Virus record (IMG/VR): IMGVR_UViG_3300034168_000130 | Coordinates: 1 to 60,949 of that record | DNA: 60,949 bases | Origin: a virus | Taxonomy: Duplodnaviria > Caudoviricetes | Direction: 5' to 3' (one strand) | In this document: positions 1 to 60,949 of the stretch, piece after piece | Layout of the letters: each line of letters begins with the position of its first letter | Numbering within the stretch: position 1 is the first letter of the stretch | Notes under the pieces: generated by a model | The model's input: the letters and a program-made list of their open reading frames with translations, nothing else | The model's database searches: none | Told to the model about the DNA's origin: nothing | Made by a program: the position numbers and the translations under genes

Positions 1-226
1 TCAAAGATTTACGAGGGGGTACTCCCAACAGTCCGAAGAGCCCGACCCCCGTCGCCCCTGCGAGGCGTTGCCCTGCGCCGAGAACCAAAGGGCAACCGAG
101 GGGGGGGGGGGGGAGGGCAACCCTTGAAAAATCTTCGCATCTTCTCCACTTTATTTGATCTCGTCAGTATTACTTTGTCAGTTCGACTGACGGCTACTAG
201 CCTACCCTACGGGGTGGAGGACATAG
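1..226. repeat. Left direct terminal repeat
   Basis: Matches 60723-60949 except the G run (G14 here, G15 in the right copy); size typical of T7-like DTRs. Confidence 0.85.
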
Positions 227-273
227 CCCCTCTTTGACAACCCAACTCTATCGCTCTCACCTCGAGGGCTATG

Positions 274-336
274 GTAGCCAACTGGTCTACCCCGCAAGGG
301 GGAGTAATGAACTAGCGTGTGCCATAGTACTCGGGA
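274..336 (+). other. Long imperfect hairpin capped by CCC-GCAA-GGG (possible RNase III site or 5' leader)
   Basis: ctcgag/ctcggg, gctatggt/gccatagt, ctggt/actag pair with G-U wobbles; GNRA tetraloop. Confidence 0.5.
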
Positions 337-556
337 CTTTGAAGGCTATAAGGATCACGCCTCTATCGGAACTAGTGTCATTAGTTCCACTAACGATCAA
401 ATTAATCCCTCCCCTATTGCTTGCTTTTTTCGGTGAATTTTCCATTAAAGCACTCATTAGGGATAGGGAAGATATGCCCCTAACAAGGACATATCTTCCC
501 GTACCCTTCGGATGTTCCGTAGGGTATCGGGGCAACATATTCTTAAGGAGAATACT

Positions 557-883
557 ATGTCTAAGTTTTATAACGGTAATTTGATCAATCGGGCATTCAT
601 TGAATCTCAACTCTTACTTGCCACTGGCACTAAGGATGCTAATGGTAAGTTGTTGATTGAGGGTACTGGAGATATCACTATCCCCTTCATTGCCTACCAT
701 ATTCTCGTGGATTGTGACAAAGTGAAAACGCATAAGATGTATTGTGCAATGATCAAGGCTACTGGACGATCACTTTGCACAAAGACATTACGAGACGGTA
801 TGAATGCTATGCTTGCGGAAAACGGATATGCGTTCGCACCAAAGACCGATAAGTTGGATGCACTACTTGCCGAGATTGACTAA
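557..883 (+). CDS. Hypothetical early protein (first gene)
   Basis: ORF 512..883; start moved to ATG 557 after RBS TAAGGAG, whose context (ttcttaaggagaatac) recurs before 2964. Confidence 0.75.
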   Translation: MSKFYNGNLINRAFIESQLLLATGTKDANGKLLIEGTGDITIPFIAYHILVDCDKVKTHKMYCAMIKATGRSLCTKTLRDGMNAMLAENGYAFAPKTDKLDALLAEID

Positions 884-898
884 GTATCAATGGCAGTT

Positions 899-974
899 GG
901 GGATACCGTAGCACTCCTACGGTATCCCCTAGGGTTCACCCTAATAAGTGAGCCCTAGGGGATATCAATGTCCC
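899..974 (+). promoter_or_regulatory. Triple overlapping hairpin leader, copy A
   Basis: ggggataccgtag/ctacggtatcccc; cccctagggttcac-CCTAATAA-gtgagccctagggg; gggatat-caa-tgtccc; same architecture at 2855-2928. Confidence 0.6.
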
Positions 975-1020
975 AATGGTAATGTGAGTAATGTCCCTAT
1001 ACGGGCAGAAAGGTATCATT

Positions 1021-1281
1021 ATGGTTAAGTTCACTATGAAACAGATATTTGGTGATTGTCGTAGTCCAAAGGATTACGCTAGTCGAGTAGCCAAGTTTGC
1101 CAAGGATCGTAGTATCCCTACTGAAACAGTAATCGAGGCTATACGCCAAGGGTACGGGGTAACAGTCGATAGGGAGATGTGTGCGAAGTATGCCCACGTC
1201 AATGCTATTGAATCGTGGCAGACCGATTCACGTACTCATAGTACCGTCCTAGTCTTTGAGACTCTTATGGAGAATCTATGA
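1021..1281 (+). CDS. Hypothetical early protein
   Basis: ORF 991..1281; start at ATG 1021 after AAAGG; ATGA overlap with next gene. Confidence 0.7.
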   Translation: MVKFTMKQIFGDCRSPKDYASRVAKFAKDRSIPTETVIEAIRQGYGVTVDREMCAKYAHVNAIESWQTDSRTHSTVLVFETLMENL

Positions 1282-1568
1282 AACATCCTATGCCACCATT
1301 TGCCGATATGTACACTCCCCAATTGAAAAGGGCAGTAAGGAACTATGCCGATGGTAATACTACGGTAGACGAATTCATTGATGCGGTATTTGAGGCAGCC
1401 ACGAAAGGCGAAGTACACGAACTATTCTACGGTCTAATCAATCGTAGGCACGATTATCGTACTGAATGTGAGATGGCTATGAAGACATCTTGCACTAAGA
1501 AGATGACCAAAGCGTATGCCAATATGATGGTATATGTTCGAGTCCTTACTACTGAGGATACACTATGA
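1278..1568 (+). CDS. Hypothetical early protein
   Basis: GGAG RBS; ATGA overlaps at both ends. Confidence 0.7.
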   Translation: MKHPMPPFADMYTPQLKRAVRNYADGNTTVDEFIDAVFEAATKGEVHELFYGLINRRHDYRTECEMAMKTSCTKKMTKAYANMMVYVRVLTTEDTL

Positions 1569-1840
1569 GTCCCGAACTACTACGACTACATCAATCCTAT
1601 GAGAATGGTATCATTCACTGCGATGAGTTCGCAGAGGGTATCAAGAGTATCAAGGGATTGCATCCGCAGTATGAACCTATCGTCCTAGTACTTGAGTGGT
1701 ATCGTGAAGAATGCCGTAGTGTGGTATTCAACTTCGATAAGTTCGAGTGGGATGTTCGACAACTGAACACTATGGCAGGGTACTATGCACGGCTCAAGGA
1801 TGCCGTGGATAGTGTGGTCTACCCCAATGTAGTCCACTAG
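1565..1840 (+). CDS. Hypothetical early protein, possibly a distant paralog of 1278..1568
   Basis: GAGG RBS, ATGA overlap; both carry Y-x-x-G-x-x-x-x-DEF (YADGNTTVDEF / YENGIIHCDEF). Confidence 0.7.
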   Translation: MSPELLRLHQSYENGIIHCDEFAEGIKSIKGLHPQYEPIVLVLEWYREECRSVVFNFDKFEWDVRQLNTMAGYYARLKDAVDSVVYPNVVH

Positions 1841-1918
1841 TAATGAAACACACCTTCAGTATGAAGGTTCTTGGGATACCTTGCGTATCCCATAGGGATG
1901 CCCCTATCCTCACAATAG

Positions 1919-2278
1919 GGGTATCCCATAGGCTACACTGTAGAGGTGTACCCTATGGGATATATAGAGTGGGAGATATTACTAGATCAATGACGATTGA
2001 TCCCCTACTCTACAATATTCAATGGTGTATACCCTAGATGATTATGTTATAACTAATCTATAAACTAGGGTATCCCATAGGTTACACTGTAGAGGTGTAC
2101 CCTATGGGATATGTGGCACAGGGCAATAAATACCCTCCTACGATATCTCAATGTACTTATGTAGTGCTTACCTACACTAGTACCAGATAGAGATAAGCGT
2201 GGTATACCCTAGATGACATTAGTCTATAAAACTAGGGTATCCCATAGGCTACACTATAGTGGTGTACCCTATGGGATA
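1919..2278 (+). repeat. Array of three 44-nt palindromic repeats with unique structured spacers
   Basis: GGGTATCCCATAGGYTACACTRTAGWGGTGTACCCTATGGGATA at 1919-1962, 2068-2111, 2235-2278 (periods 149, 167); copies 2 and 3 also share the upstream GTATACCCTAGATGA...CTATAAA(A)CTAGGG hairpin. Confidence 0.9.
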
Positions 2279-2310
2279 ATGGTATCCACGATACACTTCT
2301 CCTAAAGAGT

Positions 2311-2836
2311 CTAGGTAATAGGTAACCTAGTAAAACACCTATACTGTAATTCCCTTCGGGGTATATACCTTCGGGTCTATATGTCAGTACACTACCATAT
2401 CCCTTGACTGGGGTATGGTGGCTTCTCTACTACATTAGGTAGTGGTAGTGCACTAGCACTGCCTATTCCCTAGTAGACGGTTATTTCCTATACCTTCTCC
2501 GTAAAAGTAAGGTTCATTAGTCACGGGAGTTTCATACTATCATCCTAACATAGGTGTGATGAAAGTATGTATGAGTGAGTTGGTACTATGCCCACCTATA
2601 GCAGGGTAAGTACTAGGGTTGAACACTGCCCTTAATCAGTGGATGGTATGCTGATGCCATATAAAGGTGTAGTAATACACCCCGCATAAAGAGATCGGTG
2701 CAGTTGCCTATCGCTGTATAAGTATAGGTATGTATCTCTACTACAGTACGCTCCGTTAGGATGGGCTGTAGCATATACGTTGGTAGGTTACACTACTTGT
2801 CGTCCACCTACGCAATACCCTAACGGGGGTATTGTG
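2311..2836 (+). ncRNA. Candidate large structured ncRNA, family unknown
   Basis: No ORF of 60 aa or more; two cUUCGg loops, GUAA and UAAC tetraloop hairpins, two H-type pseudoknots, G-U-containing stems, long-range cctatac/gtatagg pairing. Confidence 0.55.
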
Positions 2837-2854
2837 GGCTTGGATATGTAGCAC

Positions 2855-2928
2855 GGATACCCTCGGTGTACACTGAGGGTATTCCCTTCTGCTCTCCTAA
2901 TAGAGGGCGCAAGGGGATAACAATATCC
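2855..2928 (+). promoter_or_regulatory. Triple overlapping hairpin leader, copy B
   Basis: ggataccctcggtg/cactgagggtattcc; tcccttctgctctc-CTAATA-gagggcgcaagggg; ggata-acaa-tatcc; stems differ from copy A, loop conserved. Confidence 0.6.
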
Positions 2929-2963
2929 TATGTACGGTAGAAAAAATTCTTAAGGAGAATACA

Positions 2964-3194
2964 ATGGACTATCCAAACTATGGCGGGTACGAGGCTGAGT
3001 ACGGTATGAATCTGAAGGACACACTGATTGAGAATCAGGATGCAATCATCAAGGTACAAACGAGTACTATTGAAGTGCAGGATAAGCAGATACGATTATA
3101 CAAGGCACTCGAGGAAAGTAATATGACTATCATTGCATCCCTGAGGATTCAGATCCTTGCACTCACTACGGCAGTAGGGGAGTCACGACGATGA
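2964..3194 (+). CDS. Hypothetical coiled-coil protein
   Basis: Strong RBS TAAGGAG; heptad-like I/Q pattern. Confidence 0.75.
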   Translation: MDYPNYGGYEAEYGMNLKDTLIENQDAIIKVQTSTIEVQDKQIRLYKALEESNMTIIASLRIQILALTTAVGESRR

Positions 3195-3457
3195 ATATCA
3201 ACTTTAGTATCTATGATGCCCTAGAGGACATCACAAAGCAGTACACTGGAGTATTGACTACCCTTAGTGCGGAGACATACCGTGCAGATACCGCTGAAGG
3301 TGAAGCCTTCGCTACTAACCTGCGCCTAGTCGAAGTCCTCGCTGAACTCGAGTCTATCAAGGCATTATACCGTGGCTCACCATCCGATCTATCGGACTAT
3401 AAGAAGATGACCAATGAAGAATGCAGTAACATAGTTAAGGAGATAAGTAACCTATGA
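3191..3457 (+). CDS. Hypothetical protein
   Basis: GGGGAG RBS; ATGA overlaps. Confidence 0.7.
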   Translation: MNINFSIYDALEDITKQYTGVLTTLSAETYRADTAEGEAFATNLRLVEVLAELESIKALYRGSPSDLSDYKKMTNEECSNIVKEISNL

Positions 3458-4176
3458 ATAAACTAAAAACATCTAACGATAGGAAGGTAACTAATATGCC
3501 CACTGCTAATGGTAAGCAGTCCGCTATAAAGAATACCTTTGGTCTACCTAGTGGTATAGCATACTCTTGTAGGGGTGAGACTCCTACTTGTAAGAGAGTG
3601 TGTTATGCTGGTAGACTAGAGAAGGTATACCCTAGTGTAAGGGCATTGCTGTTACATAACTGGCTGTTACTAAAGGATGCCGACTATAATACTATGGTCT
3701 CATTGTTAGATGATATGATACAGTCATTCAATAAGGACTGTGCCAAGTACCCTAGTGTAGATAAGATATTCCGTATACACTGGGATGGTGACTTCTTTAG
3801 TGACGAGTATACTACAGCGTGGGCTACAGTAATACAGCGTCATCCTAGTATACAGTTCTGGGTATATACTAGAGTAGAATCTAGTGCCAGAATATTGCAA
3901 GGTATTGATAACCTATCCTTGTACTACTCTACTGATAGAGATAATGAATCTATTGGTATCAGTCTACGAGCAATAGGTATTAAACTTGCATACCTAGAGG
4001 ATACCTTTGAGACTGGTGGTATCCGACTAAAGGTTATCACTGGTAAGGTAGGTGCTAAATGTCCAGAGAATATGGGTGTTATACCCTTAATCTCTACCAT
4101 AGGCAGTGCCTGTGGGGTATGTAGATTGTGTGTTGATAACAAGACAGACATAAGATTCTCTATATCGAAAGGATAA
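3454..4176 (+). CDS. GP88-like (radical-SAM-related Fe-S) phage protein
   Basis: FGLPSG..SC-x6-C-x3-CYA, FRIHWDGDF, WVYTR, C-terminal C..CGVCRLC. Confidence 0.75.
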   Translation: MNKLKTSNDRKVTNMPTANGKQSAIKNTFGLPSGIAYSCRGETPTCKRVCYAGRLEKVYPSVRALLLHNWLLLKDADYNTMVSLLDDMIQSFNKDCAKYPSVDKIFRIHWDGDFFSDEYTTAWATVIQRHPSIQFWVYTRVESSARILQGIDNLSLYYSTDRDNESIGISLRAIGIKLAYLEDTFETGGIRLKVITGKVGAKCPENMGVIPLISTIGSACGVCRLCVDNKTDIRFSISKG

Positions 4177-4230
4177 TGTGTATACATTTGTACACATTTC
4201 TATACATATCCATACTGATATGTATATTAA

Positions 4231-4304
4231 ATCCCTATAGCGCAACAGGATAGCGCAACAGATTTCTAATCTGTAGGTTGTAGGTTCAAGTCCTACTAGG
4301 GATG
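4231..4304 (+). tRNA. tRNA-Arg(TCT)
   Basis: atcccta/tagggat acceptor, gcgc D stem, acaga-TTTCTAA-tctgt anticodon arm, gtagg-TTCAAGT-cctac T arm; CCA not encoded. Confidence 0.9.
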
Positions 4305-4307
4305 TTT

Positions 4308-4382
4308 GGGGTAGTGCCTGATGTTGGTAAAAGGTGTCGGCATATAACCGACCTCACGTGGGTTCGATTCCTACCTACCCTA
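4308..4382 (+). tRNA. tRNA-Ile(TAT), atypical (A33)
   Basis: ggggtag/ctaccct acceptor, gtcgg-CATATAA-ccgac anticodon arm, gtggg-TTCGATT-cctac T arm. Confidence 0.75.
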
Positions 4383-4424
4383 CTATTGTGTATCGTTGTT
4401 CGGTAACTTTTATAGGAGAATCAA

Positions 4425-4649
4425 ATGTATCTAGTACACGACAAGCATAATGTAATAGCATCAGGCTTCCCTGATAAACACCTAGCAGAGGTGTATGCAC
4501 ACTTGTATATCAATCTCTTCAGTGATGAGGGTGTATCTGTTAGCAGAGATGTTAATCAATTGAATCGTAATGGTAGCCTACAGTATGTAGGTCAACAGAT
4601 ATGTCCATTCACTGGAGAGTCAACAAGTAAACTAAAGGAGACAGTATGA
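4425..4649 (+). CDS. Hypothetical protein
   Basis: AGGAG RBS; overlaps next gene. Confidence 0.7.
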   Translation: MYLVHDKHNVIASGFPDKHLAEVYAHLYINLFSDEGVSVSRDVNQLNRNGSLQYVGQQICPFTGESTSKLKETV

Positions 4650-4852
4650 ATACATTCAAAGATGATCAGTTTGTAAGTGATATTGTGCGTCAAACAAGAC
4701 AGTCCACGGTACTGTCCCAGTTGTTACACAACAGGATACCTATGATAGATGCAGTAAAGACTGCATATGAAACAGAACAAGACATCAATAAAAGAGTTGC
4801 ATATGGTAACCTATTGGTGTGGCTACGCTTACTGAAAGAGGAGACCAAGTAA
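4646..4852 (+). CDS. Hypothetical protein
   Basis: AAGGAG RBS; TAATG coupling to next gene. Confidence 0.7.
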   Translation: MNTFKDDQFVSDIVRQTRQSTVLSQLLHNRIPMIDAVKTAYETEQDINKRVAYGNLLVWLRLLKEETK

Positions 4853-5214
4853 TGGGATTAGATCAATATATAAATGTAAACGGGTCTAACATTGCATCTC
4901 GTCCTGCTACTGGTGATGATGCTATTACTAATAACCCCATAGAGATATGGTATGGTCGTAAAGAATACGACATCCATAACTGGATGCATAAAAACTTTAT
5001 CTATAAGGGTGGTGATGTTAGTGCACAGTTTAACTGTGAGTCTTATGTACTGTTAGATGAAAAAGATATGGATGATCTAATAGAAGATATAAAAACATCA
5101 GATGGGTTTGAAGATACAGATAAAGACTTACTATCTGAGTACTTGGATATGTGTTATAAGGTAAAGAGGTTGGTTGAGCGTGGTAACATAGTATACTACA
5201 CCTCGTGGTGGTAG
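4852..5214 (+). CDS. Conserved phage hypothetical protein (MGLDQY...YYTSWW type)
   Basis: Start moved to ATG 4852; MGLD-x-Y, Y-x-RK..IHNW, FNCE and terminal SWW pattern recurrent in phages. Confidence 0.75.
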   Translation: MGLDQYINVNGSNIASRPATGDDAITNNPIEIWYGRKEYDIHNWMHKNFIYKGGDVSAQFNCESYVLLDEKDMDDLIEDIKTSDGFEDTDKDLLSEYLDMCYKVKRLVERGNIVYYTSWW

Positions 5215-5259
5215 TAGTGTTTTAATTCAGTACTAAAGTTCATATATAAAAGGAATATA

Positions 5260-5847
5260 ATGACACAAATAAACATTGATCTCCCTTATGCACGGTATGC
5301 TGGGGACTTTAGAACCAAGCATCTATTAGACCTAGTGCTAGAGGCTCATAGGCTATTGGGTATGAATAATAACTGTCTCAGTACAGGTGCATTCATCAAC
5401 TGCTACAAGGCAACAGGCAGTATGCCTAGTGCTATAGCCTCTGCTGTGCTAACTCTTAATGGGTTACACGCCCCTATACAACAGGCTAGAGATGTATATG
5501 AGTACTATGATCAGGAGATGATTAACAGGGATATACTGGAAGGTCGAAAGATAGCAGGGTTTGGTAATGCTTTCCATAAGGACGGCATTGATCCAGTATG
5601 GTTATCAGTACAACAGTATATGATCAGTGAATTCTTTGATGAGTATCGTAGACTGATGGACTTACAGGATTGGGTAAACTATACTCGTAAACGATATAAA
5701 CCTGATGCTAAAGATATCTTTATTAACCCTGCTATGTGGACGGCAGTGGTATGTGGTATGTATAACTTCGACAGAGGTAGCGAACTATCCCTGTTTATAA
5801 TGGCAAGACTGCCCACTTGGATACAGAAAGGATTATGTAATGATTGA
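5260..5847 (+). CDS. Citrate synthase / citryl-CoA lyase-fold protein with degenerate active site
   Basis: AIASAVLTLNGLHAP (cf. GPLHGGA), GRKIAGFGNAFHKDGIDP (cf. IPGFGHRVYK..DPR), LFIMARLPTW (cf. LFAIARxxGW). Confidence 0.7.
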   Translation: MTQINIDLPYARYAGDFRTKHLLDLVLEAHRLLGMNNNCLSTGAFINCYKATGSMPSAIASAVLTLNGLHAPIQQARDVYEYYDQEMINRDILEGRKIAGFGNAFHKDGIDPVWLSVQQYMISEFFDEYRRLMDLQDWVNYTRKRYKPDAKDIFINPAMWTAVVCGMYNFDRGSELSLFIMARLPTWIQKGLCND

Positions 5848-6049
5848 AAGCGATGAGAGAATAGATAAGATTGTAGCACAGATGCTGTGCTTTATTGAGA
5901 GTCAAGGCTATGCCTTGGTAGCCATACACCCTATTAACTTGAGAAATGTAGATGTTGATCAAGTTAACGAGGCTATGGAGAATGCTGGTACATATGACAT
6001 AGTTCTACAAGAACAAGAAAGGATTAAGAATGGTACTAAAGAATCTTAA
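5840..6049 (+). CDS. Hypothetical protein
   Basis: AAAGGA RBS; overlaps neighbours. Confidence 0.65.
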   Translation: MIESDERIDKIVAQMLCFIESQGYALVAIHPINLRNVDVDQVNEAMENAGTYDIVLQEQERIKNGTKES

Positions 6050-6626
6050 GAAATATGTAGATGATCTAATCTGTGAACACGGGGAAGAGTATCCTTGTGT
6101 CAGTTGGACACGGCTAGTAGAGTGGACATCCATCAGTGATAACATTATGGATAACTGTAGTACACTAGAAGAACTACTGGCAGAGATGATCCAGTACTGG
6201 GAAGAAGATAAAGCCCAGCAACTTCTGAGTAAAGAAGTAGCATCAGGTAAGTATGACAACACTACTGATGTGTTGCCCCCGAAAGTTGGGGCTAAAGAGA
6301 ATACCTCTTTCGTTATACGTACCTTTATCACTAACAAAGCAGGGGTTAGGAGAGACATACAACTAATCTCTACTCCTCACTATGATGAGAAGCACTCTTG
6401 TATGGTGTGTACATACCTTGTGCAAGGTGTCTCCGAGTATACTATAGTATCTGAAGACACTAACAGTATTACTACAGGCTTTGACTTTGCTGATGGTCCT
6501 ATGTATACTGTGGGTGGTGAGTTTAGTAATGGAGTATGGGTTGTTGGTAATATCCTAGAGTTGAAATCGTTTCAACCTAATGTTAAAGGTAGTGTATGTT
6601 GCCACTTAGTGGTAGAAAGTAAATGA
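6030..6626 (+). CDS. Hypothetical protein
   Basis: 198-aa ORF with AAGGA RBS; contains an internal phage promoter. Confidence 0.65.
   Translation: MVLKNLKKYVDDLICEHGEEYPCVSWTRLVEWTSISDNIMDNCSTLEELLAEMIQYWEEDKAQQLLSKEVASGKYDNTTDVLPPKVGAKENTSFVIRTFITNKAGVRRDIQLISTPHYDEKHSCMVCTYLVQGVSEYTIVSEDTNSITTGFDFADGPMYTVGGEFSNGVWVVGNILELKSFQPNVKGSVCCHLVVESK
6280..6297 (+). promoter_or_regulatory. Phage RNAP promoter
   Basis: CGAAAGTTGGGGCTAAAG; core shared with 11875, 19323, 60173. Confidence 0.65.
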
Positions 6627-6970
6627 TTATGCATCCTATTACAATTGAATTAGAAGATATCATATATAATAACGTCAGTTATGATGTAACTGTAGAGGTT
6701 GAGGGTCATACATCTGAGAATGATGGAGACTCTAAGCAACTGTATCCAGAGATTGACAGTATAGTTGTTACAAGAGTACAATCTATTACTGAAGATGGTC
6801 CATTCGGTAATGAGATTATGCTTGAGCATCGGTCTGATATAGATGCTGATCTCTATACAGCACTGTTGTATATTGTGTCTAATGATTTCAGTATATGTGA
6901 AACATTACTTGAACACATTGCTGAATATGATAGAGATATGGCAGAGTATTCACCTGATAATGAAGAGTGA
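6623..6970 (+). CDS. Hypothetical acidic protein
   Basis: 115-aa, very D/E-rich ORF. Confidence 0.7.
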   Translation: MIMHPITIELEDIIYNNVSYDVTVEVEGHTSENDGDSKQLYPEIDSIVVTRVQSITEDGPFGNEIMLEHRSDIDADLYTALLYIVSNDFSICETLLEHIAEYDRDMAEYSPDNEE

Positions 6971-6977
6971 TAACACA

Positions 6978-7050
6978 GGACTAGTAGACCAATGGCAGAG
7001 TCAATAGATTTAAAATCTATACAGTGTGGGTTCGAGTCCCACCTAGTCTA
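6978..7050 (+). tRNA. tRNA-Leu(TAA), short variable loop
   Basis: ggactag/ctagtct acceptor, D loop aatggcaga, ataga-TTTAAAA-tctat anticodon arm, gtggg-TTCGAGT-cccac T arm. Confidence 0.85.
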
Positions 7051-7116
7051 TTCACCAACTAGTAATGCACGATAAACCTTGTTGGTTTACTGTACATTCT
7101 ATAAGGAGATTCGGAT

Positions 7117-8127
7117 ATGGCGCATGAAATTACAAGTACAGATGGTGCTGTGTTCTATAAGGAACAAGCATGGCATGGGTTGGGTTATACTGTAGAGGAA
7201 GCAATGACTCCTATGGAAGCCTTGAAGATGGCTGGTTTGGATTGGAGGGTTCATAAGACAGTAGGTATTAGGACGTGGGAATCAGATACAGAGGGTGAGT
7301 TTCCCCCTAGTTATTCAGATAAATTTTGCGCCATCCTACGGGATGACACGAATGATATCCTCAGTGTACAATCACCTGACTATCAGGTGGTACAGAACTA
7401 TGAAGTATTCGACTTAGCGTATGCACTAGGTGCTGATGTTAAGATCGAGTCTGCCTTGTCTTTACAAGGTGGTAAGAAGATCATCTGCCTAGTCAAGGGT
7501 GATACCTTTGCTCCCTCTAACAGTGGGAATGATTCTATCACACAGTACCTTGCCTTGCTGTCTTCACATGACGGTACTATTGCATTGAGTGGACTGCCAA
7601 CATCAGTACGAATTGTATGCATGAATACATTAAAGATGGCATTAGGTAGGGCTAAGAAGAATATGATTCGCTTTACCCATACAGGTAACATGGAGGATAA
7701 GAAGTCTCAGATGCGTCTTGCCTTAGAGCAGTATGCTAATACTGGTAAGTTCTTTAAGGAACAGGTTAACATCCTGTCAAATGCCTCCCTTAATACGGAA
7801 CAGATTCAGAAGTTCTTCCTCAGTGTATATGAGTTATTAGAATCACCTATCGTGGCTAACCCACAGACAGAGAAGGAGTATAAGAACTATCTTAATGCTA
7901 CTGTCTTAGTATCTAAGTGGAGTGCTGGGTTTGATGAAGAGCGTAAGGAATTGAATGCCCCTGCTAGTGCATGGATGGCAGTCAATGCTGTTACTAGAGA
8001 ACTGCAACATCGTATCCCTGTTAAGGGACGTAAGACTGGATGGGAGAACAGAGCATACAACAACCTAATGGGATCTAATCAAGATGATTCTATTGCGGTT
8101 GCTAATCATGCTCTTGCTTGGTGTTGA
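7117..8127 (+). CDS. DUF932/DUF945 family protein
   Basis: MAHEI..AWHGLG, AGLDW, YQVVQN, SSHDGT, VRIVCMNTL, HT. Confidence 0.85.
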   Translation: MAHEITSTDGAVFYKEQAWHGLGYTVEEAMTPMEALKMAGLDWRVHKTVGIRTWESDTEGEFPPSYSDKFCAILRDDTNDILSVQSPDYQVVQNYEVFDLAYALGADVKIESALSLQGGKKIICLVKGDTFAPSNSGNDSITQYLALLSSHDGTIALSGLPTSVRIVCMNTLKMALGRAKKNMIRFTHTGNMEDKKSQMRLALEQYANTGKFFKEQVNILSNASLNTEQIQKFFLSVYELLESPIVANPQTEKEYKNYLNATVLVSKWSAGFDEERKELNAPASAWMAVNAVTRELQHRIPVKGRKTGWENRAYNNLMGSNQDDSIAVANHALAWC

Positions 8128-8154
8128 TAGTGCGGTAATTAATGCGTCGAATAC

Positions 8155-8184
8155 GGGGCATCCATAGTATACTATGGATGCCCC
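8155..8184. promoter_or_regulatory. Perfect 30-bp palindrome upstream of the RNAP gene
   Basis: GGGGCATCCATAGTA|TACTATGGATGCCCC. Confidence 0.6.
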
Positions 8185-8213
8185 TTAGCATCCATAATAT
8201 ACGGAGTTACACT

Positions 8214-10682
8214 ATGAGTAAATGGAATCAATTATCTATTGAAGAAAAAGATAAGCGTACTACATTACAAGTACTTGCTGAGGAAGAGATGCTTGCCATC
8301 TCTGACCGTAAGTATTGGCAGGAGTATGATGTAGCCCCTGATGAGGGGTATCCTGAACAATCTCTGTTAGATACCTGTGTTATTAATCTTACTCCATTGT
8401 TTCAAGAGTGGATAGATTACTCTGCTAAGAACACTAAGACTCCTGCTTGGGCACTACCCTTGTTTGGTGTGGGTGCAGGTAAGATGGCTGACATCACGGT
8501 ACGATGTCTTATATTGGAATGGTTTAATTCTAGTATGTGGGATAAGAAGACAGAGTTTGAAACTGTTGCACTGCCTACGGCACAGCACATAGCACACGCT
8601 ATTGCTGATATGGTCATCAACATTGTATCCTATCAACAGACTAAACAATTCTTTAGAGAAGACTGGCTAAAGCAGTCACACTATCAGAAGAACTGGTCAC
8701 CCAAAAGGTGTAAAGCATTTGTAGAAAAGATGGGTGGTCTTAACAAGACATCCTTTACTCGTAAGAATAGAGAAGACTTTGGTCATCATATGCTCAGGAT
8801 TGTAGAGAAGTCTAATGTTATTGTATTGTCTAACAATCGTAGGCATACAGGTAAACGTTGGTGTGACCGTGTTGTTGTGTCCTTTACTGATGTAGTATTA
8901 CAAGAGTTAAACAAGCGACATACTGATATGATTGCTATGGCTGCACTGTTGTATAGACCTATGCTAGTGCCACCTGTACCACATACCACTACATCATCTG
9001 GTGGTAATCTATTGGCGTATGTTCGTAAGCCTGTGGTTCAAAGGTTTAAAGATATTATGTGGGATGAGAAGGTAATCCAAAAGGGATCTACTCCATCTGA
9101 TATGGTCATTGATGGGTTGAATGCAATGATGCATACTGAGTGGACTGTTAATGGACGGGTGTATGAGGTTATGAATACACTGTTTAGAAACAATACTAGA
9201 GCATGTAACTTACCCGCCTATGAGTTCGCTGCCTTTGATTACTCTATGCCTTACCCTAAAGATGGGACTAAAGAAGAGAAAGCAATGTGGTGTGGTCACA
9301 AACAAGACTCGTACTCGTCTTGGTATAAAGAAGAGAGAGCACGTGGACGTATGCTAGTACGGCTCAAGTTGGCTAAAGATATGATGAGACATGGGTTCTT
9401 CTATCAACTGTATACCTGTGACTTTAGAGGTAGAGCAAATGCATCGTGTGATTTACTATCACCACAATCATCTGACTTTGATAGAGGATTAGTATGCTTT
9501 GCCAATGATGCTAAGCAAACTAACAGTGGTATATACTGGCTTAAGGTACACTTAGCAAACTTATTTGATCACGATAAGGATACATTCACCAATAGAATTA
9601 AATGGGTAGATGATAACATTGAGATGTTTAAACGTATCAATGAAGATCCTTATGCTAACCTAAGTTTATGGATGTCTGATAAGAAGAAGAAGAACCCATC
9701 CTTCCAACGGTTGGCTGCTATCTTTGACTTACTCAGGACAGATGGTCTTACTTCAGTACCTGTACAGATGGATGGTAGTTGTAATGGTGTTCAACATTGG
9801 GCTGCCCTTATGAAGGCAGATGAGTTGGCTGATATGGTTAACTTAACTACGACACCAGTACCACAAGACCTATATCAGTATGTTGCAGACTTAGTAACTG
9901 AACTGATGATAGAAGATCAAGAGAATGATACTAAGTCTGGGCTATGGGCAAAACAATTCTTAATACAATGGAATAATTATATCCATCGTAATGTTGTTAA
10001 GAGGGCTGTAATGACAGACCCATATGGTGTCACTCTATTTGGTATTCGACGGTACTGTAAGAGTGAAGGTCATCTTGATTGGGTTACTAAAGATAAGATT
10101 GCTGGAGCTGTAATGGAACTAGCATCCTTCATTGACAAAGCCCTTAAGGGAACTTTAGTAGAACCCAACAAGGGTAAGGTATGGCTTAAGGTTGTATCGG
10201 ATATGTCTTCTGAGTTATCTAAGAACATGGAATGGACTACGCCGTGTGGTTTCCATGTAGTACATCAATACTATGAGATCATATCAAGACGATCTGTTAC
10301 TAAGTTATTTAACATGAAAGAGTTATACTTTGGGTATCCCGACAGGGATTCTATTGATCCAAGACAAGTAAACCTAGCAATCAGTCCTAATTATATACAC
10401 TCATTAGATGCAAGTCATATGTGGTGTACGATGAGAAGGATGACGTTAGTTGGTATCTCCTCATTCAGTATGGTGCATGACAGTTATGGATGTCATGCCC
10501 CCTATGTATCTCTTATGAGAGAGTTTACTAAAGAAGAGTTCCATACTATGCATAAACTACCTTTATTAGAGATGCTTAGGAAAGAATTAGAATCTATTCT
10601 CAAGGTTCCGTTACCTGAGATACCACAACAAGGTGAGTTTAACATTAACAAAGTGTTAGAAGCGGAGTACTTATTCCAATGA
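8214..10682 (+). CDS. T7-like single-subunit DNA-directed RNA polymerase
   Basis: DFRGR, DGSCNGVQH (motif A), R-x3-K-x7-YG (RNVVKRAVMTDPYG, motif B), PNYIHSLDA, HDSY (motif C); start moved to ATG 8214 after GGAG. Confidence 0.97.
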   Translation: MSKWNQLSIEEKDKRTTLQVLAEEEMLAISDRKYWQEYDVAPDEGYPEQSLLDTCVINLTPLFQEWIDYSAKNTKTPAWALPLFGVGAGKMADITVRCLILEWFNSSMWDKKTEFETVALPTAQHIAHAIADMVINIVSYQQTKQFFREDWLKQSHYQKNWSPKRCKAFVEKMGGLNKTSFTRKNREDFGHHMLRIVEKSNVIVLSNNRRHTGKRWCDRVVVSFTDVVLQELNKRHTDMIAMAALLYRPMLVPPVPHTTTSSGGNLLAYVRKPVVQRFKDIMWDEKVIQKGSTPSDMVIDGLNAMMHTEWTVNGRVYEVMNTLFRNNTRACNLPAYEFAAFDYSMPYPKDGTKEEKAMWCGHKQDSYSSWYKEERARGRMLVRLKLAKDMMRHGFFYQLYTCDFRGRANASCDLLSPQSSDFDRGLVCFANDAKQTNSGIYWLKVHLANLFDHDKDTFTNRIKWVDDNIEMFKRINEDPYANLSLWMSDKKKKNPSFQRLAAIFDLLRTDGLTSVPVQMDGSCNGVQHWAALMKADELADMVNLTTTPVPQDLYQYVADLVTELMIEDQENDTKSGLWAKQFLIQWNNYIHRNVVKRAVMTDPYGVTLFGIRRYCKSEGHLDWVTKDKIAGAVMELASFIDKALKGTLVEPNKGKVWLKVVSDMSSELSKNMEWTTPCGFHVVHQYYEIISRRSVTKLFNMKELYFGYPDRDSIDPRQVNLAISPNYIHSLDASHMWCTMRRMTLVGISSFSMVHDSYGCHAPYVSLMREFTKEEFHTMHKLPLLEMLRKELESILKVPLPEIPQQGEFNINKVLEAEYLFQ

Positions 10683-10933
10683 GTAAAAAAATGTATCGTA
10701 TTGCATCTGAAGGGGATATGGAAGATGTTCTTAAGGTATTTATTACCCTTAGTAAAAGTAAGGTTAAGCAGAAGACCATAAACATACAAGTACCAACAGA
10801 TAAATTCAGTGACATTATATTGTTTAATGTCAACAGGGCTTTTAGACAATATGATCTAGGAGACCCTACAAATTACCATGTTCATATTTTTGTAGAGAAA
10901 GGAAACGATGAGCAAAGTATTGATTATAGGTGA
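10679..10933 (+). CDS. Hypothetical protein
   Basis: ATGA overlap with RNAP stop; GGAG RBS. Confidence 0.65.
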   Translation: MSKKMYRIASEGDMEDVLKVFITLSKSKVKQKTINIQVPTDKFSDIILFNVNRAFRQYDLGDPTNYHVHIFVEKGNDEQSIDYR

Positions 10934-11570
10934 TACACATTTTCCAGCGTGTCATTCACAGTATCTTAAGTTTGTACAAGGTATTTATAAAAAGTATTCT
11001 TGTAACAGTGTTGTTCATATTGGAGATGTTGTAGACCACCATGCTATATCCTTCCATAAAAAACACCCTGATGCACAAGATGCTACTGCTGAGTATAAGA
11101 AAGCTGTGTTAGATATAGCTAAGTGGTACAGTGTATTCCCTAAACTTAGGGTATGCATTGGAAACCATGACGAACGAGTGTATCGTTTGAATGCTGATGT
11201 TGGTATTCCCTCGTTCTATATCAAGGGATACTCAGAAGTCTATGGTACTAAAGGATGGACATGGGACTACAGTTTTATTATTGATGGCGTGTACTACACA
11301 CACGGTACTGGTAGTGGTGGTTTAAACCCAAGCTTTAACCAAGCAAAATCAAGAGCAATCTCTTGTGTAATGGGTCATCACCACAGCATAGCTGGTATCA
11401 ACTGGTTGGTTGGACCAACCACAAGATACTTTGGTATGGATATAGGTTGTGGCGTAAACAACAACCACTTAGGATTTAGTTATGGTAAGAACCACCTTAA
11501 GAAACCAGTGGTATCATGTGGTGTAGTGATAGATGGCAAGCACCCCTACCTAGAAGTTATGGATCTATGA
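10908..11570 (+). CDS. Calcineurin-like metallophosphoesterase
   Basis: GDTH, GDVVD, GNHD, THG, GHHH. Confidence 0.9.
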   Translation: MSKVLIIGDTHFPACHSQYLKFVQGIYKKYSCNSVVHIGDVVDHHAISFHKKHPDAQDATAEYKKAVLDIAKWYSVFPKLRVCIGNHDERVYRLNADVGIPSFYIKGYSEVYGTKGWTWDYSFIIDGVYYTHGTGSGGLNPSFNQAKSRAISCVMGHHHSIAGINWLVGPTTRYFGMDIGCGVNNNHLGFSYGKNHLKKPVVSCGVVIDGKHPYLEVMDL

Positions 11571-11878
11571 AAAAAATTAAAGACACAATTGTTAGAAAGG
11601 AATCCTTCTTAAAGGATATAATACTACCATACAAGATACCACAACTAGTAAAGATTTTGTGGGTAGATGCTTATACCATAGGAGGAGAAGAGTGGCTTGA
11701 TAAAGATAAAGCAAAGCTTTATGCTAAAGAACCACTACCCTATATGATAACAGTTGGCTTTGTACTTTATATGGATTCAGATCAAGTATCTATAACTAAT
11801 ACAGTAGGTCCAGGAGAAACAGCACAAGTTAATAAGATACCCAAGCGTATGGTTATCAGTATGGAAACGCTCCACTAA
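11567..11878 (+). CDS. Conserved phage hypothetical protein
   Basis: Start moved to ATG 11567; LVKILWVDA, TVGFV, IPKRMV pattern. Confidence 0.65.
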   Translation: MKKIKDTIVRKESFLKDIILPYKIPQLVKILWVDAYTIGGEEWLDKDKAKLYAKEPLPYMITVGFVLYMDSDQVSITNTVGPGETAQVNKIPKRMVISMETLH

Positions 11879-11892
11879 AGTTGGGGCTAAAG
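11875..11892 (+). promoter_or_regulatory. Phage RNAP promoter (replication genes)
   Basis: CTAAAGTTGGGGCTAAAG at a gene boundary. Confidence 0.8.
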
Positions 11893-11929
11893 AAGATTCA
11901 ATTTATTCACCCCGTTTAAGAAAGAACAA

Positions 11930-12019
11930 ATGAAAGCTAAGAAACCAGTAAAGAAATCAGCTAAGAAACCAGCCGCTAAGAAGGCTATGAAGCCAATGTA
12001 TGGGAAGGGAGGTTATTAA
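11930..12019 (+). CDS. 29-aa basic, histone-H1-like peptide (not in the ORF track)
   Basis: MKAKKPVKKSAKKPAAKKAMKPMYGKGGY*; first ORF after the promoter; TAATG-coupled to next gene. Confidence 0.6.
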   Translation: MKAKKPVKKSAKKPAAKKAMKPMYGKGGY

Positions 12020-12231
12020 TGGAAATGGAATCTAATGTAAACCCAAATACACTTGCTCCTGAGCAAGTACCAGCTGTCCGTAGTGACAGTGTATGCAATT
12101 ACCTAGGTAATTTAGCAGGTGTTCTCAGTTCAATTGTGGTTGATATTAATGCACAAATTGCATCTATCAAACGCATCTCGCAAACTACACAAGAAGAAGG
12201 AGTCAGTAATGACAACAGCCAAGAAGCCTAA
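12019..12231 (+). CDS. Hypothetical protein
   Basis: GGAGG RBS. Confidence 0.7.
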   Translation: MEMESNVNPNTLAPEQVPAVRSDSVCNYLGNLAGVLSSIVVDINAQIASIKRISQTTQEEGVSNDNSQEA

Positions 12232-12733
12232 TCGAATCTCACAGTTTACAACAATGACATTAGAAACTAAGTGGAGTAATTTACTTAAGCCTGATGTTGC
12301 ATTTGGAGAAGGTAGTGCTAATCACAACATCACTGTTGTTGTTGATGCAGAGTTACAAAAAACTTTAGATACTATTCTAAAGACGAGTGGTGCTAAGAAG
12401 ATCAATGGTTTAAGGGAGGTTGATAATGTTGTTACGTTTAAAGCTAAGTCTAAAGTCCATGTGGATTCAGGTAAGTTTCCTTGTGTTGACTCTTTGGGTC
12501 AACCTACTGACATCGTCCCATTCGGTGGTGACAAGGTTCGTCTCAAGCTTGCGCCGATGGTTCTGACTAGAGATAATTCCTTATCTATCTACTTGAATGG
12601 TATTCAGGTTGTGGAAAAGAATACTACCTTCACTAAGGGTAGTGACTTTGCTGCAGTAGAGGGTGGCTTTGTTGGGGGATCAACAAAGAAGGATGATCTA
12701 ACAGATCAAGCTGACAGTGACCTCCCCTACTAA
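12209..12733 (+). CDS. Single-stranded DNA-binding protein (T7 gp2.5-like)
   Basis: Start ATG 12209 after AAGGAG; L-KPD, GGDKV, LNGIQVVE, acidic tail ending DSDLPY; position before resolvase and primase. Confidence 0.8.
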   Translation: MTTAKKPNRISQFTTMTLETKWSNLLKPDVAFGEGSANHNITVVVDAELQKTLDTILKTSGAKKINGLREVDNVVTFKAKSKVHVDSGKFPCVDSLGQPTDIVPFGGDKVRLKLAPMVLTRDNSLSIYLNGIQVVEKNTTFTKGSDFAAVEGGFVGGSTKKDDLTDQADSDLPY

Positions 12734-13112
12734 GAAGGTATTGGAGTGGCAGTTCAATATTAACCCCGTAGCTGCAAGCAGACCACGGGTATCAAGGTGG
12801 GGTGCATTCTATGTAGGAACATATAAAGTGTTTCGTGAGATTGCTGCTGAGGCTGTATGGAATACCATTGGAAATGGGTTCGTACCTCTCAGTAATTCCT
12901 TATCAGTTTCTATAGAGTTATATATAAAACGACCTAAGAAGACTGATAAGGAATACCCTAGACCAGATATTGATAACTTTGCCAAGGCAATTTTAGATAC
13001 CATGAATGGTAAGATATGGGAAGATGATACTCAAATCATCAGCCTGTATGTAACTAAACAGTGGGCTGAAAAAGATTCAGAGGGATACTTTATATTGTCA
13101 GTTAGTAATTAA
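12717..13112 (+). CDS. rusA: RusA family Holliday junction resolvase
   Basis: RPR, PDIDNFAKAILD, WEDDTQI. Confidence 0.9.
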   Translation: MTSPTKKVLEWQFNINPVAASRPRVSRWGAFYVGTYKVFREIAAEAVWNTIGNGFVPLSNSLSVSIELYIKRPKKTDKEYPRPDIDNFAKAILDTMNGKIWEDDTQIISLYVTKQWAEKDSEGYFILSVSN

Positions 13113-13114
13113 TG

Positions 13115-13159
13115 GTAGGGGAAACACAAGAAAATCTCTTGTGTTTCCCTTACTTTTTT
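13115..13159 (+). terminator. Intrinsic terminator
   Basis: gtaggggaaacacaaga/tcttgtgtttcccttac stem followed by T6. Confidence 0.75.
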
Positions 13160-13173
13160 CTTTAAGGAGCTAC

Positions 13174-13440
13174 ATGAAGAATGCAAATGGTAAGGGCGAT
13201 AGCTATCGCAAGGTAGATCAGAAGCAGTATGATAAGAACTATGCTAAAGCGTTTAAGAAGAAGAAAGCTAACGACACTACAGTGTCGCAACTATCCTTTG
13301 CTATATGGCTTGAGTATATTATAGCAGCCATCTCAGCAATGCAAACTAAGAAGGTTGTTAAAAAAGGTATAGCACAAGCAAAGAAGGGTAAGTTTAGTAA
13401 GAATCCACCTAAGATATTACTTAAGAAGAAAAAGAAATGA
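13174..13440 (+). CDS. Basic hypothetical protein
   Basis: Start ATG 13174 after TAAGGAG; GKGD-x2-R-x-VD-x3-Y-x2-N motif of small phage proteins, K-rich tail. Confidence 0.65.
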   Translation: MKNANGKGDSYRKVDQKQYDKNYAKAFKKKKANDTTVSQLSFAIWLEYIIAAISAMQTKKVVKKGIAQAKKGKFSKNPPKILLKKKKK

Positions 13441-13640
13441 ATGATAAACAACCAATCGGTATATGGGTAACAGGTAAATGGGGTAAGCATGGTTGGCTAG
13501 AAGAATCACTAGGTACACCCACAACTTTTAAATCTTTAGTAGATGCTAAGGATTGGATCAGAGTAAACGCTGTTCATAAGGAGTATTATGAACCCAAAAT
13601 TTTACCAAAAAAACTTAAGGAGGATATTGAATGGATATAA
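13437..13640 (+). CDS. Hypothetical protein
   Basis: ATGA overlap; abuts primase. Confidence 0.6.
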   Translation: MNDKQPIGIWVTGKWGKHGWLEESLGTPTTFKSLVDAKDWIRVNAVHKEYYEPKILPKKLKEDIEWI

Positions 13641-15361
13641 AAGAATCAGCATTCATACGTAAGGATGCGTGTCCCAAGTGTCAAGCTATGGGTCGAGATA
13701 ACTCAGGGGATAACTTAGGGGTCTATGATGATCACGTCCACTGTTTTAGTTGTGGATATCATAAAGGAGATTATGTGATAGAAGATACAACCGTTAACGT
13801 TAAAACGTTTATACCAGTCATTGGTACAGTATGCGAAGTATCCGATAGGCTACTCACTGAAAAAGTATGTAGACTGTATGGGTATCAGACAGCTAAGATC
13901 AATGGAAAGATAGTTCAGATTGCTAACTACTATAAGGATAATACTTTAGTAGGTCAACATCTACGGGGTCCCGATAAGCAGTTTGCTTGGAAGGGATCAG
14001 CCAAGGGTGTTGAATTGTTTGGTCAGAATCTATGGAAGTCTACAGGTGGTAAACGCCTCATAATTACCGAAGGGGAGATTGATTGCATGACCGTCAATCA
14101 ATCACTCGGTGGTACATGGGCTGTGGTATCGTTGCCTAATGGTGCGACATCAGCAGTAAAAGCTATTAAGGATAACCTTGAGTTTATCAATGGTTATCCT
14201 GAGGTTATACTATGCTTTGATATGGATACAGCAGGACAAGATGCAGCTAAGGCTGTTGCTGACATCCTGTCTAGTGGACGTTGTAAGATTGCTAAGCTGC
14301 CGTACAAGGATGCCAATGAATGCTTGATGAACAATCAATCCAAAGCATTGGTCAATGCCTTATGGGAAGCACAAGCTTACTCACCCGATGAAATTCTCCA
14401 CGTCAGTAAGATTGCAAATGACTCACAAGATATGGAAGATGTAAAGGTTTATCCCTTTCCCTACGATAAGCTCAGTGAGTTCCTCATTGGTCAGCGTAGT
14501 GGTGAGATCACCCTATGGGCATCTGGCACAGGCTCTGGTAAGTCTACGATCTTACGTGAACTCATCATCAATCATCTTGTTGATGGTCGCAGTGTTGGTT
14601 GTATTATGCTTGAGGAATCCCCTCAGGAAACAATGGATGATCTTATATCACTGTTGTTAAACAAACCAGTACGGGCTATTAGAGCTTCACGTATGATGAA
14701 TGCTTTACAAGTAAAGATGGGTCGCAATACTATCAATGTGAATATGCTTGATGACCTGAGTGAGGATGAGTATGCAGAGGCACGTACTAGATTGTGTCAA
14801 ACAAATCTGTACATCTATGATCATCTCGGTAACAATGCTATGACTAACTTGCTTGCTCGGATGGAGTTCATGGCTACATCACTTAAGGTTGATGTCATTG
14901 TTCTTGATCATATTACAGCAGCAGCAGCTGGTCTTATGGGTGTTAACGATAAAGATATTGAGGGTGGTGGATCAGAACGTATCATCATAGATACACTGAT
15001 GAAGGAACTACGATCAATGTCTGTTCGTACAGGTGTGCATGTTGACATTGTGTCACAACTTAAGAAGACTGATAAGGCATACGAAGAAGGTAGCCGTGTC
15101 ACCTTACAGGATCTACGTGGGTCTGGTGCATTGTCCTCAGTACCTAACACAGTGATTGGTCTTGAGAGAGATCGACAGAATCCTGATGAACGTACATCTA
15201 ATACAACCATTGTACGAGTACTGAAGAATCGACTGACTGGTCGGGCAGGCATTGCTACGGCATTGTACTATGACCGCAAGTCAGGTCGGCTACAGGAGAT
15301 CGGCTTTGCTGTAGATGACACAGGCACGGTAGCCTTTAACCCAGTGGAAGGAATACAATGA
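13631..15361 (+). CDS. Primase-helicase (T7 gp4-like)
   Basis: CPKC..CFSC zinc finger, EGEID and FDMD TOPRIM, GTGSGKS Walker A, LDHI, VSQL, DLRGSG, KNR. Confidence 0.97.
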   Translation: MDIKESAFIRKDACPKCQAMGRDNSGDNLGVYDDHVHCFSCGYHKGDYVIEDTTVNVKTFIPVIGTVCEVSDRLLTEKVCRLYGYQTAKINGKIVQIANYYKDNTLVGQHLRGPDKQFAWKGSAKGVELFGQNLWKSTGGKRLIITEGEIDCMTVNQSLGGTWAVVSLPNGATSAVKAIKDNLEFINGYPEVILCFDMDTAGQDAAKAVADILSSGRCKIAKLPYKDANECLMNNQSKALVNALWEAQAYSPDEILHVSKIANDSQDMEDVKVYPFPYDKLSEFLIGQRSGEITLWASGTGSGKSTILRELIINHLVDGRSVGCIMLEESPQETMDDLISLLLNKPVRAIRASRMMNALQVKMGRNTINVNMLDDLSEDEYAEARTRLCQTNLYIYDHLGNNAMTNLLARMEFMATSLKVDVIVLDHITAAAAGLMGVNDKDIEGGGSERIIIDTLMKELRSMSVRTGVHVDIVSQLKKTDKAYEEGSRVTLQDLRGSGALSSVPNTVIGLERDRQNPDERTSNTTIVRVLKNRLTGRAGIATALYYDRKSGRLQEIGFAVDDTGTVAFNPVEGIQ

Positions 15362-17064
15362 AGACATGCATACTAGATATCGAAGGCAATGCCCTCAGTG
15401 AAGTCTATGTCGAGAAGAAGGGTACTGCTCTTAAGGAATGCACTAAGATATGGTGCGTAGCTACGAAGGACACTGATGCTGCAACTCCTAAACTATGGAA
15501 GCAGGATCAACTACAAGATCTGTTGGTATACCTATCAAAGTTTGATATCCTTGTTGGACACAACATCTATGGGTACGATCTACCTGTACTGATGCGTCTG
15601 CTTGGTCTTAATCATCCCCGCTGCATCGTCGATACCCTTGTGGTATCACGGCTTATGTTCCCTGATCGGAACGAGCATCCCTTTGGTGGCAACTCATTGG
15701 ACAACTGGGGTACTCACCTCAAGTATCCTAAGACTGTTTACAAGGGTGGTTGGGCTGTGTACTCAGATGACATGGGAAAGTATTGTCTTAATGACGTACT
15801 GTTAGGTGAGAAGATATACAAGTATCAATTACCATTCATTATCACTAACAAGGGATTAGTTCGCTTTGAGCACAGTGTTACACGTGTCTGCCAACAACAA
15901 GTGGAGAATGGCTTTGGCTATGATCTTGTTGGTGGTGATGCATTGTACAGGTCTTTGTTATTAGAGAAGCTTGATATCGAAGACAACATGCGTGTCATAT
16001 TTCCCGACAAGATTCTTGGACGGGTATCTGAGAAGACAGGTAAACGTCTCAAGGATAAGATAGAAGTATTTAATCCTGGTTCTAGACTACAGATTGCATC
16101 TCGCCTCAACGAGAAGTATGGATGGGTAGCACCTGAGACAGAGAAGGGTAACCCCAAGGTAGACGAAGAAGTATTGTCAGAACTTAAGTTTGAGGAAGCA
16201 ACTACTCTAGTCAAATACTTTGACATTACTAAGCTGATCAGTCAGATAGAAGATTGGAATCTACGTGCTGCCTACTCTAGGGATGGTCGTATTCATGGTG
16301 GTATCAACCCACAAGGTGCTGCTACAGGCAGGTGTACTCACAGTCAACCCAACATAGCTCAAGTCTCAAGTGACTCTAGGGTTCGTTCTCTATGGTGTCC
16401 TGCTCTCATTGGCTATACTCAAGTAGGTGCAGATCTCAAGGGATTGGAGCTGCGAATGCTTGCTCACTATATGAGTAAGTATGACTCAGGTAAGTATGCT
16501 GAGATCTTAGTTGATGGTGATATACATACACACAATCAAACAGCTGCAGGTCTACAATCGAGAGACTTAGCCAAGTCTTTTATCTATGCTTATCTATATG
16601 GTGCAAGTAATCCTAAGCTGAGCAAGGTTCTTAATTGTACCGTTACTAATGCTGAGAAGTTACGCAAACGGTTTCAGAAAGAGATTCCTGCTTTAGGTAA
16701 GGTACAAGAAGAAGTCAGGTTTCAATTCCTAAAGGATAAGTCTGTCATCTTACCTGATGGTAGACGTATACCAGTACGGAAAGAATATGCTGCACTCAAT
16801 ACTTTGCTGCAAGGAGCAGGTGCTATTGTCAGTAAATTATGGATGTTAAAAGCAAGTGAAGCTTTACAGAAGATGTTTGGTAATGATGTTTACCAAATGG
16901 CATATGTGCATGACGAGCTTCAGTATGCTGTACCAATAGAGCATGCTGATGCTGTTGGTAATATCTTAAAGCTTGCTGCTATTGATGCAGGTAAAGAACT
17001 GAGATTAAACATTCAAGTAGATGCAGATTATACTGTTGGTAATACATGGTCGGACACACACTAA
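15358..17064 (+). CDS. Family A DNA polymerase (T7 gp5-like)
   Basis: DIE, GHNIYGYD, YCLND exonuclease motifs; TGR, DLKGLELR, KSFIYAYLYG, VHDE. Confidence 0.97.
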   Translation: MKTCILDIEGNALSEVYVEKKGTALKECTKIWCVATKDTDAATPKLWKQDQLQDLLVYLSKFDILVGHNIYGYDLPVLMRLLGLNHPRCIVDTLVVSRLMFPDRNEHPFGGNSLDNWGTHLKYPKTVYKGGWAVYSDDMGKYCLNDVLLGEKIYKYQLPFIITNKGLVRFEHSVTRVCQQQVENGFGYDLVGGDALYRSLLLEKLDIEDNMRVIFPDKILGRVSEKTGKRLKDKIEVFNPGSRLQIASRLNEKYGWVAPETEKGNPKVDEEVLSELKFEEATTLVKYFDITKLISQIEDWNLRAAYSRDGRIHGGINPQGAATGRCTHSQPNIAQVSSDSRVRSLWCPALIGYTQVGADLKGLELRMLAHYMSKYDSGKYAEILVDGDIHTHNQTAAGLQSRDLAKSFIYAYLYGASNPKLSKVLNCTVTNAEKLRKRFQKEIPALGKVQEEVRFQFLKDKSVILPDGRRIPVRKEYAALNTLLQGAGAIVSKLWMLKASEALQKMFGNDVYQMAYVHDELQYAVPIEHADAVGNILKLAAIDAGKELRLNIQVDADYTVGNTWSDTH

Positions 17065-17075
17065 GGAATAATAAT

Positions 17076-17414
17076 ATGACTGAAAGATTAGATTTATATA
17101 TAGCAGGACCTATGCGAGGATATCCTCAGCATAACTTTCCCGCATTTCATACAGCTGCTAGAAAATGGGGGGGTAATCCAGCTATCGGAACTGTTTATAA
17201 TCCTGCTCAGATGGATGAAGATGATGGGTTTGTTGGAACAAGTATATCTCTTGATGGAAAAGATCACTTGAAAGCATGTATGCAAAGAGACCTCATGGCT
17301 ATACTAAAGTCAAATGCTATGGTTATGTTGCACGGTTGGGAGAAATCAGATGGAGCTAGGGTAGAGCATGCCCTTGCTGTCTATTTGGGATTGGTAATCT
17401 TCTATGAAAGCTGA
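17076..17414 (+). CDS. DUF4406-like (nucleoside 2-deoxyribosyltransferase fold)
   Basis: YIAGPM, NFPAF, NPA, GWEKSDGARVE; start moved to ATG 17076. Confidence 0.85.
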   Translation: MTERLDLYIAGPMRGYPQHNFPAFHTAARKWGGNPAIGTVYNPAQMDEDDGFVGTSISLDGKDHLKACMQRDLMAILKSNAMVMLHGWEKSDGARVEHALAVYLGLVIFYES

Positions 17415-17880
17415 AGTAAGGATATGTTTTTACAACTCAATCAGATTACAAGGCTGGCGTAAATATGTTATTGGTTTAATGCAATGGACTAAGCATACTC
17501 ATGTACATCTTGAGTTAAGGTTTAATGCATATAAACTAATATTAATTACTGTTGATGGATCAAAACCAAGGGTCGTAAGGTTGGGGCTAAACAAGAAATT
17601 ATTTGGTGTTGATCCTTATGCTCAGATATCCATGGGTATTATAAACCTAAGAGAAGATGCCTTTGAGTGGTTCTTAGCTTATCCTGAGACACATCACTGG
17701 GCTTTGATATGGTATCAAATCCTTAGATATTTTAATAAAGAAGATAAGATTAACATCCCACCCACATGCACAACATTCGTTATAGATTTTCTTAATGTAC
17801 ATCATAAGAATTTCCCAAGACTTTTTTCACCTAAACAATTATGGAGGTATCTTTATGATGGTAGTTATGATTGGAGGTAA
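17404..17880 (+). CDS. Putative permuted papain-like (NlpC/P60) protein
   Basis: HTHV near N-terminus, TCTTFV later, terminal SP-x-x-L: His-before-Cys order. Confidence 0.5.
   Translation: MKAEVRICFYNSIRLQGWRKYVIGLMQWTKHTHVHLELRFNAYKLILITVDGSKPRVVRLGLNKKLFGVDPYAQISMGIINLREDAFEWFLAYPETHHWALIWYQILRYFNKEDKINIPPTCTTFVIDFLNVHHKNFPRLFSPKQLWRYLYDGSYDWR
17575..17592 (+). promoter_or_regulatory. Possible weak phage promoter (variant)
   Basis: GTAAGGTTGGGGCTAAAC; exact 10-nt core, +1 not G. Confidence 0.35.
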
Positions 17881-18610
17881 GGCACGTGTTGGTAAAACAA
17901 CTGTGGCTAATTGGTTTAATAAATACTTATATGAAAAAGGATATTCACCTGTCAATCTTTCTTTTGCTGAGATACTGAAGAAGGAAGTTGAACTTACTGG
18001 ACTAACCAAGGAAAAGAATCCTGAAGAATATAGGATTGCTTGTCAACTACTTGGCTCTAGTAAGCGTAAAGAAGATCCTGATTACTGGGTAAAGAAGTTT
18101 GCTGAGAGATTAGCTACTATTAAATCACAGGATACTGATAACTTAGAAGTCAACCCTAAGCAGTGGCATGAGAAGTGTGTTATTGTAGATGACTGCAGGT
18201 ATTTAAATGAGGTTGGTTATGGTCGTAAGATTGGTGCACTAGAAGTTTTTGTTGCACACGGTACACGAAAGTTAATTGACCATACTGGTGAGTGGCGAAA
18301 CCATGAGTCAGAAGATATGGCAAACAAAATAGAAGAAGGTAATGTAGATTATCAAGAAATGTTTCACTACAGAGTATTAAATAATGACACTGAAGTTAAA
18401 TTTAAAACAAAATTAAATGAACTGTTTGATGATTGGCTTGAGTATTTACAAGATGACGACAAGTATCTATGTACTTGTGTTGCTTGTGTAGCACAACGAA
18501 ATGACATAGCAATCTCAAGTGATGCTATAGAAAATATAATTAAAGCTTTACATAAAGAGCTTAGAGAGGATGATGATGACAACGATGATGACGATAGAGA
18601 AGATGCCTGA
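17855..18610 (+). CDS. Deoxynucleoside monophosphate kinase
   Basis: GKARVGKTT P-loop, SFA..LK, R..Q..G, YWV, DDCRYLNE, HESE; start ATG 17855 after GGAGG. Confidence 0.85.
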   Translation: MMVVMIGGKARVGKTTVANWFNKYLYEKGYSPVNLSFAEILKKEVELTGLTKEKNPEEYRIACQLLGSSKRKEDPDYWVKKFAERLATIKSQDTDNLEVNPKQWHEKCVIVDDCRYLNEVGYGRKIGALEVFVAHGTRKLIDHTGEWRNHESEDMANKIEEGNVDYQEMFHYRVLNNDTEVKFKTKLNELFDDWLEYLQDDDKYLCTCVACVAQRNDIAISSDAIENIIKALHKELREDDDDNDDDDREDA

Positions 18611-19325
18611 GGTAGCTGTGCTAGATGGAGACATCATAGCCTATAAGGCTGCCTTCTGGGCAGAGACAGAGGGGGTTGACGAGCTTGAGAATCGTATCAT
18701 ACATGATATCAAAGCTTGGACACCTAAGGGTGTGGACAAGGTGTATGTAGCTGTGTCTTGCCCTAGGTCTGATAACTATAGGCGTAAGGTATGGGATGCA
18801 TACAAGAGACACAGGGATGATGGTAACCGTAAGGTACCTGAGTGCCTAGGTTTGGCACTTGAACTTGTAAGTAAGACTAACAAGTTGGAACTCCCTGCCT
18901 TGGAAGCTGATGACATTATGGGTATGATGTCTAGTGGGTTTAAGGCTGTCGCTGTAACCATAGACAAGGATCTCCGTTCAGTAAGGGGATGGCATTGGAA
19001 CCCCGACAAGGAAGAAGCACCTGTGTTGTTAGACGCTCAGACAGCTGAGTATAACTTCCATAAGCAATGGCTTATGGGTGATACGACCGATAACATTCCT
19101 GGAGTATGGAAGTGTGGACCTGTCAAAGCAAGTAAGATACTGGATTCAGTTCAACCCCAGTACTGGACTGAAGCTGTATTAGCTACCTATGATAAATCTG
19201 TGGGTGTTGATGGGTGTGCATATGGGTACGATTACGCTGTGAAAATGGCACAATGTGTGCGTATTCTCCGCAGTGGAGAGTATAATAAAGATACGAAACA
19301 ACCAATTCTATGGAAACCTTACTAA
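18603..19325 (+). CDS. 5'-3' exonuclease (T7 gp6-like)
   Basis: DGDIIAY, YK..R, LEADD, DKDL, GDTTDNIPG, GPVKA. Confidence 0.93.
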   Translation: MPEVAVLDGDIIAYKAAFWAETEGVDELENRIIHDIKAWTPKGVDKVYVAVSCPRSDNYRRKVWDAYKRHRDDGNRKVPECLGLALELVSKTNKLELPALEADDIMGMMSSGFKAVAVTIDKDLRSVRGWHWNPDKEEAPVLLDAQTAEYNFHKQWLMGDTTDNIPGVWKCGPVKASKILDSVQPQYWTEAVLATYDKSVGVDGCAYGYDYAVKMAQCVRILRSGEYNKDTKQPILWKPY

Positions 19326-19340
19326 TAGTTGGGGCTATAG
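19323..19340 (+). promoter_or_regulatory. Phage RNAP promoter (best match)
   Basis: TAATAGTTGGGGCTATAG aligns position-for-position with T7 TAATACGACTCACTATAG; at a gene boundary. Confidence 0.85.
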
Positions 19341-19361
19341 AATACAACCAAAGGGATACTG

Positions 19362-19871
19362 ATGATAAATAATAGTTATACTGCGGATACAAATACGTTT
19401 GGTTCACCAACAACACATGAAATTTATACCAACACTTATGTAGGTGATAAGGTAAGGATTGCCTTAGCTCCTACTGCGGTTGCCCCTGTATATCAGACAG
19501 CGGGGTCTGTTGGGTCAGACCTAAGTTGCCTAGATCGGGTTGCCTTGATGCCTAATCAACCTGTTATGGTTGACACAGGTGTCTTTATTGCTTTACCTCA
19601 GGGTACAGCAGGACTGGTTTACCTTCGGTCATCCCTTGCTTTACAAGGCATTGTCCTGTGTAATGGCGTAGGTGTTATTGATCCTGACTACCGTGGTACC
19701 ATCAAAATGTTACTTATGAATACCTGTGCTACAACAATCGTCTTTAACAAGGGTGATCGCCTAGCTCAATTGGTCATCACACCTGTTATCACCCCTCAGT
19801 TTACAGTAATGACAGAGTTAGACAACACAAATAGAGCTAGTGGTGGCTTTGGATCGACAGGTATATCATGA
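19362..19871 (+). CDS. dut: Trimeric dUTPase
   Basis: AGSVGSDL, RSSLA, GVIDPDYRG, GDRLAQL, RASGGFGSTG. Confidence 0.95.
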   Translation: MINNSYTADTNTFGSPTTHEIYTNTYVGDKVRIALAPTAVAPVYQTAGSVGSDLSCLDRVALMPNQPVMVDTGVFIALPQGTAGLVYLRSSLALQGIVLCNGVGVIDPDYRGTIKMLLMNTCATTIVFNKGDRLAQLVITPVITPQFTVMTELDNTNRASGGFGSTGIS

Positions 19872-21742
19872 ATACCTTTCAAGAGTTCATTGCCCTTAGT
19901 CGCTATAGTCGTTGGATGCCCGAACAGGGAAGACGAGAGACTTGGGAAGAGACTGTGGATAGGTGGTGGGATTACTTTACAACGAAAGCTCCTGCTCTTG
20001 CTGAGAGATCTGATATCAAGTATGCTATTTTAAACCTTGAAGTCCTCCCCAGTATGCGTGGTCTTATGACTGCGGGTCCTGCGTTGGACAAGGATAACAC
20101 AGCTCTGTACAATTGTGCTTACATGGAAATCAATACACCATCCTCATTCAGTGAGTTGATGTATATCCTTATGTGTGGCACAGGAGTAGGATACACAGTT
20201 GAAGGACGATGCATCCATCAGTTACCTGTTGTACCTAATGTGATTACCAAAGATTGGGATAACGTTATCTATGTGGCTGACTCAAGGGAAGGTTGGTGTG
20301 ACGCACTGCGTACACTGATCGACAATCTTTACAATGGTATTCACCCTAAGTGGGATGTCTCCCTTGTACGTGGATCGGGTGTTCGCCTCAAGACCTTTGG
20401 TGGTCGGGCAAGTGGACCTGCTCCCCTAGAAGAAGTGTTTCGATATGTAACACAAACTTTCTATAAGGCTAAGGGACGTAATCTTACGGCTCTTGAATGC
20501 CACGACATCTGTTGCAAGATTGCACAGTCTGTCATTGTGGGTGGTGTGCGACGATCAGCTATGATCTCGCTCAGCGACCTCAGTGACCGTGAGATGGCTA
20601 CTTGCAAGTCAGGGGCATGGTGGGAAGCCTCCAGTCACAGATCGCTTGCAAACAACTCTGCGGTCTATAATGACCGCCCAAGCATGGGACAGTTCATGGA
20701 AGAGTGGACTGACTTATACAACTCTCATAGTGGTGAGCGTGGTATTGTTAATCGTAAAGCTATGACTGATTTAGCACACAAGGCAGGACGAGATACTAAG
20801 TATTCCTTAGGAACTAATCCTTGCTCTGAGATTATCCTTCGACCTATGCAGTTCTGTAACTTGTCTACCGTAGTAGTACGTGAGACAGATACAATTGAAA
20901 CACTCAACAGGAAGATTGAACAAGCTACTGTTATTGGAACAGTTCAAAGTATGTTCACTTATTTTCCATATCTCAAGCCTGAGTGGAAGAAGAACTGTGC
21001 AGAGGAACGATTGCTTGGTGTGTCAATGACTGGTATCTTTGATAACAAGTTGATGTCAGGTAAGGAAGGTTCAGCTAAGCTTAAGTACACTTTAGAGGTG
21101 CTTAAGGAGACAGCTGAATACACTAACCTTACTTGGTCCAATCGACTTGGCATTGAGCCTAGTAAGTCTATCTGTTGTATCAAGCCTGAGGGTACTACTA
21201 GTTGCCTTGCTAACTCATCGAGTGGGCTGCATCCTCGGTACTCTGAGTTCTACTTCAGACGTGTACGCATTGACAAGAAGGATCCTTTGTATCAGCTTAT
21301 GAAAGATCAGAACATTCTTGTAGAAGATTGTGTAGTTAATCCTGCGTCTACTGCGGTGCTTACGTTTCCTCAGAAAGCTCCAGTAGATACAACAACCTCC
21401 CTCAGCCTTGGTGCTATGGAACATCTGAAGTTATGGATGGACTATCAACAATACTACTGCCACCATAAACCTAGTATCACGGTATCCTATACTGAGGATG
21501 AGTTTCTTGAAGTAGGTAATTGGGTATGGAAAAACTTTGATAAGATTAGTGGTATTGCTTTTCTGCCTAAGTCTGATCACACCTATGCTCAAGCTCCCTT
21601 TGAAACCATTGATGCTAGGACATACAACATGACACCAAAGATTGCAGTTGATTTCTCTCAACTGATGAACTATGAAATGACTGATTCAACAACATCATCA
21701 CATGATCTAGCTTGTTCGGCTGGAGGATGTGAGTTAAAATAA
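19868..21742 (+). CDS. nrdJ: Class II (adenosylcobalamin-dependent) ribonucleotide reductase
   Basis: YSRW, YNC, GTGVG, VGGVRRSA, TNPCSE, FCNL, KPEGT, terminal CSAGGC; no small subunit gene. Confidence 0.92.
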   Translation: MNTFQEFIALSRYSRWMPEQGRRETWEETVDRWWDYFTTKAPALAERSDIKYAILNLEVLPSMRGLMTAGPALDKDNTALYNCAYMEINTPSSFSELMYILMCGTGVGYTVEGRCIHQLPVVPNVITKDWDNVIYVADSREGWCDALRTLIDNLYNGIHPKWDVSLVRGSGVRLKTFGGRASGPAPLEEVFRYVTQTFYKAKGRNLTALECHDICCKIAQSVIVGGVRRSAMISLSDLSDREMATCKSGAWWEASSHRSLANNSAVYNDRPSMGQFMEEWTDLYNSHSGERGIVNRKAMTDLAHKAGRDTKYSLGTNPCSEIILRPMQFCNLSTVVVRETDTIETLNRKIEQATVIGTVQSMFTYFPYLKPEWKKNCAEERLLGVSMTGIFDNKLMSGKEGSAKLKYTLEVLKETAEYTNLTWSNRLGIEPSKSICCIKPEGTTSCLANSSSGLHPRYSEFYFRRVRIDKKDPLYQLMKDQNILVEDCVVNPASTAVLTFPQKAPVDTTTSLSLGAMEHLKLWMDYQQYYCHHKPSITVSYTEDEFLEVGNWVWKNFDKISGIAFLPKSDHTYAQAPFETIDARTYNMTPKIAVDFSQLMNYEMTDSTTSSHDLACSAGGCELK

Positions 21743-21749
21743 GGAACAT

Positions 21750-22718
21750 ATGGCTATTAAGTATAATATGTATGGGTCGCCCCAAATCTATGGGGCACCC
21801 CAAGTGCAGGCGGCTAAAGATCGCAAGTATAAACAAGCATATGACGCTAAAGTATTAAAAAATAAAAATGCTATGGATCTTTTGCTAAAGGCTTATACAG
21901 CTAATATTGAAAAAAACAAAGTTGTTACAGCAACTAGAGAAGTTGGTATGAAGAATGATATATATGATGAATTCTTTGCTGATACTTCTAGTATTAAGAT
22001 CACCCGCAGAGAGACTACGGGTAATGATCTGCTGTTAGGTGCTCAGACTGCTGAAGAACTACTGCAGATTGCGGGGGTTAAAAAACCTACGGTTAAAAAC
22101 CAACAAGCAGCATATAATACTCAATTGACTGCTGCTACTGACTTGATTAATCAAGCTAAGGCAGCCAATAAATTGGGTGGTAATACTATGTTTGATATTA
22201 ATAATTCTAATAGTGTAACTAAAACTACGGCTGCACAAACAACAGCAGCTGCAACACCTATTACCTATTCCTTTGATAAATATGCCTCAGGTATTAATGA
22301 TGCTCTTACTAAAAAATATTCAGCTCTTGGTGAATTACAACGAGGTGGACTTCAAAATCAAACAGCTACTACAGCTGATGATGAGGCTGTTTTGTTTAAA
22401 ACAAATGCAGCTTATTCAGTTCAGTCTGAGTTTGATGCCATATCAAAAAACTTTAAAAGTACTACGGATCAAATAAATACAGAATTCACTAAATATAATC
22501 AAGATCAAAAAAGAATTGGTATGTATCAGACAGCCTCTTTAAGTGAAGATCAGATGTATAAAAAAATTATAAGTGATATTGAGTCTTCTTACACTACATT
22601 TAATTCAAAAAAAGAAAAAGAATATGTTGGAGATACATATATGAATCCATCTGTTGTTAATAAAAACACAACAAGAGAAGATTATATTAAAACACTTCCA
22701 ACAATAATAACACCATGA
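21750..22718 (+). CDS. Hypothetical protein (AT-rich, T/A/N/K-rich)
   Basis: 322-aa ORF, TAAGGA RBS. Confidence 0.7.
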   Translation: MAIKYNMYGSPQIYGAPQVQAAKDRKYKQAYDAKVLKNKNAMDLLLKAYTANIEKNKVVTATREVGMKNDIYDEFFADTSSIKITRRETTGNDLLLGAQTAEELLQIAGVKKPTVKNQQAAYNTQLTAATDLINQAKAANKLGGNTMFDINNSNSVTKTTAAQTTAAATPITYSFDKYASGINDALTKKYSALGELQRGGLQNQTATTADDEAVLFKTNAAYSVQSEFDAISKNFKSTTDQINTEFTKYNQDQKRIGMYQTASLSEDQMYKKIISDIESSYTTFNSKKEKEYVGDTYMNPSVVNKNTTREDYIKTLPTIITP

Positions 22719-22930
22719 GTATATTAGATAATTTTAAACTACGGTTAAACACAAACATAGCAACATTGACTCAATCTGATATTAGATTAATGTTCAAAGA
22801 TCTATATGAACAGGTTGGACAATTACAAACAGAGGTATTAAAACTACAAAATGAAACAAGAGACCTTCCCAAGGATCGAACTAAGGTTGATCGAGTTGCT
22901 CGACGAGATGTACCCAGTACTGGCATATGA
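22715..22930 (+). CDS. Hypothetical coiled-coil protein
   Basis: ATGA overlap; heptad segment. Confidence 0.55.
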   Translation: MSILDNFKLRLNTNIATLTQSDIRLMFKDLYEQVGQLQTEVLKLQNETRDLPKDRTKVDRVARRDVPSTGI

Positions 22931-23057
22931 TCCTGAGATTTCAACAGAAACATTTGCACGACGATCTGCTTTTAGAGCTGGTCAAATAGAATTGATTAAT
23001 AAACTAAAAGCAATATACAACAAACAAAAAGAAAGTGGTGGTATTTATGGGAGGTAG
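22851..23057 (+). CDS. Hypothetical protein (gp6.5-like position)
   Basis: L..L...YP..AGQ...I..L pattern of small genes preceding T7-like portals; GAGG RBS. Confidence 0.65.
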   Translation: MKQETFPRIELRLIELLDEMYPVLAYDPEISTETFARRSAFRAGQIELINKLKAIYNKQKESGGIYGR

Positions 23058-23388
23058 TCCTAAGATTGATGGTGGTATGACCTTAGCAGATCAGTCTAAG
23101 CTTATGGCTGATGAACGAGCATTTCAAAAAGAACAAGAAACTGAACGCCGTATCGCTGCCGAAGCAACTGAAGCTCGACGAGTTCAACGAGAAGCCGCAG
23201 ATAGAGAACGAATTAAGCGTGAGGAAAACGCTGCTGTTATGCAAGCAACCCAAGCTGAGCAAGCAGCCATTGATGAAGCTGCTGCTCAAACAGAAGCAGA
23301 ACAAAAAGGAACTATTGGTGCTTCTAATAAAACATCATTAGATTTTCTTGGTTCTTTATATACTGGTGTAAACATTAACAAGTTATAA
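23047..23388 (+). CDS. Putative virion assembly protein (gp6.7/7.3-like position)
   Basis: MGG-x-PK start, A/E/Q/R-rich helix, immediately before portal. Confidence 0.55.
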   Translation: MGGSPKIDGGMTLADQSKLMADERAFQKEQETERRIAAEATEARRVQREAADRERIKREENAAVMQATQAEQAAIDEAAAQTEAEQKGTIGASNKTSLDFLGSLYTGVNINKL

Positions 23389-23395
23389 GGACAAT

Positions 23396-25003
23396 ATGAA
23401 ATATACATTAGCCGATAGATTTTCACAACTACATTCTGCTCGTCAGTCTAAGTTAGTTCGCTCACGCTATTGTGCAGCCCTAACCATCCCCAGTCTGTTA
23501 CCACCTGAAGGGTGGACTGAGGAGATGTTGTTGCCATCTCCGTTCTCCTCGGTGGGATCACGTGGTGTTACCAGTCTTGCCAGTCGAATGCTATCAGCTA
23601 TGATTCCTGTGAATGATACTCCTTTCTTTAAGTTTAATCTTAAGTCTGGAGTAGAACCAACAAATGAAATCAATTCATATCTTGAAACTATGAGTTATCA
23701 GGTATACCGAAAGCTTGCAGCTTCTAATTTAAGAGAAGTTGTATATCAAGCTATCCAATCTTTGGTTGTTGTTGGAGATTCCTTGGTACATATAGAAGAT
23801 GACTATAGGTTTAGAACAACAAGATTAGATCATTATGTTGTTCAACGAGCTGTGGATGGGACTGTGCAAGAGATTATCTATGTAGAATATGAATTGACAG
23901 ACCCTGATGTTATCAGTAACAATGCTTATATTCCAACAACCAATAAGTTAGGATATGAAAAACAATTTTGTCAGTTGGTACGTAACAAAAAAGATATGTG
24001 GGATTATAAAAAAGAAGATGCAGATGGTAATGAACTTTCTAAAGGAACGTATGAAGTATGTCCATGTACAGCTTTACGTTGGTACGGGGTGGCTGGTGAG
24101 AACTATGGGCGATCTCATAGTGAGGATACCTTAGGTGACCTCCAGTCGTTAGACAGTTACACAAAGGCTATGCTTGATGGTATGGCAGCAGCTACGGCTT
24201 TCTGGATGTGCCTTGACCCAAGTGGTATCACTGAGATTGATGACATCTCAAACCAATCTAATGGCTCTTGGGTTCCTGCTAGGAAGGAAGATGTGTTTGT
24301 ATTGTCTCCTAGTCAAACAATGAATCCTCAGATTGCTGCTGCTCAAGCAGCGGTAGAAACAATGAGACGAGAGATTGGTCAAGCATTCTTAATGACTGCT
24401 GCTGCCCTGCCTAGTGGAGATCGGGTAACAGCTACAGCTGTGCGTATGATTGGTTCTGAATTAGAAACAGTTCTTGGTGGTGCCTTTGGTGCTATTGCAA
24501 GAGACTTAATGGAACCAATTATTAAACGAGTGATCTTCCTAATGATTGAAGATAATCAACTAGACAAGAGAATGTACAATCAATTCTTTAATAAGGATGG
24601 TACTTTAACTGTTGAAGTTGTTACAGGTCTACAAGCTTTATCACGGGATACTGATTTACAGAAGCTGATGCAAATGGGTGAGATGGTGCGTAACCTACCG
24701 CCTGAGGCACTACAAGCATTCAAGTGGGAAGAGTATGCCAAGGCTTTGATCTCGTCTCTTGGATTTGATTCCCGTAACTGGGTTATCTCTGAAGAAGAGA
24801 AGAATCAAAAGATCCAAGAAGAGCAAGCTAGACAAGCTCAAGCAATGGCTCAGCAACAATCTCAGGCTGCTTCTACTCAAGTCATAGCTGCTGCAGGAGC
24901 TAAGGCTGCTGAAATGGATATACAACAAAATGGTGGACAAGGTATAGCTAATGTCTTACAAAATTCGGGGGCTGATATGTCAGCTTTCCAAGGAATGCAA
25001 TAA
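23396..25003 (+). CDS. Portal / head-tail connector (gp8-like)
   Basis: TIPSL, GSRGVTSLASRM, PFF, GENYGRS, RVTATAV, TGLQALSR. Confidence 0.95.
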   Translation: MKYTLADRFSQLHSARQSKLVRSRYCAALTIPSLLPPEGWTEEMLLPSPFSSVGSRGVTSLASRMLSAMIPVNDTPFFKFNLKSGVEPTNEINSYLETMSYQVYRKLAASNLREVVYQAIQSLVVVGDSLVHIEDDYRFRTTRLDHYVVQRAVDGTVQEIIYVEYELTDPDVISNNAYIPTTNKLGYEKQFCQLVRNKKDMWDYKKEDADGNELSKGTYEVCPCTALRWYGVAGENYGRSHSEDTLGDLQSLDSYTKAMLDGMAAATAFWMCLDPSGITEIDDISNQSNGSWVPARKEDVFVLSPSQTMNPQIAAAQAAVETMRREIGQAFLMTAAALPSGDRVTATAVRMIGSELETVLGGAFGAIARDLMEPIIKRVIFLMIEDNQLDKRMYNQFFNKDGTLTVEVVTGLQALSRDTDLQKLMQMGEMVRNLPPEALQAFKWEEYAKALISSLGFDSRNWVISEEEKNQKIQEEQARQAQAMAQQQSQAASTQVIAAAGAKAAEMDIQQNGGQGIANVLQNSGADMSAFQGMQ

Positions 25004-25050
25004 TTATGGCTAAAAAAACAAAGTGGAAATAATCCAAGAAAGAAATACAA

Positions 25051-25581
25051 ATGATTCACACACACACAATGTCTCAAACAAAGCAAATGAAAGAGGATAT
25101 GTTTATTGGTGCTTCCACTAATTTTACATCTGTCGCTTCTTATGTTGAACATGTTAGTTTAACAAGTATGGCAAATGACAGTACTAGTTTATTTATTCCC
25201 TCAGGTCCATATACACATGTAAGAATACATCCTCTTTTAGCAGTATATGGATCTGGTAGTGGCATACGTGTAACAGGTTGGTCTAAGCTGAGTGGTACAA
25301 ATACTTACTACCCAACACTGTTGTTTGCAGGTGCAATTGCAGGAGTTCAGGCTACTTCTATGATAACAAACAACACTGTTAACCTTAAGGGTGTACATGG
25401 TATCACAGTAACAGCGGGTTTTGGTGCAAATACACTGATTAATAACTCTGCTAACTTATCAGTAGCATCAATAGTTGTTCCATCATTTGGATCTTCTTTT
25501 TTAGAAGTAGATTTTTTAGTATCAACTACTGGTGTTGCAAATAATTGCAATATTCTTTATAGTTATTGTTCTATTGGTTGA
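25051..25581 (+). CDS. Hypothetical beta-rich protein between portal and scaffold
   Basis: 176-aa S/T/G/V-rich ORF. Confidence 0.65.
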   Translation: MIHTHTMSQTKQMKEDMFIGASTNFTSVASYVEHVSLTSMANDSTSLFIPSGPYTHVRIHPLLAVYGSGSGIRVTGWSKLSGTNTYYPTLLFAGAIAGVQATSMITNNTVNLKGVHGITVTAGFGANTLINNSANLSVASIVVPSFGSSFLEVDFLVSTTGVANNCNILYSYCSIG

Positions 25582-25630
25582 TGGTGTAACTCTACACTAT
25601 CACATGGTTAATTCAACGAAAGGTTACTAA

Positions 25631-26590
25631 ATGGTTAATGACGAGACTCCAGAATTTGCATATCAAGCTGAAGAACCTGTTCCTCAGGCTCAGGTTGATC
25701 TAGCAGCTTCGGAACAATCCCTAGTGTCATCTCCCGCAGATGCTGTTAATGCTAAGGAGCGGATTGCTTTTGCTGCATACGTTAAGAATCAAGGCGATAC
25801 TATTCCTCCCAACTTCAAGGATGCAGGGGCTTGGTTTGATTCGCTTAAGAATGCTCAGAAAGAATACACACAATCTCGACAAGAGATTGCTGCGTTAAAG
25901 ACTAAGTACAAGGAAGATGGTGGGGCTAACCCTAGCTTTGCAGAAGCACCCCCAGCTATTACTCCTAAGGTAGAAAAACCTGTAGTTGGTAAGGAAGAAC
26001 TCAGGATTCCTGATGCTCCCGCAATCACACCAACCCCCACGGCTGTTGATTCAGTTGTCAGTCAGGATGATTGGAAAGCTTGGACTGTTGAGTATGCAAC
26101 TAAGGGAACCCTTAGTGCAGAGACACAGGAAGTGATTAAGACAAAGACAAAGCTTCCAGACTTTGTGATCAATGAATACATGGCAGGTCAGAAGGCTAAG
26201 ATTGAAGTTGCCTATGCAAAGGCAGCTGAGGTTATTGGTGGTAAGGATAAACTTACAACCCTGTTTACTTGGGCAAGCCAGAACTTGTCAAAGCCTGAGC
26301 AAGAGAATATGAATGCCTCCTTAGCATCCCCTAACTGGGAGATTGCTTTGTTGGGGCTAAACAGTAAATACGATAAAATGAATCCTAATAACAAACAGGG
26401 TGAGCCTGTTGTTAGTGCAACCGCAGCAAAAGTACCAGTTGCATCGACTCAAGTTCCTAATCAACCTTATCGCACAAAGCGAGAGTTTGCTAATGAACGA
26501 AACAATCCTAGGTTCCAGACGGATATTAAGTATCGTCAAGCTGTGGAACAAAGGATGATGAAAACAGATTTTAATAAACTACAAGCATAA
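25631..26590 (+). CDS. Capsid scaffolding protein (gp9-like)
   Basis: Acidic N-terminus, IGG....L..WA..NL, terminal NPRFQTDIKYRQAVE; precedes capsid. Confidence 0.88.
   Translation: MVNDETPEFAYQAEEPVPQAQVDLAASEQSLVSSPADAVNAKERIAFAAYVKNQGDTIPPNFKDAGAWFDSLKNAQKEYTQSRQEIAALKTKYKEDGGANPSFAEAPPAITPKVEKPVVGKEELRIPDAPAITPTPTAVDSVVSQDDWKAWTVEYATKGTLSAETQEVIKTKTKLPDFVINEYMAGQKAKIEVAYAKAAEVIGGKDKLTTLFTWASQNLSKPEQENMNASLASPNWEIALLGLNSKYDKMNPNNKQGEPVVSATAAKVPVASTQVPNQPYRTKREFANERNNPRFQTDIKYRQAVEQRMMKTDFNKLQA
26345..26362 (+). promoter_or_regulatory. Possible phage promoter variant upstream of capsid gene
   Basis: GCTTTGTTGGGGCTAAAC; exact core, degenerate flanks. Confidence 0.35.
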
Positions 26591-26775
26591 CTCAATTCAA
26601 GACTGAGAGTTAGCTTAGGTCTAGTAGGTAATAGAAAAACCCCCTTAGGGCAATGGTTATCTACCCTGCTAGATCACACTCAACATTAACTCCCTAAACA
26701 GGAATACTTAATGGGGTATGTAACAAACATTGTCTTACATGGTAAGAAAACAATTTTATTTTGGAGATTATAATT
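26591..26775 (+). promoter_or_regulatory. Structured leader of the major capsid gene
   Basis: ggtctagtagg(26618)/cctgctagatc(26665) and gagttag(26607)/ttaactc(26686) nested stems. Confidence 0.45.
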
Positions 26776-27987
26776 ATGGCAGCAGTAGGTGATTTAGCAG
26801 CAACAGACTTGGTTTTACGTACCAGTCTTACGGATGGTCCTAATGGTGGTGCAGCAGGAGCAAATAAACTTTGGCTTCCTCTGTGGAGTGGTGAAGTTAT
26901 TAATGCATATGATCAGTACAATATTTTCGAGAACCTCATTTCATCTAAGTCTTTATCTGGTGGATTCTCATACGAATTCCCAGTCACAGGACTTGTGTCT
27001 TTGAATGCATCATGGGATGCAGGAGAAGAGTTGGTTGGTGGTGACTCCAGTTCGACAACTTTCAAGGTCAACCTTGACAAGCGTCCAATGGCAGCTCACT
27101 TTGAAACAGACAATGTCGATCTCTTGATCACTCAATGGGATTATCGTTCAGAACTTGCTCGTCAAGCTGGACTTACATTATCAAGTACCCGTGACAAGCA
27201 GATTGTTTCTGCTCTTATAGCAGCTTCGGTTGCAGCTCCTTTAGATTCGGATCCCCGTGGCTTGGGTGTCAGTAACTTCCCAGCTCCAGCTATCGTTAAT
27301 ACTGTTAACACTGGTGCTATTGGTTTTGCGGTATCAAATTGCACTGATGCAGTTGCTCTCACAATTCTGCAAAAGATTGAAAACTATCTTGTGCTTATGC
27401 AAGAGAATGATTACCCAGTGCAAAACGTGATGTGTGCAGTACCACCAAAGGTATTCCAAGTCATCCGTGCTCTTGGTATTCCACGATCTGGTAATACAAC
27501 ATTTGCTAACCAACCAATGTTTGGTGCAAGTGATGCTTATGGTGGTGCAGGTATGAATATTCAAGCTGGTATGAATGCCTTGTCTGATTCATTGGATTAC
27601 ATGGGTGTAAAGATCGTCAAGACGAATCACATCCCACGTACCACTGTTGCAGCAGGACAAGCCAAATACAACTTGACTTGTGGAACTGTTGACATCTTCG
27701 GCATCATCTTCCAAAAGGAAGCTGTGGCTGGTTTGTCTTTGATGGGTATGAAGGTTGATTCCATTCAGGACATTCGCCGTAACACTCAGTTCACAGTTGC
27801 AAGCATGCTCAAGGGAACGGGAATTCTTCGTCCTGAGTTGTGTCAGATTTTGATTGGTCTTACTGCTGTACAGGTGTCTAGTGTTGCAGTAGCTGATACT
27901 GAAGGTGAGGTTAATACCCGTGCTTTACTTGCAGCACTCCTTGGTGCTGGTACATTCATTGGTGAATATGCAGTTACGTCTGCTTAA
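26776..27987 (+). CDS. Major capsid protein (gp10-like)
   Basis: LWSGEV..AY, G.S..FPVTG, DYRSELARQAG..L...D, GTGILRPE; start ATG 26776 after GGAG. Confidence 0.93.
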   Translation: MAAVGDLAATDLVLRTSLTDGPNGGAAGANKLWLPLWSGEVINAYDQYNIFENLISSKSLSGGFSYEFPVTGLVSLNASWDAGEELVGGDSSSTTFKVNLDKRPMAAHFETDNVDLLITQWDYRSELARQAGLTLSSTRDKQIVSALIAASVAAPLDSDPRGLGVSNFPAPAIVNTVNTGAIGFAVSNCTDAVALTILQKIENYLVLMQENDYPVQNVMCAVPPKVFQVIRALGIPRSGNTTFANQPMFGASDAYGGAGMNIQAGMNALSDSLDYMGVKIVKTNHIPRTTVAAGQAKYNLTCGTVDIFGIIFQKEAVAGLSLMGMKVDSIQDIRRNTQFTVASMLKGTGILRPELCQILIGLTAVQVSSVAVADTEGEVNTRALLAALLGAGTFIGEYAVTSA

Positions 27988-28026
27988 TAGTGATTCATTT
28001 CCTTAAATGGAATACATTTTAAATAC

Positions 28027-28060
28027 GCCCCCAGATCTCTAACGGGATCTGGGGGTTTTT
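28027..28060 (+). terminator. T-phi-like terminator after capsid gene
   Basis: gcccccagatctc-TAAC-gggatctggggg followed by T5. Confidence 0.9.
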
Positions 28061-28083
28061 GATTCATTACACAGGAGATACAA

Positions 28084-28752
28084 ATGGGATTTATAACAAG
28101 ACTACAAGCTGTAAATCAAATGTTATTAACATCAGGAGAAAACCTTGTATCTGACCTAGAAGATGCAAGCGGTATTGACACAGGCATTGCTCAGAATATT
28201 CTTGAGCAATGCTCATTGGACTTTCAGATGCGTGGTATGGCAAACAATAAATGTATCCGTAAGATGTTAATTAACAGTAGTGGTTATTTATTGCTGCCTA
28301 GTGGTGATGGAGATGAAGAGGGTGTCATAGCCACAGAATTAATTAGCTACCATCAAAACTCAGATGGTGATCAAATTAAAATTAGAATGTTAAGTGCATC
28401 CCCCAGTAGACTGTGGAATATTACAGATGATACTGATGTATTTGTAGAAGCTGATTACTATGTTGAGTTTATTATGAAGTTACTGTGGGAGAATCTTGAT
28501 ACATCTGTTCAACGAGCTATTCTTAGCTCTGCTATGCGTACCTATCAGATTCTGACTCAAGGTGATGGTGAGGCTGATGCCTACTTGAACCAACAAGAAC
28601 AGATTTTTAATGCGAAAGGTCGAGCTGCAGATGTTAATGATAAGAAACGTAACATCTTCATGACTGGTGACCTTAGCTTGCGTTCAGCTGTTAATCGAAA
28701 CCCATACTTAAATGACCCAAGTCGATTTAGATTCTGGCGAACAATAGGATAA
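28084..28752 (+). CDS. Tail tubular protein A (gp11-like)
   Basis: L-x-AVN-x-ML-x2-GE N-terminus; position after capsid terminator. Confidence 0.9.
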   Translation: MGFITRLQAVNQMLLTSGENLVSDLEDASGIDTGIAQNILEQCSLDFQMRGMANNKCIRKMLINSSGYLLLPSGDGDEEGVIATELISYHQNSDGDQIKIRMLSASPSRLWNITDDTDVFVEADYYVEFIMKLLWENLDTSVQRAILSSAMRTYQILTQGDGEADAYLNQQEQIFNAKGRAADVNDKKRNIFMTGDLSLRSAVNRNPYLNDPSRFRFWRTIG

Positions 28753-28757
28753 ATAAT

Positions 28758-31730
28758 ATGGCTAATATACGAAGACGACAACCTAAAGGTGCTAATATCT
28801 CAACTAAGATATCTATACCTAACATTTTATCTGTCAGTAGATTAGCTCCTGTTAAACGTCAACCTTATGAAGCTGAAGAATTAGATAATGTTCTTATCTC
28901 TCTTGAACGTAACGTAGAGAAAAGAGCTGGGTTTACTATTATTCCTCAAGATACAATTGGAACAGCTACATATACAAATGGGTGGGACTTTAGTTCTAAC
29001 AATACCAAGCCAGAACTTTTTCAGCTTACTAGTTTAGATAAAGATGACCTATGGTATTATTGGTACAACATCAATGAAGATACACGATTCATGGTTGTTA
29101 TTAACTTTGCTGCCTCAGGTAAAGATGATCAGCTCTTTTACATGTATCAGTTATTAACCACTGGTCAATGGAAGAACGTATCTTCCAGTACTCAATGGGA
29201 TCCTACAGATTCAACTATTGCTAACTCATCTGTAGGTAATGCAAACAACAGTACTGTTGTTCAGGCTTATGCTACGGCTCAGAGTATTAGCTATGCTACT
29301 GCTCTAACTCACGGGACTCTCAAGCGGGACTCTAGGAACTACATTACATACAACCCTAACAGTAAGACCCCACGTGAGTCCCTGAAGGCGGTTACCTTAG
29401 GCTCTAATGTAATCATTCTGAACACTAATGTTTATGCGGGGTTTTCTTCTGATATAGATGGTCTACAGTTTGATCTTGGTGGTGTGGCTACAGGTACTGC
29501 GGATGTCGCAGGTCGTAAACTCACCTACTACTCAGCTGCCAAAGTCAGCAAAGTCTATGACGTAGGGGCTGATAACGCAGCTGGAGGTGGAGATGATATT
29601 TTTTTAGGATACATTCCTGATTCTGCTGCTGGCAAGTATATTGATGTATCAGATTATACGTATTATAAGTCTGGCTTACAATACCTTGGTCAAAAGGTTA
29701 ATGATATCAGTTCAATTAAACTACCACCTCAGTCAGATGATTGGTATTCTACTAATACAAACGTAACACTGTCAGATACAAAAGCAAGTGCTATGTTAGC
29801 TTTGTTATATGATTCTACCCATCCATTCAGTACTGTTGTGGCTGGTAGGGGCAAAATTTATCAAACTCTATATCCTTTTTTAAACCTATCCTCAGGATAC
29901 TATAGAGTTATTTCTTTTTCTGATTCTGAAATATATGGTTTTTCAACTACATCAATCCCTGTAACTTCTTTAGTTGTAGGGCAATCTTATAAAATTCTTT
30001 CAGTAGGAACTACTACTACGTGGGCATCAGTAGGTCTATCTGGTACTGCGGCTACAAACAGTACGTTTACCGCAACTGCTATTGGTACTGGTAATGGTAC
30101 TGTTACAGCTGCGTATGCTGGAGTTGGTTATCCATATCTTCAAAAGATCAGAACACCTGATGAACACTCGTACATTGATCCCCGCAGGATGCCTCAGCGC
30201 ATGGTTGTAACCATTGTTGGTACAACTCCTACTGTTGCCGTAGAGTCTATGAAGTGGAAACCACGTGAGTCTGGTACTAAGGATACAAATACTGGACCTA
30301 GCATCTTTAAAACTATCAGTGGTAAAGCTTTAAAGCATGTTAAAATTAAATCACTGAGTGTGTTTAAAGATAGATTATGGTTTGCAGCAGAAGATATAAT
30401 ATTTTCCTCTCAGTTAGGAGAGTATGAAAGTTTATTTATTGATGATCCTACAAACATTGTTGATACAGATCCTATTGATATCCGAGCGTCTTCTAATACC
30501 TATGCTGAAATTGTCAGTATGACTCCCTTTGAAGATTATTTATTTGTGGATACTAAAGCAAACATTCAATTTCAACTTACAGCTGGTAGTGATATATCTC
30601 TCCTATCCCCAACCAATGTTATTGTTTCTCCAGCTACTTACTACTCAACAACTCCTATCCTTGAGCCACAAACTATGGGCTCTCAGCTTTACTTCTTTGA
30701 TGCAGGTCGTTTGTACTTGTATCTTGGTAAAGATAAACTAGGACTAGCAAAAGCAGTTGATGTTTCTGCTAGTATTCCAGGTTATTTACCTAAAAATTAT
30801 AAGGTTGCCTGTACAGCTCCAACACAGGACAGTATTGTTTGTGTTGATGCTGATAATCTGAATCATATTTACGTCTTTACTGTACGTTTTTCAGGTGAGC
30901 GAGTTGTTCAAAGTTCATTCTATCGTTTTGTTTTAGATACTGCTTCAGAAATTCAAACTATCCAAGCATATGAAGATTATTTATATGTTATTATTAGAAA
31001 TTTAGATACAGGTGTTTTCTCTTTTCAGAAAACAGATATATCAACTGTTGATATAGAAGTACCTAGATTAGATGATATGTTTATTTTTAGAACTAAACTA
31101 GGGGGCACATATCCAAATACATCTTACAACGCTACTACTAATTTTACTACATTCAAAGTTCCATATAATTTACCATATGTAAAAGGAACATCTCTCCTAG
31201 TCTTTGGACCTAAGAATGGATCTGGAGCTGCGTGGGATCCAGAAACAACACTAGGTACAATTATTTCATGTGATGTTAATGATGGAGGTACCTATAAAGA
31301 ACTGGTAGTTCTTGGTGATTATGGTTATGATGATCATACTGTTTATATAGGTAACCCCTTTGAAATGAATATTACTCTTAGTAGTTTATTTTTACGGGAT
31401 GTGAATGGACAAGTAGTTGATGGTACATTAAATATTAAAACAGGTGTTATTCGTCATAATAAATCAGGTCCATATACTATCAGTGTATCATCTCGTTTTC
31501 GCACAGCATTAGAATCTACATTCTATCCTAACTATGCCGATTTAGTTTTAGATGAAGGAAATCTTCCTTTGTCTATTGTAGATAATCAAGGTGAGTTTAC
31601 ATTTAAAGTCTTTGGCTATTCTGAGATTACAGTAATTTCTATTATTGATTCTAGTGTAACTCCTGTGAATATTGTTGGGTTAGATTTTAGAGGTAAGTTC
31701 AAACAAAAATCAAATATAATAGATCATTAA
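28758..31730 (+). CDS. Tail tubular protein B / nozzle (gp12-like)
   Basis: SIPN...VS, KRAG, FKDRLWF, DTDPID; size and position. Confidence 0.9.
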   Translation: MANIRRRQPKGANISTKISIPNILSVSRLAPVKRQPYEAEELDNVLISLERNVEKRAGFTIIPQDTIGTATYTNGWDFSSNNTKPELFQLTSLDKDDLWYYWYNINEDTRFMVVINFAASGKDDQLFYMYQLLTTGQWKNVSSSTQWDPTDSTIANSSVGNANNSTVVQAYATAQSISYATALTHGTLKRDSRNYITYNPNSKTPRESLKAVTLGSNVIILNTNVYAGFSSDIDGLQFDLGGVATGTADVAGRKLTYYSAAKVSKVYDVGADNAAGGGDDIFLGYIPDSAAGKYIDVSDYTYYKSGLQYLGQKVNDISSIKLPPQSDDWYSTNTNVTLSDTKASAMLALLYDSTHPFSTVVAGRGKIYQTLYPFLNLSSGYYRVISFSDSEIYGFSTTSIPVTSLVVGQSYKILSVGTTTTWASVGLSGTAATNSTFTATAIGTGNGTVTAAYAGVGYPYLQKIRTPDEHSYIDPRRMPQRMVVTIVGTTPTVAVESMKWKPRESGTKDTNTGPSIFKTISGKALKHVKIKSLSVFKDRLWFAAEDIIFSSQLGEYESLFIDDPTNIVDTDPIDIRASSNTYAEIVSMTPFEDYLFVDTKANIQFQLTAGSDISLLSPTNVIVSPATYYSTTPILEPQTMGSQLYFFDAGRLYLYLGKDKLGLAKAVDVSASIPGYLPKNYKVACTAPTQDSIVCVDADNLNHIYVFTVRFSGERVVQSSFYRFVLDTASEIQTIQAYEDYLYVIIRNLDTGVFSFQKTDISTVDIEVPRLDDMFIFRTKLGGTYPNTSYNATTNFTTFKVPYNLPYVKGTSLLVFGPKNGSGAAWDPETTLGTIISCDVNDGGTYKELVVLGDYGYDDHTVYIGNPFEMNITLSSLFLRDVNGQVVDGTLNIKTGVIRHNKSGPYTISVSSRFRTALESTFYPNYADLVLDEGNLPLSIVDNQGEFTFKVFGYSEITVISIIDSSVTPVNIVGLDFRGKFKQKSNIIDH

Positions 31731-31743
31731 GGTTAATTTATTC

Positions 31744-32220
31744 ATGAATAAAACTGATTATACAAGACAAGTATTAAATAGACTTTCTTTAGAGACTAAG
31801 ACTATTAAAAACTTTACGTCAGCTGGTAATGTTCCTACTTGGCTTGCAGAAGGAGAGCTAGCTACTAATATAGTTGATAAAAAATTATGGGTTGGAAATA
31901 CATTAAACACTCCCGTATTATTAATTAATGCATCAACAACACCAACAGCCCAAGGTCTTAATACAGAGATACAATTTAATGATGGTGGTCTTGTTGGAGC
32001 GCATGCTGGTTTAACATACAATAAAACAACCAGTACACTAACAGTTACTAACATAACAGCATTAACAAACATTACTGGAAACGCTGGTACAGCTACTCAA
32101 TTATCAAGTTCAAGAACAATTGCTCTTGATGGTGAAGCATCTGGCAGTACTAGTTTCAATGGTGCAAGTAATGTAACAATAACAACAACAATACCACTTC
32201 TAGATGGTGGAAACTACTAA
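31744..32220 (+). CDS. Short fibre module
   Basis: L-x-x-GELA..KLWVG N-domain, IQFNDGG, GNAGTATQL..RTI, ends LDGGNY. Confidence 0.7.
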   Translation: MNKTDYTRQVLNRLSLETKTIKNFTSAGNVPTWLAEGELATNIVDKKLWVGNTLNTPVLLINASTTPTAQGLNTEIQFNDGGLVGAHAGLTYNKTTSTLTVTNITALTNITGNAGTATQLSSSRTIALDGEASGSTSFNGASNVTITTTIPLLDGGNY

Positions 32221-32229
32221 AGGAAAATT

Positions 32230-34815
32230 ATGGCAAATACAATTAGAATTAGAAGAAGTACAGGATCCACTGCCCCAGGAACGCTTACTAATGCTGAATT
32301 AGCGTTTACCGAAACAACCAAGATACTGTATATTGGTACTGGTATTTCGTCGGGAGTAACTGCAGCACAAATCCATGCAATAGGTGGAATTGGTGCTTTT
32401 GTTTCTCTTGGAAGTGATGCACAAACTATTGCAGGTGTTAAGACATTCTCTGGTGCTATTGCATTGGGAACCCCAGGATCTGGAACTCTTAGTAACTGTA
32501 CTGGTCTTTCATTAACAACAGGTGTATCTGGTATTCTTCCTGTTGCTAATGGTGGTACTGGTTCATCTAGTGGCATTAGTTTAACAACTGGTGTCAGTGG
32601 TATTCTTCCTATTGCTAATGGTGGTACTGGTTCAGCAAGTGGTGTAGATTTATCTAACGCAACTGTTTTCAGTATACTTCCACAATCAAAAGGTGGTACT
32701 GGTTTTAGTACGTTTGCTGGTGCAGGACTTGCTACCACAGCAAGTCCAACTTTTACTGGAACGTTAAATTGCGCAGCACTTACGTCTTCTGGTAATATTA
32801 TTGTTGGTGGTACTCTTACTTTATCGGGTCCTCCAACTACTGATCTACACGCAGCTACTAAAGCTTATGTAGACGCTACGGCGCAAGGAATAGATGTAAG
32901 AGCTTCTTGCCGAGTTGCATCTACTACAAACATTGTATTGGCTACAGGAGGAACACAAACTGTAGACGGAGTAGTAACTGTTGCTGGAAATAGAGTATTA
33001 GTAAAAGACCAAACTGCATCCGCAGAGAATGGTATATATGTAGTTGCTGCTGGAGCATGGACTAGAGCTACAGATGCTGATAGTTCTGTAGAAGTTACTG
33101 CAGGTATGTTTACATTTGTTACTGAAGGTACTGCGAATGCTGACACTGGGTGGGTATTAACTACTAATGACGTTATTACTCTAGGGACAACTGGTTTAGC
33201 TTTTTCACAGTTCTCTGGAGCTGGTGCAGTTGTTGCAGGTAACGGTTTAACTAAAACAGGAAATACTTTAGATGTTGGTACAGTTAGTTCTGATCGCATT
33301 GTTGTAAATGCAGATAATATAGATCTTGGACAACCTACAATCACCAATGGCACTGGTACCGCTGGTATTAGCTTTATTCAAGCACAAACCGTTGATAGTT
33401 ATGGAAGAACTACTAGCAAGACAACAGCTGACGTTAGAGCTGCCACAACTTCAGTGACAGGAATAACTTCACTGACGGACTCAACTAGCTCTACCTCCAC
33501 AACCACAGCAGCTACTCCGAATTCTGTTAAGTCCGCATATGACATAGGAGCTGCAGCACTGCCTAAGGCAGGCGGTACTATGACTGGTAAAGTTACAACG
33601 GGAGCAGGTGGTGCATCTTATGCAAGTTTGTTGTTGGGAGTATCTGCTGCTGATCCATCACCTCTAACTTCTGGTGACTTGTGGAATAACACAGGTTCAA
33701 TTAAATTCTATAATGGCTCTGCTACTAAGACTGTAGCTTTCTTAGATTCTACTAGTACAGGTACTTGGAATGGAGCTGTTATTGCTGGACAATATGGTGG
33801 CACAGGTATTGCAAATACAGGTAAAACAATAACTCTTGGTGGTAATTTAATTACATTAGGATCATTTGTTACTACTGTTACCGTATCTGGTACTACAACT
33901 GTTACGCTACCCCTGACAGGTACTTTAGTAACGCTAGATGGTGCTGAAACACTCACCCAAAAAACTCTTACTACACCAAAAATAGCACAGATTAATGATA
34001 CAAATGGTCTTGCTGTCTTGAAAACTGCTGCTATTGCTTCTGCGGTAAATCAAGTTACCATTACAAACAATATAACAGCACAAGCTCCTCACGTTTCTGC
34101 AACGGGAACTGATACAAACATCAGTTTGCATCTTGCTCCAAAAGGAACAGGAAAATATGTTGTTGTTGAAAACGGCGCAGACGGAACAAAACAAATTGCT
34201 ATTGGAGTAGCAGGAGCAACCACAGCAACGACAACATATTTTAATGCAGCACAGACTGTTGATAGAACTATTACTCTGCCAGATGCAACAGATACTCTTG
34301 TGGGTAAAGCAACTACTGATACCTTAACCAATAAATCAATTGCTGCTAATACTTCTGGAAATACTATTACTGGTTTAACTAATACTAATTTATCAGGTAC
34401 TGCTGGTATTACTAATGCAAACTTAGCAAACAGTTCAGTTACTATTGGTAGCACAGCAGTGTCTCTTGGTGCAACTGTTTCTACTTTTGCAGGTTTAACA
34501 TCAGTAACTTCTACTGGCTTTACTGGTGCTTTAACAGGTAACGCATCCACTGCTACAACCTTAGCAACTACTAGAGGAATTTATGGTAATAACTTTAATG
34601 GTTCTGCAAACCTTACTCAAGTAATTGCAGGAACTTATGGTGGTACTGGTGTTAATAACGGTGCCAATACTATTACTGTTGCAGGTAACGTATCACACGC
34701 TGGTTCCGCATTTACGCAAACATTCACAGCAACAGCTAATACAAGTGTTACACTACCAACTTCTGGTACTTTATTAAGTGACGGAAGTACTATTGATGGC
34801 GGCACTTATACTTGA
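32230..34815 (+). CDS. Long tail fibre protein
   Basis: IRIRRS..AELA..LYIGTG N-domain, LPVANGGTG repeats (69-nt tandem at ~32512-32643), AATKAYVD, RVLVKDQT..ENGIY..W.RA.D, AATP..VK.AYD; ends IDGGTYT. Confidence 0.85.
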   Translation: MANTIRIRRSTGSTAPGTLTNAELAFTETTKILYIGTGISSGVTAAQIHAIGGIGAFVSLGSDAQTIAGVKTFSGAIALGTPGSGTLSNCTGLSLTTGVSGILPVANGGTGSSSGISLTTGVSGILPIANGGTGSASGVDLSNATVFSILPQSKGGTGFSTFAGAGLATTASPTFTGTLNCAALTSSGNIIVGGTLTLSGPPTTDLHAATKAYVDATAQGIDVRASCRVASTTNIVLATGGTQTVDGVVTVAGNRVLVKDQTASAENGIYVVAAGAWTRATDADSSVEVTAGMFTFVTEGTANADTGWVLTTNDVITLGTTGLAFSQFSGAGAVVAGNGLTKTGNTLDVGTVSSDRIVVNADNIDLGQPTITNGTGTAGISFIQAQTVDSYGRTTSKTTADVRAATTSVTGITSLTDSTSSTSTTTAATPNSVKSAYDIGAAALPKAGGTMTGKVTTGAGGASYASLLLGVSAADPSPLTSGDLWNNTGSIKFYNGSATKTVAFLDSTSTGTWNGAVIAGQYGGTGIANTGKTITLGGNLITLGSFVTTVTVSGTTTVTLPLTGTLVTLDGAETLTQKTLTTPKIAQINDTNGLAVLKTAAIASAVNQVTITNNITAQAPHVSATGTDTNISLHLAPKGTGKYVVVENGADGTKQIAIGVAGATTATTTYFNAAQTVDRTITLPDATDTLVGKATTDTLTNKSIAANTSGNTITGLTNTNLSGTAGITNANLANSSVTIGSTAVSLGATVSTFAGLTSVTSTGFTGALTGNASTATTLATTRGIYGNNFNGSANLTQVIAGTYGGTGVNNGANTITVAGNVSHAGSAFTQTFTATANTSVTLPTSGTLLSDGSTIDGGTYT

Positions 34816-34833
34816 GATAAACGGAGATAAAAC

Positions 34834-36642
34834 ATGGCTAATACAATACAACACAAAAGAAGTTCAACAGCAACTACAATTCCCACATCTGGTCAATTAT
34901 TAGCAGGAGAACTTGCTGTTAATACAGCCGATGGAAAATTGTTTCTTAAAAAAGACAATAACTCAATTGTACAAATTGGAACTGTTGCGTCAGGTTCATC
35001 GGGTCAAGTGCAGTTTAACAGTAGTGGAACTTTTGCTGCTGATGCTGGATTAGTATACAGCAATGGCACTGCAGGATATGAAGAATTACAGGTTGGCAGT
35101 GGAGCAACAAGATTCCTAACAATACTCGGTAGAGTTGCAACAGGAGGCGCAGGATCTGCAATACAACCAAATAATGCGCTAGACATTGAATCGGTAGGCG
35201 GTAGTGAAATTACAATCGGGGATGCATCTGGCACTTATGACGGGACAAAAATTGTCGTTGGTTCAACAGACATTTCGTTGAGTGCATCAACAATCCACAT
35301 TGATGGAGTAATTACAGGCTCAAACACAACCGCATCGACATCATCAGCGACAGGTGCGCTGATCGTTTCAGGTGGTGTTGGCGTTGCGAAGGATTCACAC
35401 ATCAACAGTCAACGCATCGGCGTTGGGCTTTTGCAGAACACCACAAACTTAGCAGTCGGTGCAAATACTCTTGCTGCAACAATCACAGGCGGCATAAACA
35501 ACACGGCGATTGGATCGGGATGCGGTAGCGGCATCACGAGTGGCAGCCAAAATACTTTTCTCGGCTATGCGGTCGGAACGCTTGTGACAACAGGTGCGGG
35601 AAATTGCTCAATCGGATACGCATCTCTGAATCAAAATATTGGTGGAAATTACAACACAGCGATGGGCTATGGTGCTCTGCAAAACACGACCGCAAGCAAC
35701 AATACGGCAGTCGGTATTGCAGCACTTCAGAACATTACGACAGGTGCGCTTAATACTGCAGTCGGTCGTGAAGCGGGATGTTTTCAAGCGGACGGTACGA
35801 CCGCACTAACAACCGCAAACAACTCGGTCTATCTCGGTCGTGACACACGGGGAACGCAAAGCGATTCTAACTCTGTTGTCATTGGATATCAAGCCATTGG
35901 TCTCGGCGCAAACACGACGGTGCTTGGAAATTCATCCACGACCGCTGCAACTGTCTACGGAGTACTGACCCCTAGTAAGGGGCTACTTGCACCAGCAGGA
36001 ACAACTGCGATTGCTCCCATTAAGTTACAAAGCGGAACAAATCTGACAACACCAACTTCAGGCGTAGTTGAGTTTGACGGAAAGGCTATGTACGGTACTG
36101 TTGCAAGCGGTCGAGGTTTAATACCAACCGAACAATTTTCAATTATCACAACAACTAAAAGCTTAACTAGTTCTACTGCTGCTCAAAATATTTTTGATAC
36201 ACCAGAAGATACAATTACACTTGCTCTTGACACGGCGTATTCCTTTGAGGGCTTTTTCAGTATTGTGAGTGGGACGACCAGCCACACAACAGCCATTACG
36301 TTGGTGGATGCTACGGCTGGATCAGAAAATATAAGTTGGCGTTGGATGGCTATGGGGCATAGTTCAGCTGCTGGAACTGTTATTAGAACGCAAGACACCG
36401 TTGTTTTTACTACTAATGGTGGAGTAATCACTGCATCCTCAACTAGTGCGCTTACAACAATATGGTGTCGAGGAGTTGTAATTGTTACATCTGCGGGTGC
36501 AACACCAATAGCAAGAAATATTGTTCCAAAAATAACTTTTTCTGCTGCCCCTACTAATACAAATCAAGTCGCTGTAGGTTCGTTTATTCGGTTTGTTCCT
36601 CTTGGTTCAAACTTAGTAAAAAGCGTAGGACCTTGGTCTTAA
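34834..36642 (+). CDS. Tail fibre / receptor-binding protein with autotransporter-head-like repeats
   Basis: IQHKRS..GELAVN..GKLF N-domain; NTAIG/NTFLG/NTAMG/NTAVG repeats of ~14 aa. Confidence 0.8.
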   Translation: MANTIQHKRSSTATTIPTSGQLLAGELAVNTADGKLFLKKDNNSIVQIGTVASGSSGQVQFNSSGTFAADAGLVYSNGTAGYEELQVGSGATRFLTILGRVATGGAGSAIQPNNALDIESVGGSEITIGDASGTYDGTKIVVGSTDISLSASTIHIDGVITGSNTTASTSSATGALIVSGGVGVAKDSHINSQRIGVGLLQNTTNLAVGANTLAATITGGINNTAIGSGCGSGITSGSQNTFLGYAVGTLVTTGAGNCSIGYASLNQNIGGNYNTAMGYGALQNTTASNNTAVGIAALQNITTGALNTAVGREAGCFQADGTTALTTANNSVYLGRDTRGTQSDSNSVVIGYQAIGLGANTTVLGNSSTTAATVYGVLTPSKGLLAPAGTTAIAPIKLQSGTNLTTPTSGVVEFDGKAMYGTVASGRGLIPTEQFSIITTTKSLTSSTAAQNIFDTPEDTITLALDTAYSFEGFFSIVSGTTSHTTAITLVDATAGSENISWRWMAMGHSSAAGTVIRTQDTVVFTTNGGVITASSTSALTTIWCRGVVIVTSAGATPIARNIVPKITFSAAPTNTNQVAVGSFIRFVPLGSNLVKSVGPWS

Positions 36643-36675
36643 TTTAACATAAACTAACAAAAGAAATAAAAAAAT

Positions 36676-36960
36676 ATGACCGTTGATCCAAGTATTGCCA
36701 TTGTCATTGATTCAACTCTACGATCTCCTGAACAGATTGCACAGGACATCAAAGCATCTTATGACTCAGTCAATCTCATCAATCAGATTGTTGCTGATGA
36801 TCAACACAGCGACGAGGTACACAATACCGTAATACGAAACGTGATCCACCTTCGTTCTTGTTTCACACTAGAGCACATCATAGAAAACGCAACGACCGAA
36901 GACAAGATCGCATTTGCAGATGCTGCGACACTTGGTGATACTTTTTTAATTAACAACTAA
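36676..36960 (+). CDS. Hypothetical protein, possible fibre chaperone
   Basis: Small acidic ORF after fibre gene; DSVNLIN..RNV.HL pattern. Confidence 0.6.
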   Translation: MTVDPSIAIVIDSTLRSPEQIAQDIKASYDSVNLINQIVADDQHSDEVHNTVIRNVIHLRSCFTLEHIIENATTEDKIAFADAATLGDTFLINN

Positions 36961-36974
36961 CACAAGAAAATAAA

Positions 36975-38387
36975 ATGACATATACAAACACACCTATAGT
37001 AGTCAGTCAACAAACCACTGGTTATACTTCTGGAAACATTCCATACTCCAGTATTGTTTTAATTCCAAGTATTCCACACGCAGCTCAACTAGAGGTTGAA
37101 AGAATTTTTACACAAGATAGAGATGGAAGTACAGCAACTCTATTGGCTTTCTTAGCAGACCCAGCTGTTACTACTGCTCAAAAGAAAGCTGTGTTTCTTA
37201 TCCCCATCAGTCGTTGTACCTTGGATTCTATTACAAGTAACATCACAGCAATCGACTTACCTGCTTCAGGAGCTACTATTTATAATTATGTAGTAATAAC
37301 CCCAACCCCTACTACTTATACTATAAAGGTACCAGCTTTAAGCAGCTCTACAGTTACAGTACGTCGTAAAACCGTATCAAATGAACCATTTGTAAACTGG
37401 CAAGCAGGAAGTCGTCTTACCAGTAAACAGTTAAACTTAGCAACAACACAATCTTTATATCTTATACAAGAAGCTTTAGAAAAGATTGGTACATCTGTAA
37501 CAATTGAAACAACACAGATTACAGCTGCCAGTCTATCAGATAATTCTGTAACCAATTCTGCTATTGCAAGCAATGCTGTGACAACTGCTAAGATTGCAGA
37601 CAATGCTGTTACTACAGCTAAGATTGCAGACAATGCTATTACAACAGCTAAAATTATTGATGTAAATGTTACGACAGCTAAGCTTGCAGATAATTCTGTA
37701 ACCTCAGCAAAGATTGCCGATGCTAATGTTACAACTGCTAAGATTGCCGATGCTAATGTTACAACTGTTAAGATTGCAGATAGTAGTGTTACAACTGCTA
37801 AGATTGCCGACAGTGCTGTTACATCTGCTAAAATTTTAGATGGTACTATTGTAAATGCAGCTATAAGTGCAACTGCTGGCATTGTTGATACAAAGCTATC
37901 TACTATTTCTACTGCTGGTAAAGTAGCTAATAGTGCAACTACAGCTGTGACTGCAGCTACTGCTGATACTATTGTGTTGCGAGGAACTAGTGGAGCTGTT
38001 ACAACAGGTCTTTTAACCGCATCATCAATTTCAACTTCAGGAAATCTTTTATTTAACAGTGGGTTTGGGTCTGCTGCGGTTGGTTATGGATGTCGTGCGT
38101 GGGTAAATTTTAATGGTACAGGAACGATTGCTATAAAAGCAAGTGGTAATGTAAGTTCAATTGGTGATAATGGTGCGGGTGATTACACAGTAAATTTTAC
38201 CACATCTATGTCCGATGCTAATTATTGTATAGCAACTTCTGGTGCTCGCACTGCTGCCGAAATTCAAGTAATTGGTGTTGATTACACAAACTCTACAAAA
38301 ACGGCATCGGCTGTTCGGCTAGGCGCAAAGTTAATAGGACTTGCTAGATCAGATTCTGCCGAATGTAATGTAGCTATCTTCCGTTAA
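36975..38387 (+). CDS. Tail fibre with T7 gp17-like anchoring segment
   Basis: VRRKT..FVNWQAGSRLTSKQLN..QSLYLIQE; VTTAKIAD repeats; C-terminal CRAWVNFNG..NVSSI.D.G.GDY.VNF. Confidence 0.85.
   Translation: MTYTNTPIVVSQQTTGYTSGNIPYSSIVLIPSIPHAAQLEVERIFTQDRDGSTATLLAFLADPAVTTAQKKAVFLIPISRCTLDSITSNITAIDLPASGATIYNYVVITPTPTTYTIKVPALSSSTVTVRRKTVSNEPFVNWQAGSRLTSKQLNLATTQSLYLIQEALEKIGTSVTIETTQITAASLSDNSVTNSAIASNAVTTAKIADNAVTTAKIADNAITTAKIIDVNVTTAKLADNSVTSAKIADANVTTAKIADANVTTVKIADSSVTTAKIADSAVTSAKILDGTIVNAAISATAGIVDTKLSTISTAGKVANSATTAVTAATADTIVLRGTSGAVTTGLLTASSISTSGNLLFNSGFGSAAVGYGCRAWVNFNGTGTIAIKASGNVSSIGDNGAGDYTVNFTTSMSDANYCIATSGARTAAEIQVIGVDYTNSTKTASAVRLGAKLIGLARSDSAECNVAIFR
37531..37845 (+). repeat. 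About ten 30-nt coding repeats (VTTAKIADNA)
   Basis: Repeated gttac(a/t)actgctaagattgc(a/c)ga units. Confidence 0.85.
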
Positions 38388-38404
38388 TTTAAAAGGAACA
38401 AACA

Positions 38405-38605
38405 ATGAACAAACGAATTATATATCCAACAGACGAAGGAACAGTATCTATTATTATTCCGTCACCAGAGTGGTTGCAAACTCACACAATTGAAGAACTT
38501 GCAGCAAAAGATGTTCCTGCTGGCAAGCCGTATAAAATTGTAGATGTATCTGAAATTCCAACAGATCGCACATTTAGAAACGCATGGGAGTACACAGCAT
38601 TATGA
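38405..38605 (+). CDS. Putative tail fibre assembly protein
   Basis: KDVP.G.PYKIVD..EIP.DRTFRNAW; follows fibre gene. Confidence 0.65.
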   Translation: MNKRIIYPTDEGTVSIIIPSPEWLQTHTIEELAAKDVPAGKPYKIVDVSEIPTDRTFRNAWEYTAL

Positions 38606-38829
38606 GTATTATTATAAACTTTGAAAAAGCACAAGAAATTACAAAAATAAGATTAAGAACTGAACGAACACCTTTGTTAATAGAGCAAGATATTTTATTT
38701 CAACGTGCATTAGAAACAGGAGCAAGCACAATAGATATTATAGCAGAAAAACAGCGATTAAGAAACATAACAAATTTAGTAAATGAAGCCACAACTTTAA
38801 ATCAACTTAAAACACTAACAAGCTACTAG
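38602..38829 (+). CDS. Phage tail assembly chaperone-like protein
   Basis: R.ER..LL...D and KQRLRNIT; start ATG 38602. Confidence 0.65.
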   Translation: MSIIINFEKAQEITKIRLRTERTPLLIEQDILFQRALETGASTIDIIAEKQRLRNITNLVNEATTLNQLKTLTSY

Positions 38830-38851
38830 ATAATAAACCTTAATTATAACT

Positions 38852-39133
38852 ATGACAAACAATAACACTAATAAACCCTTCTCTCCATCTATAGCTTTGC
38901 AGTGGTTACAACTAATTGTATTAACAATAGGAGTAGCTGGTTTTTTTACTGTGTTAGGCGGTAAAAATGAAACAATAAATAGAACAACATCAGACCTCAG
39001 TGAACTAAAAAACATTGTGCAAGATCTTGTAAAAAGTCAAATTACATTTGCTGTGAATGATGGAAGACATCAAGAAATGTTAGATGATCTTCGTATAAGA
39101 GTGTTTGATTTAGAGAAAAGGAGTATTCGATAA
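38852..39133 (+). CDS. Membrane protein (one TM helix plus coiled coil), putative lysis
   Basis: Hydrophobic IALQWLQLIVLTIGVAGFFTVL then heptads. Confidence 0.55.
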   Translation: MTNNNTNKPFSPSIALQWLQLIVLTIGVAGFFTVLGGKNETINRTTSDLSELKNIVQDLVKSQITFAVNDGRHQEMLDDLRIRVFDLEKRSIR

Positions 39134-39567
39134 TGCCATTAGAGTTAATCAGTTTGTTAGGTGGTGGTTTAGCTGGGTTTGTCTTTCGATACCTTGCTCA
39201 ACGAGCATCAGATCAAAAGGAAATGTTTGTTCAACTACTTGCAGTCAATAAACAAACAACCGAGAACCAAGACAAGGCAGCCCTCAGGGTTCCATTAGAT
39301 GTTGGTAAGGTTGTCCGTCAGACCATTGTGTTGGTTGTGTTGTTTGGAACCATTGTGGCTCCATTTGTATTGCCTTTCTTTGGGGTCCCTACCTTTGTAG
39401 AAGTCGATACAGTTAACCCAGAAGGTTTGTTTGGTATCATTCCCCAATACAGCCGTAAGGTTTTTGTTGAGGTGAATGGGTTTCTTTACACGTCTGAGAA
39501 TCGTCAAATCTTGGTATCCCTAGTGGGCTTTTACTTTGGAACCGCAGCAGCAGGAAATAAATCATGA
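39133..39567 (+). CDS. Putative holin
   Basis: Three hydrophobic segments, terminal LVGFYFG; upstream of terminase as in T7. Confidence 0.55.
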   Translation: MPLELISLLGGGLAGFVFRYLAQRASDQKEMFVQLLAVNKQTTENQDKAALRVPLDVGKVVRQTIVLVVLFGTIVAPFVLPFFGVPTFVEVDTVNPEGLFGIIPQYSRKVFVEVNGFLYTSENRQILVSLVGFYFGTAAAGNKS

Positions 39568-39776
39568 AATATATTCTATCTTTAATGTGTTTAGTTGGCT
39601 GTTCCACAGTCCCTATTCTTGTCCCTGATGCATCTCGACCATCGGTCATGGAAACCGTTATTACCCATGGGATTGATAAGCCTAGTTACTACTGGGTGTT
39701 GTGGTATGTACCTGTATTAGTTGTTGTATTGGGTTGGTCCTATGTCACCTTCATTAAGAAAGGCACTAAAGAATGA
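39564..39776 (+). CDS. Lipoprotein with C-terminal TM helix (spanin-like)
   Basis: MKYILSLMCLVG|C lipobox; YWVLWYVPVLVVVLGWSYVTF then KK. Confidence 0.55.
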   Translation: MKYILSLMCLVGCSTVPILVPDASRPSVMETVITHGIDKPSYYWVLWYVPVLVVVLGWSYVTFIKKGTKE

Positions 39777-40012
39777 GTCGTAAACAAACAGTTAATAGGA
39801 TTTATGATAAGCTGCTGAACGCATTACTGGAAGATCTATCTGACAGCTCTAAGTGTGGTCCTGGATTATATCAAGTAATCCGTGGAGTCATGCAGGACAA
39901 TAGAGAGTTATTGGACAGTATTCCAAGTGATTCAATGGAAGCGGTTGAGCGGAAGATGGCTGCTTCTGTTCCCTTTAAGTTTGCCTCTACAAACCCAGCA
40001 CCCCTTCAGTAA
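39773..40012 (+). CDS. Terminase small subunit (gp18-like)
   Basis: Small helical ORF before TerL; LL..L, .DN, terminal PF. Confidence 0.6.
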   Translation: MSRKQTVNRIYDKLLNALLEDLSDSSKCGPGLYQVIRGVMQDNRELLDSIPSDSMEAVERKMAASVPFKFASTNPAPLQ

Positions 40013-40109
40013 GGCTGAGGTGACCTATGATGCGTTTGTTCCTGCAGGGGCTACAGATGCCTAGGGTAACATAAGAAACGCAACACAGGAGATCCTAGAA
40101 AGGATACTA

Positions 40110-41798
40110 ATGAATGTACCTCAAGAGGTGTTAGATGACTTTAGAAATCATCTATATTTTTGTTTCAAGTATTTAGGTCTTGGGTTACCTACCCCAAAGC
40201 AGTATGCTATGGCAGAGGTTCTTCAGAACGGCAGTAATGACTTTTTAATGCAAGCTGGTCGTGGGGATGGTAAGTCTGTTATCAATGCTTGCTTTGTGTC
40301 TTGGAAGATTCTTAAAGATATTAACAGAACTCAACTTGTTCTTTCAGCTGCTGGGGATAAGGCTATTAAGTTTGTATCTCAGGTTCGTCAGACCCTAGCT
40401 TTAGTTCCGTATATGCAACATTTGATTCCTCAGGAGTTTGAGAAGGATTCGGCATTCGGGTTTAATGTACATGGTCGTACTAGAATCAGCCAAGATCTTT
40501 CGGTATCCGCAAAAGGTATCACCAGTCAGATCACAGGATCCCATGCAGATGATATCTTGTGTGATGATATAGAAGTACCTGAGAACTCCGATAGCCCTGC
40601 ATCCCGTGAAAAGTTATGGGATAGGTGTATGGAGTTAGAGAATGTAAGAAACAAAATAGATGATGCAACTATCAGATTCCTAGGGACACCTCAAACAAAA
40701 GACTCTATATACAATAAACTTGCAAGTCTATATACAGTTGTTAAGTTTCCTGCTGTTATGCCTGATATAACATCTCCTCAGGATTGTGAGAATGTTCATA
40801 AGTATATCCTTGGTTTAGAATTAGAAGCGGGTCAATCAACTCAAGTAGAAAGATTCTCTGATGAAAGACTGTTGGAGATTGAAGCAAAGATTGGTCCCAG
40901 CTTATTTGCATTGCACTATAAGCTTGATACAAGTTCATCCGACAGTAAACGATATCCACTTCATCTTGCAGACTTGTTAGTATTAGATGTTGATGTTGAT
41001 ATCTTTCCTACTAAAGTAACTTGGTCAAACTCAACACAGAATAAAAGAGTTGCATCCTTTGGTATGCGTGGTGATATCTGTTATGAACCCATGTGGGTAT
41101 CTTCGGATCATACTGATTATATGGAAACAGTATTGTTTATTGATCCATCAGGTCGAGGAGAAGATGAGACAGCTTTATGTGTGGCATCCTTTGTCAATGG
41201 TTACATTGTGGTACATGAGTTGTTTGGTCTTCAAGGAGGATATGATAATATTACTTTACAAAAGATATGTAAGTTAGTTATCCAATACAAGATAAAGAAG
41301 ATCAGTTATGAATCAAACTATGGTGATGGTATGTTTGGTCAGATACTGAAACCAGTCGTTGCATCTTCTTGTGGGCAAGTTGCCATCAAGGAATACAAAG
41401 TAACTGGGAATAAGGAGAGTCGTATCTTGCGGACACTGGAGCCTGTGTTTGCTCAGCATCGTTTAGTGTTTGATACGAAAGCAATTCAAGACAAAGAAAA
41501 TCAAATACAAATAACGAGAATAACAGAAAGACGGGGGTCATTAAAACATGACGATAGAATTGACGTATTATCTGCTGCTGTGTCTTATTGGGCTGATGCC
41601 ATTGCAATTGATCCTGATACCGCTATTAAAAAGAATCAATCTGATGAACAAAAAAAGATCACTAAAGACTGGATGTCCAATAAAAGATCATTAGGTTTAC
41701 TTGGAGAGCGCATCAGTGGAGCTGTGTTATTGAATGGTCAAGAAGTTGGAAAGAAAAAATCTAAGTTTGGTACTTCAATACTAAAGAGGAGACAATGA
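40110..41798 (+). CDS. Terminase large subunit (gp19-like)
   Basis: DFRN, RGDGKS, QITGSHAD..DDIE, LGTPQ..SIY, DPSGRGEDET, HDDRID. Confidence 0.96.
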   Translation: MNVPQEVLDDFRNHLYFCFKYLGLGLPTPKQYAMAEVLQNGSNDFLMQAGRGDGKSVINACFVSWKILKDINRTQLVLSAAGDKAIKFVSQVRQTLALVPYMQHLIPQEFEKDSAFGFNVHGRTRISQDLSVSAKGITSQITGSHADDILCDDIEVPENSDSPASREKLWDRCMELENVRNKIDDATIRFLGTPQTKDSIYNKLASLYTVVKFPAVMPDITSPQDCENVHKYILGLELEAGQSTQVERFSDERLLEIEAKIGPSLFALHYKLDTSSSDSKRYPLHLADLLVLDVDVDIFPTKVTWSNSTQNKRVASFGMRGDICYEPMWVSSDHTDYMETVLFIDPSGRGEDETALCVASFVNGYIVVHELFGLQGGYDNITLQKICKLVIQYKIKKISYESNYGDGMFGQILKPVVASSCGQVAIKEYKVTGNKESRILRTLEPVFAQHRLVFDTKAIQDKENQIQITRITERRGSLKHDDRIDVLSAAVSYWADAIAIDPDTAIKKNQSDEQKKITKDWMSNKRSLGLLGERISGAVLLNGQEVGKKKSKFGTSILKRRQ

Positions 41799-42274
41799 AT
41801 GCAGTCACAGGCATCGGTCCCCGCACAGGGACATCGTGGGTCATGGGCAAACTGCAAGAAGCAGGGCTTAAGGTCAATGGTCATAAATTCCTACCTGACC
41901 TATTAGTGCCCAAACATAACCCACAAGGTTACTGGGAGTTAGACCCTGATGAACCAATGCCAACCACAGGCATCAGTAAGTTATGGGGTATCTGGCATAA
42001 CACAAATGTCAATAAGGTTGTGGTGTTAGAACGAGCTGATACCAAAGCACAACTAAAGTCAATGGATAAAGTTTTAAAAGATGAGTTACTGCTGCCGAAA
42101 TGTGCATCACTGTGGAAACCTGAATGGACATCTAAAGCAGTCTTATCAATGTACATTACAGCAATGAATGAATGGCTAACAACAAGAGACTTAGAAAAGA
42201 CTATGATAGTTTATACTGAGAATCTAAATAACGAAATAGACAATATAATTAAATTCTTACAGGAGGATAACTAA
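41795..42274 (+). CDS. Sulfotransferase-like P-loop protein
   Basis: GPRTGTSW (5'-PSB-like), NPQGYWE, R-x8-S (3'-PB-like), YTENL. Confidence 0.65.
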   Translation: MNAVTGIGPRTGTSWVMGKLQEAGLKVNGHKFLPDLLVPKHNPQGYWELDPDEPMPTTGISKLWGIWHNTNVNKVVVLERADTKAQLKSMDKVLKDELLLPKCASLWKPEWTSKAVLSMYITAMNEWLTTRDLEKTMIVYTENLNNEIDNIIKFLQEDN

Positions 42275-42969
42275 TGGGAGTAGCAGCAGGAGTAATGGGT
42301 GGGCTTGCTTTAGCGCAAGGAGTAATGGGTGCTTTTTCAGCAAGCTCAGCAGCATCAGCGCAAGCACAAGCACAAAAACTACAACAACAACAAGCTAATT
42401 TTAAGAATGAATGGGCACATGCAGCTGAGCAACGAAATCAGATGCGTCAGTTCCAAGCAAACCTAGAAAGAAATGCACTGATTGAACGTGGTGCTAATAC
42501 AGATCGAGCACTAGCTGAATTGTATTTAGATAAGAACTTTCAGAATGCAAAGGGAACCTTATCAAAGCAAACTGCAGCAACCAATGCTCAGTTTCTTGGA
42601 ACAATGCAAGCACGTGGTATGGGGTCAACCTCAGGTACAGCAAGAGCATTGTTACGACAAAACATGTCAGCAGTCAGTGCAAACATGATTGCACTTAAGA
42701 CAAACTATAGGCAATCCTATAAGGATATTGAAAATCAACAAAGCCAAAAGCTGGGGCAAAGACAATTTTCTTTTCAAGAACAATCAGTCTTTCTACCAGT
42801 TACTGGGGGTATTGCAGATTCATCATCAAGTGCATTAACCACAGGTCTTATTAGTGCGGGCATCCAAGGTGTTGCTGCTGGTTACTCAGCAAACCTACAG
42901 TATGGTGGTGGTGGTGGTGGTGGTGGTGATTATACAGCGTCTCCATATTTTGTTGGACCACGACAATAA
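42274..42969 (+). CDS. Internal virion protein (gp14-like)
   Basis: G/A-rich hydrophobic N-terminus, Q/A-rich helix, ARG..G; (GGT)8 poly-Gly at 42904-42927. Confidence 0.7.
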   Translation: MGVAAGVMGGLALAQGVMGAFSASSAASAQAQAQKLQQQQANFKNEWAHAAEQRNQMRQFQANLERNALIERGANTDRALAELYLDKNFQNAKGTLSKQTAATNAQFLGTMQARGMGSTSGTARALLRQNMSAVSANMIALKTNYRQSYKDIENQQSQKLGQRQFSFQEQSVFLPVTGGIADSSSSALTTGLISAGIQGVAAGYSANLQYGGGGGGGGDYTASPYFVGPRQ

Positions 42970-42978
42970 GGATAAAAT

Positions 42979-44040
42979 ATGTCACAACTAAACAATAACT
43001 TTTACAATGAACTGCAGAATATTGCTTCTGCATCTATGCCAGTTACAACTACAAACACAAACCCAACAAACATTGAAGAAGGTTTATCAAAACAAGCTAC
43101 AGCTAGACTAAAAGAATCAACTGATCTTGCAATGCAAATGTATCCATCAGAAGCAGGAGAAAGATTTGATTTCTGGAAGAAACAAAACAACCCAGAAAGT
43201 ATGGATACAGATACAAAGAATGTTTATTGGAAGACATATGAACAGATGCATCCTGAAGGTATTGTTGGGGCTAAAAGAGATTTCGTAGATGTTACTAAGA
43301 GAGAGTTAGATGTTATTGGTAGTAATGTTGGTAAGGAGTATTTCCTAAGGGATAGGTTGGTGAATACACCAGCATGGGCACGTAAAGAATTAGATCCTAT
43401 TTTAGGTGAACTTAGTGCAAACGTTGCTAACTCAAACTACTCTAAATCACAACAAGTCTATATGAAAGATTTAGATCTCAGGGCTTCTCACTTTGCTGCT
43501 AAGGCTCAGTTAGATCCTGATGTGTCTATAGATACCCATACAGAAGATGCTGTTAAATTGGAACAACTAAATCTTTTAGAATTGGGTACAGTTGTTCAAG
43601 GTCGTATAGGTGTTTATAATGAAGATGGTCAATTCTACCCAGCCTTTGGTATTAAAGATAGAACTGAGATTTTTAAAAAAGATATTGACGCATCTCCTTC
43701 TTTGGAAGAACAAAGTGTTGTTCGTGGTATTGCTCCTAACATTATCCGAAGAGCTGTTGAAGGAAATCTTGCGTTAAACCGAAACAAGATTCAAGCACAA
43801 GAACGCACAGGAGAAGCAGTCGCTACTGAGTATTTAACAACTGGTGCTTTTGGTATTGATAAATGGAATACAGCTTTTGCTATGTTACCTAACGTTACTA
43901 ATTATGATAAACTAAAACAAGGTATTCAAGGAGAGATTTCTTCTGGCAGAATAACCTCTGAGAAAGATTTAATAAGAACAATCTATCAATCTATGGTCAC
44001 TTATGGTCATCTATTTGAAAAAAATAAGGAACAGAAATAA
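42979..44040 (+). CDS. Putative internal virion protein
   Basis: 353-aa helical ORF within the ejection block; TAATG-coupled. Confidence 0.6.
   Translation: MSQLNNNFYNELQNIASASMPVTTTNTNPTNIEEGLSKQATARLKESTDLAMQMYPSEAGERFDFWKKQNNPESMDTDTKNVYWKTYEQMHPEGIVGAKRDFVDVTKRELDVIGSNVGKEYFLRDRLVNTPAWARKELDPILGELSANVANSNYSKSQQVYMKDLDLRASHFAAKAQLDPDVSIDTHTEDAVKLEQLNLLELGTVVQGRIGVYNEDGQFYPAFGIKDRTEIFKKDIDASPSLEEQSVVRGIAPNIIRRAVEGNLALNRNKIQAQERTGEAVATEYLTTGAFGIDKWNTAFAMLPNVTNYDKLKQGIQGEISSGRITSEKDLIRTIYQSMVTYGHLFEKNKEQK
43259..43276 (+). promoter_or_regulatory. Possible phage promoter variant upstream of the giant virion genes
   Basis: GTATTGTTGGGGCTAAAA; exact core. Confidence 0.35.
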
Positions 44041-47000
44041 TGCCTCCACTTCAGCCTCTTCAACAAACAATCTTTGAACAAGGTCCACAATCATCTGTCG
44101 GTATGGGAGCATCTCCTATTGTAGACTATAGGGAAGATCCAACCGTAATAGTAAACCCTATTAACCCAGCTCTTGCTTTAGATAATGGAGTTGCGTGGTA
44201 TGCCTTAGGTGCTGAAGCTTTTAATGTTGCAGGTAAGTTGTATACGGAAACCTTGGATAATGTTATTGAAGGTAAAGATGCATCTATCCAAGCTATTGGT
44301 TATGATCTACAGGACGAGACTGATGATTTGTATCAGAACTTTCAAATAAGACTCCAGCAAGCAGAGATTGCAGGTACTGACTTGACCCAAGAGGATCAAG
44401 TGATACTGAATAAGGGATATGAAGATCTCAAGGTAAAGTATGACGAACAGGCTAGAGGTGTTCTTGGTGATGAAGATTATGCTCGGTTCACTCAGGGCAA
44501 TCCTGACCTCAGTGATATTGGCAGCAAGTATCGTCGCCTAGCCCTACAGACCCGTAAAAGTTACTATGATATTGAGAACAATATCACAAAGATCATGTAT
44601 AATATGGCAGAAGCTCAACAAAATTTAATTGAGAAGAACGAAAACAGGGCTAGGTTTGCTGCTGGCAACGGACCAACGGGCAGCAGACAACCTTCCCTGA
44701 CAAGGGAAGAGATGGCAAATATTCCCTATAACCCAATGATCAATGGTATGTACCCTATCACAACAAACGGTGGCAAGTCTATACTGCCTATGGGTAAGGA
44801 TGGTACTGCGTTTGGTCGAGATGCTGCAGGGCAGATCTTAAAGGATGAATTTGGAAAGCCTGTGTTAGTTGAAGGTAAAGATAAAGAATTATACATCAAC
44901 AAAGAAGCAGACCTAGCAGTCTTAGGCGAAGACCATTTACGCACTATTTCCCGAGTAGAAGCTGAGGGTGGTAACCAGACCAGTGCTACAGGTAAGAACA
45001 TCCTTCCTGCAGCCCAGAGGGCATACAAAGATCTTATCACAGATAGACTCTCTGATAGTGATGCATTGATAGCAATGAACCAATTGCGCTATGTTGATGT
45101 TCGGGCAATTGCTGCATTACAAAATGCTGATGGCAGTCCAGCTTTCTCAGCAGACCAAGTTATGCGCCTCAGTGTAATGAGCAGCATGTCTCGTAGTTCT
45201 GCTACGTTAGAGATGCTAAAAAAGTTTCAAGTTAATGACTTTAACAATCCTAAGGCATTAGAGATTGCCTATAAGTATCTAAACAGTGTAAAACGTGGTG
45301 CTAAGGGGTTGGTAATGGAAGGTCGTAATGATTTCTTAGGTAATGAAGAAACCATCTTCGGTACAGGTCAAGACCAAACAGCTTTGGCAACCATCACTAA
45401 TGCAGTTGTTCGCTTTGCAGCTCAATATTCTGGGGTAAACCTTGATACTTACACTACGGATGAAAACAATAAGGATGTCAGAGTAGCTGGCGAAGGAACT
45501 AGTAATGAATCTATTGTTGATTTCTTGTACAGGAATCCTCAGATGAAGATTATGATTGTTCGTGCTTACCTTGCTGTCATGTCGAACCCAACTATTACCC
45601 GAGGTGGTACAGAAGCTACAGACAAACTACGCAGTGAAGAGATCAATGAGTTTATGAAAACTTCTTTTGTTCCTGCTGAGTTTGAAGCAGCTGACCTGAG
45701 TGTTATTGATGGTGTGGTCATTAGCTCTAAGTCTTTGAAGTCAGTTGATAGATCAGTTGAAGGCTTGAATAGCATCATTAATTCTGCTAAGCTTACTGAT
45801 CTCCAGAAAAAAGAATACATGGATCTTAATAAGGGAGAGAAGAGTAAAATTATAGCTCAGGCTGAACTACGTGGAACCAACGGCTGCAAAGTTCTTCATA
45901 CAGATACAGAAGAACAGGTTATTGCTAAACAAATTACTTACATAGGACTGTGGAATCCTTCCGCTGACAAGCAAGTCATTCGTGCTGTGCTTGGCGGTGT
46001 TGGTCAAACCAGCGTAACCCGCAGAGGAACTACTATAGCTAAGAACGGTCTCAGTGATGGTGAGTTAGCTCGTGCTGCGTTCGCAGCTAATCCAGAATTC
46101 TACGGACCTATGGGTCTTGTACCTAACACTAAAGACGCAGCTGCCTTGGTTCGTGCTATGCCTATAGAGGATCAAGTAAAACTTGCTGGTGAGGCTTGGC
46201 AGATGATCCCTCCAGCTGAGTACTGGGAGATGGAACTAGATATCTCAGACATATCTCAACTAGAAGGAGACAATTCAGGCATCCCTGTGTCTTTTAAAGC
46301 AATTTCTGCTCAGACTGTTGATGGAACTAACGTGAACCTTGTTGATTATGTGACCTCTAGGGATAACCTAGATTCAAAAGGTGGCTGGATGCCCCGTCAA
46401 CGTGACAACAATAACACCCCTATAGTTCGCATTGGTCAACGTATCCTGAATGATAAGAATCAACTTGTTGAAAACACAGAACGAAACCTAAACTTAAACA
46501 TACAAGACATAATTGAAGCACGGGCTGAAGGTTCCTTTAGTAACCGTGAGACTGTGCTTAGGGGAGCGGGATTTCCTAGTCGAACAGACACAGGAGCTAC
46601 TGATGATGTTCGGGCTATTGAGGCAATCAAGATTAGTAAGATCCAGCAGGATAGAATTAACTTTGCAAAGTTATTTGAAACCAGTGGGATTGATAATCCA
46701 GAAGTTACTTCAGTTGTTGATTTTATGAACCAACTAGATCTTCCAAAAACCAGAGCAGGTCTAGCAGCCATACGAAAACTTGATCCTACGTTCAAAGATG
46801 ATGCTGCAGGTACCAGTATCCTTGATACCATTACTACAGATTACCGACGAGCAACCCAGCCTAACACAGGTGAGTTACGTACTGGTGCGGGTGATCCTGA
46901 TGGTAAGGGTAACTATGCTGATGCTTTATTTACCCCAGCCATGATGGATGCAGTTATGGTAAAGGCACAGAAGCTTGGTCTTAAAACCGTCAGTGATCAT

Positions 47001-49241
47001 TTGTCTTTGGTGTTTGCCGTAGCTGCTGAGTATAGGGGTAACAGTGAGTTTGACATGGGATACAACATGAAAGAATATCGAGCATCAACTCCTCAGATGT
47101 TTACTGAGGTTCGTACTGATGCTGATGGGGATGATCAAGAAATCTACCCAGAAACAATTCCTATGGGTCCTAAGTTTGGAATGATTTTGTATGACGAGAA
47201 TTCGGCTTCCTTCCTTCCAGTTTTAGAAGGACTGATTGAATCAGGCTCCAGTATCTACACAAAGAAAGGTACATCCGAGTACTATGCCTTTCAGACTGCA
47301 CCTTCATCCCCTGACTTTGTACTGTACCACTCGGCAGCTGATCAGATTACGCCAGCCGTAGAAGCTATTCCAGATACGATGGTCACAACCACAGAACGAA
47401 CCCTTGCACCAGCACCACAGGGTGGATGGAATGGGTGGGGTCCTCGCTATGATAACGTCACCAAGACTACAGGAACTAAGGGCATGCCAGCACAGGCTGC
47501 TACGGGCAAGTCTACAGACTTGACGAAGGCATTCGAGCAGAACCGCTTACACCGTCTTTTTATTTCTGCAGCACAGTCAAATAAAGTCATACCTAGTGTC
47601 TCTGACAAGGCATACGTAGCTGAGAAACAAATGGTTGCAATCCAAAGTGATATCTCTAGGATTCTTTCGGAGAGTTGGAAGAAATTAAAAAGTGAAATGG
47701 GTAGACTTCCAGAAGAATTGGCTAAAATTCCTCCAGCACTAGCAGAAATCCCAGCTCGACTTGGAAAGGCAATTGATAAAATTCCCTCACAGTTAGAGGG
47801 TCAAATGGATCAGGCTGAGAAGGCGATAGGAGCAATCCCATCACAATTAGAAGGTCAAATGGATCAGGCTAAGAATGCAATAGGAGCAATTCCTTCACAA
47901 GTAAAGAAGATCTTCGGAAACAATAACGTAGCATCTGGTCCTGATCTTGGTTACATGGTAACAGATGCCATCAGCCAATCAGACACTGGACAAAAAATAG
48001 GTAAAGCGGTAGACAATGCAGGTAACGTCCTGAGTAAATTGCCTAGTGACATAGCAAAGATTTTTAAATCACCTAACGTAGCAAATCCTAATGGCTTTGA
48101 CTTTGGGTGGTGGGCAATGGATAAAATGAAAGAGCCAACAATGGCAGCTATGCTTGCTGCTTATAAAGAAACAGGTAGTGCTGATTTTTCTGCATCAGCT
48201 AAAGTTAGAGGTCTTGCCTTACGTGCTGCCTTCTACAATTTCTTTGGTATGGATGAGGATGTTGTAAACAACCTGAGCCACGACCAAACACTGGAATTGC
48301 AGAAGACCGTTGAAGCATCCCCCCCTAGTAAGATCAAGAATATTACTATGCATGCAATATCTTTGTTGCATGATGAACACATGGCTGTTGAAGGACACTC
48401 AGCAATCCCCGCAGCAATTGCTGCACCAGCTAAAGACTTTGTTACAATTGCTCCTGCTGCTGTAGGTGAACCTAAGAACAGACCTGATGTTGAAGAACCA
48501 ACAGTTCAGGTTTCAACCGTCACCTACCCAGTCTCTGTACAAGCTAACGGTAGCTTGTTATCAGTAGCTATGATGCCCTATCAGACAAAGGGTGGTCCTA
48601 CAGTTCTTATCCCTACAGTTAAGAATGGTAAGCCTATGGATTCTAAAGCAGCTGTGGCTGAATACACTAAGACAGGTCAACACTTTGGTATCTTCAGTAC
48701 GGTAGAGAAAGCAACTACCTATGCTAAAGCACTGGAGGTAGAACAAACAACATCTATTAAAACCCGTGAGAAACTTTGGTTTGATGTCATCAAAACCTAC
48801 GAAGGGTTTGAAGCCAAAGCCTATAACAAAGATGGGAAGTGGACTGTTGGAGCAGGATCAACAACACATCCAGACGGTACTCCTGTTAAAAAAGGAGATG
48901 TTATTGATGCAACTAAAGCTGATATGTACGTCCGTCATTACACCTACAACACCGTCATCCCAACTCTACGTAATACGATCCCTAAGTGGGATAAGATGAA
49001 TGCTAACCAACAAGCAGCATTGATCTCATTCGCTTATAACATGGGTCCTAACTTCTATGGAGCAAAGAACCGAGAAACAATTACTGCAGCCCTAAAGAGT
49101 CCACTCACTTGGTACAAAATACCAGCAATCCTGCCCTTGTACAACAAAGCCACTTCACAAACAAGCGGTAAGTTAGTTGTCCTGCAGGGATTGGTCAAGC
49201 GTAGAAAAGCAGAAGCAAACCTTTGGAATCAAACTAAATAA
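44040..49241 (+). CDS. Internal virion protein with C-terminal GH24 lysozyme (~48783-49238)
   Basis: IKTYEGF..AY..GKWTVGAGST, ALISFAYNMG, GLVKRRKAE; 18-aa repeats at 47769-47900. Confidence 0.85.
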   Translation: MPPLQPLQQTIFEQGPQSSVGMGASPIVDYREDPTVIVNPINPALALDNGVAWYALGAEAFNVAGKLYTETLDNVIEGKDASIQAIGYDLQDETDDLYQNFQIRLQQAEIAGTDLTQEDQVILNKGYEDLKVKYDEQARGVLGDEDYARFTQGNPDLSDIGSKYRRLALQTRKSYYDIENNITKIMYNMAEAQQNLIEKNENRARFAAGNGPTGSRQPSLTREEMANIPYNPMINGMYPITTNGGKSILPMGKDGTAFGRDAAGQILKDEFGKPVLVEGKDKELYINKEADLAVLGEDHLRTISRVEAEGGNQTSATGKNILPAAQRAYKDLITDRLSDSDALIAMNQLRYVDVRAIAALQNADGSPAFSADQVMRLSVMSSMSRSSATLEMLKKFQVNDFNNPKALEIAYKYLNSVKRGAKGLVMEGRNDFLGNEETIFGTGQDQTALATITNAVVRFAAQYSGVNLDTYTTDENNKDVRVAGEGTSNESIVDFLYRNPQMKIMIVRAYLAVMSNPTITRGGTEATDKLRSEEINEFMKTSFVPAEFEAADLSVIDGVVISSKSLKSVDRSVEGLNSIINSAKLTDLQKKEYMDLNKGEKSKIIAQAELRGTNGCKVLHTDTEEQVIAKQITYIGLWNPSADKQVIRAVLGGVGQTSVTRRGTTIAKNGLSDGELARAAFAANPEFYGPMGLVPNTKDAAALVRAMPIEDQVKLAGEAWQMIPPAEYWEMELDISDISQLEGDNSGIPVSFKAISAQTVDGTNVNLVDYVTSRDNLDSKGGWMPRQRDNNNTPIVRIGQRILNDKNQLVENTERNLNLNIQDIIEARAEGSFSNRETVLRGAGFPSRTDTGATDDVRAIEAIKISKIQQDRINFAKLFETSGIDNPEVTSVVDFMNQLDLPKTRAGLAAIRKLDPTFKDDAAGTSILDTITTDYRRATQPNTGELRTGAGDPDGKGNYADALFTPAMMDAVMVKAQKLGLKTVSDHLSLVFAVAAEYRGNSEFDMGYNMKEYRASTPQMFTEVRTDADGDDQEIYPETIPMGPKFGMILYDENSASFLPVLEGLIESGSSIYTKKGTSEYYAFQTAPSSPDFVLYHSAADQITPAVEAIPDTMVTTTERTLAPAPQGGWNGWGPRYDNVTKTTGTKGMPAQAATGKSTDLTKAFEQNRLHRLFISAAQSNKVIPSVSDKAYVAEKQMVAIQSDISRILSESWKKLKSEMGRLPEELAKIPPALAEIPARLGKAIDKIPSQLEGQMDQAEKAIGAIPSQLEGQMDQAKNAIGAIPSQVKKIFGNNNVASGPDLGYMVTDAISQSDTGQKIGKAVDNAGNVLSKLPSDIAKIFKSPNVANPNGFDFGWWAMDKMKEPTMAAMLAAYKETGSADFSASAKVRGLALRAAFYNFFGMDEDVVNNLSHDQTLELQKTVEASPPSKIKNITMHAISLLHDEHMAVEGHSAIPAAIAAPAKDFVTIAPAAVGEPKNRPDVEEPTVQVSTVTYPVSVQANGSLLSVAMMPYQTKGGPTVLIPTVKNGKPMDSKAAVAEYTKTGQHFGIFSTVEKATTYAKALEVEQTTSIKTREKLWFDVIKTYEGFEAKAYNKDGKWTVGAGSTTHPDGTPVKKGDVIDATKADMYVRHYTYNTVIPTLRNTIPKWDKMNANQQAALISFAYNMGPNFYGAKNRETITAALKSPLTWYKIPAILPLYNKATSQTSGKLVVLQGLVKRRKAEANLWNQTK

Positions 49242-52200
49242 TGAAGAACCTTTATACCGAATCAAGCTATGATCGTAATGAACGTCCTAAGGCATTCCCG
49301 TTCTATCAAGACTATCAACAGAATACATACTTTGCACCTAACCAAGGTACTGAAGAAAACCTGTTGTTTGATCCAAAGGGTATATCTGATCCTATAAACT
49401 GGGGAGTAAAACCTAGGTTTACAGGTGAACCTACTGAAGCAGAATCACGAACCTTGAATCAGATCCAGTCTCTTGCCTTTGCTAATGTGCTGAACAACTC
49501 GTTGGTTACCCTTGGTAAAGATCCCTCACAGGGACTGTTTCTAAGACAACTTATTGGTCAAGCTGCTATGCAACCTGTAAACGTTGCTGATGAAGACATC
49601 AATGACGCAGGGATTGCCCGTGAGCAAACTAGGTTGAATGATCTAATGATGCAACCTGAGGAACGCTTGCAACAAGAAGGAATGGGTGATTTAATTACCC
49701 AGTCTATGTCTAAGCTTGCATACATGAAGGCACGACATAACAATACCTTGGTAGTTCCAGACACCAACATTGCTAACTATTACCGAGGACAGGGTTGGTT
49801 TGGTAACATTGTTGGTGGTATTGCTGATATGGCAATGACAGTTTATGATACTGCAATGGATTATAATCCCGCAGCACCCTCAGTTTTATCTCCTACAGTT
49901 GTACCTGCTTTACAACGTATGGGTGGAGATGGTCTTCGGGTTCTCCGAAGCATGGGCTTTGATAATGATGCTGTATTAGCAGACCTTGAAAAGGAAACGG
50001 GTGGACTGCCTTCAACCAGTACAGCTGACATGGTTGCCCTTGTTGAATCCTTTGATCGTAACTTTGACTATAAGACATGGTTCAATGAAAAAATTGCTTT
50101 GGATCCTACAGTGCGGGATGGGTTGTTGAACTACGGTGTGACTGAGGATTTGTTTATACAATCCCGTAACAGCACTCATGCTTTGATGACGCTGATGAGT
50201 AAGATGAATGTCAGTGATATCCAACGCCGCCTTAGTAACTATGTACCAACCACTTACCAGTCTATCTATGGCTTTGCTGCATCGTTCAAAGATGGTTTCG
50301 TAGGCAGTCTTGATACCGCAGCAGAAATTGCTGTAGAAATTGGTGGTACTATTGCTGTAGATACAGCTATTGGTGCAGCTTTCTTTGGAGCACCTACGGC
50401 TGGTGGAGCAGCTCCAGTTGGAGCCGTAGTAGGCGCAGCCGTAGGAGTAGGTCGAGGTCTCCAGATTCTTTACAAAACATTATCTGCAGCTAAGCAGGTC
50501 ATGTCAAGTGCTTGGTACTTGACGGGCTATGGCAAACTTCCACGGTTAGCTATGCAGTGGGGTGTTCTCCGCACAACAGGAGCAAGTGCTTTGGTCGGAG
50601 CAACCTCTAACTCCCTAATTGATTATGTGGGACAGAAAGAAAACATTGCCCTTGCTAACTCATTGTACTTTTACAACCCAGATATGCAATCAGTCTTTAG
50701 TATGGACGAAGTAATGGGAGCTGCAGCAGCAGGAGCATTGTTTGGTGCTAGTTTAGGTATGGTTGGTCATGTCGTCAGTACAGTTGCAGTTAGAGGAAAC
50801 AACGCTGCAGCCCGTAACGCATTTGCTCAACAGGGAATAGATCCAGCTTTTGCACCACAACAACGCAATCCTTTCCAGAGAACTAAGGATAACATTGCTG
50901 CTTTTAGGAACCGCAAAGCAGTTACTATTCAAGATCCTATTGCAGGAGCTATTCAAACCGCAGTATCCAAGGGTGTTGACCCTACGGTTGTGGACATCAA
51001 CGCAGCAGCCCGAACCACCTCTACAGCTATTGATGCTGCCAGTGTGGCATCGAACCCTAAGGATGCAGCCAACCTACCTGATCATTCCCTAAATAGACGA
51101 CAGCCTAATGAGCCTATGCGAGCCTTTACCATCCGAGCAGCTTTGGGTAAGTTTGTTACCTCAGTAACTGATCTATTAGATGCTGACAGTGCGGGTGGTC
51201 GGTTCTCCCTGCTCACGCCAAGAGAACAATACCTGACCCTGTTGAGAACAGAAGACCATATGCGTGATTTCTCAGCGATGACCGATATTGAAACGGATCT
51301 CACAAACAAGGCTGCAGGACGACCAGAGCAGATGCGTATAATTGATCCTGTAACAGGACGAAGCTCTAGCCCCGCAGCTAACGTAGCTAAGCTGTACAGT
51401 GAGCTAGACGAAGCTAGGTCAACCCTAGAGAAGACCATCAGCAAGGAAGACCGAGCAGAAGCTAGGCTTGCCCACAAGAATGGCACCGAGCTTGCTCCTA
51501 GGACCATCTCTTCAGCTGTGGATAAAGCCACCTCTAATGTCAGAGGAATCATGGAGAATGCATCCGAAGGTCGCCACAACCCCAGCATAGTCACAGGACC
51601 CAAGGTTGATACCGAGGCTACCACAGGGGTACCTACAGGAGAGAACGCAGCACAGGGCACCACAGCCCCAGCATTGCCAACCCAAAAGAAGGTAGACGAG
51701 ATCACCAAGGATACAGCTGAGGATATGTCCCTGCTGACTGACGAAGAACTGGCAGATCCAAAGACTAGAGCTTCTATTGAACGTAACGTCACCCGACAGT
51801 TGTTTGGTGGAGAAAAAGAACACAACCTCCGTAGCTTGAGCCGAGGACTGGCTAAGGCTAGGAAGCTGACTCTTGCACAACAAGCAAGGATTACTGCTGT
51901 ACTAGATAACCCTAGGTCCTTCCTCAAGAAGGCTCCAGGAAATCCAGTGTACATCAAGAACTTCTATGCTCGCCTAGATTTATTGGTTAAGATGGGTAAC
52001 ATCACAGATGTTGATCGACGTATTATCCTAGCCTCTACTGTTAATACATCCTTTACTTCTAACGTAGCTGCTAAAATCAGCGACATAGGAACCAGAGGAG
52101 ATAACCGTGCAAGCACCTCGCTGCAGGGAGATATCAAGATTGGTAAGTTAGATACATCAGTTGAAGGAAACACCCGAGTAGAGAACGTCCTCCATGAGAT

Positions 52201-55200
52201 TGGTCATGTTGAAGAACTCCATGCCTACGGTCAGTCTTTGATGGATCTTCGTAAGCTGTTCACATCAGAAAAAGAGTTCCTAGATGCAGCTCAACAAGTC
52301 CTTGGTACTGACAACTTTAACAAGTACTACATTGCAGGCAATACCCAAGAGCTGATGGCTCAGGTCAAAGCCAAGATGATGATTGATGAAGTCAAGCTTG
52401 CAGTCTTCTTGAAGACAACCAATTCAACAGCTGTAGAGAAGACCTTGTTGAACCATGTGCTACGAATTGGTACATCTTTGATGGAGGTGTTTGCATCCCT
52501 CAAGTTGAGTAAGGTAGATGCTGAGGATCAGATGTACACTGCCGTAAAGGAAATCCTATACAAGCTAGAGACAGGCGCAGCACCGCTGATGACCCGTGTG
52601 AACTATCAGCAGCGAGTTACGGGCGCACTAAAGGAATTCCCTAAGGGCAAGTTGTCACCGACTGACAAGGCTGCTTTTGCCAAAGCAATCAATACAAAGA
52701 TTTCCGAAGGCTTTAAGAAGAATGATCTTGCCTTACAGGATATGATGTTCACTAAGGATGAGGTTCAATCTTTGCATGCACTGACAGTTCATTCCGATGG
52801 CTCAGTAGATCCAATCCGACTGGATGCTTATCTGAATGTCAAGCGAGAAGGTATCACTGTGAAGGAGAAGGCAAAGTTTATCAAGACCTTCCAGTCTTAC
52901 ATGGAGATTAACCGACGCTACCTAGCGTCTACTACGGACATCTACATTGCCTCTATGAAAGAGAACGGATACAAAGCTGTACCCACTAACCCAATTGTGA
53001 TGGACGCTTCCTTGAGTAAGCGAGATCAGATTGCTGCTCTACGGGAATACCATAGGGACTTAGCACCAGACGAAATGCTGGTAACACCGTCTTACTTAGA
53101 TCCTACCTTTGGGAACTTTGATGGTGATCTTGCTTTGCAGTTCTTGGTTGACTCTAGTACTGAACCAACTTTAATGATGGCTCCTAGCTCCACCCTAGCT
53201 GCACCCGAGTTGATGAATGTCAAGGTAGCTGAGTTTGCACAGAAACACTTTGGTAAGCGTAAAGGTTTTAATGGTAAGCTGGCATCTGAAAACTTTATTG
53301 CATGGTTCGGCGACAGCAAAGTTGTAGATGCTGAAGGTAATCCATTGGTTGTTTATCATGCTACAAGATCTAATCTATTCACTACATTTAAGGCAAGTGT
53401 TACTGGACTCTATGGAAAGGGTAATTACTTTGCCACCCTAGCTAAGGTAGCAGAAAACTTTATCAAGGATGGTAGTAGGTATGTAGATAACACAACGGGC
53501 TTAAGTGTAGACGTAATTGCAGAAGGTGGAAGAGTAATCCCTACATTTGTATCTATAAAGAATCCCTTTATTACAGGCACTGATCCACAATTTGAACGGC
53601 TTGCAATGCAAAAATTAGGGCTGTCCCTGAGTGATTTAGCTGATAGAGCACAAGCAATATATGAACGTGGATTACCTGACGAGGCTCTGGGAATACCCAA
53701 TCCAATTAAGGACGTTGATGCTGCGTATCCCGCAGCCATCACAGAGTTGCTACAAGAAGGTGGCTTTGATGGAATTCAAATTAACTTTAAAAAGGGTGAT
53801 TCATACTTCATTGCCTTTGATTCTTCACAGAGTAAATCATCAATAGCTAACTCAGGTGACTTTGGTTCCAATGAACCAAACATTATGTTTGCCCCTAGGG
53901 CTAAGCCTAGTGTTGCATTTACCCCAGAGTTGGTTGTTCAACGTCTAGCGTTCTTGTCAACAAACTTGAAAGACAACCCAGCCAACGCTGCTGACTTCAA
54001 GACAGCTATGCAGGGAATGTTTGGAATGAATGATGAGTTGTTTGATGCCCTGTCTAAAGTAAAGGGAGAAGTTAAACCAGACCAGATGGCTGAGTATCAT
54101 CAAGCTGTTATTCGTCGCACAGTGGATGCCTTGATGGCAGAGAAACTTGCGGTAGGTCCTGAGGGTGTTCGTCGCTTGAACGCAGTTGAACGTGAGATGA
54201 ATCCCGTTCGAGCATCCAAGCAGATTGCCAAGACAAAGGAAGCTACGATTGAACGAGCTCGGTATGAACCAGTTGATAATATGCCTGAGGATGCAACCGA
54301 CAGTAAGCTGTATCCTAACAACCCAATGAATGCCACAATGCTTGAGAACTTCTGGAACGATGGCGTGGCAGGAAAACAAGTGTTGGCTAGACTTAAGAGT
54401 CAAGGTATTGATATAACGGACGGAACCGTCTTTACTTCCTTAGCAGATAAGATGGAGCTCATTCAAGCAAAGGGTATCAGTATCTTGGTTGATGCTAAGA
54501 CAGGAGAGATTCGATCCCGTAATGCTTTGATCAACTACATTGCGCTTGCTGTTCAACGGAATGTCTTTGATACTAAGGGCACCGTAAGCAAAGCAGGACT
54601 TACCCCAGCAAGCTGGTCTGAGTTCCTTGCAACAGAGAATGACATCATCCGTACCTCCCGTGATGGAGGAGCAGAGATAACATTCGATGGTACGCCTACG
54701 CAACACTTGGCTGCCGAGAAGAAGAAAGACTCAGAACTGTACCAACGCTTTAAGAAAGCTTACTCCAAAGCTTACATGACGATGGATGAGTCAGGCATTC
54801 GATCAACTGGAACCGCTACTAAAACCTCAGAGGCTAAGGTAGGTCAGGTCAAGGCTGAAGGACTCAGTATCATGGTAGACTACGCAACCAGTCTGGAGTA
54901 CGACTTGTTCTCAAAGAGAGACGGGGGATGGCAGAAGTTTGTCATCACTAGCCTCATTGAAGGTAAGTCGTATGCTGAGATTGCAGCACTTGCTAACGAG
55001 AATGGCTTTAAGAAGAAGAAAGCTAACAACGTCACAGATGCTGTAGATGCTGTACGGGCACGGTTCAGAGCAATGCTGCAAGAAGAAACAGGCACGGACT
55101 TGACAGGCATGACCGATGATCAAGTGCAAGCTACTGGTGTTCTTGAAGCAGTCAAAGAAAAAGTTGATGAAGCAAACGCAAAACGAGATACTGCCCCTGT

Positions 55201-58200
55201 AGAAGACCTTGCTCCTGAACGAAAGTCCAGTGATGAGATCCTTGCAGAAACAGAGAAGTCTGCTACAGAGCAAACAAACTCAGATGAGTTGACTGCTGCT
55301 CTGGACACTAATGAACCAACGTCTCAGCCTGTGATTGCACCTGAAGGCAGTAAGGGTCCTGTTACGGCAGTTGTCCAAGTAGACGGCGAAGCTGTTGGAC
55401 CGTTGACCCCACACGTTGCACCTAAGACAGCTGAAGCGGTTGCTAAGAACCCTAAGACTCCTAAGGCACGGTTCACATCATCAACTCCTAAGAAGGTTGT
55501 TGTGTTCACCACAGGTGATGCACGGGCTATGCTCAAGGCTACAGGGAACGTAGGTAAGTTGTTCTTTGCCTCAATGAAGACGATGGAAGGTTTGCTTAAT
55601 GCATTACCAAAGTCTGCACTCAAGGATACGGATATCGCTGTTGTGGTTAAGATTCTAAAGAAGATGATTGCTTCTGGTGAAGAGAAGGCAGCAGTGGCTA
55701 AATTCTTAGCACTGATGAAGCACCTTGACATTGAAGCTGTTAAAGTGATTGATCCTAAGGATGGTCGCACGGTAATGAACTTTATCTTTGCTGAGCAAGC
55801 TTGGTCTTATGGTGGCATTAGTCGCTTTACGGCTAAAGCTAAACCAAAAGCTGCTGCACCTAAGACTGCTGCACCTAAGACTGCTGCTGCCCCTAAGGAA
55901 GCTGCACCAAAAGAAGCTGCTCCTACAGAGGCTGCCCCCGCAGAGACTACCACCGAAGCCGCACCAGACGGAACTCAGGTTCCTGTGATGGAGCCTAAGG
56001 AAGTCCCAAGTAATGAGATAGCTGGCGGTAGTGTTGTCCCTGTCATCAGTGAGCATGACCGCTTGGTCACTGGTTTGACGGAAGGCAACGAAGCCCTACG
56101 GGATGGTGGAGTTGACGCTACTTCCTTTACAGCTTTGTTTAAGAAGTTTGTCCGTTCCCTTAGTAAGGAAAGCAAGAAGAAACTTGGTACTGCGCTACCA
56201 GAAGAATTCAAAGATCTGTTCATGAAGTTTGTAGAGCTGAACGCAGCTATTATGCACGACAACCGTACAATCTTTAGATCACATAAAATTGTTCAAACGT
56301 TCTGGAAACAAGTTGACGCAATGCTGGCGGTCGAAGACGGTCTTCAAATGAAGGATACGATGCGAGTCCGTTTGACAATGAAAGAGATCTACGCCATGGC
56401 TGCAGCCCACGTCTCAACCAAGCAGCTCCGTTTCCTACCGCCACTGACCCATGAGAACATCACTATTAAGAATGGAAAGTTTGGTCTACGGGATGTGTCT
56501 AAAGAAACACAGGGTGTCTTGGCTCGACGAGACACAGGACCAATTATAGCGTACACACCAGAAGAACTTGCTGCACGTAAAGCTGCGGCAGCAACTGCTG
56601 CACCAGCTGGACCAATCGGTCCTGTGACTGCAGCAGCAAAGAAGAAGGGTCCTCTGACTGTGGAAGAGATTCTTGATGAAGACTTTAATAGAGAAGGAGA
56701 TCCAATAGTTGCAGCTGAAGCTGAGATTGTTTTGGATAACTCGGCTCGCATTGACACTATCATGGGAAAAATTAAAACTTCCTTTAATCAACTCCTAAGA
56801 CAGAACAACTTTATCTCATATTTGTTGGGCGGTAGTGAACGAACTAATCGTAACCGATGGCGCACGTGGATGTCCAACACTGTAAATGCTCTTCAGCATG
56901 CCTCTAAACTTGGGCTTACAGTAAGAGCTATGAATGATGAACTTCGCTTCATGGCTATGTTCATGGATGACTCCAGAGCAATGACGGGTCAACTGGTATC
57001 ACCGAATGGTACCCCAGTTCGCTCAGCTGCTAAGTCAAAGCAGGAAGCCGTTATGTTCACAGCGAACCTGACGAGAATCCACCATGCCTTGGAAGCTGAA
57101 GCACAGGTGCTGAAGCTAGACCCTGCGTCACGTAAGCTGTTGCAGAAGATGCAGATCGTAGCTTGGCAGAAGAAGACTACACCGACCGCTAAGGAAATGT
57201 CCGATGGTTTGGGTGGAGGTGACTTTACCAAGATGGCTGGTATCATGGAGAACTACAGAAAAGAAATGCTGCATCTCAATACTGAAATGCTGAAGCTCGA
57301 AGAGAAGACTGGGTGGAGAACTGTAACTAAGAACGGCAAGCCCGTTGAAGCAGACTCGTACCTTCCTATTCAGTTGCACATGCAAAAGCTCATGGCTGCT
57401 ATGGGAGATAACCAACAGTACGACAACCTGCTCCGTAGTATTGTTGCTACTCGCCGTGCTACTAAGATGGCAGACGAGAGCCTTGACAGGAACACCCTGA
57501 TCACCATGGGTATCATGAACCTTGAGGATAACTCTAAATTTTATACACAGGACCGTACGTTTGCCTTGACAAACAACATCACTTTGGATGCTGATACGCT
57601 GAAGAAGCTAAAGAAGTTTGAGGTCGTAACTACTGAGTCTACTGACTTCACAAAGACTATAGGGAAAGAAGGACGTGACTTCTTTATTATTCAAGAAGGT
57701 GGTAAGAAGGCTACGGTCTATGCTATGCCAACTTCGGTAAAGGATCTTTCTGATGCTGACCTGAAAAAGTATTACGATACCGTCTCAGGTGATCAGACTA
57801 ATGTTACCAAGGTATGGAAAGAAGAGTTTAACAACAAGGGACTGATCGAAGTGGAGATGAAGGAACTGCTTGACTTCAAGTCACGTCAGGGTCGCTATCA
57901 TCATACAAAGAACTCCATGGTTAATAGTAGACCAGTCCTTGATGGGAATCACCATGACGAAGCTTTTTCAACCGTCAGAAACTTTTCGGTTGAAGAGTTG
58001 ATCTCTGATGCAGAGTTGTTCAAGGTGGCTAGGACTGATCTCCATGCTGCATACCAAAACTTCTCACGGTATCGCATGTTTGATCTTCTATTCCAAGAAT
58101 CTGTGGATCAACTTTCAGGAAGTCCAGGACTCCGTCCTAAGGAGTTCTTTAGAATGATGGAAGAAAGAATTAAGCAGAAAGCTGATACGATGGCAAAGAG

Positions 58201-60136
58201 TATGCCCCAAGATCAACGAGCTGCAATCATCAAGGATATTGACGATGGTATGGGTCGGTTAGTTTGGCAATACGCCGAGTACAACGGAACCATCACTCGC
58301 TCTGGTTCTGAAAGTCGTGTTGGACAGAACATTGCTAGAACAGTCAGAGGCATCGCTACGACCTCCTCAGGTCTTGGCTACGGTCTCGCTCAGTCACCTG
58401 AACTTGTAATGGAAATCTTAAAGAACATTCCACAGACTAAAGGAGTTAGTGTGCCTGTTGGTTTATTTAAGTATGTCTCTAGCTTGCTCAAGTTCTGGGA
58501 CCGTAAAGACTCAGCTACTAGATATCAGGTAGGGGATCTTATTACATCTCTAGAAGAGTACAGTAAGGACCACTCAACCCATTTTAATGAAGGCATTGCT
58601 GACATTGACTTTGACACAGACATGAACTCACCGTACCGAGCGATCTGGAACTCAGGTCGTAACAGTGAAGGTATGACTGGTAAAGTAGCAGACTTCTTCC
58701 AACGCACAGGACAGACAGCTGTGCTTGCAGGTGGAGTAAACGATGGAACAAACCATACTCGATATTTTGGTAAAGCACGGCATGTTAGAGACTTGACCAC
58801 TATGATGAGAGATGGGAAGCTGAAAGAGTTCCTACGTTTCCGAGAGTTACCTGAGAATAAAGCTGCTATGCAAAAGCTGTTGGAAGGTAGCTTTGAATCC
58901 GCAGCAGAAGAACGTAAACTTTGGAAGATGCACAAAAGTCTTGCTCGTCAAGCCAAGGGGCTTGATCCACTTCTTGCCCTCAAGGCAATTAAAGTTGGAT
59001 TAGACACGCCACTAAAGCTTGAGGCAATGATGTATGGTATGAATGCAGCTAACGCCTTGGACGGTGTTCTGGACTTCAGGGATCTTCATATGGTCTATCG
59101 AGATCTTAAGAACATGAAGAGTCCTCCGATTGATCCTGAGCTGTATAAAGCAGCAGCTACAGACTTTCAATACGGAGTTGAAGGTTTAATTCGTAAGCGT
59201 TCAGGAACACACAGCTTTGGCTTGAATCAAAACCTAAGTGTGTTTAACTCACAGGATGAGGTAGGAAAACTACTGAATACCTTGACTACTTATATGCGAT
59301 CTTGGTTTGATGACGTTGCTTTAAATGCTCCTGAGCGTGGAGCCGTAGGTTTAATGTTTGGTGGTATCATCTCAGTAGCCGTAGTAGAAACAATAATTAC
59401 TCTCCTAAGAGAATGGATGTCTGGACGAGAAATGGAAGATATGATTGCTGAGCTAGAGAACGATCCAGCTGAGTACATCTTGAAGTTTGTCACTCGAATG
59501 CCAATCTTTGGTGTTATGACTCCAGTGTTTGAAGGTCTCCTTAAGTCAGCTAAATACTTGTCAGGTGGAGCTCAGAATAGTGGTAGTGGTCTTCTCGATA
59601 CCTTAAGTCAAATTGGTGGGGGTTCTCCTAACATAGGAGTTAACTCAGCTATGTCATTGTTAAAAACAACAGGCGAAGCAGGGTCGGATCTGATCACAGG
59701 AGCAATAGAGGGTGATACTAAGTTAATGGCTAAGGGAGCTTTACGAGTTCCTGGACACTTCTTCAACAAAACCATTTACGCTGCTCCCATGAGAATCATG
59801 GAAGAGCAGATGGACCTTGATGATAAACACACAGCTCAGTTCATCATTGATGGATTGCAGAAGAAGCCTTATCGGTACCTCAGTCAGCAACGTGGTGGTA
59901 GTGGTGGTTTCCGTGGAGGCAGCAGAGCAGCTCCTCAGTCACCTGTGGCAGCACCTGTAACAACACAGACTATGCCTTCCTCAGCAGCTCTCAAGGCAGC
60001 CCAGAGACCAGAGATGGGTCGTCAGGTAAAACAATATGTTCCACCTGCACCACCATATAAGCCAAACAGTGGGGTCAGTGAAAGACTTGGGAAACTGTTG
60101 GACAATCCAAGTTATACACCCACACCCCCAATGTAA
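49241..60136 (+). CDS. 3631-aa polyvalent internal virion protein (gp16-like position)
   Basis: G/A-rich hydrophobic N-region; HEIGH at 52193; ART-PolyVal-like FIAWFGDSKVVD..GNPLVVYH..G.YF..KNP..GFDGI at ~53290-53890; sigma-like segments 54443-55085; APK/APE repeats ~55850-55960. Confidence 0.85.
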   Translation: MKNLYTESSYDRNERPKAFPFYQDYQQNTYFAPNQGTEENLLFDPKGISDPINWGVKPRFTGEPTEAESRTLNQIQSLAFANVLNNSLVTLGKDPSQGLFLRQLIGQAAMQPVNVADEDINDAGIAREQTRLNDLMMQPEERLQQEGMGDLITQSMSKLAYMKARHNNTLVVPDTNIANYYRGQGWFGNIVGGIADMAMTVYDTAMDYNPAAPSVLSPTVVPALQRMGGDGLRVLRSMGFDNDAVLADLEKETGGLPSTSTADMVALVESFDRNFDYKTWFNEKIALDPTVRDGLLNYGVTEDLFIQSRNSTHALMTLMSKMNVSDIQRRLSNYVPTTYQSIYGFAASFKDGFVGSLDTAAEIAVEIGGTIAVDTAIGAAFFGAPTAGGAAPVGAVVGAAVGVGRGLQILYKTLSAAKQVMSSAWYLTGYGKLPRLAMQWGVLRTTGASALVGATSNSLIDYVGQKENIALANSLYFYNPDMQSVFSMDEVMGAAAAGALFGASLGMVGHVVSTVAVRGNNAAARNAFAQQGIDPAFAPQQRNPFQRTKDNIAAFRNRKAVTIQDPIAGAIQTAVSKGVDPTVVDINAAARTTSTAIDAASVASNPKDAANLPDHSLNRRQPNEPMRAFTIRAALGKFVTSVTDLLDADSAGGRFSLLTPREQYLTLLRTEDHMRDFSAMTDIETDLTNKAAGRPEQMRIIDPVTGRSSSPAANVAKLYSELDEARSTLEKTISKEDRAEARLAHKNGTELAPRTISSAVDKATSNVRGIMENASEGRHNPSIVTGPKVDTEATTGVPTGENAAQGTTAPALPTQKKVDEITKDTAEDMSLLTDEELADPKTRASIERNVTRQLFGGEKEHNLRSLSRGLAKARKLTLAQQARITAVLDNPRSFLKKAPGNPVYIKNFYARLDLLVKMGNITDVDRRIILASTVNTSFTSNVAAKISDIGTRGDNRASTSLQGDIKIGKLDTSVEGNTRVENVLHEIGHVEELHAYGQSLMDLRKLFTSEKEFLDAAQQVLGTDNFNKYYIAGNTQELMAQVKAKMMIDEVKLAVFLKTTNSTAVEKTLLNHVLRIGTSLMEVFASLKLSKVDAEDQMYTAVKEILYKLETGAAPLMTRVNYQQRVTGALKEFPKGKLSPTDKAAFAKAINTKISEGFKKNDLALQDMMFTKDEVQSLHALTVHSDGSVDPIRLDAYLNVKREGITVKEKAKFIKTFQSYMEINRRYLASTTDIYIASMKENGYKAVPTNPIVMDASLSKRDQIAALREYHRDLAPDEMLVTPSYLDPTFGNFDGDLALQFLVDSSTEPTLMMAPSSTLAAPELMNVKVAEFAQKHFGKRKGFNGKLASENFIAWFGDSKVVDAEGNPLVVYHATRSNLFTTFKASVTGLYGKGNYFATLAKVAENFIKDGSRYVDNTTGLSVDVIAEGGRVIPTFVSIKNPFITGTDPQFERLAMQKLGLSLSDLADRAQAIYERGLPDEALGIPNPIKDVDAAYPAAITELLQEGGFDGIQINFKKGDSYFIAFDSSQSKSSIANSGDFGSNEPNIMFAPRAKPSVAFTPELVVQRLAFLSTNLKDNPANAADFKTAMQGMFGMNDELFDALSKVKGEVKPDQMAEYHQAVIRRTVDALMAEKLAVGPEGVRRLNAVEREMNPVRASKQIAKTKEATIERARYEPVDNMPEDATDSKLYPNNPMNATMLENFWNDGVAGKQVLARLKSQGIDITDGTVFTSLADKMELIQAKGISILVDAKTGEIRSRNALINYIALAVQRNVFDTKGTVSKAGLTPASWSEFLATENDIIRTSRDGGAEITFDGTPTQHLAAEKKKDSELYQRFKKAYSKAYMTMDESGIRSTGTATKTSEAKVGQVKAEGLSIMVDYATSLEYDLFSKRDGGWQKFVITSLIEGKSYAEIAALANENGFKKKKANNVTDAVDAVRARFRAMLQEETGTDLTGMTDDQVQATGVLEAVKEKVDEANAKRDTAPVEDLAPERKSSDEILAETEKSATEQTNSDELTAALDTNEPTSQPVIAPEGSKGPVTAVVQVDGEAVGPLTPHVAPKTAEAVAKNPKTPKARFTSSTPKKVVVFTTGDARAMLKATGNVGKLFFASMKTMEGLLNALPKSALKDTDIAVVVKILKKMIASGEEKAAVAKFLALMKHLDIEAVKVIDPKDGRTVMNFIFAEQAWSYGGISRFTAKAKPKAAAPKTAAPKTAAAPKEAAPKEAAPTEAAPAETTTEAAPDGTQVPVMEPKEVPSNEIAGGSVVPVISEHDRLVTGLTEGNEALRDGGVDATSFTALFKKFVRSLSKESKKKLGTALPEEFKDLFMKFVELNAAIMHDNRTIFRSHKIVQTFWKQVDAMLAVEDGLQMKDTMRVRLTMKEIYAMAAAHVSTKQLRFLPPLTHENITIKNGKFGLRDVSKETQGVLARRDTGPIIAYTPEELAARKAAAATAAPAGPIGPVTAAAKKKGPLTVEEILDEDFNREGDPIVAAEAEIVLDNSARIDTIMGKIKTSFNQLLRQNNFISYLLGGSERTNRNRWRTWMSNTVNALQHASKLGLTVRAMNDELRFMAMFMDDSRAMTGQLVSPNGTPVRSAAKSKQEAVMFTANLTRIHHALEAEAQVLKLDPASRKLLQKMQIVAWQKKTTPTAKEMSDGLGGGDFTKMAGIMENYRKEMLHLNTEMLKLEEKTGWRTVTKNGKPVEADSYLPIQLHMQKLMAAMGDNQQYDNLLRSIVATRRATKMADESLDRNTLITMGIMNLEDNSKFYTQDRTFALTNNITLDADTLKKLKKFEVVTTESTDFTKTIGKEGRDFFIIQEGGKKATVYAMPTSVKDLSDADLKKYYDTVSGDQTNVTKVWKEEFNNKGLIEVEMKELLDFKSRQGRYHHTKNSMVNSRPVLDGNHHDEAFSTVRNFSVEELISDAELFKVARTDLHAAYQNFSRYRMFDLLFQESVDQLSGSPGLRPKEFFRMMEERIKQKADTMAKSMPQDQRAAIIKDIDDGMGRLVWQYAEYNGTITRSGSESRVGQNIARTVRGIATTSSGLGYGLAQSPELVMEILKNIPQTKGVSVPVGLFKYVSSLLKFWDRKDSATRYQVGDLITSLEEYSKDHSTHFNEGIADIDFDTDMNSPYRAIWNSGRNSEGMTGKVADFFQRTGQTAVLAGGVNDGTNHTRYFGKARHVRDLTTMMRDGKLKEFLRFRELPENKAAMQKLLEGSFESAAEERKLWKMHKSLARQAKGLDPLLALKAIKVGLDTPLKLEAMMYGMNAANALDGVLDFRDLHMVYRDLKNMKSPPIDPELYKAAATDFQYGVEGLIRKRSGTHSFGLNQNLSVFNSQDEVGKLLNTLTTYMRSWFDDVALNAPERGAVGLMFGGIISVAVVETIITLLREWMSGREMEDMIAELENDPAEYILKFVTRMPIFGVMTPVFEGLLKSAKYLSGGAQNSGSGLLDTLSQIGGGSPNIGVNSAMSLLKTTGEAGSDLITGAIEGDTKLMAKGALRVPGHFFNKTIYAAPMRIMEEQMDLDDKHTAQFIIDGLQKKPYRYLSQQRGGSGGFRGGSRAAPQSPVAAPVTTQTMPSSAALKAAQRPEMGRQVKQYVPPAPPYKPNSGVSERLGKLLDNPSYTPTPPM

Positions 60137-60172
60137 GACCACAAATAGGAAATGACCAATGTGGTAGATTAC

Positions 60173-60190
60173 CAATGGTTGGGGCTATAG
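60173..60190 (+). promoter_or_regulatory. Phage RNAP promoter near right end (phi-OR-like)
   Basis: CAATGGTTGGGGCTATAG, intergenic. Confidence 0.8.
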
Positions 60191-60194
60191 ATAA

Positions 60195-60305
60195 ACTATA
60201 AGTTAACCTTAGGTTAACCTATAGGTTTTTGTAAGTTGTTGTTGTTTAAGTTACCCTTAGGTTAACCTAAGGTTCTCCCTAAAGTTAACCTATAGTTCTC
60301 CCTAG
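60195..60305. repeat. Short repeat / palindrome cluster (T7 SRR-like)
   Basis: Four GTTAACC copies, CCTAAAG/CCTATAG/CCTAAGG/CCTTAGG units, perfect palindrome CCTTAGGTTAACCTAAGG (60255-60272). Confidence 0.7.
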
Positions 60306-60427
60306 TCAATCACCATGGTAAATACAACAACACATAAACACTCAAAGTTATACTCTTTGGGGTCCCCTAGGTATTAGCCTAGGTACTCCCTGCTCGGTCA
60401 TCCGTTGTAAAATAATAAGGATATCTA

Positions 60428-60709
60428 ATGAAAGATTCACGTCTCAGTCGAGCTGGTGTCAAAGGTTTCAATCAACCTAAGAAGACCCCCAGCCATCCTA
60501 AGAAGTCTCATGTCGTAGTTGCTAAGTCTGGTACTACAATCAAAACAATCCGCTTTGGCGAACAAGGTGCATCCACTGCGGGTGCTCCCAAGGCTGGAGA
60601 GTCTGACCGTATGAAGGCTAAGAGAAAATCCTTCAAGGCACGGCATTCCCAGAATATCGCCAAGGGGAAGCTAAGTGCTGCTTACTGGGCTGACAAGGTT
60701 AAGTGGTAA
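60428..60709 (+). CDS. Conserved basic phage hypothetical protein
   Basis: TAAGGA RBS; KSHVV.AK..K.IRFG, RKSFKARH, SAAYWA..KW. Confidence 0.8.
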   Translation: MKDSRLSRAGVKGFNQPKKTPSHPKKSHVVVAKSGTTIKTIRFGEQGASTAGAPKAGESDRMKAKRKSFKARHSQNIAKGKLSAAYWADKVKW

Positions 60710-60722
60710 ATCGACTTAGGGG

Positions 60723-60949
60723 TCAAAGATTTACGAGGGGGTACTCCCAACAGTCCGAAGAGCCCGACCCCCGTCGCCCCTGCGAGGCGTTGCCCTGCGC
60801 CGAGAACCAAAGGGCAACCGAGGGGGGGGGGGGGGGAGGGCAACCCTTGAAAAATCTTCGCATCTTCTCCACTTTATTTGATCTCGTCAGTATTACTTTG
60901 TCAGTTCGACTGACGGCTACTAGCCTACCCTACGGGGTGGAGGACATAG
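60723..60949. repeat. Right direct terminal repeat
   Basis: Copy of 1-226 with one extra G. Confidence 0.85.

Follow-up and report, generated by a model that had tools for sequence, protein, structure and literature searches.

RNase III sites in the early region of phage T7 are named R0.3 to R1.3, and the substrates of E. coli RNase III are usually quoted as two helical turns, often with an internal loop. In the account given by Nicholson (2013, PMC3867540), the T7 early precursor of approximately 7000 nt carries five RNase III signals, and cleavage leaves RNA-stabilising 3' hairpins, which remain on the upstream product and stabilise it. Arbiol et al. is a further precedent cited here. The PeSLs (promoter-early stem-loops) of T4-type phages are described as repeated cassettes with a stable stem-loop, each placed after a stop codon and before the SD of a small early ORFan gene, and recombination between PeSL copies is described as shuffling, deleting and inserting modules (PMC2839356). 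A third related element, the ESAS of Cluster K mycobacteriophages, is described as 17-bp imperfect inverted repeats with a short spacer, found ahead of the start codon in some of the non-structural genes and conserved across gene families; the SAS 13-mer GGGATAGGAGCCC lies 3-7 bp ahead of the start codon with the 17-bp inverted repeat just upstream, and the function of the element was unknown to the authors (PMC3203893). The early regions of uncultured T7-like phages consist mostly of unannotated ORFans. At the locus described here, a near-invariant double-hairpin cassette marks the front of early gene modules, at joints where related phages differ, and the locus thereby joins two ideas from different phage groups: the RNase III punctuation of T7 and the PeSL shuffling of T4-type phages.

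The window, by which we mean the whole stretch of 60,949 nt that was analysed, is the complete genome, 61 kb, of a T7-like phage. It carries a direct terminal repeat of 226 nt, and its large ORFs are all on the plus strand. A single-subunit RNA polymerase gene is located at 8142-10682 (Pfam RNA_pol, E 5e-83; 846-aa product), and T7-type primase-helicase and DNA polymerase genes are found in the same window. The phage is an uncultured T7-like lake phage (podovirus). Seven sites of the motif GTTGGGGCTAWA were found, on the plus strand only and from 6285 to 60178; judged by this one-strand, genome-wide spread, the motif is likely a phage promoter. All H-type hairpins, named H here for the repeated palindrome, lie within 923-2919, upstream of both the RNA polymerase gene and the first GTTGGGGCTAWA site, in line with the original prediction that the array sits in the first-entering, early-transcribed end. 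The ORF-free stretch extends to 2963, beyond the array end given earlier, and 926 nt without a plus strand ORF of at least 45 aa is unusual in this phage genome. A 64-aa ORF at 1843-2037, running through H1 and S1, was rejected as a gene, as it is without an SD and its context is lost in the related contig L011. The six early ORFs near the array had no PHROG match. The features recognised in this region are as follows.

459 to 507, plus strand: large irregular pre-cistron hairpin with 21-nt arms (81% complementary) and a 7-nt loop (inverted-repeat search)
899 to 929, plus strand: hp1', a GGGGATACCGTAG/CTACGGTATCCCC hairpin with its 3' arm overlapping H' (sequence, fold)
923 to 964, plus strand: H', a divergent H copy, TATCCCCTAGGGTTCAC/GTGAGCCCTAGGGGATA (inverted-repeat search; covariance model, 56.5 bits)
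1873 to 1927, plus strand: pre-hairpins of copy 1, namely GGGATAC/GTATCCC (1873-1891) and hp1 (1895-1927), the latter overlapping H1 (fold)
1922 to 1962, plus strand: H1, repeat copy 1, a stem of 17 positions with one mismatch and a 7-nt loop (covariance model, 74.5 bits)
1963 to 2024, plus strand: S1, spacer 1, an irregular hairpin of 48 nt and then ACAATATTCAATGG (fold; comparison with L011, identical)
2025 to 2075, plus strand: hp1 of copy 2, overlapping H2, inner stem gatta/taatc (fold)
2071 to 2111, plus strand: H2, repeat copy 2 (covariance model, 74.6 bits)
2112 to 2200, plus strand: S2, spacer 2, a bulged hairpin (fold; comparison with relatives)
2201 to 2242, plus strand: hp1 of copy 3, overlapping H3, inner stem gac/gtc (fold)
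2238 to 2278, plus strand: H3, repeat copy 3 (covariance model, 72.3 bits)
2279 to 2854, plus strand: NC, ORF-free and highly structured (ORF scan, folds, RNA contigs)
2855 to 2884, plus strand: hp1'', a GGATACCCTCGGTG/CACTGAGGGTATTCC hairpin (sequence; comparison with relatives)
2880 to 2919, plus strand: H'', a degenerate H with a different inner sequence (covariance model at 2877-2922, 19.2 bits, E 0.006)
2920 to 2966, plus strand: conserved leader ACAATATCC..., SD AAGGAG and ATG of the next ORF cluster (repeat search, alignment)

Comparison of the repeats confirmed the three predicted 44-mers, at 1919-1962, 2068-2111 and 2235-2278, which differ at repeat positions 15 (C/T/C), 22 (G/G/A) and 26 (A/A/T), all outside the 11-bp outer stem TATCCCATAGG/CCTATGGGATA. 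Their start-to-start spacing is 149 and 167 nt, leaving spacers of 105 and 123 nt. The palindrome that had been described is real and conserved, but is longer than 11 bp: its arms are 17 nt (1922-1938 with 1946-1962 in copy 1, and likewise in the other copies), 94% complementary and separated by a 7-nt loop, giving an H stem of 17 positions with 16 pairs and one fixed mismatch, C.C or U.C. With up to 2 mismatches allowed, the window contains 13 occurrences of the 13-mer GGTATCCCATAGG, where 0.97 would be expected, and since none of 100 shuffles reached 13, chance is excluded. The minimum-free-energy fold of 1841-2300 (-182.7 kcal/mol, z -8.2) contains both spacer hairpins, tagagtggg/cctactcta around gatcaat/attgatc in spacer 1 and a long bulged hairpin at approximately 2138-2202 in spacer 2; for the array region overall the minus strand folds slightly better (-189.9 versus -182.7 kcal/mol). 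Folding also bore out the hairpin said to precede and overlap each copy, with its variable inner stem (gatta/taatc versus gac/gtc). The spacers had been called structured and unrelated; both are structured in the minimum-free-energy fold, but they are not wholly unrelated, as a common 15-mer, GTATACCCTAGATGA, closes both (2027 and 2202) and forms the 5' side of the following pre-hairpin. The ACAATATTCAATGG element in S1 resembles the leader found after ORF-type H copies. A gatatt/aatatt pseudoknot can be drawn in spacer 1, for which no covariation is readable because the sole other copy of spacer 1, in L011, is identical.

The hairpin had been placed within 1852-2278 alone, but the same type was also found at 923-964 and, in degenerate form, at 2880-2919. 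A covariance model of H run over the 61-kb window returned four strong copies and one degenerate copy and nothing else at E <0.1, and 11 more copies were found in four mosaic relatives (L011/L021, L013, L014 and L015). The cassette runs in the order upstream stop codon, hp1, 41-nt H, a conserved leader of approximately 40 nt, SD and ATG. Its H is nearly invariant, and the base of hp1, conserved as GGATACC/GGTATCC, overlaps H; hp1 precedes all 15 of the canonical or divergent H copies, with inner stems that are unrelated to each other. Counting the window and its relatives, SD and ATG follow at 40-56 nt in 10 of 16 H copies, and the small ORFs that come next vary, being 56-121 aa long and having six or more distinct N-termini; these 16 are 13 copies surveyed for a downstream SD and ATG (10 of 13 positive) plus the three array copies of the window. 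Three copies in the relatives, like the three of the array, are followed by S1, S2 or NC. With 10 of 16 copies ahead of ordinary small early ORFs, a dedicated repeat-spacer array, as first proposed, was not upheld, and the tandem in the window looks like three cassettes with their ORFs missing.

H' stands 56 nt ahead of the ATG at 1021 and keeps all pairs through compensatory changes. The stem of H'' again has 17 positions (9 pairs, a C.C mismatch and 7 pairs, three of the pairs being U.G), lies 44 nt from the ATG at 2964, and can pair by its 3' end with the leader as a GGATA-acaa-TATCC mini-hairpin; the hp1'' before it is found again in L011 and L014, there in front of canonical H copies. The hairpin at 459-507, approximately 50 nt ahead of the first early ORF (ATG 557), is of the same class as the pre-cistron H hairpins and different in sequence. 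Two further ideas were dropped, one of a cloverleaf or closing stem formed by hp1, H and the mini-hairpin, whose predicted closing helices are not conserved between copies, and one of a leader peptide from the conserved CAATG after H, whose reading frames are not conserved.

Pairing in H is conserved together with covariation, in agreement with a role as RNA. Across 15 copies (13 distinct), the 16 pairs give 208 of 208 paired cells, with compensatory changes at three pairs and three one-sided changes, all U.G on the plus strand; one of 500 shuffles did equally well. Among 15 distinct hp1-H cassette folds, 37 G.U pairs were counted on the plus strand versus 13 on the minus strand, and the plus strand was the more stable in 12 of 15. 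Four GGGATA/TATCCC hexamers in alternating orientation surround every H copy, and 28 of 47 positions are invariant across 15 copies. The copies are thus far more alike than structure needs, which suggests a sequence-specific partner or ongoing gene conversion. Copies from the relatives are not independent, since the cassettes of L013 and L015 are near-identical; L012, being the same phage, was excluded.

A BLASTN search with 1-4200 against 50,697 phage records gave no match, and exact-pattern scans of IMG/VR with H, a relaxed H and three NC motifs returned L011/L021 as the sole related contig (L016 and L017 were chance matches). When 227-3460 of the window was compared by nhmmer with 96 other loci, a set that left out L012 and L018-L020, only L011/L021, L013, L014 and L015 matched. 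The 80 loci found by way of a GP88-like protein were mostly from unrelated phages, and no H was detected by covariance model in five relatives of the RNA polymerase with 49-79% identity (L001-L004 and L008); L004 and L008 have a small hairpin-plus-RBS repeat of their own. A scan of 185,579 species' genomes with H and an NC motif gave 0 matches and no clue to the host, and hence, for H, no sign of a cellular REP family. At gathering score, Rfam found three tRNAs and nothing else in the whole window; permissive runs over 1-4400 and 1841-2963 yielded no meaningful match and no CRISPR-repeat or ToxI model, even at E up to 10. The statement that no cas, RT or Nop gene is recognisable was borne out among the ORFs scanned with Pfam/PHROGs-type domain searches, and the Rfam check likewise produced no family that explains the array.

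Comparison of flanks between 11 copies in the relatives and those in the window showed that similarity breaks at H. Over 193 nt of the unit H-S1-H, the window and L011 share 99.5% identity, compared with 86.5% in the adjoining genes; by sequence comparison, this fits a non-coding unit that is constrained or was recently exchanged. L015 matches the first 87 nt of S2 at 96.6% identity, and L013 retains the S2 core. The order in L011 is hp1'', H, S1, H, leader and ORF, with NC ahead of S1 and not behind it; in L013 the upstream flank of window copy 1 is joined to the S2 flank of copy 2; and in both L013 and L015 a 71-aa ORF lies between H and the start of NC. Swapped, diversifying spacers had been expected in relatives and were not seen, as the relatives carry the same S1 and S2 pieces or ORFs in other orders.

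The strongest RNA signal came from a long RNA just downstream of the array and not from the spacers. Contigs from four lake metatranscriptome runs cover 2395-2732 at a word depth of 100-1500, compared with approximately 1-27 in flanking phage genes; RNA of the NC region is 10 to 50 times more abundant than these genes. Contigs at 2395-2612, 2439-2696 and 2438-2698 have depths of 109-165, and run X19 reaches approximately 1500 at positions 2610 and 2657. The abundant RNA seems to begin at approximately 2395-2439, which places its start 120-160 nt past H3 rather than at H3 itself; the contigs of two runs adjoin adapter letters at 2438/2439. Depth falls from 31-360 in the bin 2671-2937 to 0-0.5 in the bin 2938-3204, and hp1''/H'' lies at the high-depth edge, a hint that the 3' end of the RNA is near it. 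These data are assembled contigs rather than raw reads, and in them neither cleavage, an RNA end nor a transcript running across any H was seen, nor, in any of the runs, discrete small RNAs. None of the contigs falls on 1870-2136, where the data are uninformative, and this gap is no evidence of absence because repeats break contigs and the filter drops records. NC folds better on the plus strand (-169.9 kcal/mol, z -4.1) than on the minus strand (-134.5 kcal/mol, z -1.8). Its core, 2521-2649, is conserved in L011, and NC shows three compensatory pairs between the window and L011, a covariation that is thin because full NC sequences number two. The RNA belongs to no known family and, should it turn out to be discrete and functional, would add a large non-coding RNA to those of phages, from a virus that is abundant in fresh water.

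The anatomy, the conservation with covariation, the fixed position ahead of ORFs, the mosaic joints and the abundant neighbouring RNA were observed; transcription by a host polymerase, cleavage at H and the kind of enzyme involved are inferred. We give an even chance to the explanation that H is an intercistronic RNA processing or stabilising hairpin of a host-transcribed early operon, comparable to the T7 RNase III sites, and at the same time a recombination joint comparable to the PeSLs of T4. The early operon would be read from the plus strand, presumably by host polymerase, and a host endonuclease of the RNase III type, specific for double strands, would cut the polycistronic early RNA at each hp1-H pair. 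The product upstream would thereby gain a stable 3'-terminal hairpin, and the ribosome site downstream would be freed. Since the same 41-mer recurs, H would also act as a joint for homologous recombination, at which early modules may be exchanged, deleted and permuted between related phages. On this account 1852-2278 would be three consecutive cassettes with non-ORF payloads, these being the hairpin RNAs S1 and S2 and then the long abundant structured RNA. Of the original proposal that repeats are processing handles and spacers are payloads, the handle idea is compatible with these results and a role in processing the early transcript is the most economical mechanism, while the CRISPR-like payload array was unsupported. 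Counting against the favoured explanation, the H stem, with 17 positions and a mismatch, is shorter than usual RNase III substrates; a longer, quasi-continuous helix is possible only with hp1 stacked on H. Further points against it are that the copies resemble each other beyond structural need, that the array region folds slightly better on the minus strand, that the abundant RNA apparently begins downstream of H3, and that the copies from the relatives are not independent.

It is also conceivable, though unlikely, that the 1.1 kb devoid of ORFs is given over to non-coding RNAs, with S1, S2 and NC as functional payloads, for example decoys or sponges for a host nuclease or defence sensor, freed from the early transcript at H handles. 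This would agree with the 99.5% identity of H-S1-H to L011 beside 86.5% in adjoining genes, the S2 core kept in L013 and L015, the 926 nt without a plus strand ORF of at least 45 aa, and an NC that is abundant in four RNA runs, folds better on the plus strand and shows three compensatory pairs with L011. However, H stands mostly ahead of ORFs and is therefore not specific to RNA payloads, S1 and S2 were not observed as discrete RNAs, and recent exchange at the repeats could equally explain the identity of H-S1-H. Both spacers contain leader-like remnants, ATATCTCAATG and ACAATATTCAATGG, as expected of decayed ORF cassettes, the covariation comes from two full NC sequences, and no Rfam, ToxI or CRISPR repeat matched. 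We consider it similarly doubtful that 1841-2963 is an early non-coding RNA locus whose hp1-H handles free S1, S2 and a structured RNA of approximately 400-500 nt made mostly of TATCCC/GGGRTA-type hairpins. This long RNA would reach levels far above the phage mRNAs and serve as a decoy or sponge for a host dsRNA-binding nuclease or an RNA-sensing defence. If true, this would be a new class of phage counter-defence RNA without an Rfam relative.

The other alternatives assign H a role in transcription or in DNA. A PeSL-type transcription cassette, with H as a terminator or attenuator for the host polymerase and a host promoter in each cassette, would occupy the same place in the gene order (stop, stem-loop, SD, start) and have the same tie to mosaic joints; a weak hairpin, a T-run and then TATAAT occur just upstream of one hp1-H in L013 and L015, and the high-depth RNA bins stop near hp1''/H''. 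This is nevertheless improbable, as a sigma-70 consensus scan of 1-8200 found no site at any H (the consensus may not be that of the host) and fewer sites overall than in shuffles (11 versus 24.4), there is no T-run behind H, where the terminator scan was empty, and conserved -35/-10 boxes were not found in the cassette by eye. That the 41-bp palindrome and the GGGATA/TATCCC hexamers are protein sites or cruciforms used in recombination, replication or genome entry would explain sequence conservation well beyond the needs of pairing (28 of 47 positions invariant in 15 copies), the alternating hexamers around every copy and the coincidence of mosaic joints with H. Yet the one-sided stem changes are all U.G on the plus strand, which on the other strand would be A.C, and G.U pairs are in excess on the plus strand; the inner stems of hp1 change freely while still pairing, as would those of RNA or of single strands, and the distance to start codons is fixed, making a DNA-level element very unlikely. 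Finally, we consider it extremely unlikely that H is a phage-type promoter, whether for the phage's own single-subunit enzyme or for an injected virion polymerase as in N4. The inner stem and loop of H (…TACACTATAG…) bears what we take to be a resemblance to the conserved core of T7-group promoters, the core lies at a promoter-like distance of approximately 65 nt from the ATG, and a virion-type protein of 3631 aa, along with three hairpins close to the left end, is reminiscent of N4. However, TAGGYTACACTRTAGWGG at up to 3 mismatches is found in the three array copies and at one 2-mismatch site (7181) and not before middle or late genes, whereas GTTGGGGCTAWA shows the distribution expected of a promoter; a T7-type promoter identity of H was rejected on this ground. 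The 3631-aa protein has an ART-PolyVal domain only and gave no polymerase signal in searches of Pfam, PHROGs, PDB sequences and the Atlas, and a second polymerase gene was not found among the ORFs scanned. An N4-type hairpin promoter was likewise rejected, as the giant protein is without polymerase similarity by sequence searches, a very remote relative being possible.

Among known systems, CRISPR arrays, solitary repeat units (RNA anti-CRISPRs) and ToxI-type RNAs have repeats among, or forming, small RNAs cut from a precursor, of which phage copies can be decoys, and the locus may resemble them in this. The locus differs from them in that the 105- and 123-nt spacers are conserved in relatives, the repeat is a 17-position palindrome, cas and toxin genes were not found and the majority of copies stand ahead of ORFs; a CRISPR array or RNA anti-CRISPR was rejected on the retention of spacers between relatives, the negative Rfam result and the absence of cas domains among the ORFs scanned. 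A ToxI-type repeat RNA was also rejected, given the unique sequence between repeats, the six neighbouring ORFs without a PHROG match and the negative Rfam result. REP/BIME elements are intergenic palindromes of approximately 40 nt that occur in many near-identical copies and stabilise upstream mRNA; H differs from them in being in a phage and confined to its first 3 kb, in having no RAYT-like transposase in view and in its 0 matches among 185,579 species' genomes. With the ESAS, as described, H shares an inverted repeat of 17 positions, and the SAS 13-mer starts with GGGATA, the last hexamer of H, which may be a coincidence; H is 40-56 nt from the ATG and not adjoining it, and the SAS 13-mer itself is absent, with six matches in the window at 3 mismatches versus 7.85 expected, none of them in the early region.

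Closest to H are the two systems on which the favoured explanation draws. Like the T7 RNase III signals, as these are described, H copies are multiple irregular intercistronic hairpins just upstream of ribosome sites in what would be a polycistronic early RNA; they are located between cistrons, in the early region and upstream of a ribosome site, and are presumably transcribed by the host polymerase. The H copies differ from the T7 signals in being near-identical, in being always paired with a variable hp1, in their shorter stems and in that some flank non-coding pieces. The phage itself is a T7-like podovirus, unlike the T4-type phages that harbour PeSLs, H is longer and more conserved than PeSLs, and the H cassette is without a recognised sigma-70-type promoter, a weak test as the promoter type of the host may differ. 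Like the PeSLs, however, the H cassette is a repeated stem-loop motif that follows a stop codon and precedes the SD of a small early gene, and the joints of insertions, deletions and replacements between relatives fall at H cassettes, with the order of S1 and NC permuted in L011.

The three 44-mers of the original prediction were found at 1919, 2068 and 2235 as described, differing at 3 positions, none of them within the 11-bp outer stem. The palindrome arms reach 17 positions each and enclose a 7-nt loop; a single mismatch, C.C or U.C, is fixed. A 13-mer core with up to 2 mismatches occurs 13 times where 0.97 are expected. The hairpin said to overlap each repeat and the two spacer hairpins are likewise present in the minimum-free-energy fold of the array region (z -8.2), and no + strand ORF of at least 45 aa is found in 2038-2963. 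Permissive Rfam scans of 1-4400 and 1841-2963 bore out the lack of a match to any known RNA family; Rfam on the whole window returned three tRNAs only. A covariance model of the 41-nt repeat hairpin (H), made from 15 copies, gave the following matches.

Matches to the covariance model of H in the window
1922-1962, 2071-2111 and 2238-2278: three array copies, 72-75 bits
920-967: divergent copy, 56 bits
2877-2922: degenerate copy, 19 bits, E 0.006

There was no other match at E <0.1 across 61 kb. Of the dedicated array that had been proposed, the three repeats are thus real, but the repeat is not restricted to them, as the copies at 920-967 and 2877-2922 show. Exact-pattern scans located H in four metagenome contigs and in a single IMG/VR contig, L011 (L021 in its extended form); L012, the same phage as the window (99.9% identity), was excluded from every count. 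The mosaic relatives L011, L013, L014 and L015 carry three, three, one and four copies, respectively, the related contigs being five in all, some with shared cassettes. No copy was found in prokaryotes (185,579 species, one genome each) or in more distant polymerase relatives, no database family matched the H cassette, and a search of the searchable literature for either 11-mer arm returned only unrelated primers.

The cassette layout is constant across all copies aligned with their flanks. Directly 5' of every H stands a hairpin, hp1 (found in each of the 15 copies folded), with a GGATACC/GGTATCC base and an upper stem that is free to vary in sequence and length. hp1 and H compete for 5-6 bases, TATCC[C], with which hp1 ends and H opens. 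A leader, Shine-Dalgarno and ATG follow 40-56 nt after H in 10 of the 13 copies examined, the conserved leader after canonical copies being ACWMTATCYYAATG…, and the ORFs that come next (56-121 aa) have at least six unrelated N-termini. Since a leader TATCY is able to pair with the 3'-terminal GGATA of H (9 of 16 copies) and hp1 overlaps H, the cassette can adopt two alternative states, either full H or full hp1 with inner H and a mini-hairpin, which lie within about 2 kcal/mol of one another in 13 of 16 copies. Non-coding sequence (spacer S1 or S2, or the long ORF-free region) follows the remaining six copies, namely the three of the array and a single copy in each of L011, L013 and L015. The spacers hold leader-like remnants (ACAATATTCAATGG in S1, ATATCTCAATG in S2), which is consistent with decayed ORF cassettes and does not by itself prove that origin. 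L004, more distantly related by its RNA polymerase (49% identity), repeats a small hairpin and ribosome site of its own, AGCCTCTTGATTGAGGCAGAAAGGTAGGTGTATATG, before early ORFs (623-657, 851-873 and 1088-1122), as does L008, so repeated pre-cistron hairpin cassettes may be general in this phage group.

The window is a complete phage genome; its database record is of virus type, with an estimated completeness of 90%, and all 36 gene-like ORFs of at least 150 aa lie on the + strand. Two of its features follow.

Genome features
1-226 and 60723-60949: direct terminal repeat of about 226 nt
8142-10682: single-subunit RNA polymerase (Pfam RNA_pol, E 5e-83)

The terminal repeat has about 15 consecutive G at 100-114, near which its copies differ slightly (1-131 versus 60723-60853, 94% identity with a one-base shift). 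A head-tail connector, a T7-type capsid-like protein, a T7-type primase-helicase, a family A DNA polymerase and a class II ribonucleotide reductase are also encoded. Against cultured phages (50,697 phage records) the RNA polymerase reaches only about 25-26% identity, which makes this a deep, uncultured T7-like lineage; its DNA is almost complete in many lake-water metagenome runs. The 12-mer GTTGGGGCTAWA, likely the promoter for the phage's own polymerase, occurs at seven sites, on the + strand only (6285, 11880, 17580, 19328, 26350, 43264 and 60178), of which 26350 precedes the capsid gene and 60178 follows the last gene. Because the first site is at 6285, all sequence to its left is assigned to the early region. 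The T7 early region enters the cell first and is transcribed by host polymerase, and by analogy the same would hold here. Three tRNA genes of the early region (4231-4383 and 6978-7050), for Arg(TCT), Ile(TAT) and Leu(TAA), all read A-ending codons, and a 195-aa early ORF (5260-5847) matches the C-terminal domain of citrate synthase only weakly and below threshold (24.4 bits, cut-off 27; E 1.8e-5). At the right end, a 3631-aa ORF (49241-60136) has an ART-PolyVal (ADP-ribosyltransferase) domain at residues 1363-1541 as its only recognised family, and the 1733-aa ORF directly before it (44040-49241) ends in a lysozyme domain; both products are probably internal proteins of the virion that are ejected. 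A 470-aa ORF (36975-38387), possibly for a fibre-like protein, contains a 30-nt (10-aa) unit repeated ten times head to tail at 37517-37872.

Comparison of the relatives places H at mosaic joints. The order in L011 is ORF, H, ORF, long non-coding region, hp1'', H, S1, H, leader, ORF, so that H-S1-H comes after the long non-coding region, whereas in the window it comes before it; at the position that it occupies in L011, the window carries the degenerate copy alone. H-S1-H is 99.5% identical between the two over 193 nt, and the gene block downstream 86.5% over 2434 nt. In L013 the upstream flank of window copy 1 runs straight into a downstream flank of S2 type, as a deletion of S1 and one repeat would leave it. 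A 71-aa ORF that the window lacks separates H from the beginning of the long non-coding region in L013 and L015. By these sequence comparisons, H is shown as a recombination joint. The S2-type spacer of L013 ((-) 1770-1800) and L015 ((-) 1095-1130) closes with a small hairpin, after which come TTTTT and a TATAAT box directly upstream of the next hp1-H, an arrangement that the window does not have and that could be a terminator-promoter pair.

The ORF-free and highly structured stretch 2395-2937 is covered by RNA contigs from four lake metatranscriptome runs, possibly from only two campaigns, which contain small shares of the first 8 kb, nearly all at this one place.

RNA contigs
2395-2612: depth 165
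2439-2696: depth 109
2438-2698: depth 112

The fourth run reaches a depth of about 1500 at 2610 and 2657. Word depth here is 100-1500 and that of the flanking phage genes about 1-27; contig depth is a poor measure, and it is this contrast within one phage that argues for RNA and not carried-over DNA. The RNA evidence consists of contigs only, and the array itself has none, which is uninformative either way. In two runs the contig adjoins sequencing-adapter letters at 2438/2439, which hints weakly that molecules may preferentially end there, at the base of the 2436-2465 hairpin. By eye, 2404-2439 reads TTGACT, 18 nt, TACTAC and then G at 2439, a weak sigma-70-like arrangement, not kept in L011, whose position would suit a transcription start at the beginning of the RNA contigs. 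The 2390-2860 fold is -169.9 kcal/mol (z -4.1) on the + strand versus -134.5 kcal/mol (z -1.8) on the - strand. The 2521-2649 core is the part conserved in L011, with three both-sided pair changes and three changes to U.G between these two sequences, the only full copies of the long RNA. Many hairpins of the region once more have TATCCC/GGGRTA-like arms, and no Rfam family matched the 2395-2937 RNA. We rate the abundant RNA a more open question than the hairpin cassette.

The H stem holds standard pairs in all 208 cells (16 pairs, 13 distinct copies), with both-sided changes at three pairs, and each of its three one-sided changes gives U.G, which would be A.C on the opposite strand. This pairing was equalled by 1 of 500 column shuffles, and slid controls pair at 20-50%. 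Even the degenerate copy (2880-2919), whose inner sequence differs, keeps 17 stem positions, among them one C.C mismatch and three U.G pairs. Folds of 15 distinct hp1-H cassettes contain 37 G.U pairs on the + strand versus 13 on the - strand, the + strand being more stable in 12. Against this, the - strand fold of the whole array region is slightly better than that of the + strand, and 28 of 47 positions are invariant, far above what pairing needs. The pairing and G.U evidence thus suggests that H matters as + strand RNA, and we hold it very unlikely that, as the invariance might suggest, H is a binding site read at the DNA level.

On the best-supported reading, hp1-H serves the early RNA as a general intercistronic element, and the three-copy array is several such cassettes in a row that lack ORFs. 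A host double-strand-specific endonuclease would process early RNA at hp1-H, and a stabilising 3' hairpin would stay on the upstream product. This candidate mechanism was chosen because it is how early RNA is punctuated in T7, the reference for phages of this type, and we give it an even chance only, since the cleavage itself is inferred. The position of hp1-H just before ribosome sites, the fixed mismatch in H and the apparent end of the high-depth RNA near hp1'' and the degenerate copy all fit it. Nicholson 2013 (PMC3867540) gives five signals in T7 early RNA and treats 3' hairpins as stability determinants. A dedicated non-coding-RNA locus is in our judgement unlikely, and we would extend as little credence to a PeSL-like promoter-terminator cassette. 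A phage-type promoter, a role for which GTTGGGGCTAWA is the likely candidate, seems highly improbable.

Among known systems, the closest formal look-alike in print to the intercistronic element is ESAS of Cluster K mycobacteriophages, 17-bp inverted repeats before start codons, whose function its authors (PMC3203893) call not known; the ESAS companion 13-mer is absent from the window. The joint patterns at H match those given by Arbiol et al. (PMC2839356) for the PeSL cassettes of T4-type phages, in which recombination shuffles, deletes and inserts modules. We rate the hairpin cassette as a novel form among known kinds of phage intercistronic elements.

What the first reader, a model, noticed from the sequence alone, without database searches (positions are those of the whole stretch)
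2311..2836. Candidate ~500-nt multi-domain ncRNA directly after the third repeat
Seen: three-way junction tactg/cagta with two cUUCGg loops (2342-2389); 12-bp stem 2392-2421 whose TTGACT loop is complementary to AGTCA at 2519; nested hairpins 2426-2477; long-range cctatac(2487)/gtatagg(2722) enclosing about six hairpins including ggtgta-GTAA-tacacc (2666-2681); ctacagt/gctgtag; UAAC-capped hairpin 2811-2836. Known: large ornate ncRNAs (GOLLD, ROOL) occur in phages, often near tRNAs; T7-like phages are normally gene-dense. Inference: a new large ncRNA or a cluster of small ones.
Basis: partly seen in the sequence, partly recalled or inferred. Interest (0 to 1): 0.78.

Follow-up and report, generated by a model that had tools for sequence, protein, structure and literature searches.

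The report
Conserved structured RNA in lake phage
A gene-free stretch near the left end of an uncultured lake-water T7-like phage encodes a folded RNA of about 350-440 bases that matches no catalogued RNA family, keeps its shape in related phages and turns up in lake RNA libraries, though its job is still unknown.

Summary
The window is a complete 60.9-kb T7-like podovirus with 227-bp terminal repeats.

Two or three related contigs keep eight of the helices through compensatory changes. One search found 94 consensus pairs: 21 changed on both sides and 3 broken. One search found 98% of cells paired, against 30-41% when the partners are slid.

The helices fold much better on the + strand, through G-U pairs and UUCG loops. 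No Rfam family matches, even at E<=5. No + strand ORF of 10 aa or more has a Shine-Dalgarno motif.

Contigs of four lake metatranscriptomes cover about 2291-2732. Word depth is 11-134 there, against 0-13 for most flanking bins and 25 at most.

The conserved core is 2297-2649. The stretch 2650-2810 varies among relatives. The long-range 2487/2722 helix and the TTGACT/AGTCA pseudoknot are not conserved.

Two invariant loops, 2550-2556 and 2593-2599, are complementary over 7 nt.

Verdict: a real, new, narrowly distributed structured phage RNA. Whether it is a free ncRNA or a cis-acting part of the early transcript is open, and so is its function.

The parts
1913..1962 (+). Hairpin repeat 1 (arms 1922-1938 and 1946-1962, 17 bp with one conserved Y-C mismatch, 7-nt loop). 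A flanking element, not part of the RNA core.
   Evidence: there are only 3 copies in the 60.9-kb genome, and 0 are expected by chance.
2062..2111 (+). Hairpin repeat 2.
   Evidence: Window 1919-2111 is 99.5% identical to L002 4338-4530, while the neighbouring genes are 86.5% identical.
2229..2278 (+). Hairpin repeat 3, directly upstream of the RNA core.
   Evidence: -25.4 kcal/mol.
2297..2312 (+). Invariant 5' linker TTCTCCTAAAGAGTCT, the left edge of the conserved core. TTCTCCT (2297-2303) is complementary to the AGGAGAA Shine-Dalgarno region at 2953-2959.
   Evidence: an exact 16-nt block shared with L002; an RNA contig of a relative starts to match at 2298.
2311..2330 (+). Helix H1 (CTAGGT/ACCTAG).
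   Evidence: 6 pairs, 2 changed on both sides against L002. 0 of 200 column shuffles reach the observed energy.
2342..2389 (+). Three-way junction with two UUCG-capped hairpins.
   Evidence: In the L002 homologue the junction is the MFE fold; its second hairpin is capped UUUG, not UUCG. A third variant in RNA run X21 keeps both UUCG loops on different stems (loose end at 2349).
2392..2421 (+). Helix H3, 12 bp.
   Evidence: 12 pairs, 3 changed on both sides, 0 broken. Consensus energy is -17.8 on + against -4.9 on -. 0 of 200 shuffles reach it.
2426..2477 (+). Helix H4, a long nested hairpin with a conserved YUCCC bulge on its 3' side.
   Evidence: 16 pairs, 6 changed on both sides. -15.0 on + against -6.6 on -. 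0 of 200 shuffles reach it.
2492..2513 (+). Helix H5 (ACCUU/AAGGU). Support is weak.
   Evidence: each sequence folds a hairpin here. MAFFT did not put the two in register, so one search found no consensus.
2533..2569 (+). Helix H6 with the invariant 13-nt loop CUAACAUAGGUGU.
   Evidence: 11 pairs, 2 changed on both sides, 1 broken. The module is duplicated in L002.
2581..2615 (+). Helix H7 with the invariant loop ACCUAUAGCA. The stretch 2593-2599 is complementary to the H6 loop at 2550-2556.
   Evidence: 12 pairs, 4 changed on both sides, 0 broken; a 7-nt loop-loop complement is reached by 51 of 20000 shuffles.
2624..2641 (+). Helix H8 (CACUG/CAGUG) with the conserved loop CCCUUAAU. The right edge of the core shared with L002 is about 2649.
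   Evidence: 5 pairs; the closing pair is C-G in the window and U-G in L002; the X21 replacement sequence reads as U-A on my by-eye alignment.
2642..2810 (+). Variable extension. It holds hairpins 2639-2685 (including the GUAA-capped 2666-2681), 2690-2739 and 2741-2771.
   Evidence: It is absent from L002. One X21 variant replaces 2613-2697 by 27 nt. Relatives diverge after 2698 or 2731.
2811..2836 (+). Helix H12.
   Evidence: an 11-bp hairpin in the window and a 13-bp hairpin with a different stem sequence at the homologous place in L172. The same 3' flank, TGGGCTTGG, follows both.
2855..2884 (+). Helix H13, a 13-bp palindromic hairpin. In relatives it abuts a hairpin repeat.
   Evidence: 13 pairs in 3 sequences, 1 changed on both sides, 2 on one side. 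The two strands fold equally well (-22.9 against -22.2).
2884..2915 (+). A different hairpin at the place where L002 and L172 carry a hairpin repeat. About 45 nt upstream of the next start codon.
2952..2966 (+). Shine-Dalgarno sequence and ATG of the next early gene (2964-3194).

Best explanation
The stretch encodes a genuine structured RNA read from the + strand. Its conserved core of about 350 nt (2297-2649) holds eight helices: H1, a three-way junction with UUCG loops, and H3-H8. A variable tail follows, to about 2730-2810.

Shown:
- The helices are kept by compensatory substitution in related phages.
- They are much better on the + strand.
- The region is not coding.
- It matches no Rfam family.
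- Sequence from it is present in lake RNA libraries.

Inferred:
- It is transcribed with the early left-end genes, by the host polymerase or from a promoter in or near the hairpin repeats.
- It survives as a stable RNA between long flanking hairpins (repeat 3 and H13).
- It acts as an autonomous module, not as the leader of one particular gene. The reason is that its position relative to the repeats differs between relatives, and the gene downstream differs between the window and L002/L172.
- Its invariant single-stranded loops (H6, H7, H8 and the 5' linker) are the likely working surfaces. They would either bind a host or phage partner early in infection, or contact each other: the H6 and H7 loops are complementary over 7 nt, within one molecule or between molecules.
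For: Structure.
- (MAFFT plus RNAalifold per helix; window against L002 and/or L172): 94 consensus pairs. Of these, 57 are invariant, 13 changed on one side, 21 changed on both sides and 3 broken.
- In one search, 0 of 200 column shuffles reach the observed energy for H1, the junction, H3, H4, H7 and H13.
- (gapless 89-column alignment): 98.3% of 58 cells paired, against 30-41% with slid partners. 6 pairs changed on both sides, against 0 in every slid control.
- (larger blocks): z = -6.0, -11.1 and -7.9 for three of seven blocks.

Strand.
- Consensus energies on + against -: H3 -17.8/-4.9, H4 -15.0/-6.6, H7 -14.3/-6.6, junction -10.8/-7.2.
- There are 29 G-U cells in the consensus helices.
- UUCG loops recur in three lineages: both loops in the window and in an X21 variant, the first only in L002.

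Not coding.

Not a known family.

Homology: window 2298-2649 matches L002 3710-4240 at E = 2.9e-14.

RNA.
- 6 of the 24 listed runs are metatranscriptomes, each holding 10-14% of the words of the 1121-nt query.
- In all 4 runs laid (4 studies), the deepest contigs lie on 2380-2732, at word depth 11-134.
- Inside the same query, nothing lies on 1843-2085 or 2733-2963. Most flanking bins have depth 0-13; the highest are 17.7 (bin 1-200, X21) and 24.8 (bin 5001-5200, X22, from a 36-nt piece with loose ends on both sides).

Modularity: there are three different gene and repeat arrangements around the same core.

Loop-loop complement.
Against: - Only two DNA relatives carry parts of it: the L002/L125 contig and L172. 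Some RNA-contig variants add to this, but they are known only through listed differences. Covariation therefore rests on very few lineages.
- I chose the helix segments by eye after a fold, which can flatter the counts.
- Two of seven larger blocks show no or marginal signal under automatic alignment (block D z = +0.05; block E z = -1.9). H5, H8 and H12 are weak (200, 12 and 38 of 200 shuffles reach them).
- The single-sequence z-score is the same on both strands.
- The runs were found with this very stretch, and they are contigs. They show neither strand, ends nor true level, and DNA carry-over cannot be excluded.
- Several RNA contigs run on into other sequence for 136-611 nt. The RNA may therefore be only part of a longer transcript.
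- No promoter and no terminator was identified.
- Relatives with 49-79% identical polymerase show no homologue and no ORF-free gap, where their contigs reach that far.
- The loop-loop pairing is invariant, so it has no covariation support.
- The function is wholly inferred.
Confidence: 0.45

Rival explanations
1. The same structured RNA works only in cis. It is an intergenic or leader segment of the early polycistronic transcript. In this reading it sets processing, stability or translation of the early mRNAs.

The long flanking hairpins (the repeats, H13, the hairpin at 2884-2915) would be cut or protected ends, like the RNase III sites between T7 early genes. The TTCTCCT at 2297-2303 could mask the AGGAGAA ribosome-binding site at 2953-2959.
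For: - Long hairpins of 17-21 bp punctuate the early region just before genes: 459-507 before the ATG at 557, 923-964 before 1021, and 2855-2915 before 2964.
- In L002 and L172 a hairpin repeat sits 41-45 nt before a start codon.
- There is no terminator between the core and the next gene.
- RNA contigs continue beyond the core on both sides.
- The 7-nt anti-SD/SD complement is read.
- The T7 layout of three tandem early promoters and then RNase III sites is recalled knowledge, not a call.
Against: - The downstream gene differs between the window and L002/L172. In L002 and L172 the hairpin repeats lie between the core and that gene.
- Eight helices with invariant loops are far more than a processing site or a ribosome-binding-site mask needs.
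- AGGAGA-type sites precede many genes here, so the complement is not specific.
- Within the query, RNA contig depth peaks on the core and not on the leader next to the gene (with the caveats given there).
Confidence: 0.33
2. The region works as DNA, not RNA. It could be an origin of replication, an array of protein-binding palindromes, or a recombination cassette region like the promoter-terminator PeSL elements of T4-like phages. The hairpins would then be incidental or cruciform-forming.
For: - The three repeats and H13 are near-perfect palindromes that fold equally on both strands (H13 -22.9 against -22.2).
- The repeats are 94-100% alike across copies and 99.5% alike between phages whose genes are 86.5% alike. 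The order of core and repeats is rearranged between relatives.
- This fits exchange points as described for PeSLs (PMC4122927, abstract read).
Against: - For the core itself, the helices are strongly asymmetric between strands and depend on G-U pairs.
- The stems vary while pairing is kept and the loops are invariant.
- UUCG caps recur.
- Core sequence is found in RNA libraries.
- G+C is 0.42-0.45, not AT-rich.

This rival may still hold for the flanking repeats.
Confidence: 0.08
3. It is a decayed remnant of early genes, or a set of unrelated chance hairpins, with no function of its own.
For: - Early regions of T7-like phages turn over quickly.
- The stretch 2650-2810 is variable and absent from L002.
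- More distant relatives lack the element.
Against: - 21 pairs changed on both sides against 3 broken. The slid controls collapse.
- Loops are invariant amid diverged stems.
- In the RNA-run contigs the core carries fewer differences than two flanking genes. It shows 6 other letters in 258-319 nt, against 42 in 354 and 17 in 296. Those contigs may come from different strains.
Confidence: 0.04

Closest known systems
GOLLD and ROOL large ornate RNAs
   Same: These are large multi-helix non-coding RNAs found in phages or prophages and in lake or rumen samples. They have kissing loops and no known function (PMC12286853, abstract read). Here too there is a multi-helix phage RNA from lake water with a conserved loop-loop complement. 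tRNA genes lie 1.3 kb downstream.
   Different: There is no match to any Rfam model even at E<=5. The core is about 350 nt, which is smaller by my recollection of their sizes. It sits in the early region of a T7-like podovirus. Oligomerisation was not tested.
T7 early region (three tandem host promoters followed by RNase III processing hairpins between early genes); recalled knowledge, not a call
   Same: The position is similar: a left-end, gene-free stretch with three tandem repeated elements spaced 149 and 167 nt apart. Structured RNA follows before the early genes. Long hairpins sit ahead of the early genes.
   Different: The repeats are 41-nt palindromes with no recognisable sigma-70 hexamers. 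Four ORFs lie upstream of them. The structured stretch is hundreds of nt with eight conserved helices rather than one processing hairpin. RNase III cleavage was not tested.
PeSL promoter-terminator cassettes of T4-like phages (PMC4122927, abstract read; PMC2839356, search listing only)
   Same: PeSLs are small, conserved, stem-loop-containing sequences repeated in a plastic early region. They lie at the borders of rearrangements between close relatives. This fits the three hairpin repeats that flank the RNA.
   Different: This phage belongs to a different phage group. No promoter was identified in the repeats. The comparison concerns the flanks, not the RNA core.
phi29 pRNA; recalled knowledge, not a call
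   Same: It is a structured phage RNA encoded at the left end and made early. It multimerises through two complementary loops.
   Different: There is no sequence or Rfam match. T7-like phages are not known to use a packaging RNA. The size and architecture differ.

Membership tests
Any Rfam 15 family (GOLLD, ROOL, ribozymes, riboswitches, 6S, tmRNA and the rest) | A covariance-model match at or near the family's gathering score. | tested here: not met
   (gathering thresholds, whole window) returned only 3 tRNAs. One search (E<=5, window 1-4500, both strands) returned nothing inside 1843-2960.
Structured non-coding RNA (general kind) | Base pairs kept by compensatory substitutions in homologues. 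| tested here: met
   Searches found 21 of 94 pairs changed on both sides and 3 broken. Slid controls gave 0 compensatory pairs. Only 2-3 sequences are available per helix.
Structured non-coding RNA (general kind) | Absence of a conserved reading frame. | tested here: met
   The longest + strand ORF in 2279-2963 is 24 aa. 0 of the 9 ORFs of 10 aa or more have an SD-like motif.
Structured non-coding RNA (general kind) | Transcribed, with defined strand and ends. | tested here: inconclusive
   One search found contigs of 4 of 4 laid metatranscriptome runs on 2291-2732. Contigs show neither strand, ends nor level, and the runs were chosen with this stretch.
T7-type RNase III processing sites | An intercistronic double-stranded hairpin of about two helical turns in the early transcript. 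| tested here: met
   Searches show 17-bp repeats, the 13-bp H13, and hairpins at 459-507 and 923-964 ahead of genes. This applies to the flanks, not to the core.
T7-type RNase III processing sites | Cleavage by host RNase III. | not testable with these tools
   It needs an enzyme assay or end mapping.
PeSL-like cassettes | A stem-loop combined with an early promoter. | tested here: inconclusive
   The stem-loop is present. The sigma-70 scan found no site in or beside the repeats. The host and its promoter type are unknown.
PeSL-like cassettes | Located at the borders of insertions, deletions or replacements between close relatives. | tested here: met
   The order of core and repeats differs between relatives. 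There is 99.5% identity across a repeat pair, against 86.5% in the genes.
Homo-oligomeric ornate RNAs (ROOL/GOLLD-like behaviour) | Conserved intermolecular contacts such as kissing loops. | tested here: inconclusive
   Searches show a 7-nt complement between two invariant loops. There is no covariation, and nothing tells within-molecule from between-molecule pairing.

The most novel reading that the evidence does not exclude
The RNA is a new self-assembling or partner-trapping phage RNA. The invariant H6 and H7 loops would kiss between molecules to build a multimer, as ROOL, GOLLD and phi29 pRNA do. Alternatively, the invariant loops and the anti-SD-like 5' linker would capture a host factor or host defence component in the first minutes of infection. 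Either way it would be an RNA counterpart of the protein anti-defence genes that T7-like phages carry at this position.
Probability: 0.12. Interest if true: 0.85.

Novelty: new variant of a known kind. Interest (0 to 1): 0.62.

Why it matters
T7-like phages are the textbook case of gene-dense genomes whose early region is filled with small proteins that take over the host. I know of no conserved multi-helix RNA described in that position, though this rests on recollection plus a single search. One full-text search (T7-like, noncoding RNA, early region, metatranscriptom, freshwater) listed nothing of the kind among the 15 of 63 papers shown.

If it is a stable RNA with its own activity, it adds an RNA player to early phage-host conflict. 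It would also add a tractable, mid-sized family to the short list of large structured RNAs of unknown function.

It comes from a phage lineage with no cultured relative: the polymerase is about 26% identical to the nearest cultured phage. That lineage recurs in lake metagenomes. 18 DNA runs hold 97% or more of the words, but most may be the source samples or one campaign.

Tried and rejected
- **Known families.** Rfam at gathering and at E<=5 found nothing in the gap. ARAGORN found only the three tRNAs outside it.
- **Cultured phages.** blastn of 1840-2965 against 50,697 phage records gave no match.
- **More homologues.**
  - The GP88 neighbour protein was used as an anchor in viral contigs and in metagenome contigs (80 loci kept each). 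Only L002, L171 (the same phage, 99.9%) and L172 share the non-coding DNA.
  - Exact or degenerate patterns in viral contigs found only the L002 contig again, or chance hits. The 15-mer was too unspecific: 88 stretches matched, and none of those BLASTed was homologous apart from the L002 contig (L125).
  - Two patterns in genome contigs gave 0 matches.
  - nhmmer against 258 loci hit only L002/L125 and L172.
  - Polymerase relatives L251-L258 have no similarity and no ORF-free gap other than a tRNA region. Several of those contigs do not reach far enough left.
- **Repeats as phage-polymerase promoters.** I recalled a resemblance of the repeat loop to SP6-type promoter cores. I rejected it because there are only 3 copies, all upstream of the polymerase gene. 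A different + strand motif recurs through the genome and in relatives.
- **N4-like scheme (hairpin promoters read by an injected giant polymerase).** The 3631-aa protein shows only an ART-PolyVal domain and has no PDB relative. There is no support.
- **Sigma-70 promoters and intrinsic terminators.** None lies in 1843-2937. The one promoter-like site at 2938-2965 overlaps the ribosome-binding site.
- **Long-range 2487/2722 helix and TTGACT/AGTCA pseudoknot.** Neither is conserved.
- **Parts of 1-6000 without RNA contigs.** No conclusion is drawn from holes.
- **Tools and calls that gave nothing.** One paper search failed on a mistyped term and was not repeated. Supplementary files were not consulted.

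Full report
**What the window is.** The 60,949-base window is a whole virus record.

- Bases 1-226 are repeated at 60723-60949, as expected for the direct terminal repeats of a T7-like phage.
- Apart from a few short reverse-strand frames that lie inside longer + strand ORFs, all long ORFs are on the + strand.
- Pfam finds a single-subunit RNA polymerase (8142-10682), a T7-type primase-helicase, a family A DNA polymerase, a portal and a T7-type capsid protein.
- The polymerase is only about 26% identical to that of any cultured phage. The lineage is therefore uncultured.
- The DNA recurs in lake-water metagenomes.

**The gap.** Between the stop of an early ORF at 1840 and the start codon at 2964, the + strand has no ORF of 25 aa or more after 2305. 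None of the nine + strand ORFs of 10-24 aa in 2279-2963 has a Shine-Dalgarno-like motif. Real genes here carry AAGGAGA.

The gap begins with three 50-nt repeats, each a 17-bp hairpin with one conserved mismatch. These repeats occur nowhere else in the genome. The finding is the 650 nt that follow them.

- The 526 nt fold better than dinucleotide shuffles: z = -3.17, 0 of 100 as good.
- The reverse strand gives z = -3.20, so this test alone does not show an RNA.
- Relative to 230 windows of the same genome, corrected for G+C, the region has the sixth most negative residual (5 of 230 are lower), z = -2.4.

**Relatives.** I used the neighbouring GP88-family protein as an anchor. Three contigs share the non-coding DNA:

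- L002 (the same contig as L125), whose genes are 86.5% identical.
- L171, which is the same phage at 99.9%.
- L172, whose contig starts only 145 nt before its hairpin repeat.

nhmmer aligns window 2298-2649 to L002 3710-4240 (E = 2.9e-14) and window 2782-2962 to L172 38-232 (E = 6.6e-11). It aligns to nothing else among 258 loci. Pattern scans of viral and genome collections added no further homologue. More distant polymerase relatives have no counterpart where their contigs reach that far. The family is therefore narrow.

**Covariation.**

- In a gapless 89-column alignment of window 2529-2617 with L002 4088-4176, the two hairpins H6 and H7 keep 98.3% of 58 cells paired. Six pairs change on both sides. 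With partners slid by 1-3 columns, pairing falls to 30-41% and there are no compensatory pairs.
- The stems carry nearly all the differences, while the loops are invariant.
- Across ten helix segments there are 94 consensus pairs: 57 invariant, 13 changed on one side, 21 on both sides and 3 broken.
- No column shuffle out of 200 reaches the observed consensus energy for H1, the three-way junction, H3, H4, H7 or H13.
- H6 (4 of 200), H8 (12 of 200) and H12 (38 of 200) are weaker. H5 was not aligned in register.
- Larger blocks aligned automatically give z = -6.0, -11.1, -4.6, -7.9 and -7.6 for five blocks. The two blocks in which MAFFT misplaces diverged stems or an L002 insertion give +0.05 and -1.9.
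- I chose the segment borders by eye after a fold, which may flatter the counts. Each helix rests on two or three sequences.

**Strand.** The consensus helices are far better on the + strand: H3 -17.8 against -4.9, H4 -15.0 against -6.6, H7 -14.3 against -6.6. This is because they use G-U pairs, 29 cells in all. UUCG caps recur. The window has both; L002 keeps the first, on a GC/GC stem, and has UUUG on the second. A third lineage seen in RNA run X21 has both, on still different stems (loose end at 2349). These features point to an RNA read in the same direction as the genes.

**RNA libraries.**

- Six of the 24 listed runs are lake metatranscriptomes. Each holds 10-14% of the words of the 1121-nt query.
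- I laid four of the six, from four studies, on 1-6000.
- In all four, the deepest contigs (word depth 11, 48, 43 and 109) lie on 2380-2732. They show 6-10 other letters in 216-319 nt.
- Contigs on 2086-2279 have depth 5.6-7.5. Nothing lies on 1843-2085 or 2733-2963.
- Most flanking bins have depth 0-13. The two highest are 17.7 (bin 1-200, X21) and 24.8 (bin 5001-5200, X22, a 36-nt piece with loose ends on both sides).

There are caveats.

- The runs were found with this stretch.
- Contigs give no strand, ends or reliable level.
- DNA carry-over is possible.
- Several contigs continue for 136-611 nt into sequence unlike the window.

I take this as a hint that the core is present in RNA and relatively abundant, not as proof of a discrete RNA.

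**What the variants say.**

- The listed differences fall in loops or linkers (2483, 2551, 2622, 2635), or in places where the partner's state was not shown (2474, 2577). 61 differences were not listed.
- One X21 variant replaces 2613-2697 by 27 nt. It keeps H8, whose closing pair reads as U-A on my by-eye alignment, and drops the two hairpins of 2642-2685.
- One X19 variant lacks 2699-2731.
- L002 has a 60-nt insertion between the junction and H3, and a second copy of the H6 module.
- The core 2297-2649 is therefore conserved, while peripheral hairpins come and go. This is typical of structured RNAs.
- The long-range 2487/2722 helix and the TTGACT/AGTCA loop pairing are not kept.

**A new detail.** Among the exact blocks shared by the window and L002, two are complementary to each other besides H6's own stem: AUAGGUG in the H6 loop (2550-2556) and CACCUAU in the H7 loop (2593-2599). 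A 7-nt complement is reached in 51 of 20000 shuffles of the two loops. It is invariant, so covariation can neither support nor refute it. The invariant 5' linker begins with TTCTCCT, which is complementary to the AGGAGAA ribosome-binding site 650 nt downstream. That motif precedes many genes here.

**Context.** Three arrangements exist:

| Lineage | Order of elements |
|---|---|
| Window | repeat, repeat, repeat, core, variable part, H12, H13, another hairpin, gene A |
| L002 | repeat, a 58-aa ORF, 165 nt, core, variable part, H13, repeat, repeat, gene B |
| L172 and the RNA contigs | a gene's stop codon, core, variable part, H12, H13, repeat, gene B |

The core always points the same way as the genes, and H13 and a long hairpin always follow it. 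Its upstream neighbour differs in all three arrangements. The downstream gene differs between the window and the other two. That argues for a self-contained module rather than a leader tuned to one gene.

The repeats are 99.5% identical between the window and L002 over 193 nt, while the genes are 86.5% identical. They also sit at the rearrangement borders. This recalls the PeSL cassettes of T4-like phages (PMC4122927, abstract). Long hairpins also precede other early genes (459-507, 923-964), as RNase III sites do in T7 early RNA (recalled).

**Mechanism.** I commit to a + strand structured RNA that is made with the early genes and persists between the flanking hairpins. It would act through its invariant loops on a partner or on itself (0.45). 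The main rival is a purely cis-acting leader or processing region (0.33). A DNA-level role (0.08) may hold for the repeats but fits the core poorly. Chance or decay (0.04) is contradicted by the covariation.

**Known families.** No Rfam model matches, so it is not GOLLD, ROOL or any catalogued ribozyme or riboswitch. It resembles them in kind: a large multi-helix phage-borne RNA of unknown function from lake water (PMC12286853, abstract). One full-text search listed nothing similar among the 15 of 63 papers shown.

**Limits.** Supplements were not consulted.

Noticed in passing
window 6283, 11878, 17578, 19326, 26348, 43262, 60176 (+ strand): A motif GTTGGGGCTA(A/T)A, often followed by GA, recurs seven times, always on the + strand. 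It also occurs, + strand only, in relatives with 68-79% identical polymerase and in L002 after the giant gene. It is a candidate promoter of the phage's own RNA polymerase, or another strand-specific signal such as a nick site.
   Followed up: partly
window 1913-2278; L002 3281-3327, 4337-4530; L172 146-190: The three 50-nt hairpin repeats are 99.5% identical to L002 over a 193-nt unit, while the genes are 86.5% identical. They sit at rearrangement borders. In relatives they lie 41-45 nt before start codons. In the window the fourth such site (2884-2915) holds a different hairpin with the same 3' flank.
   Followed up: partly
window 1-226 and 60723-60949: A direct terminal repeat of about 227 bp, G+C-rich, with a long run of G near position 100. 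The two copies are in register only with a 1-base offset around that run, with start spacing 60722 against 60723.
   Followed up: no
window 49241-60136 and 44040-49241: A 3631-aa protein whose only Pfam match is an ART-PolyVal ADP-ribosyltransferase domain (residues 1363-1541). It has no PDB relative. A 1733-aa protein precedes it and ends in a phage lysozyme domain. They are probably ejected internal virion proteins, unusually large for a T7-like phage.
   Followed up: partly
window 459-507 and 923-964: Two further long hairpins (21-nt arms 81% complementary; 17-nt arms 94% complementary) sit just upstream of early genes. They share GGTATCCC/GGGGATA-type arms with the repeats.
   Followed up: no
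L002 3545-3708 and 3999-4040: The L002 non-coding region has an extra 165 nt that is self-complementary (3546-3712 against its own reverse strand, E = 8e-4). It also holds a second, more diverged copy of the H6 module.
   Followed up: no
window 37517-37872: Ten tandem copies of a 30-nt unit lie inside the ORF 36975-38387. This is probably a repeat-containing tail fibre or a similar structural protein.
   Followed up: no
window 4231-4383 and 6978-7050: There are three tRNA genes: Arg-TCT, Ile-TAT and Leu-TAA. All read A/U-ending codons. They lie in the early region, 1.3 kb and 4 kb downstream of the RNA.
   Followed up: no
window 5260-5847: A 195-aa early protein has a weak, sub-threshold match to the citrate synthase C-terminal domain (24.4 bits against a cut-off of 27).
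   Followed up: no
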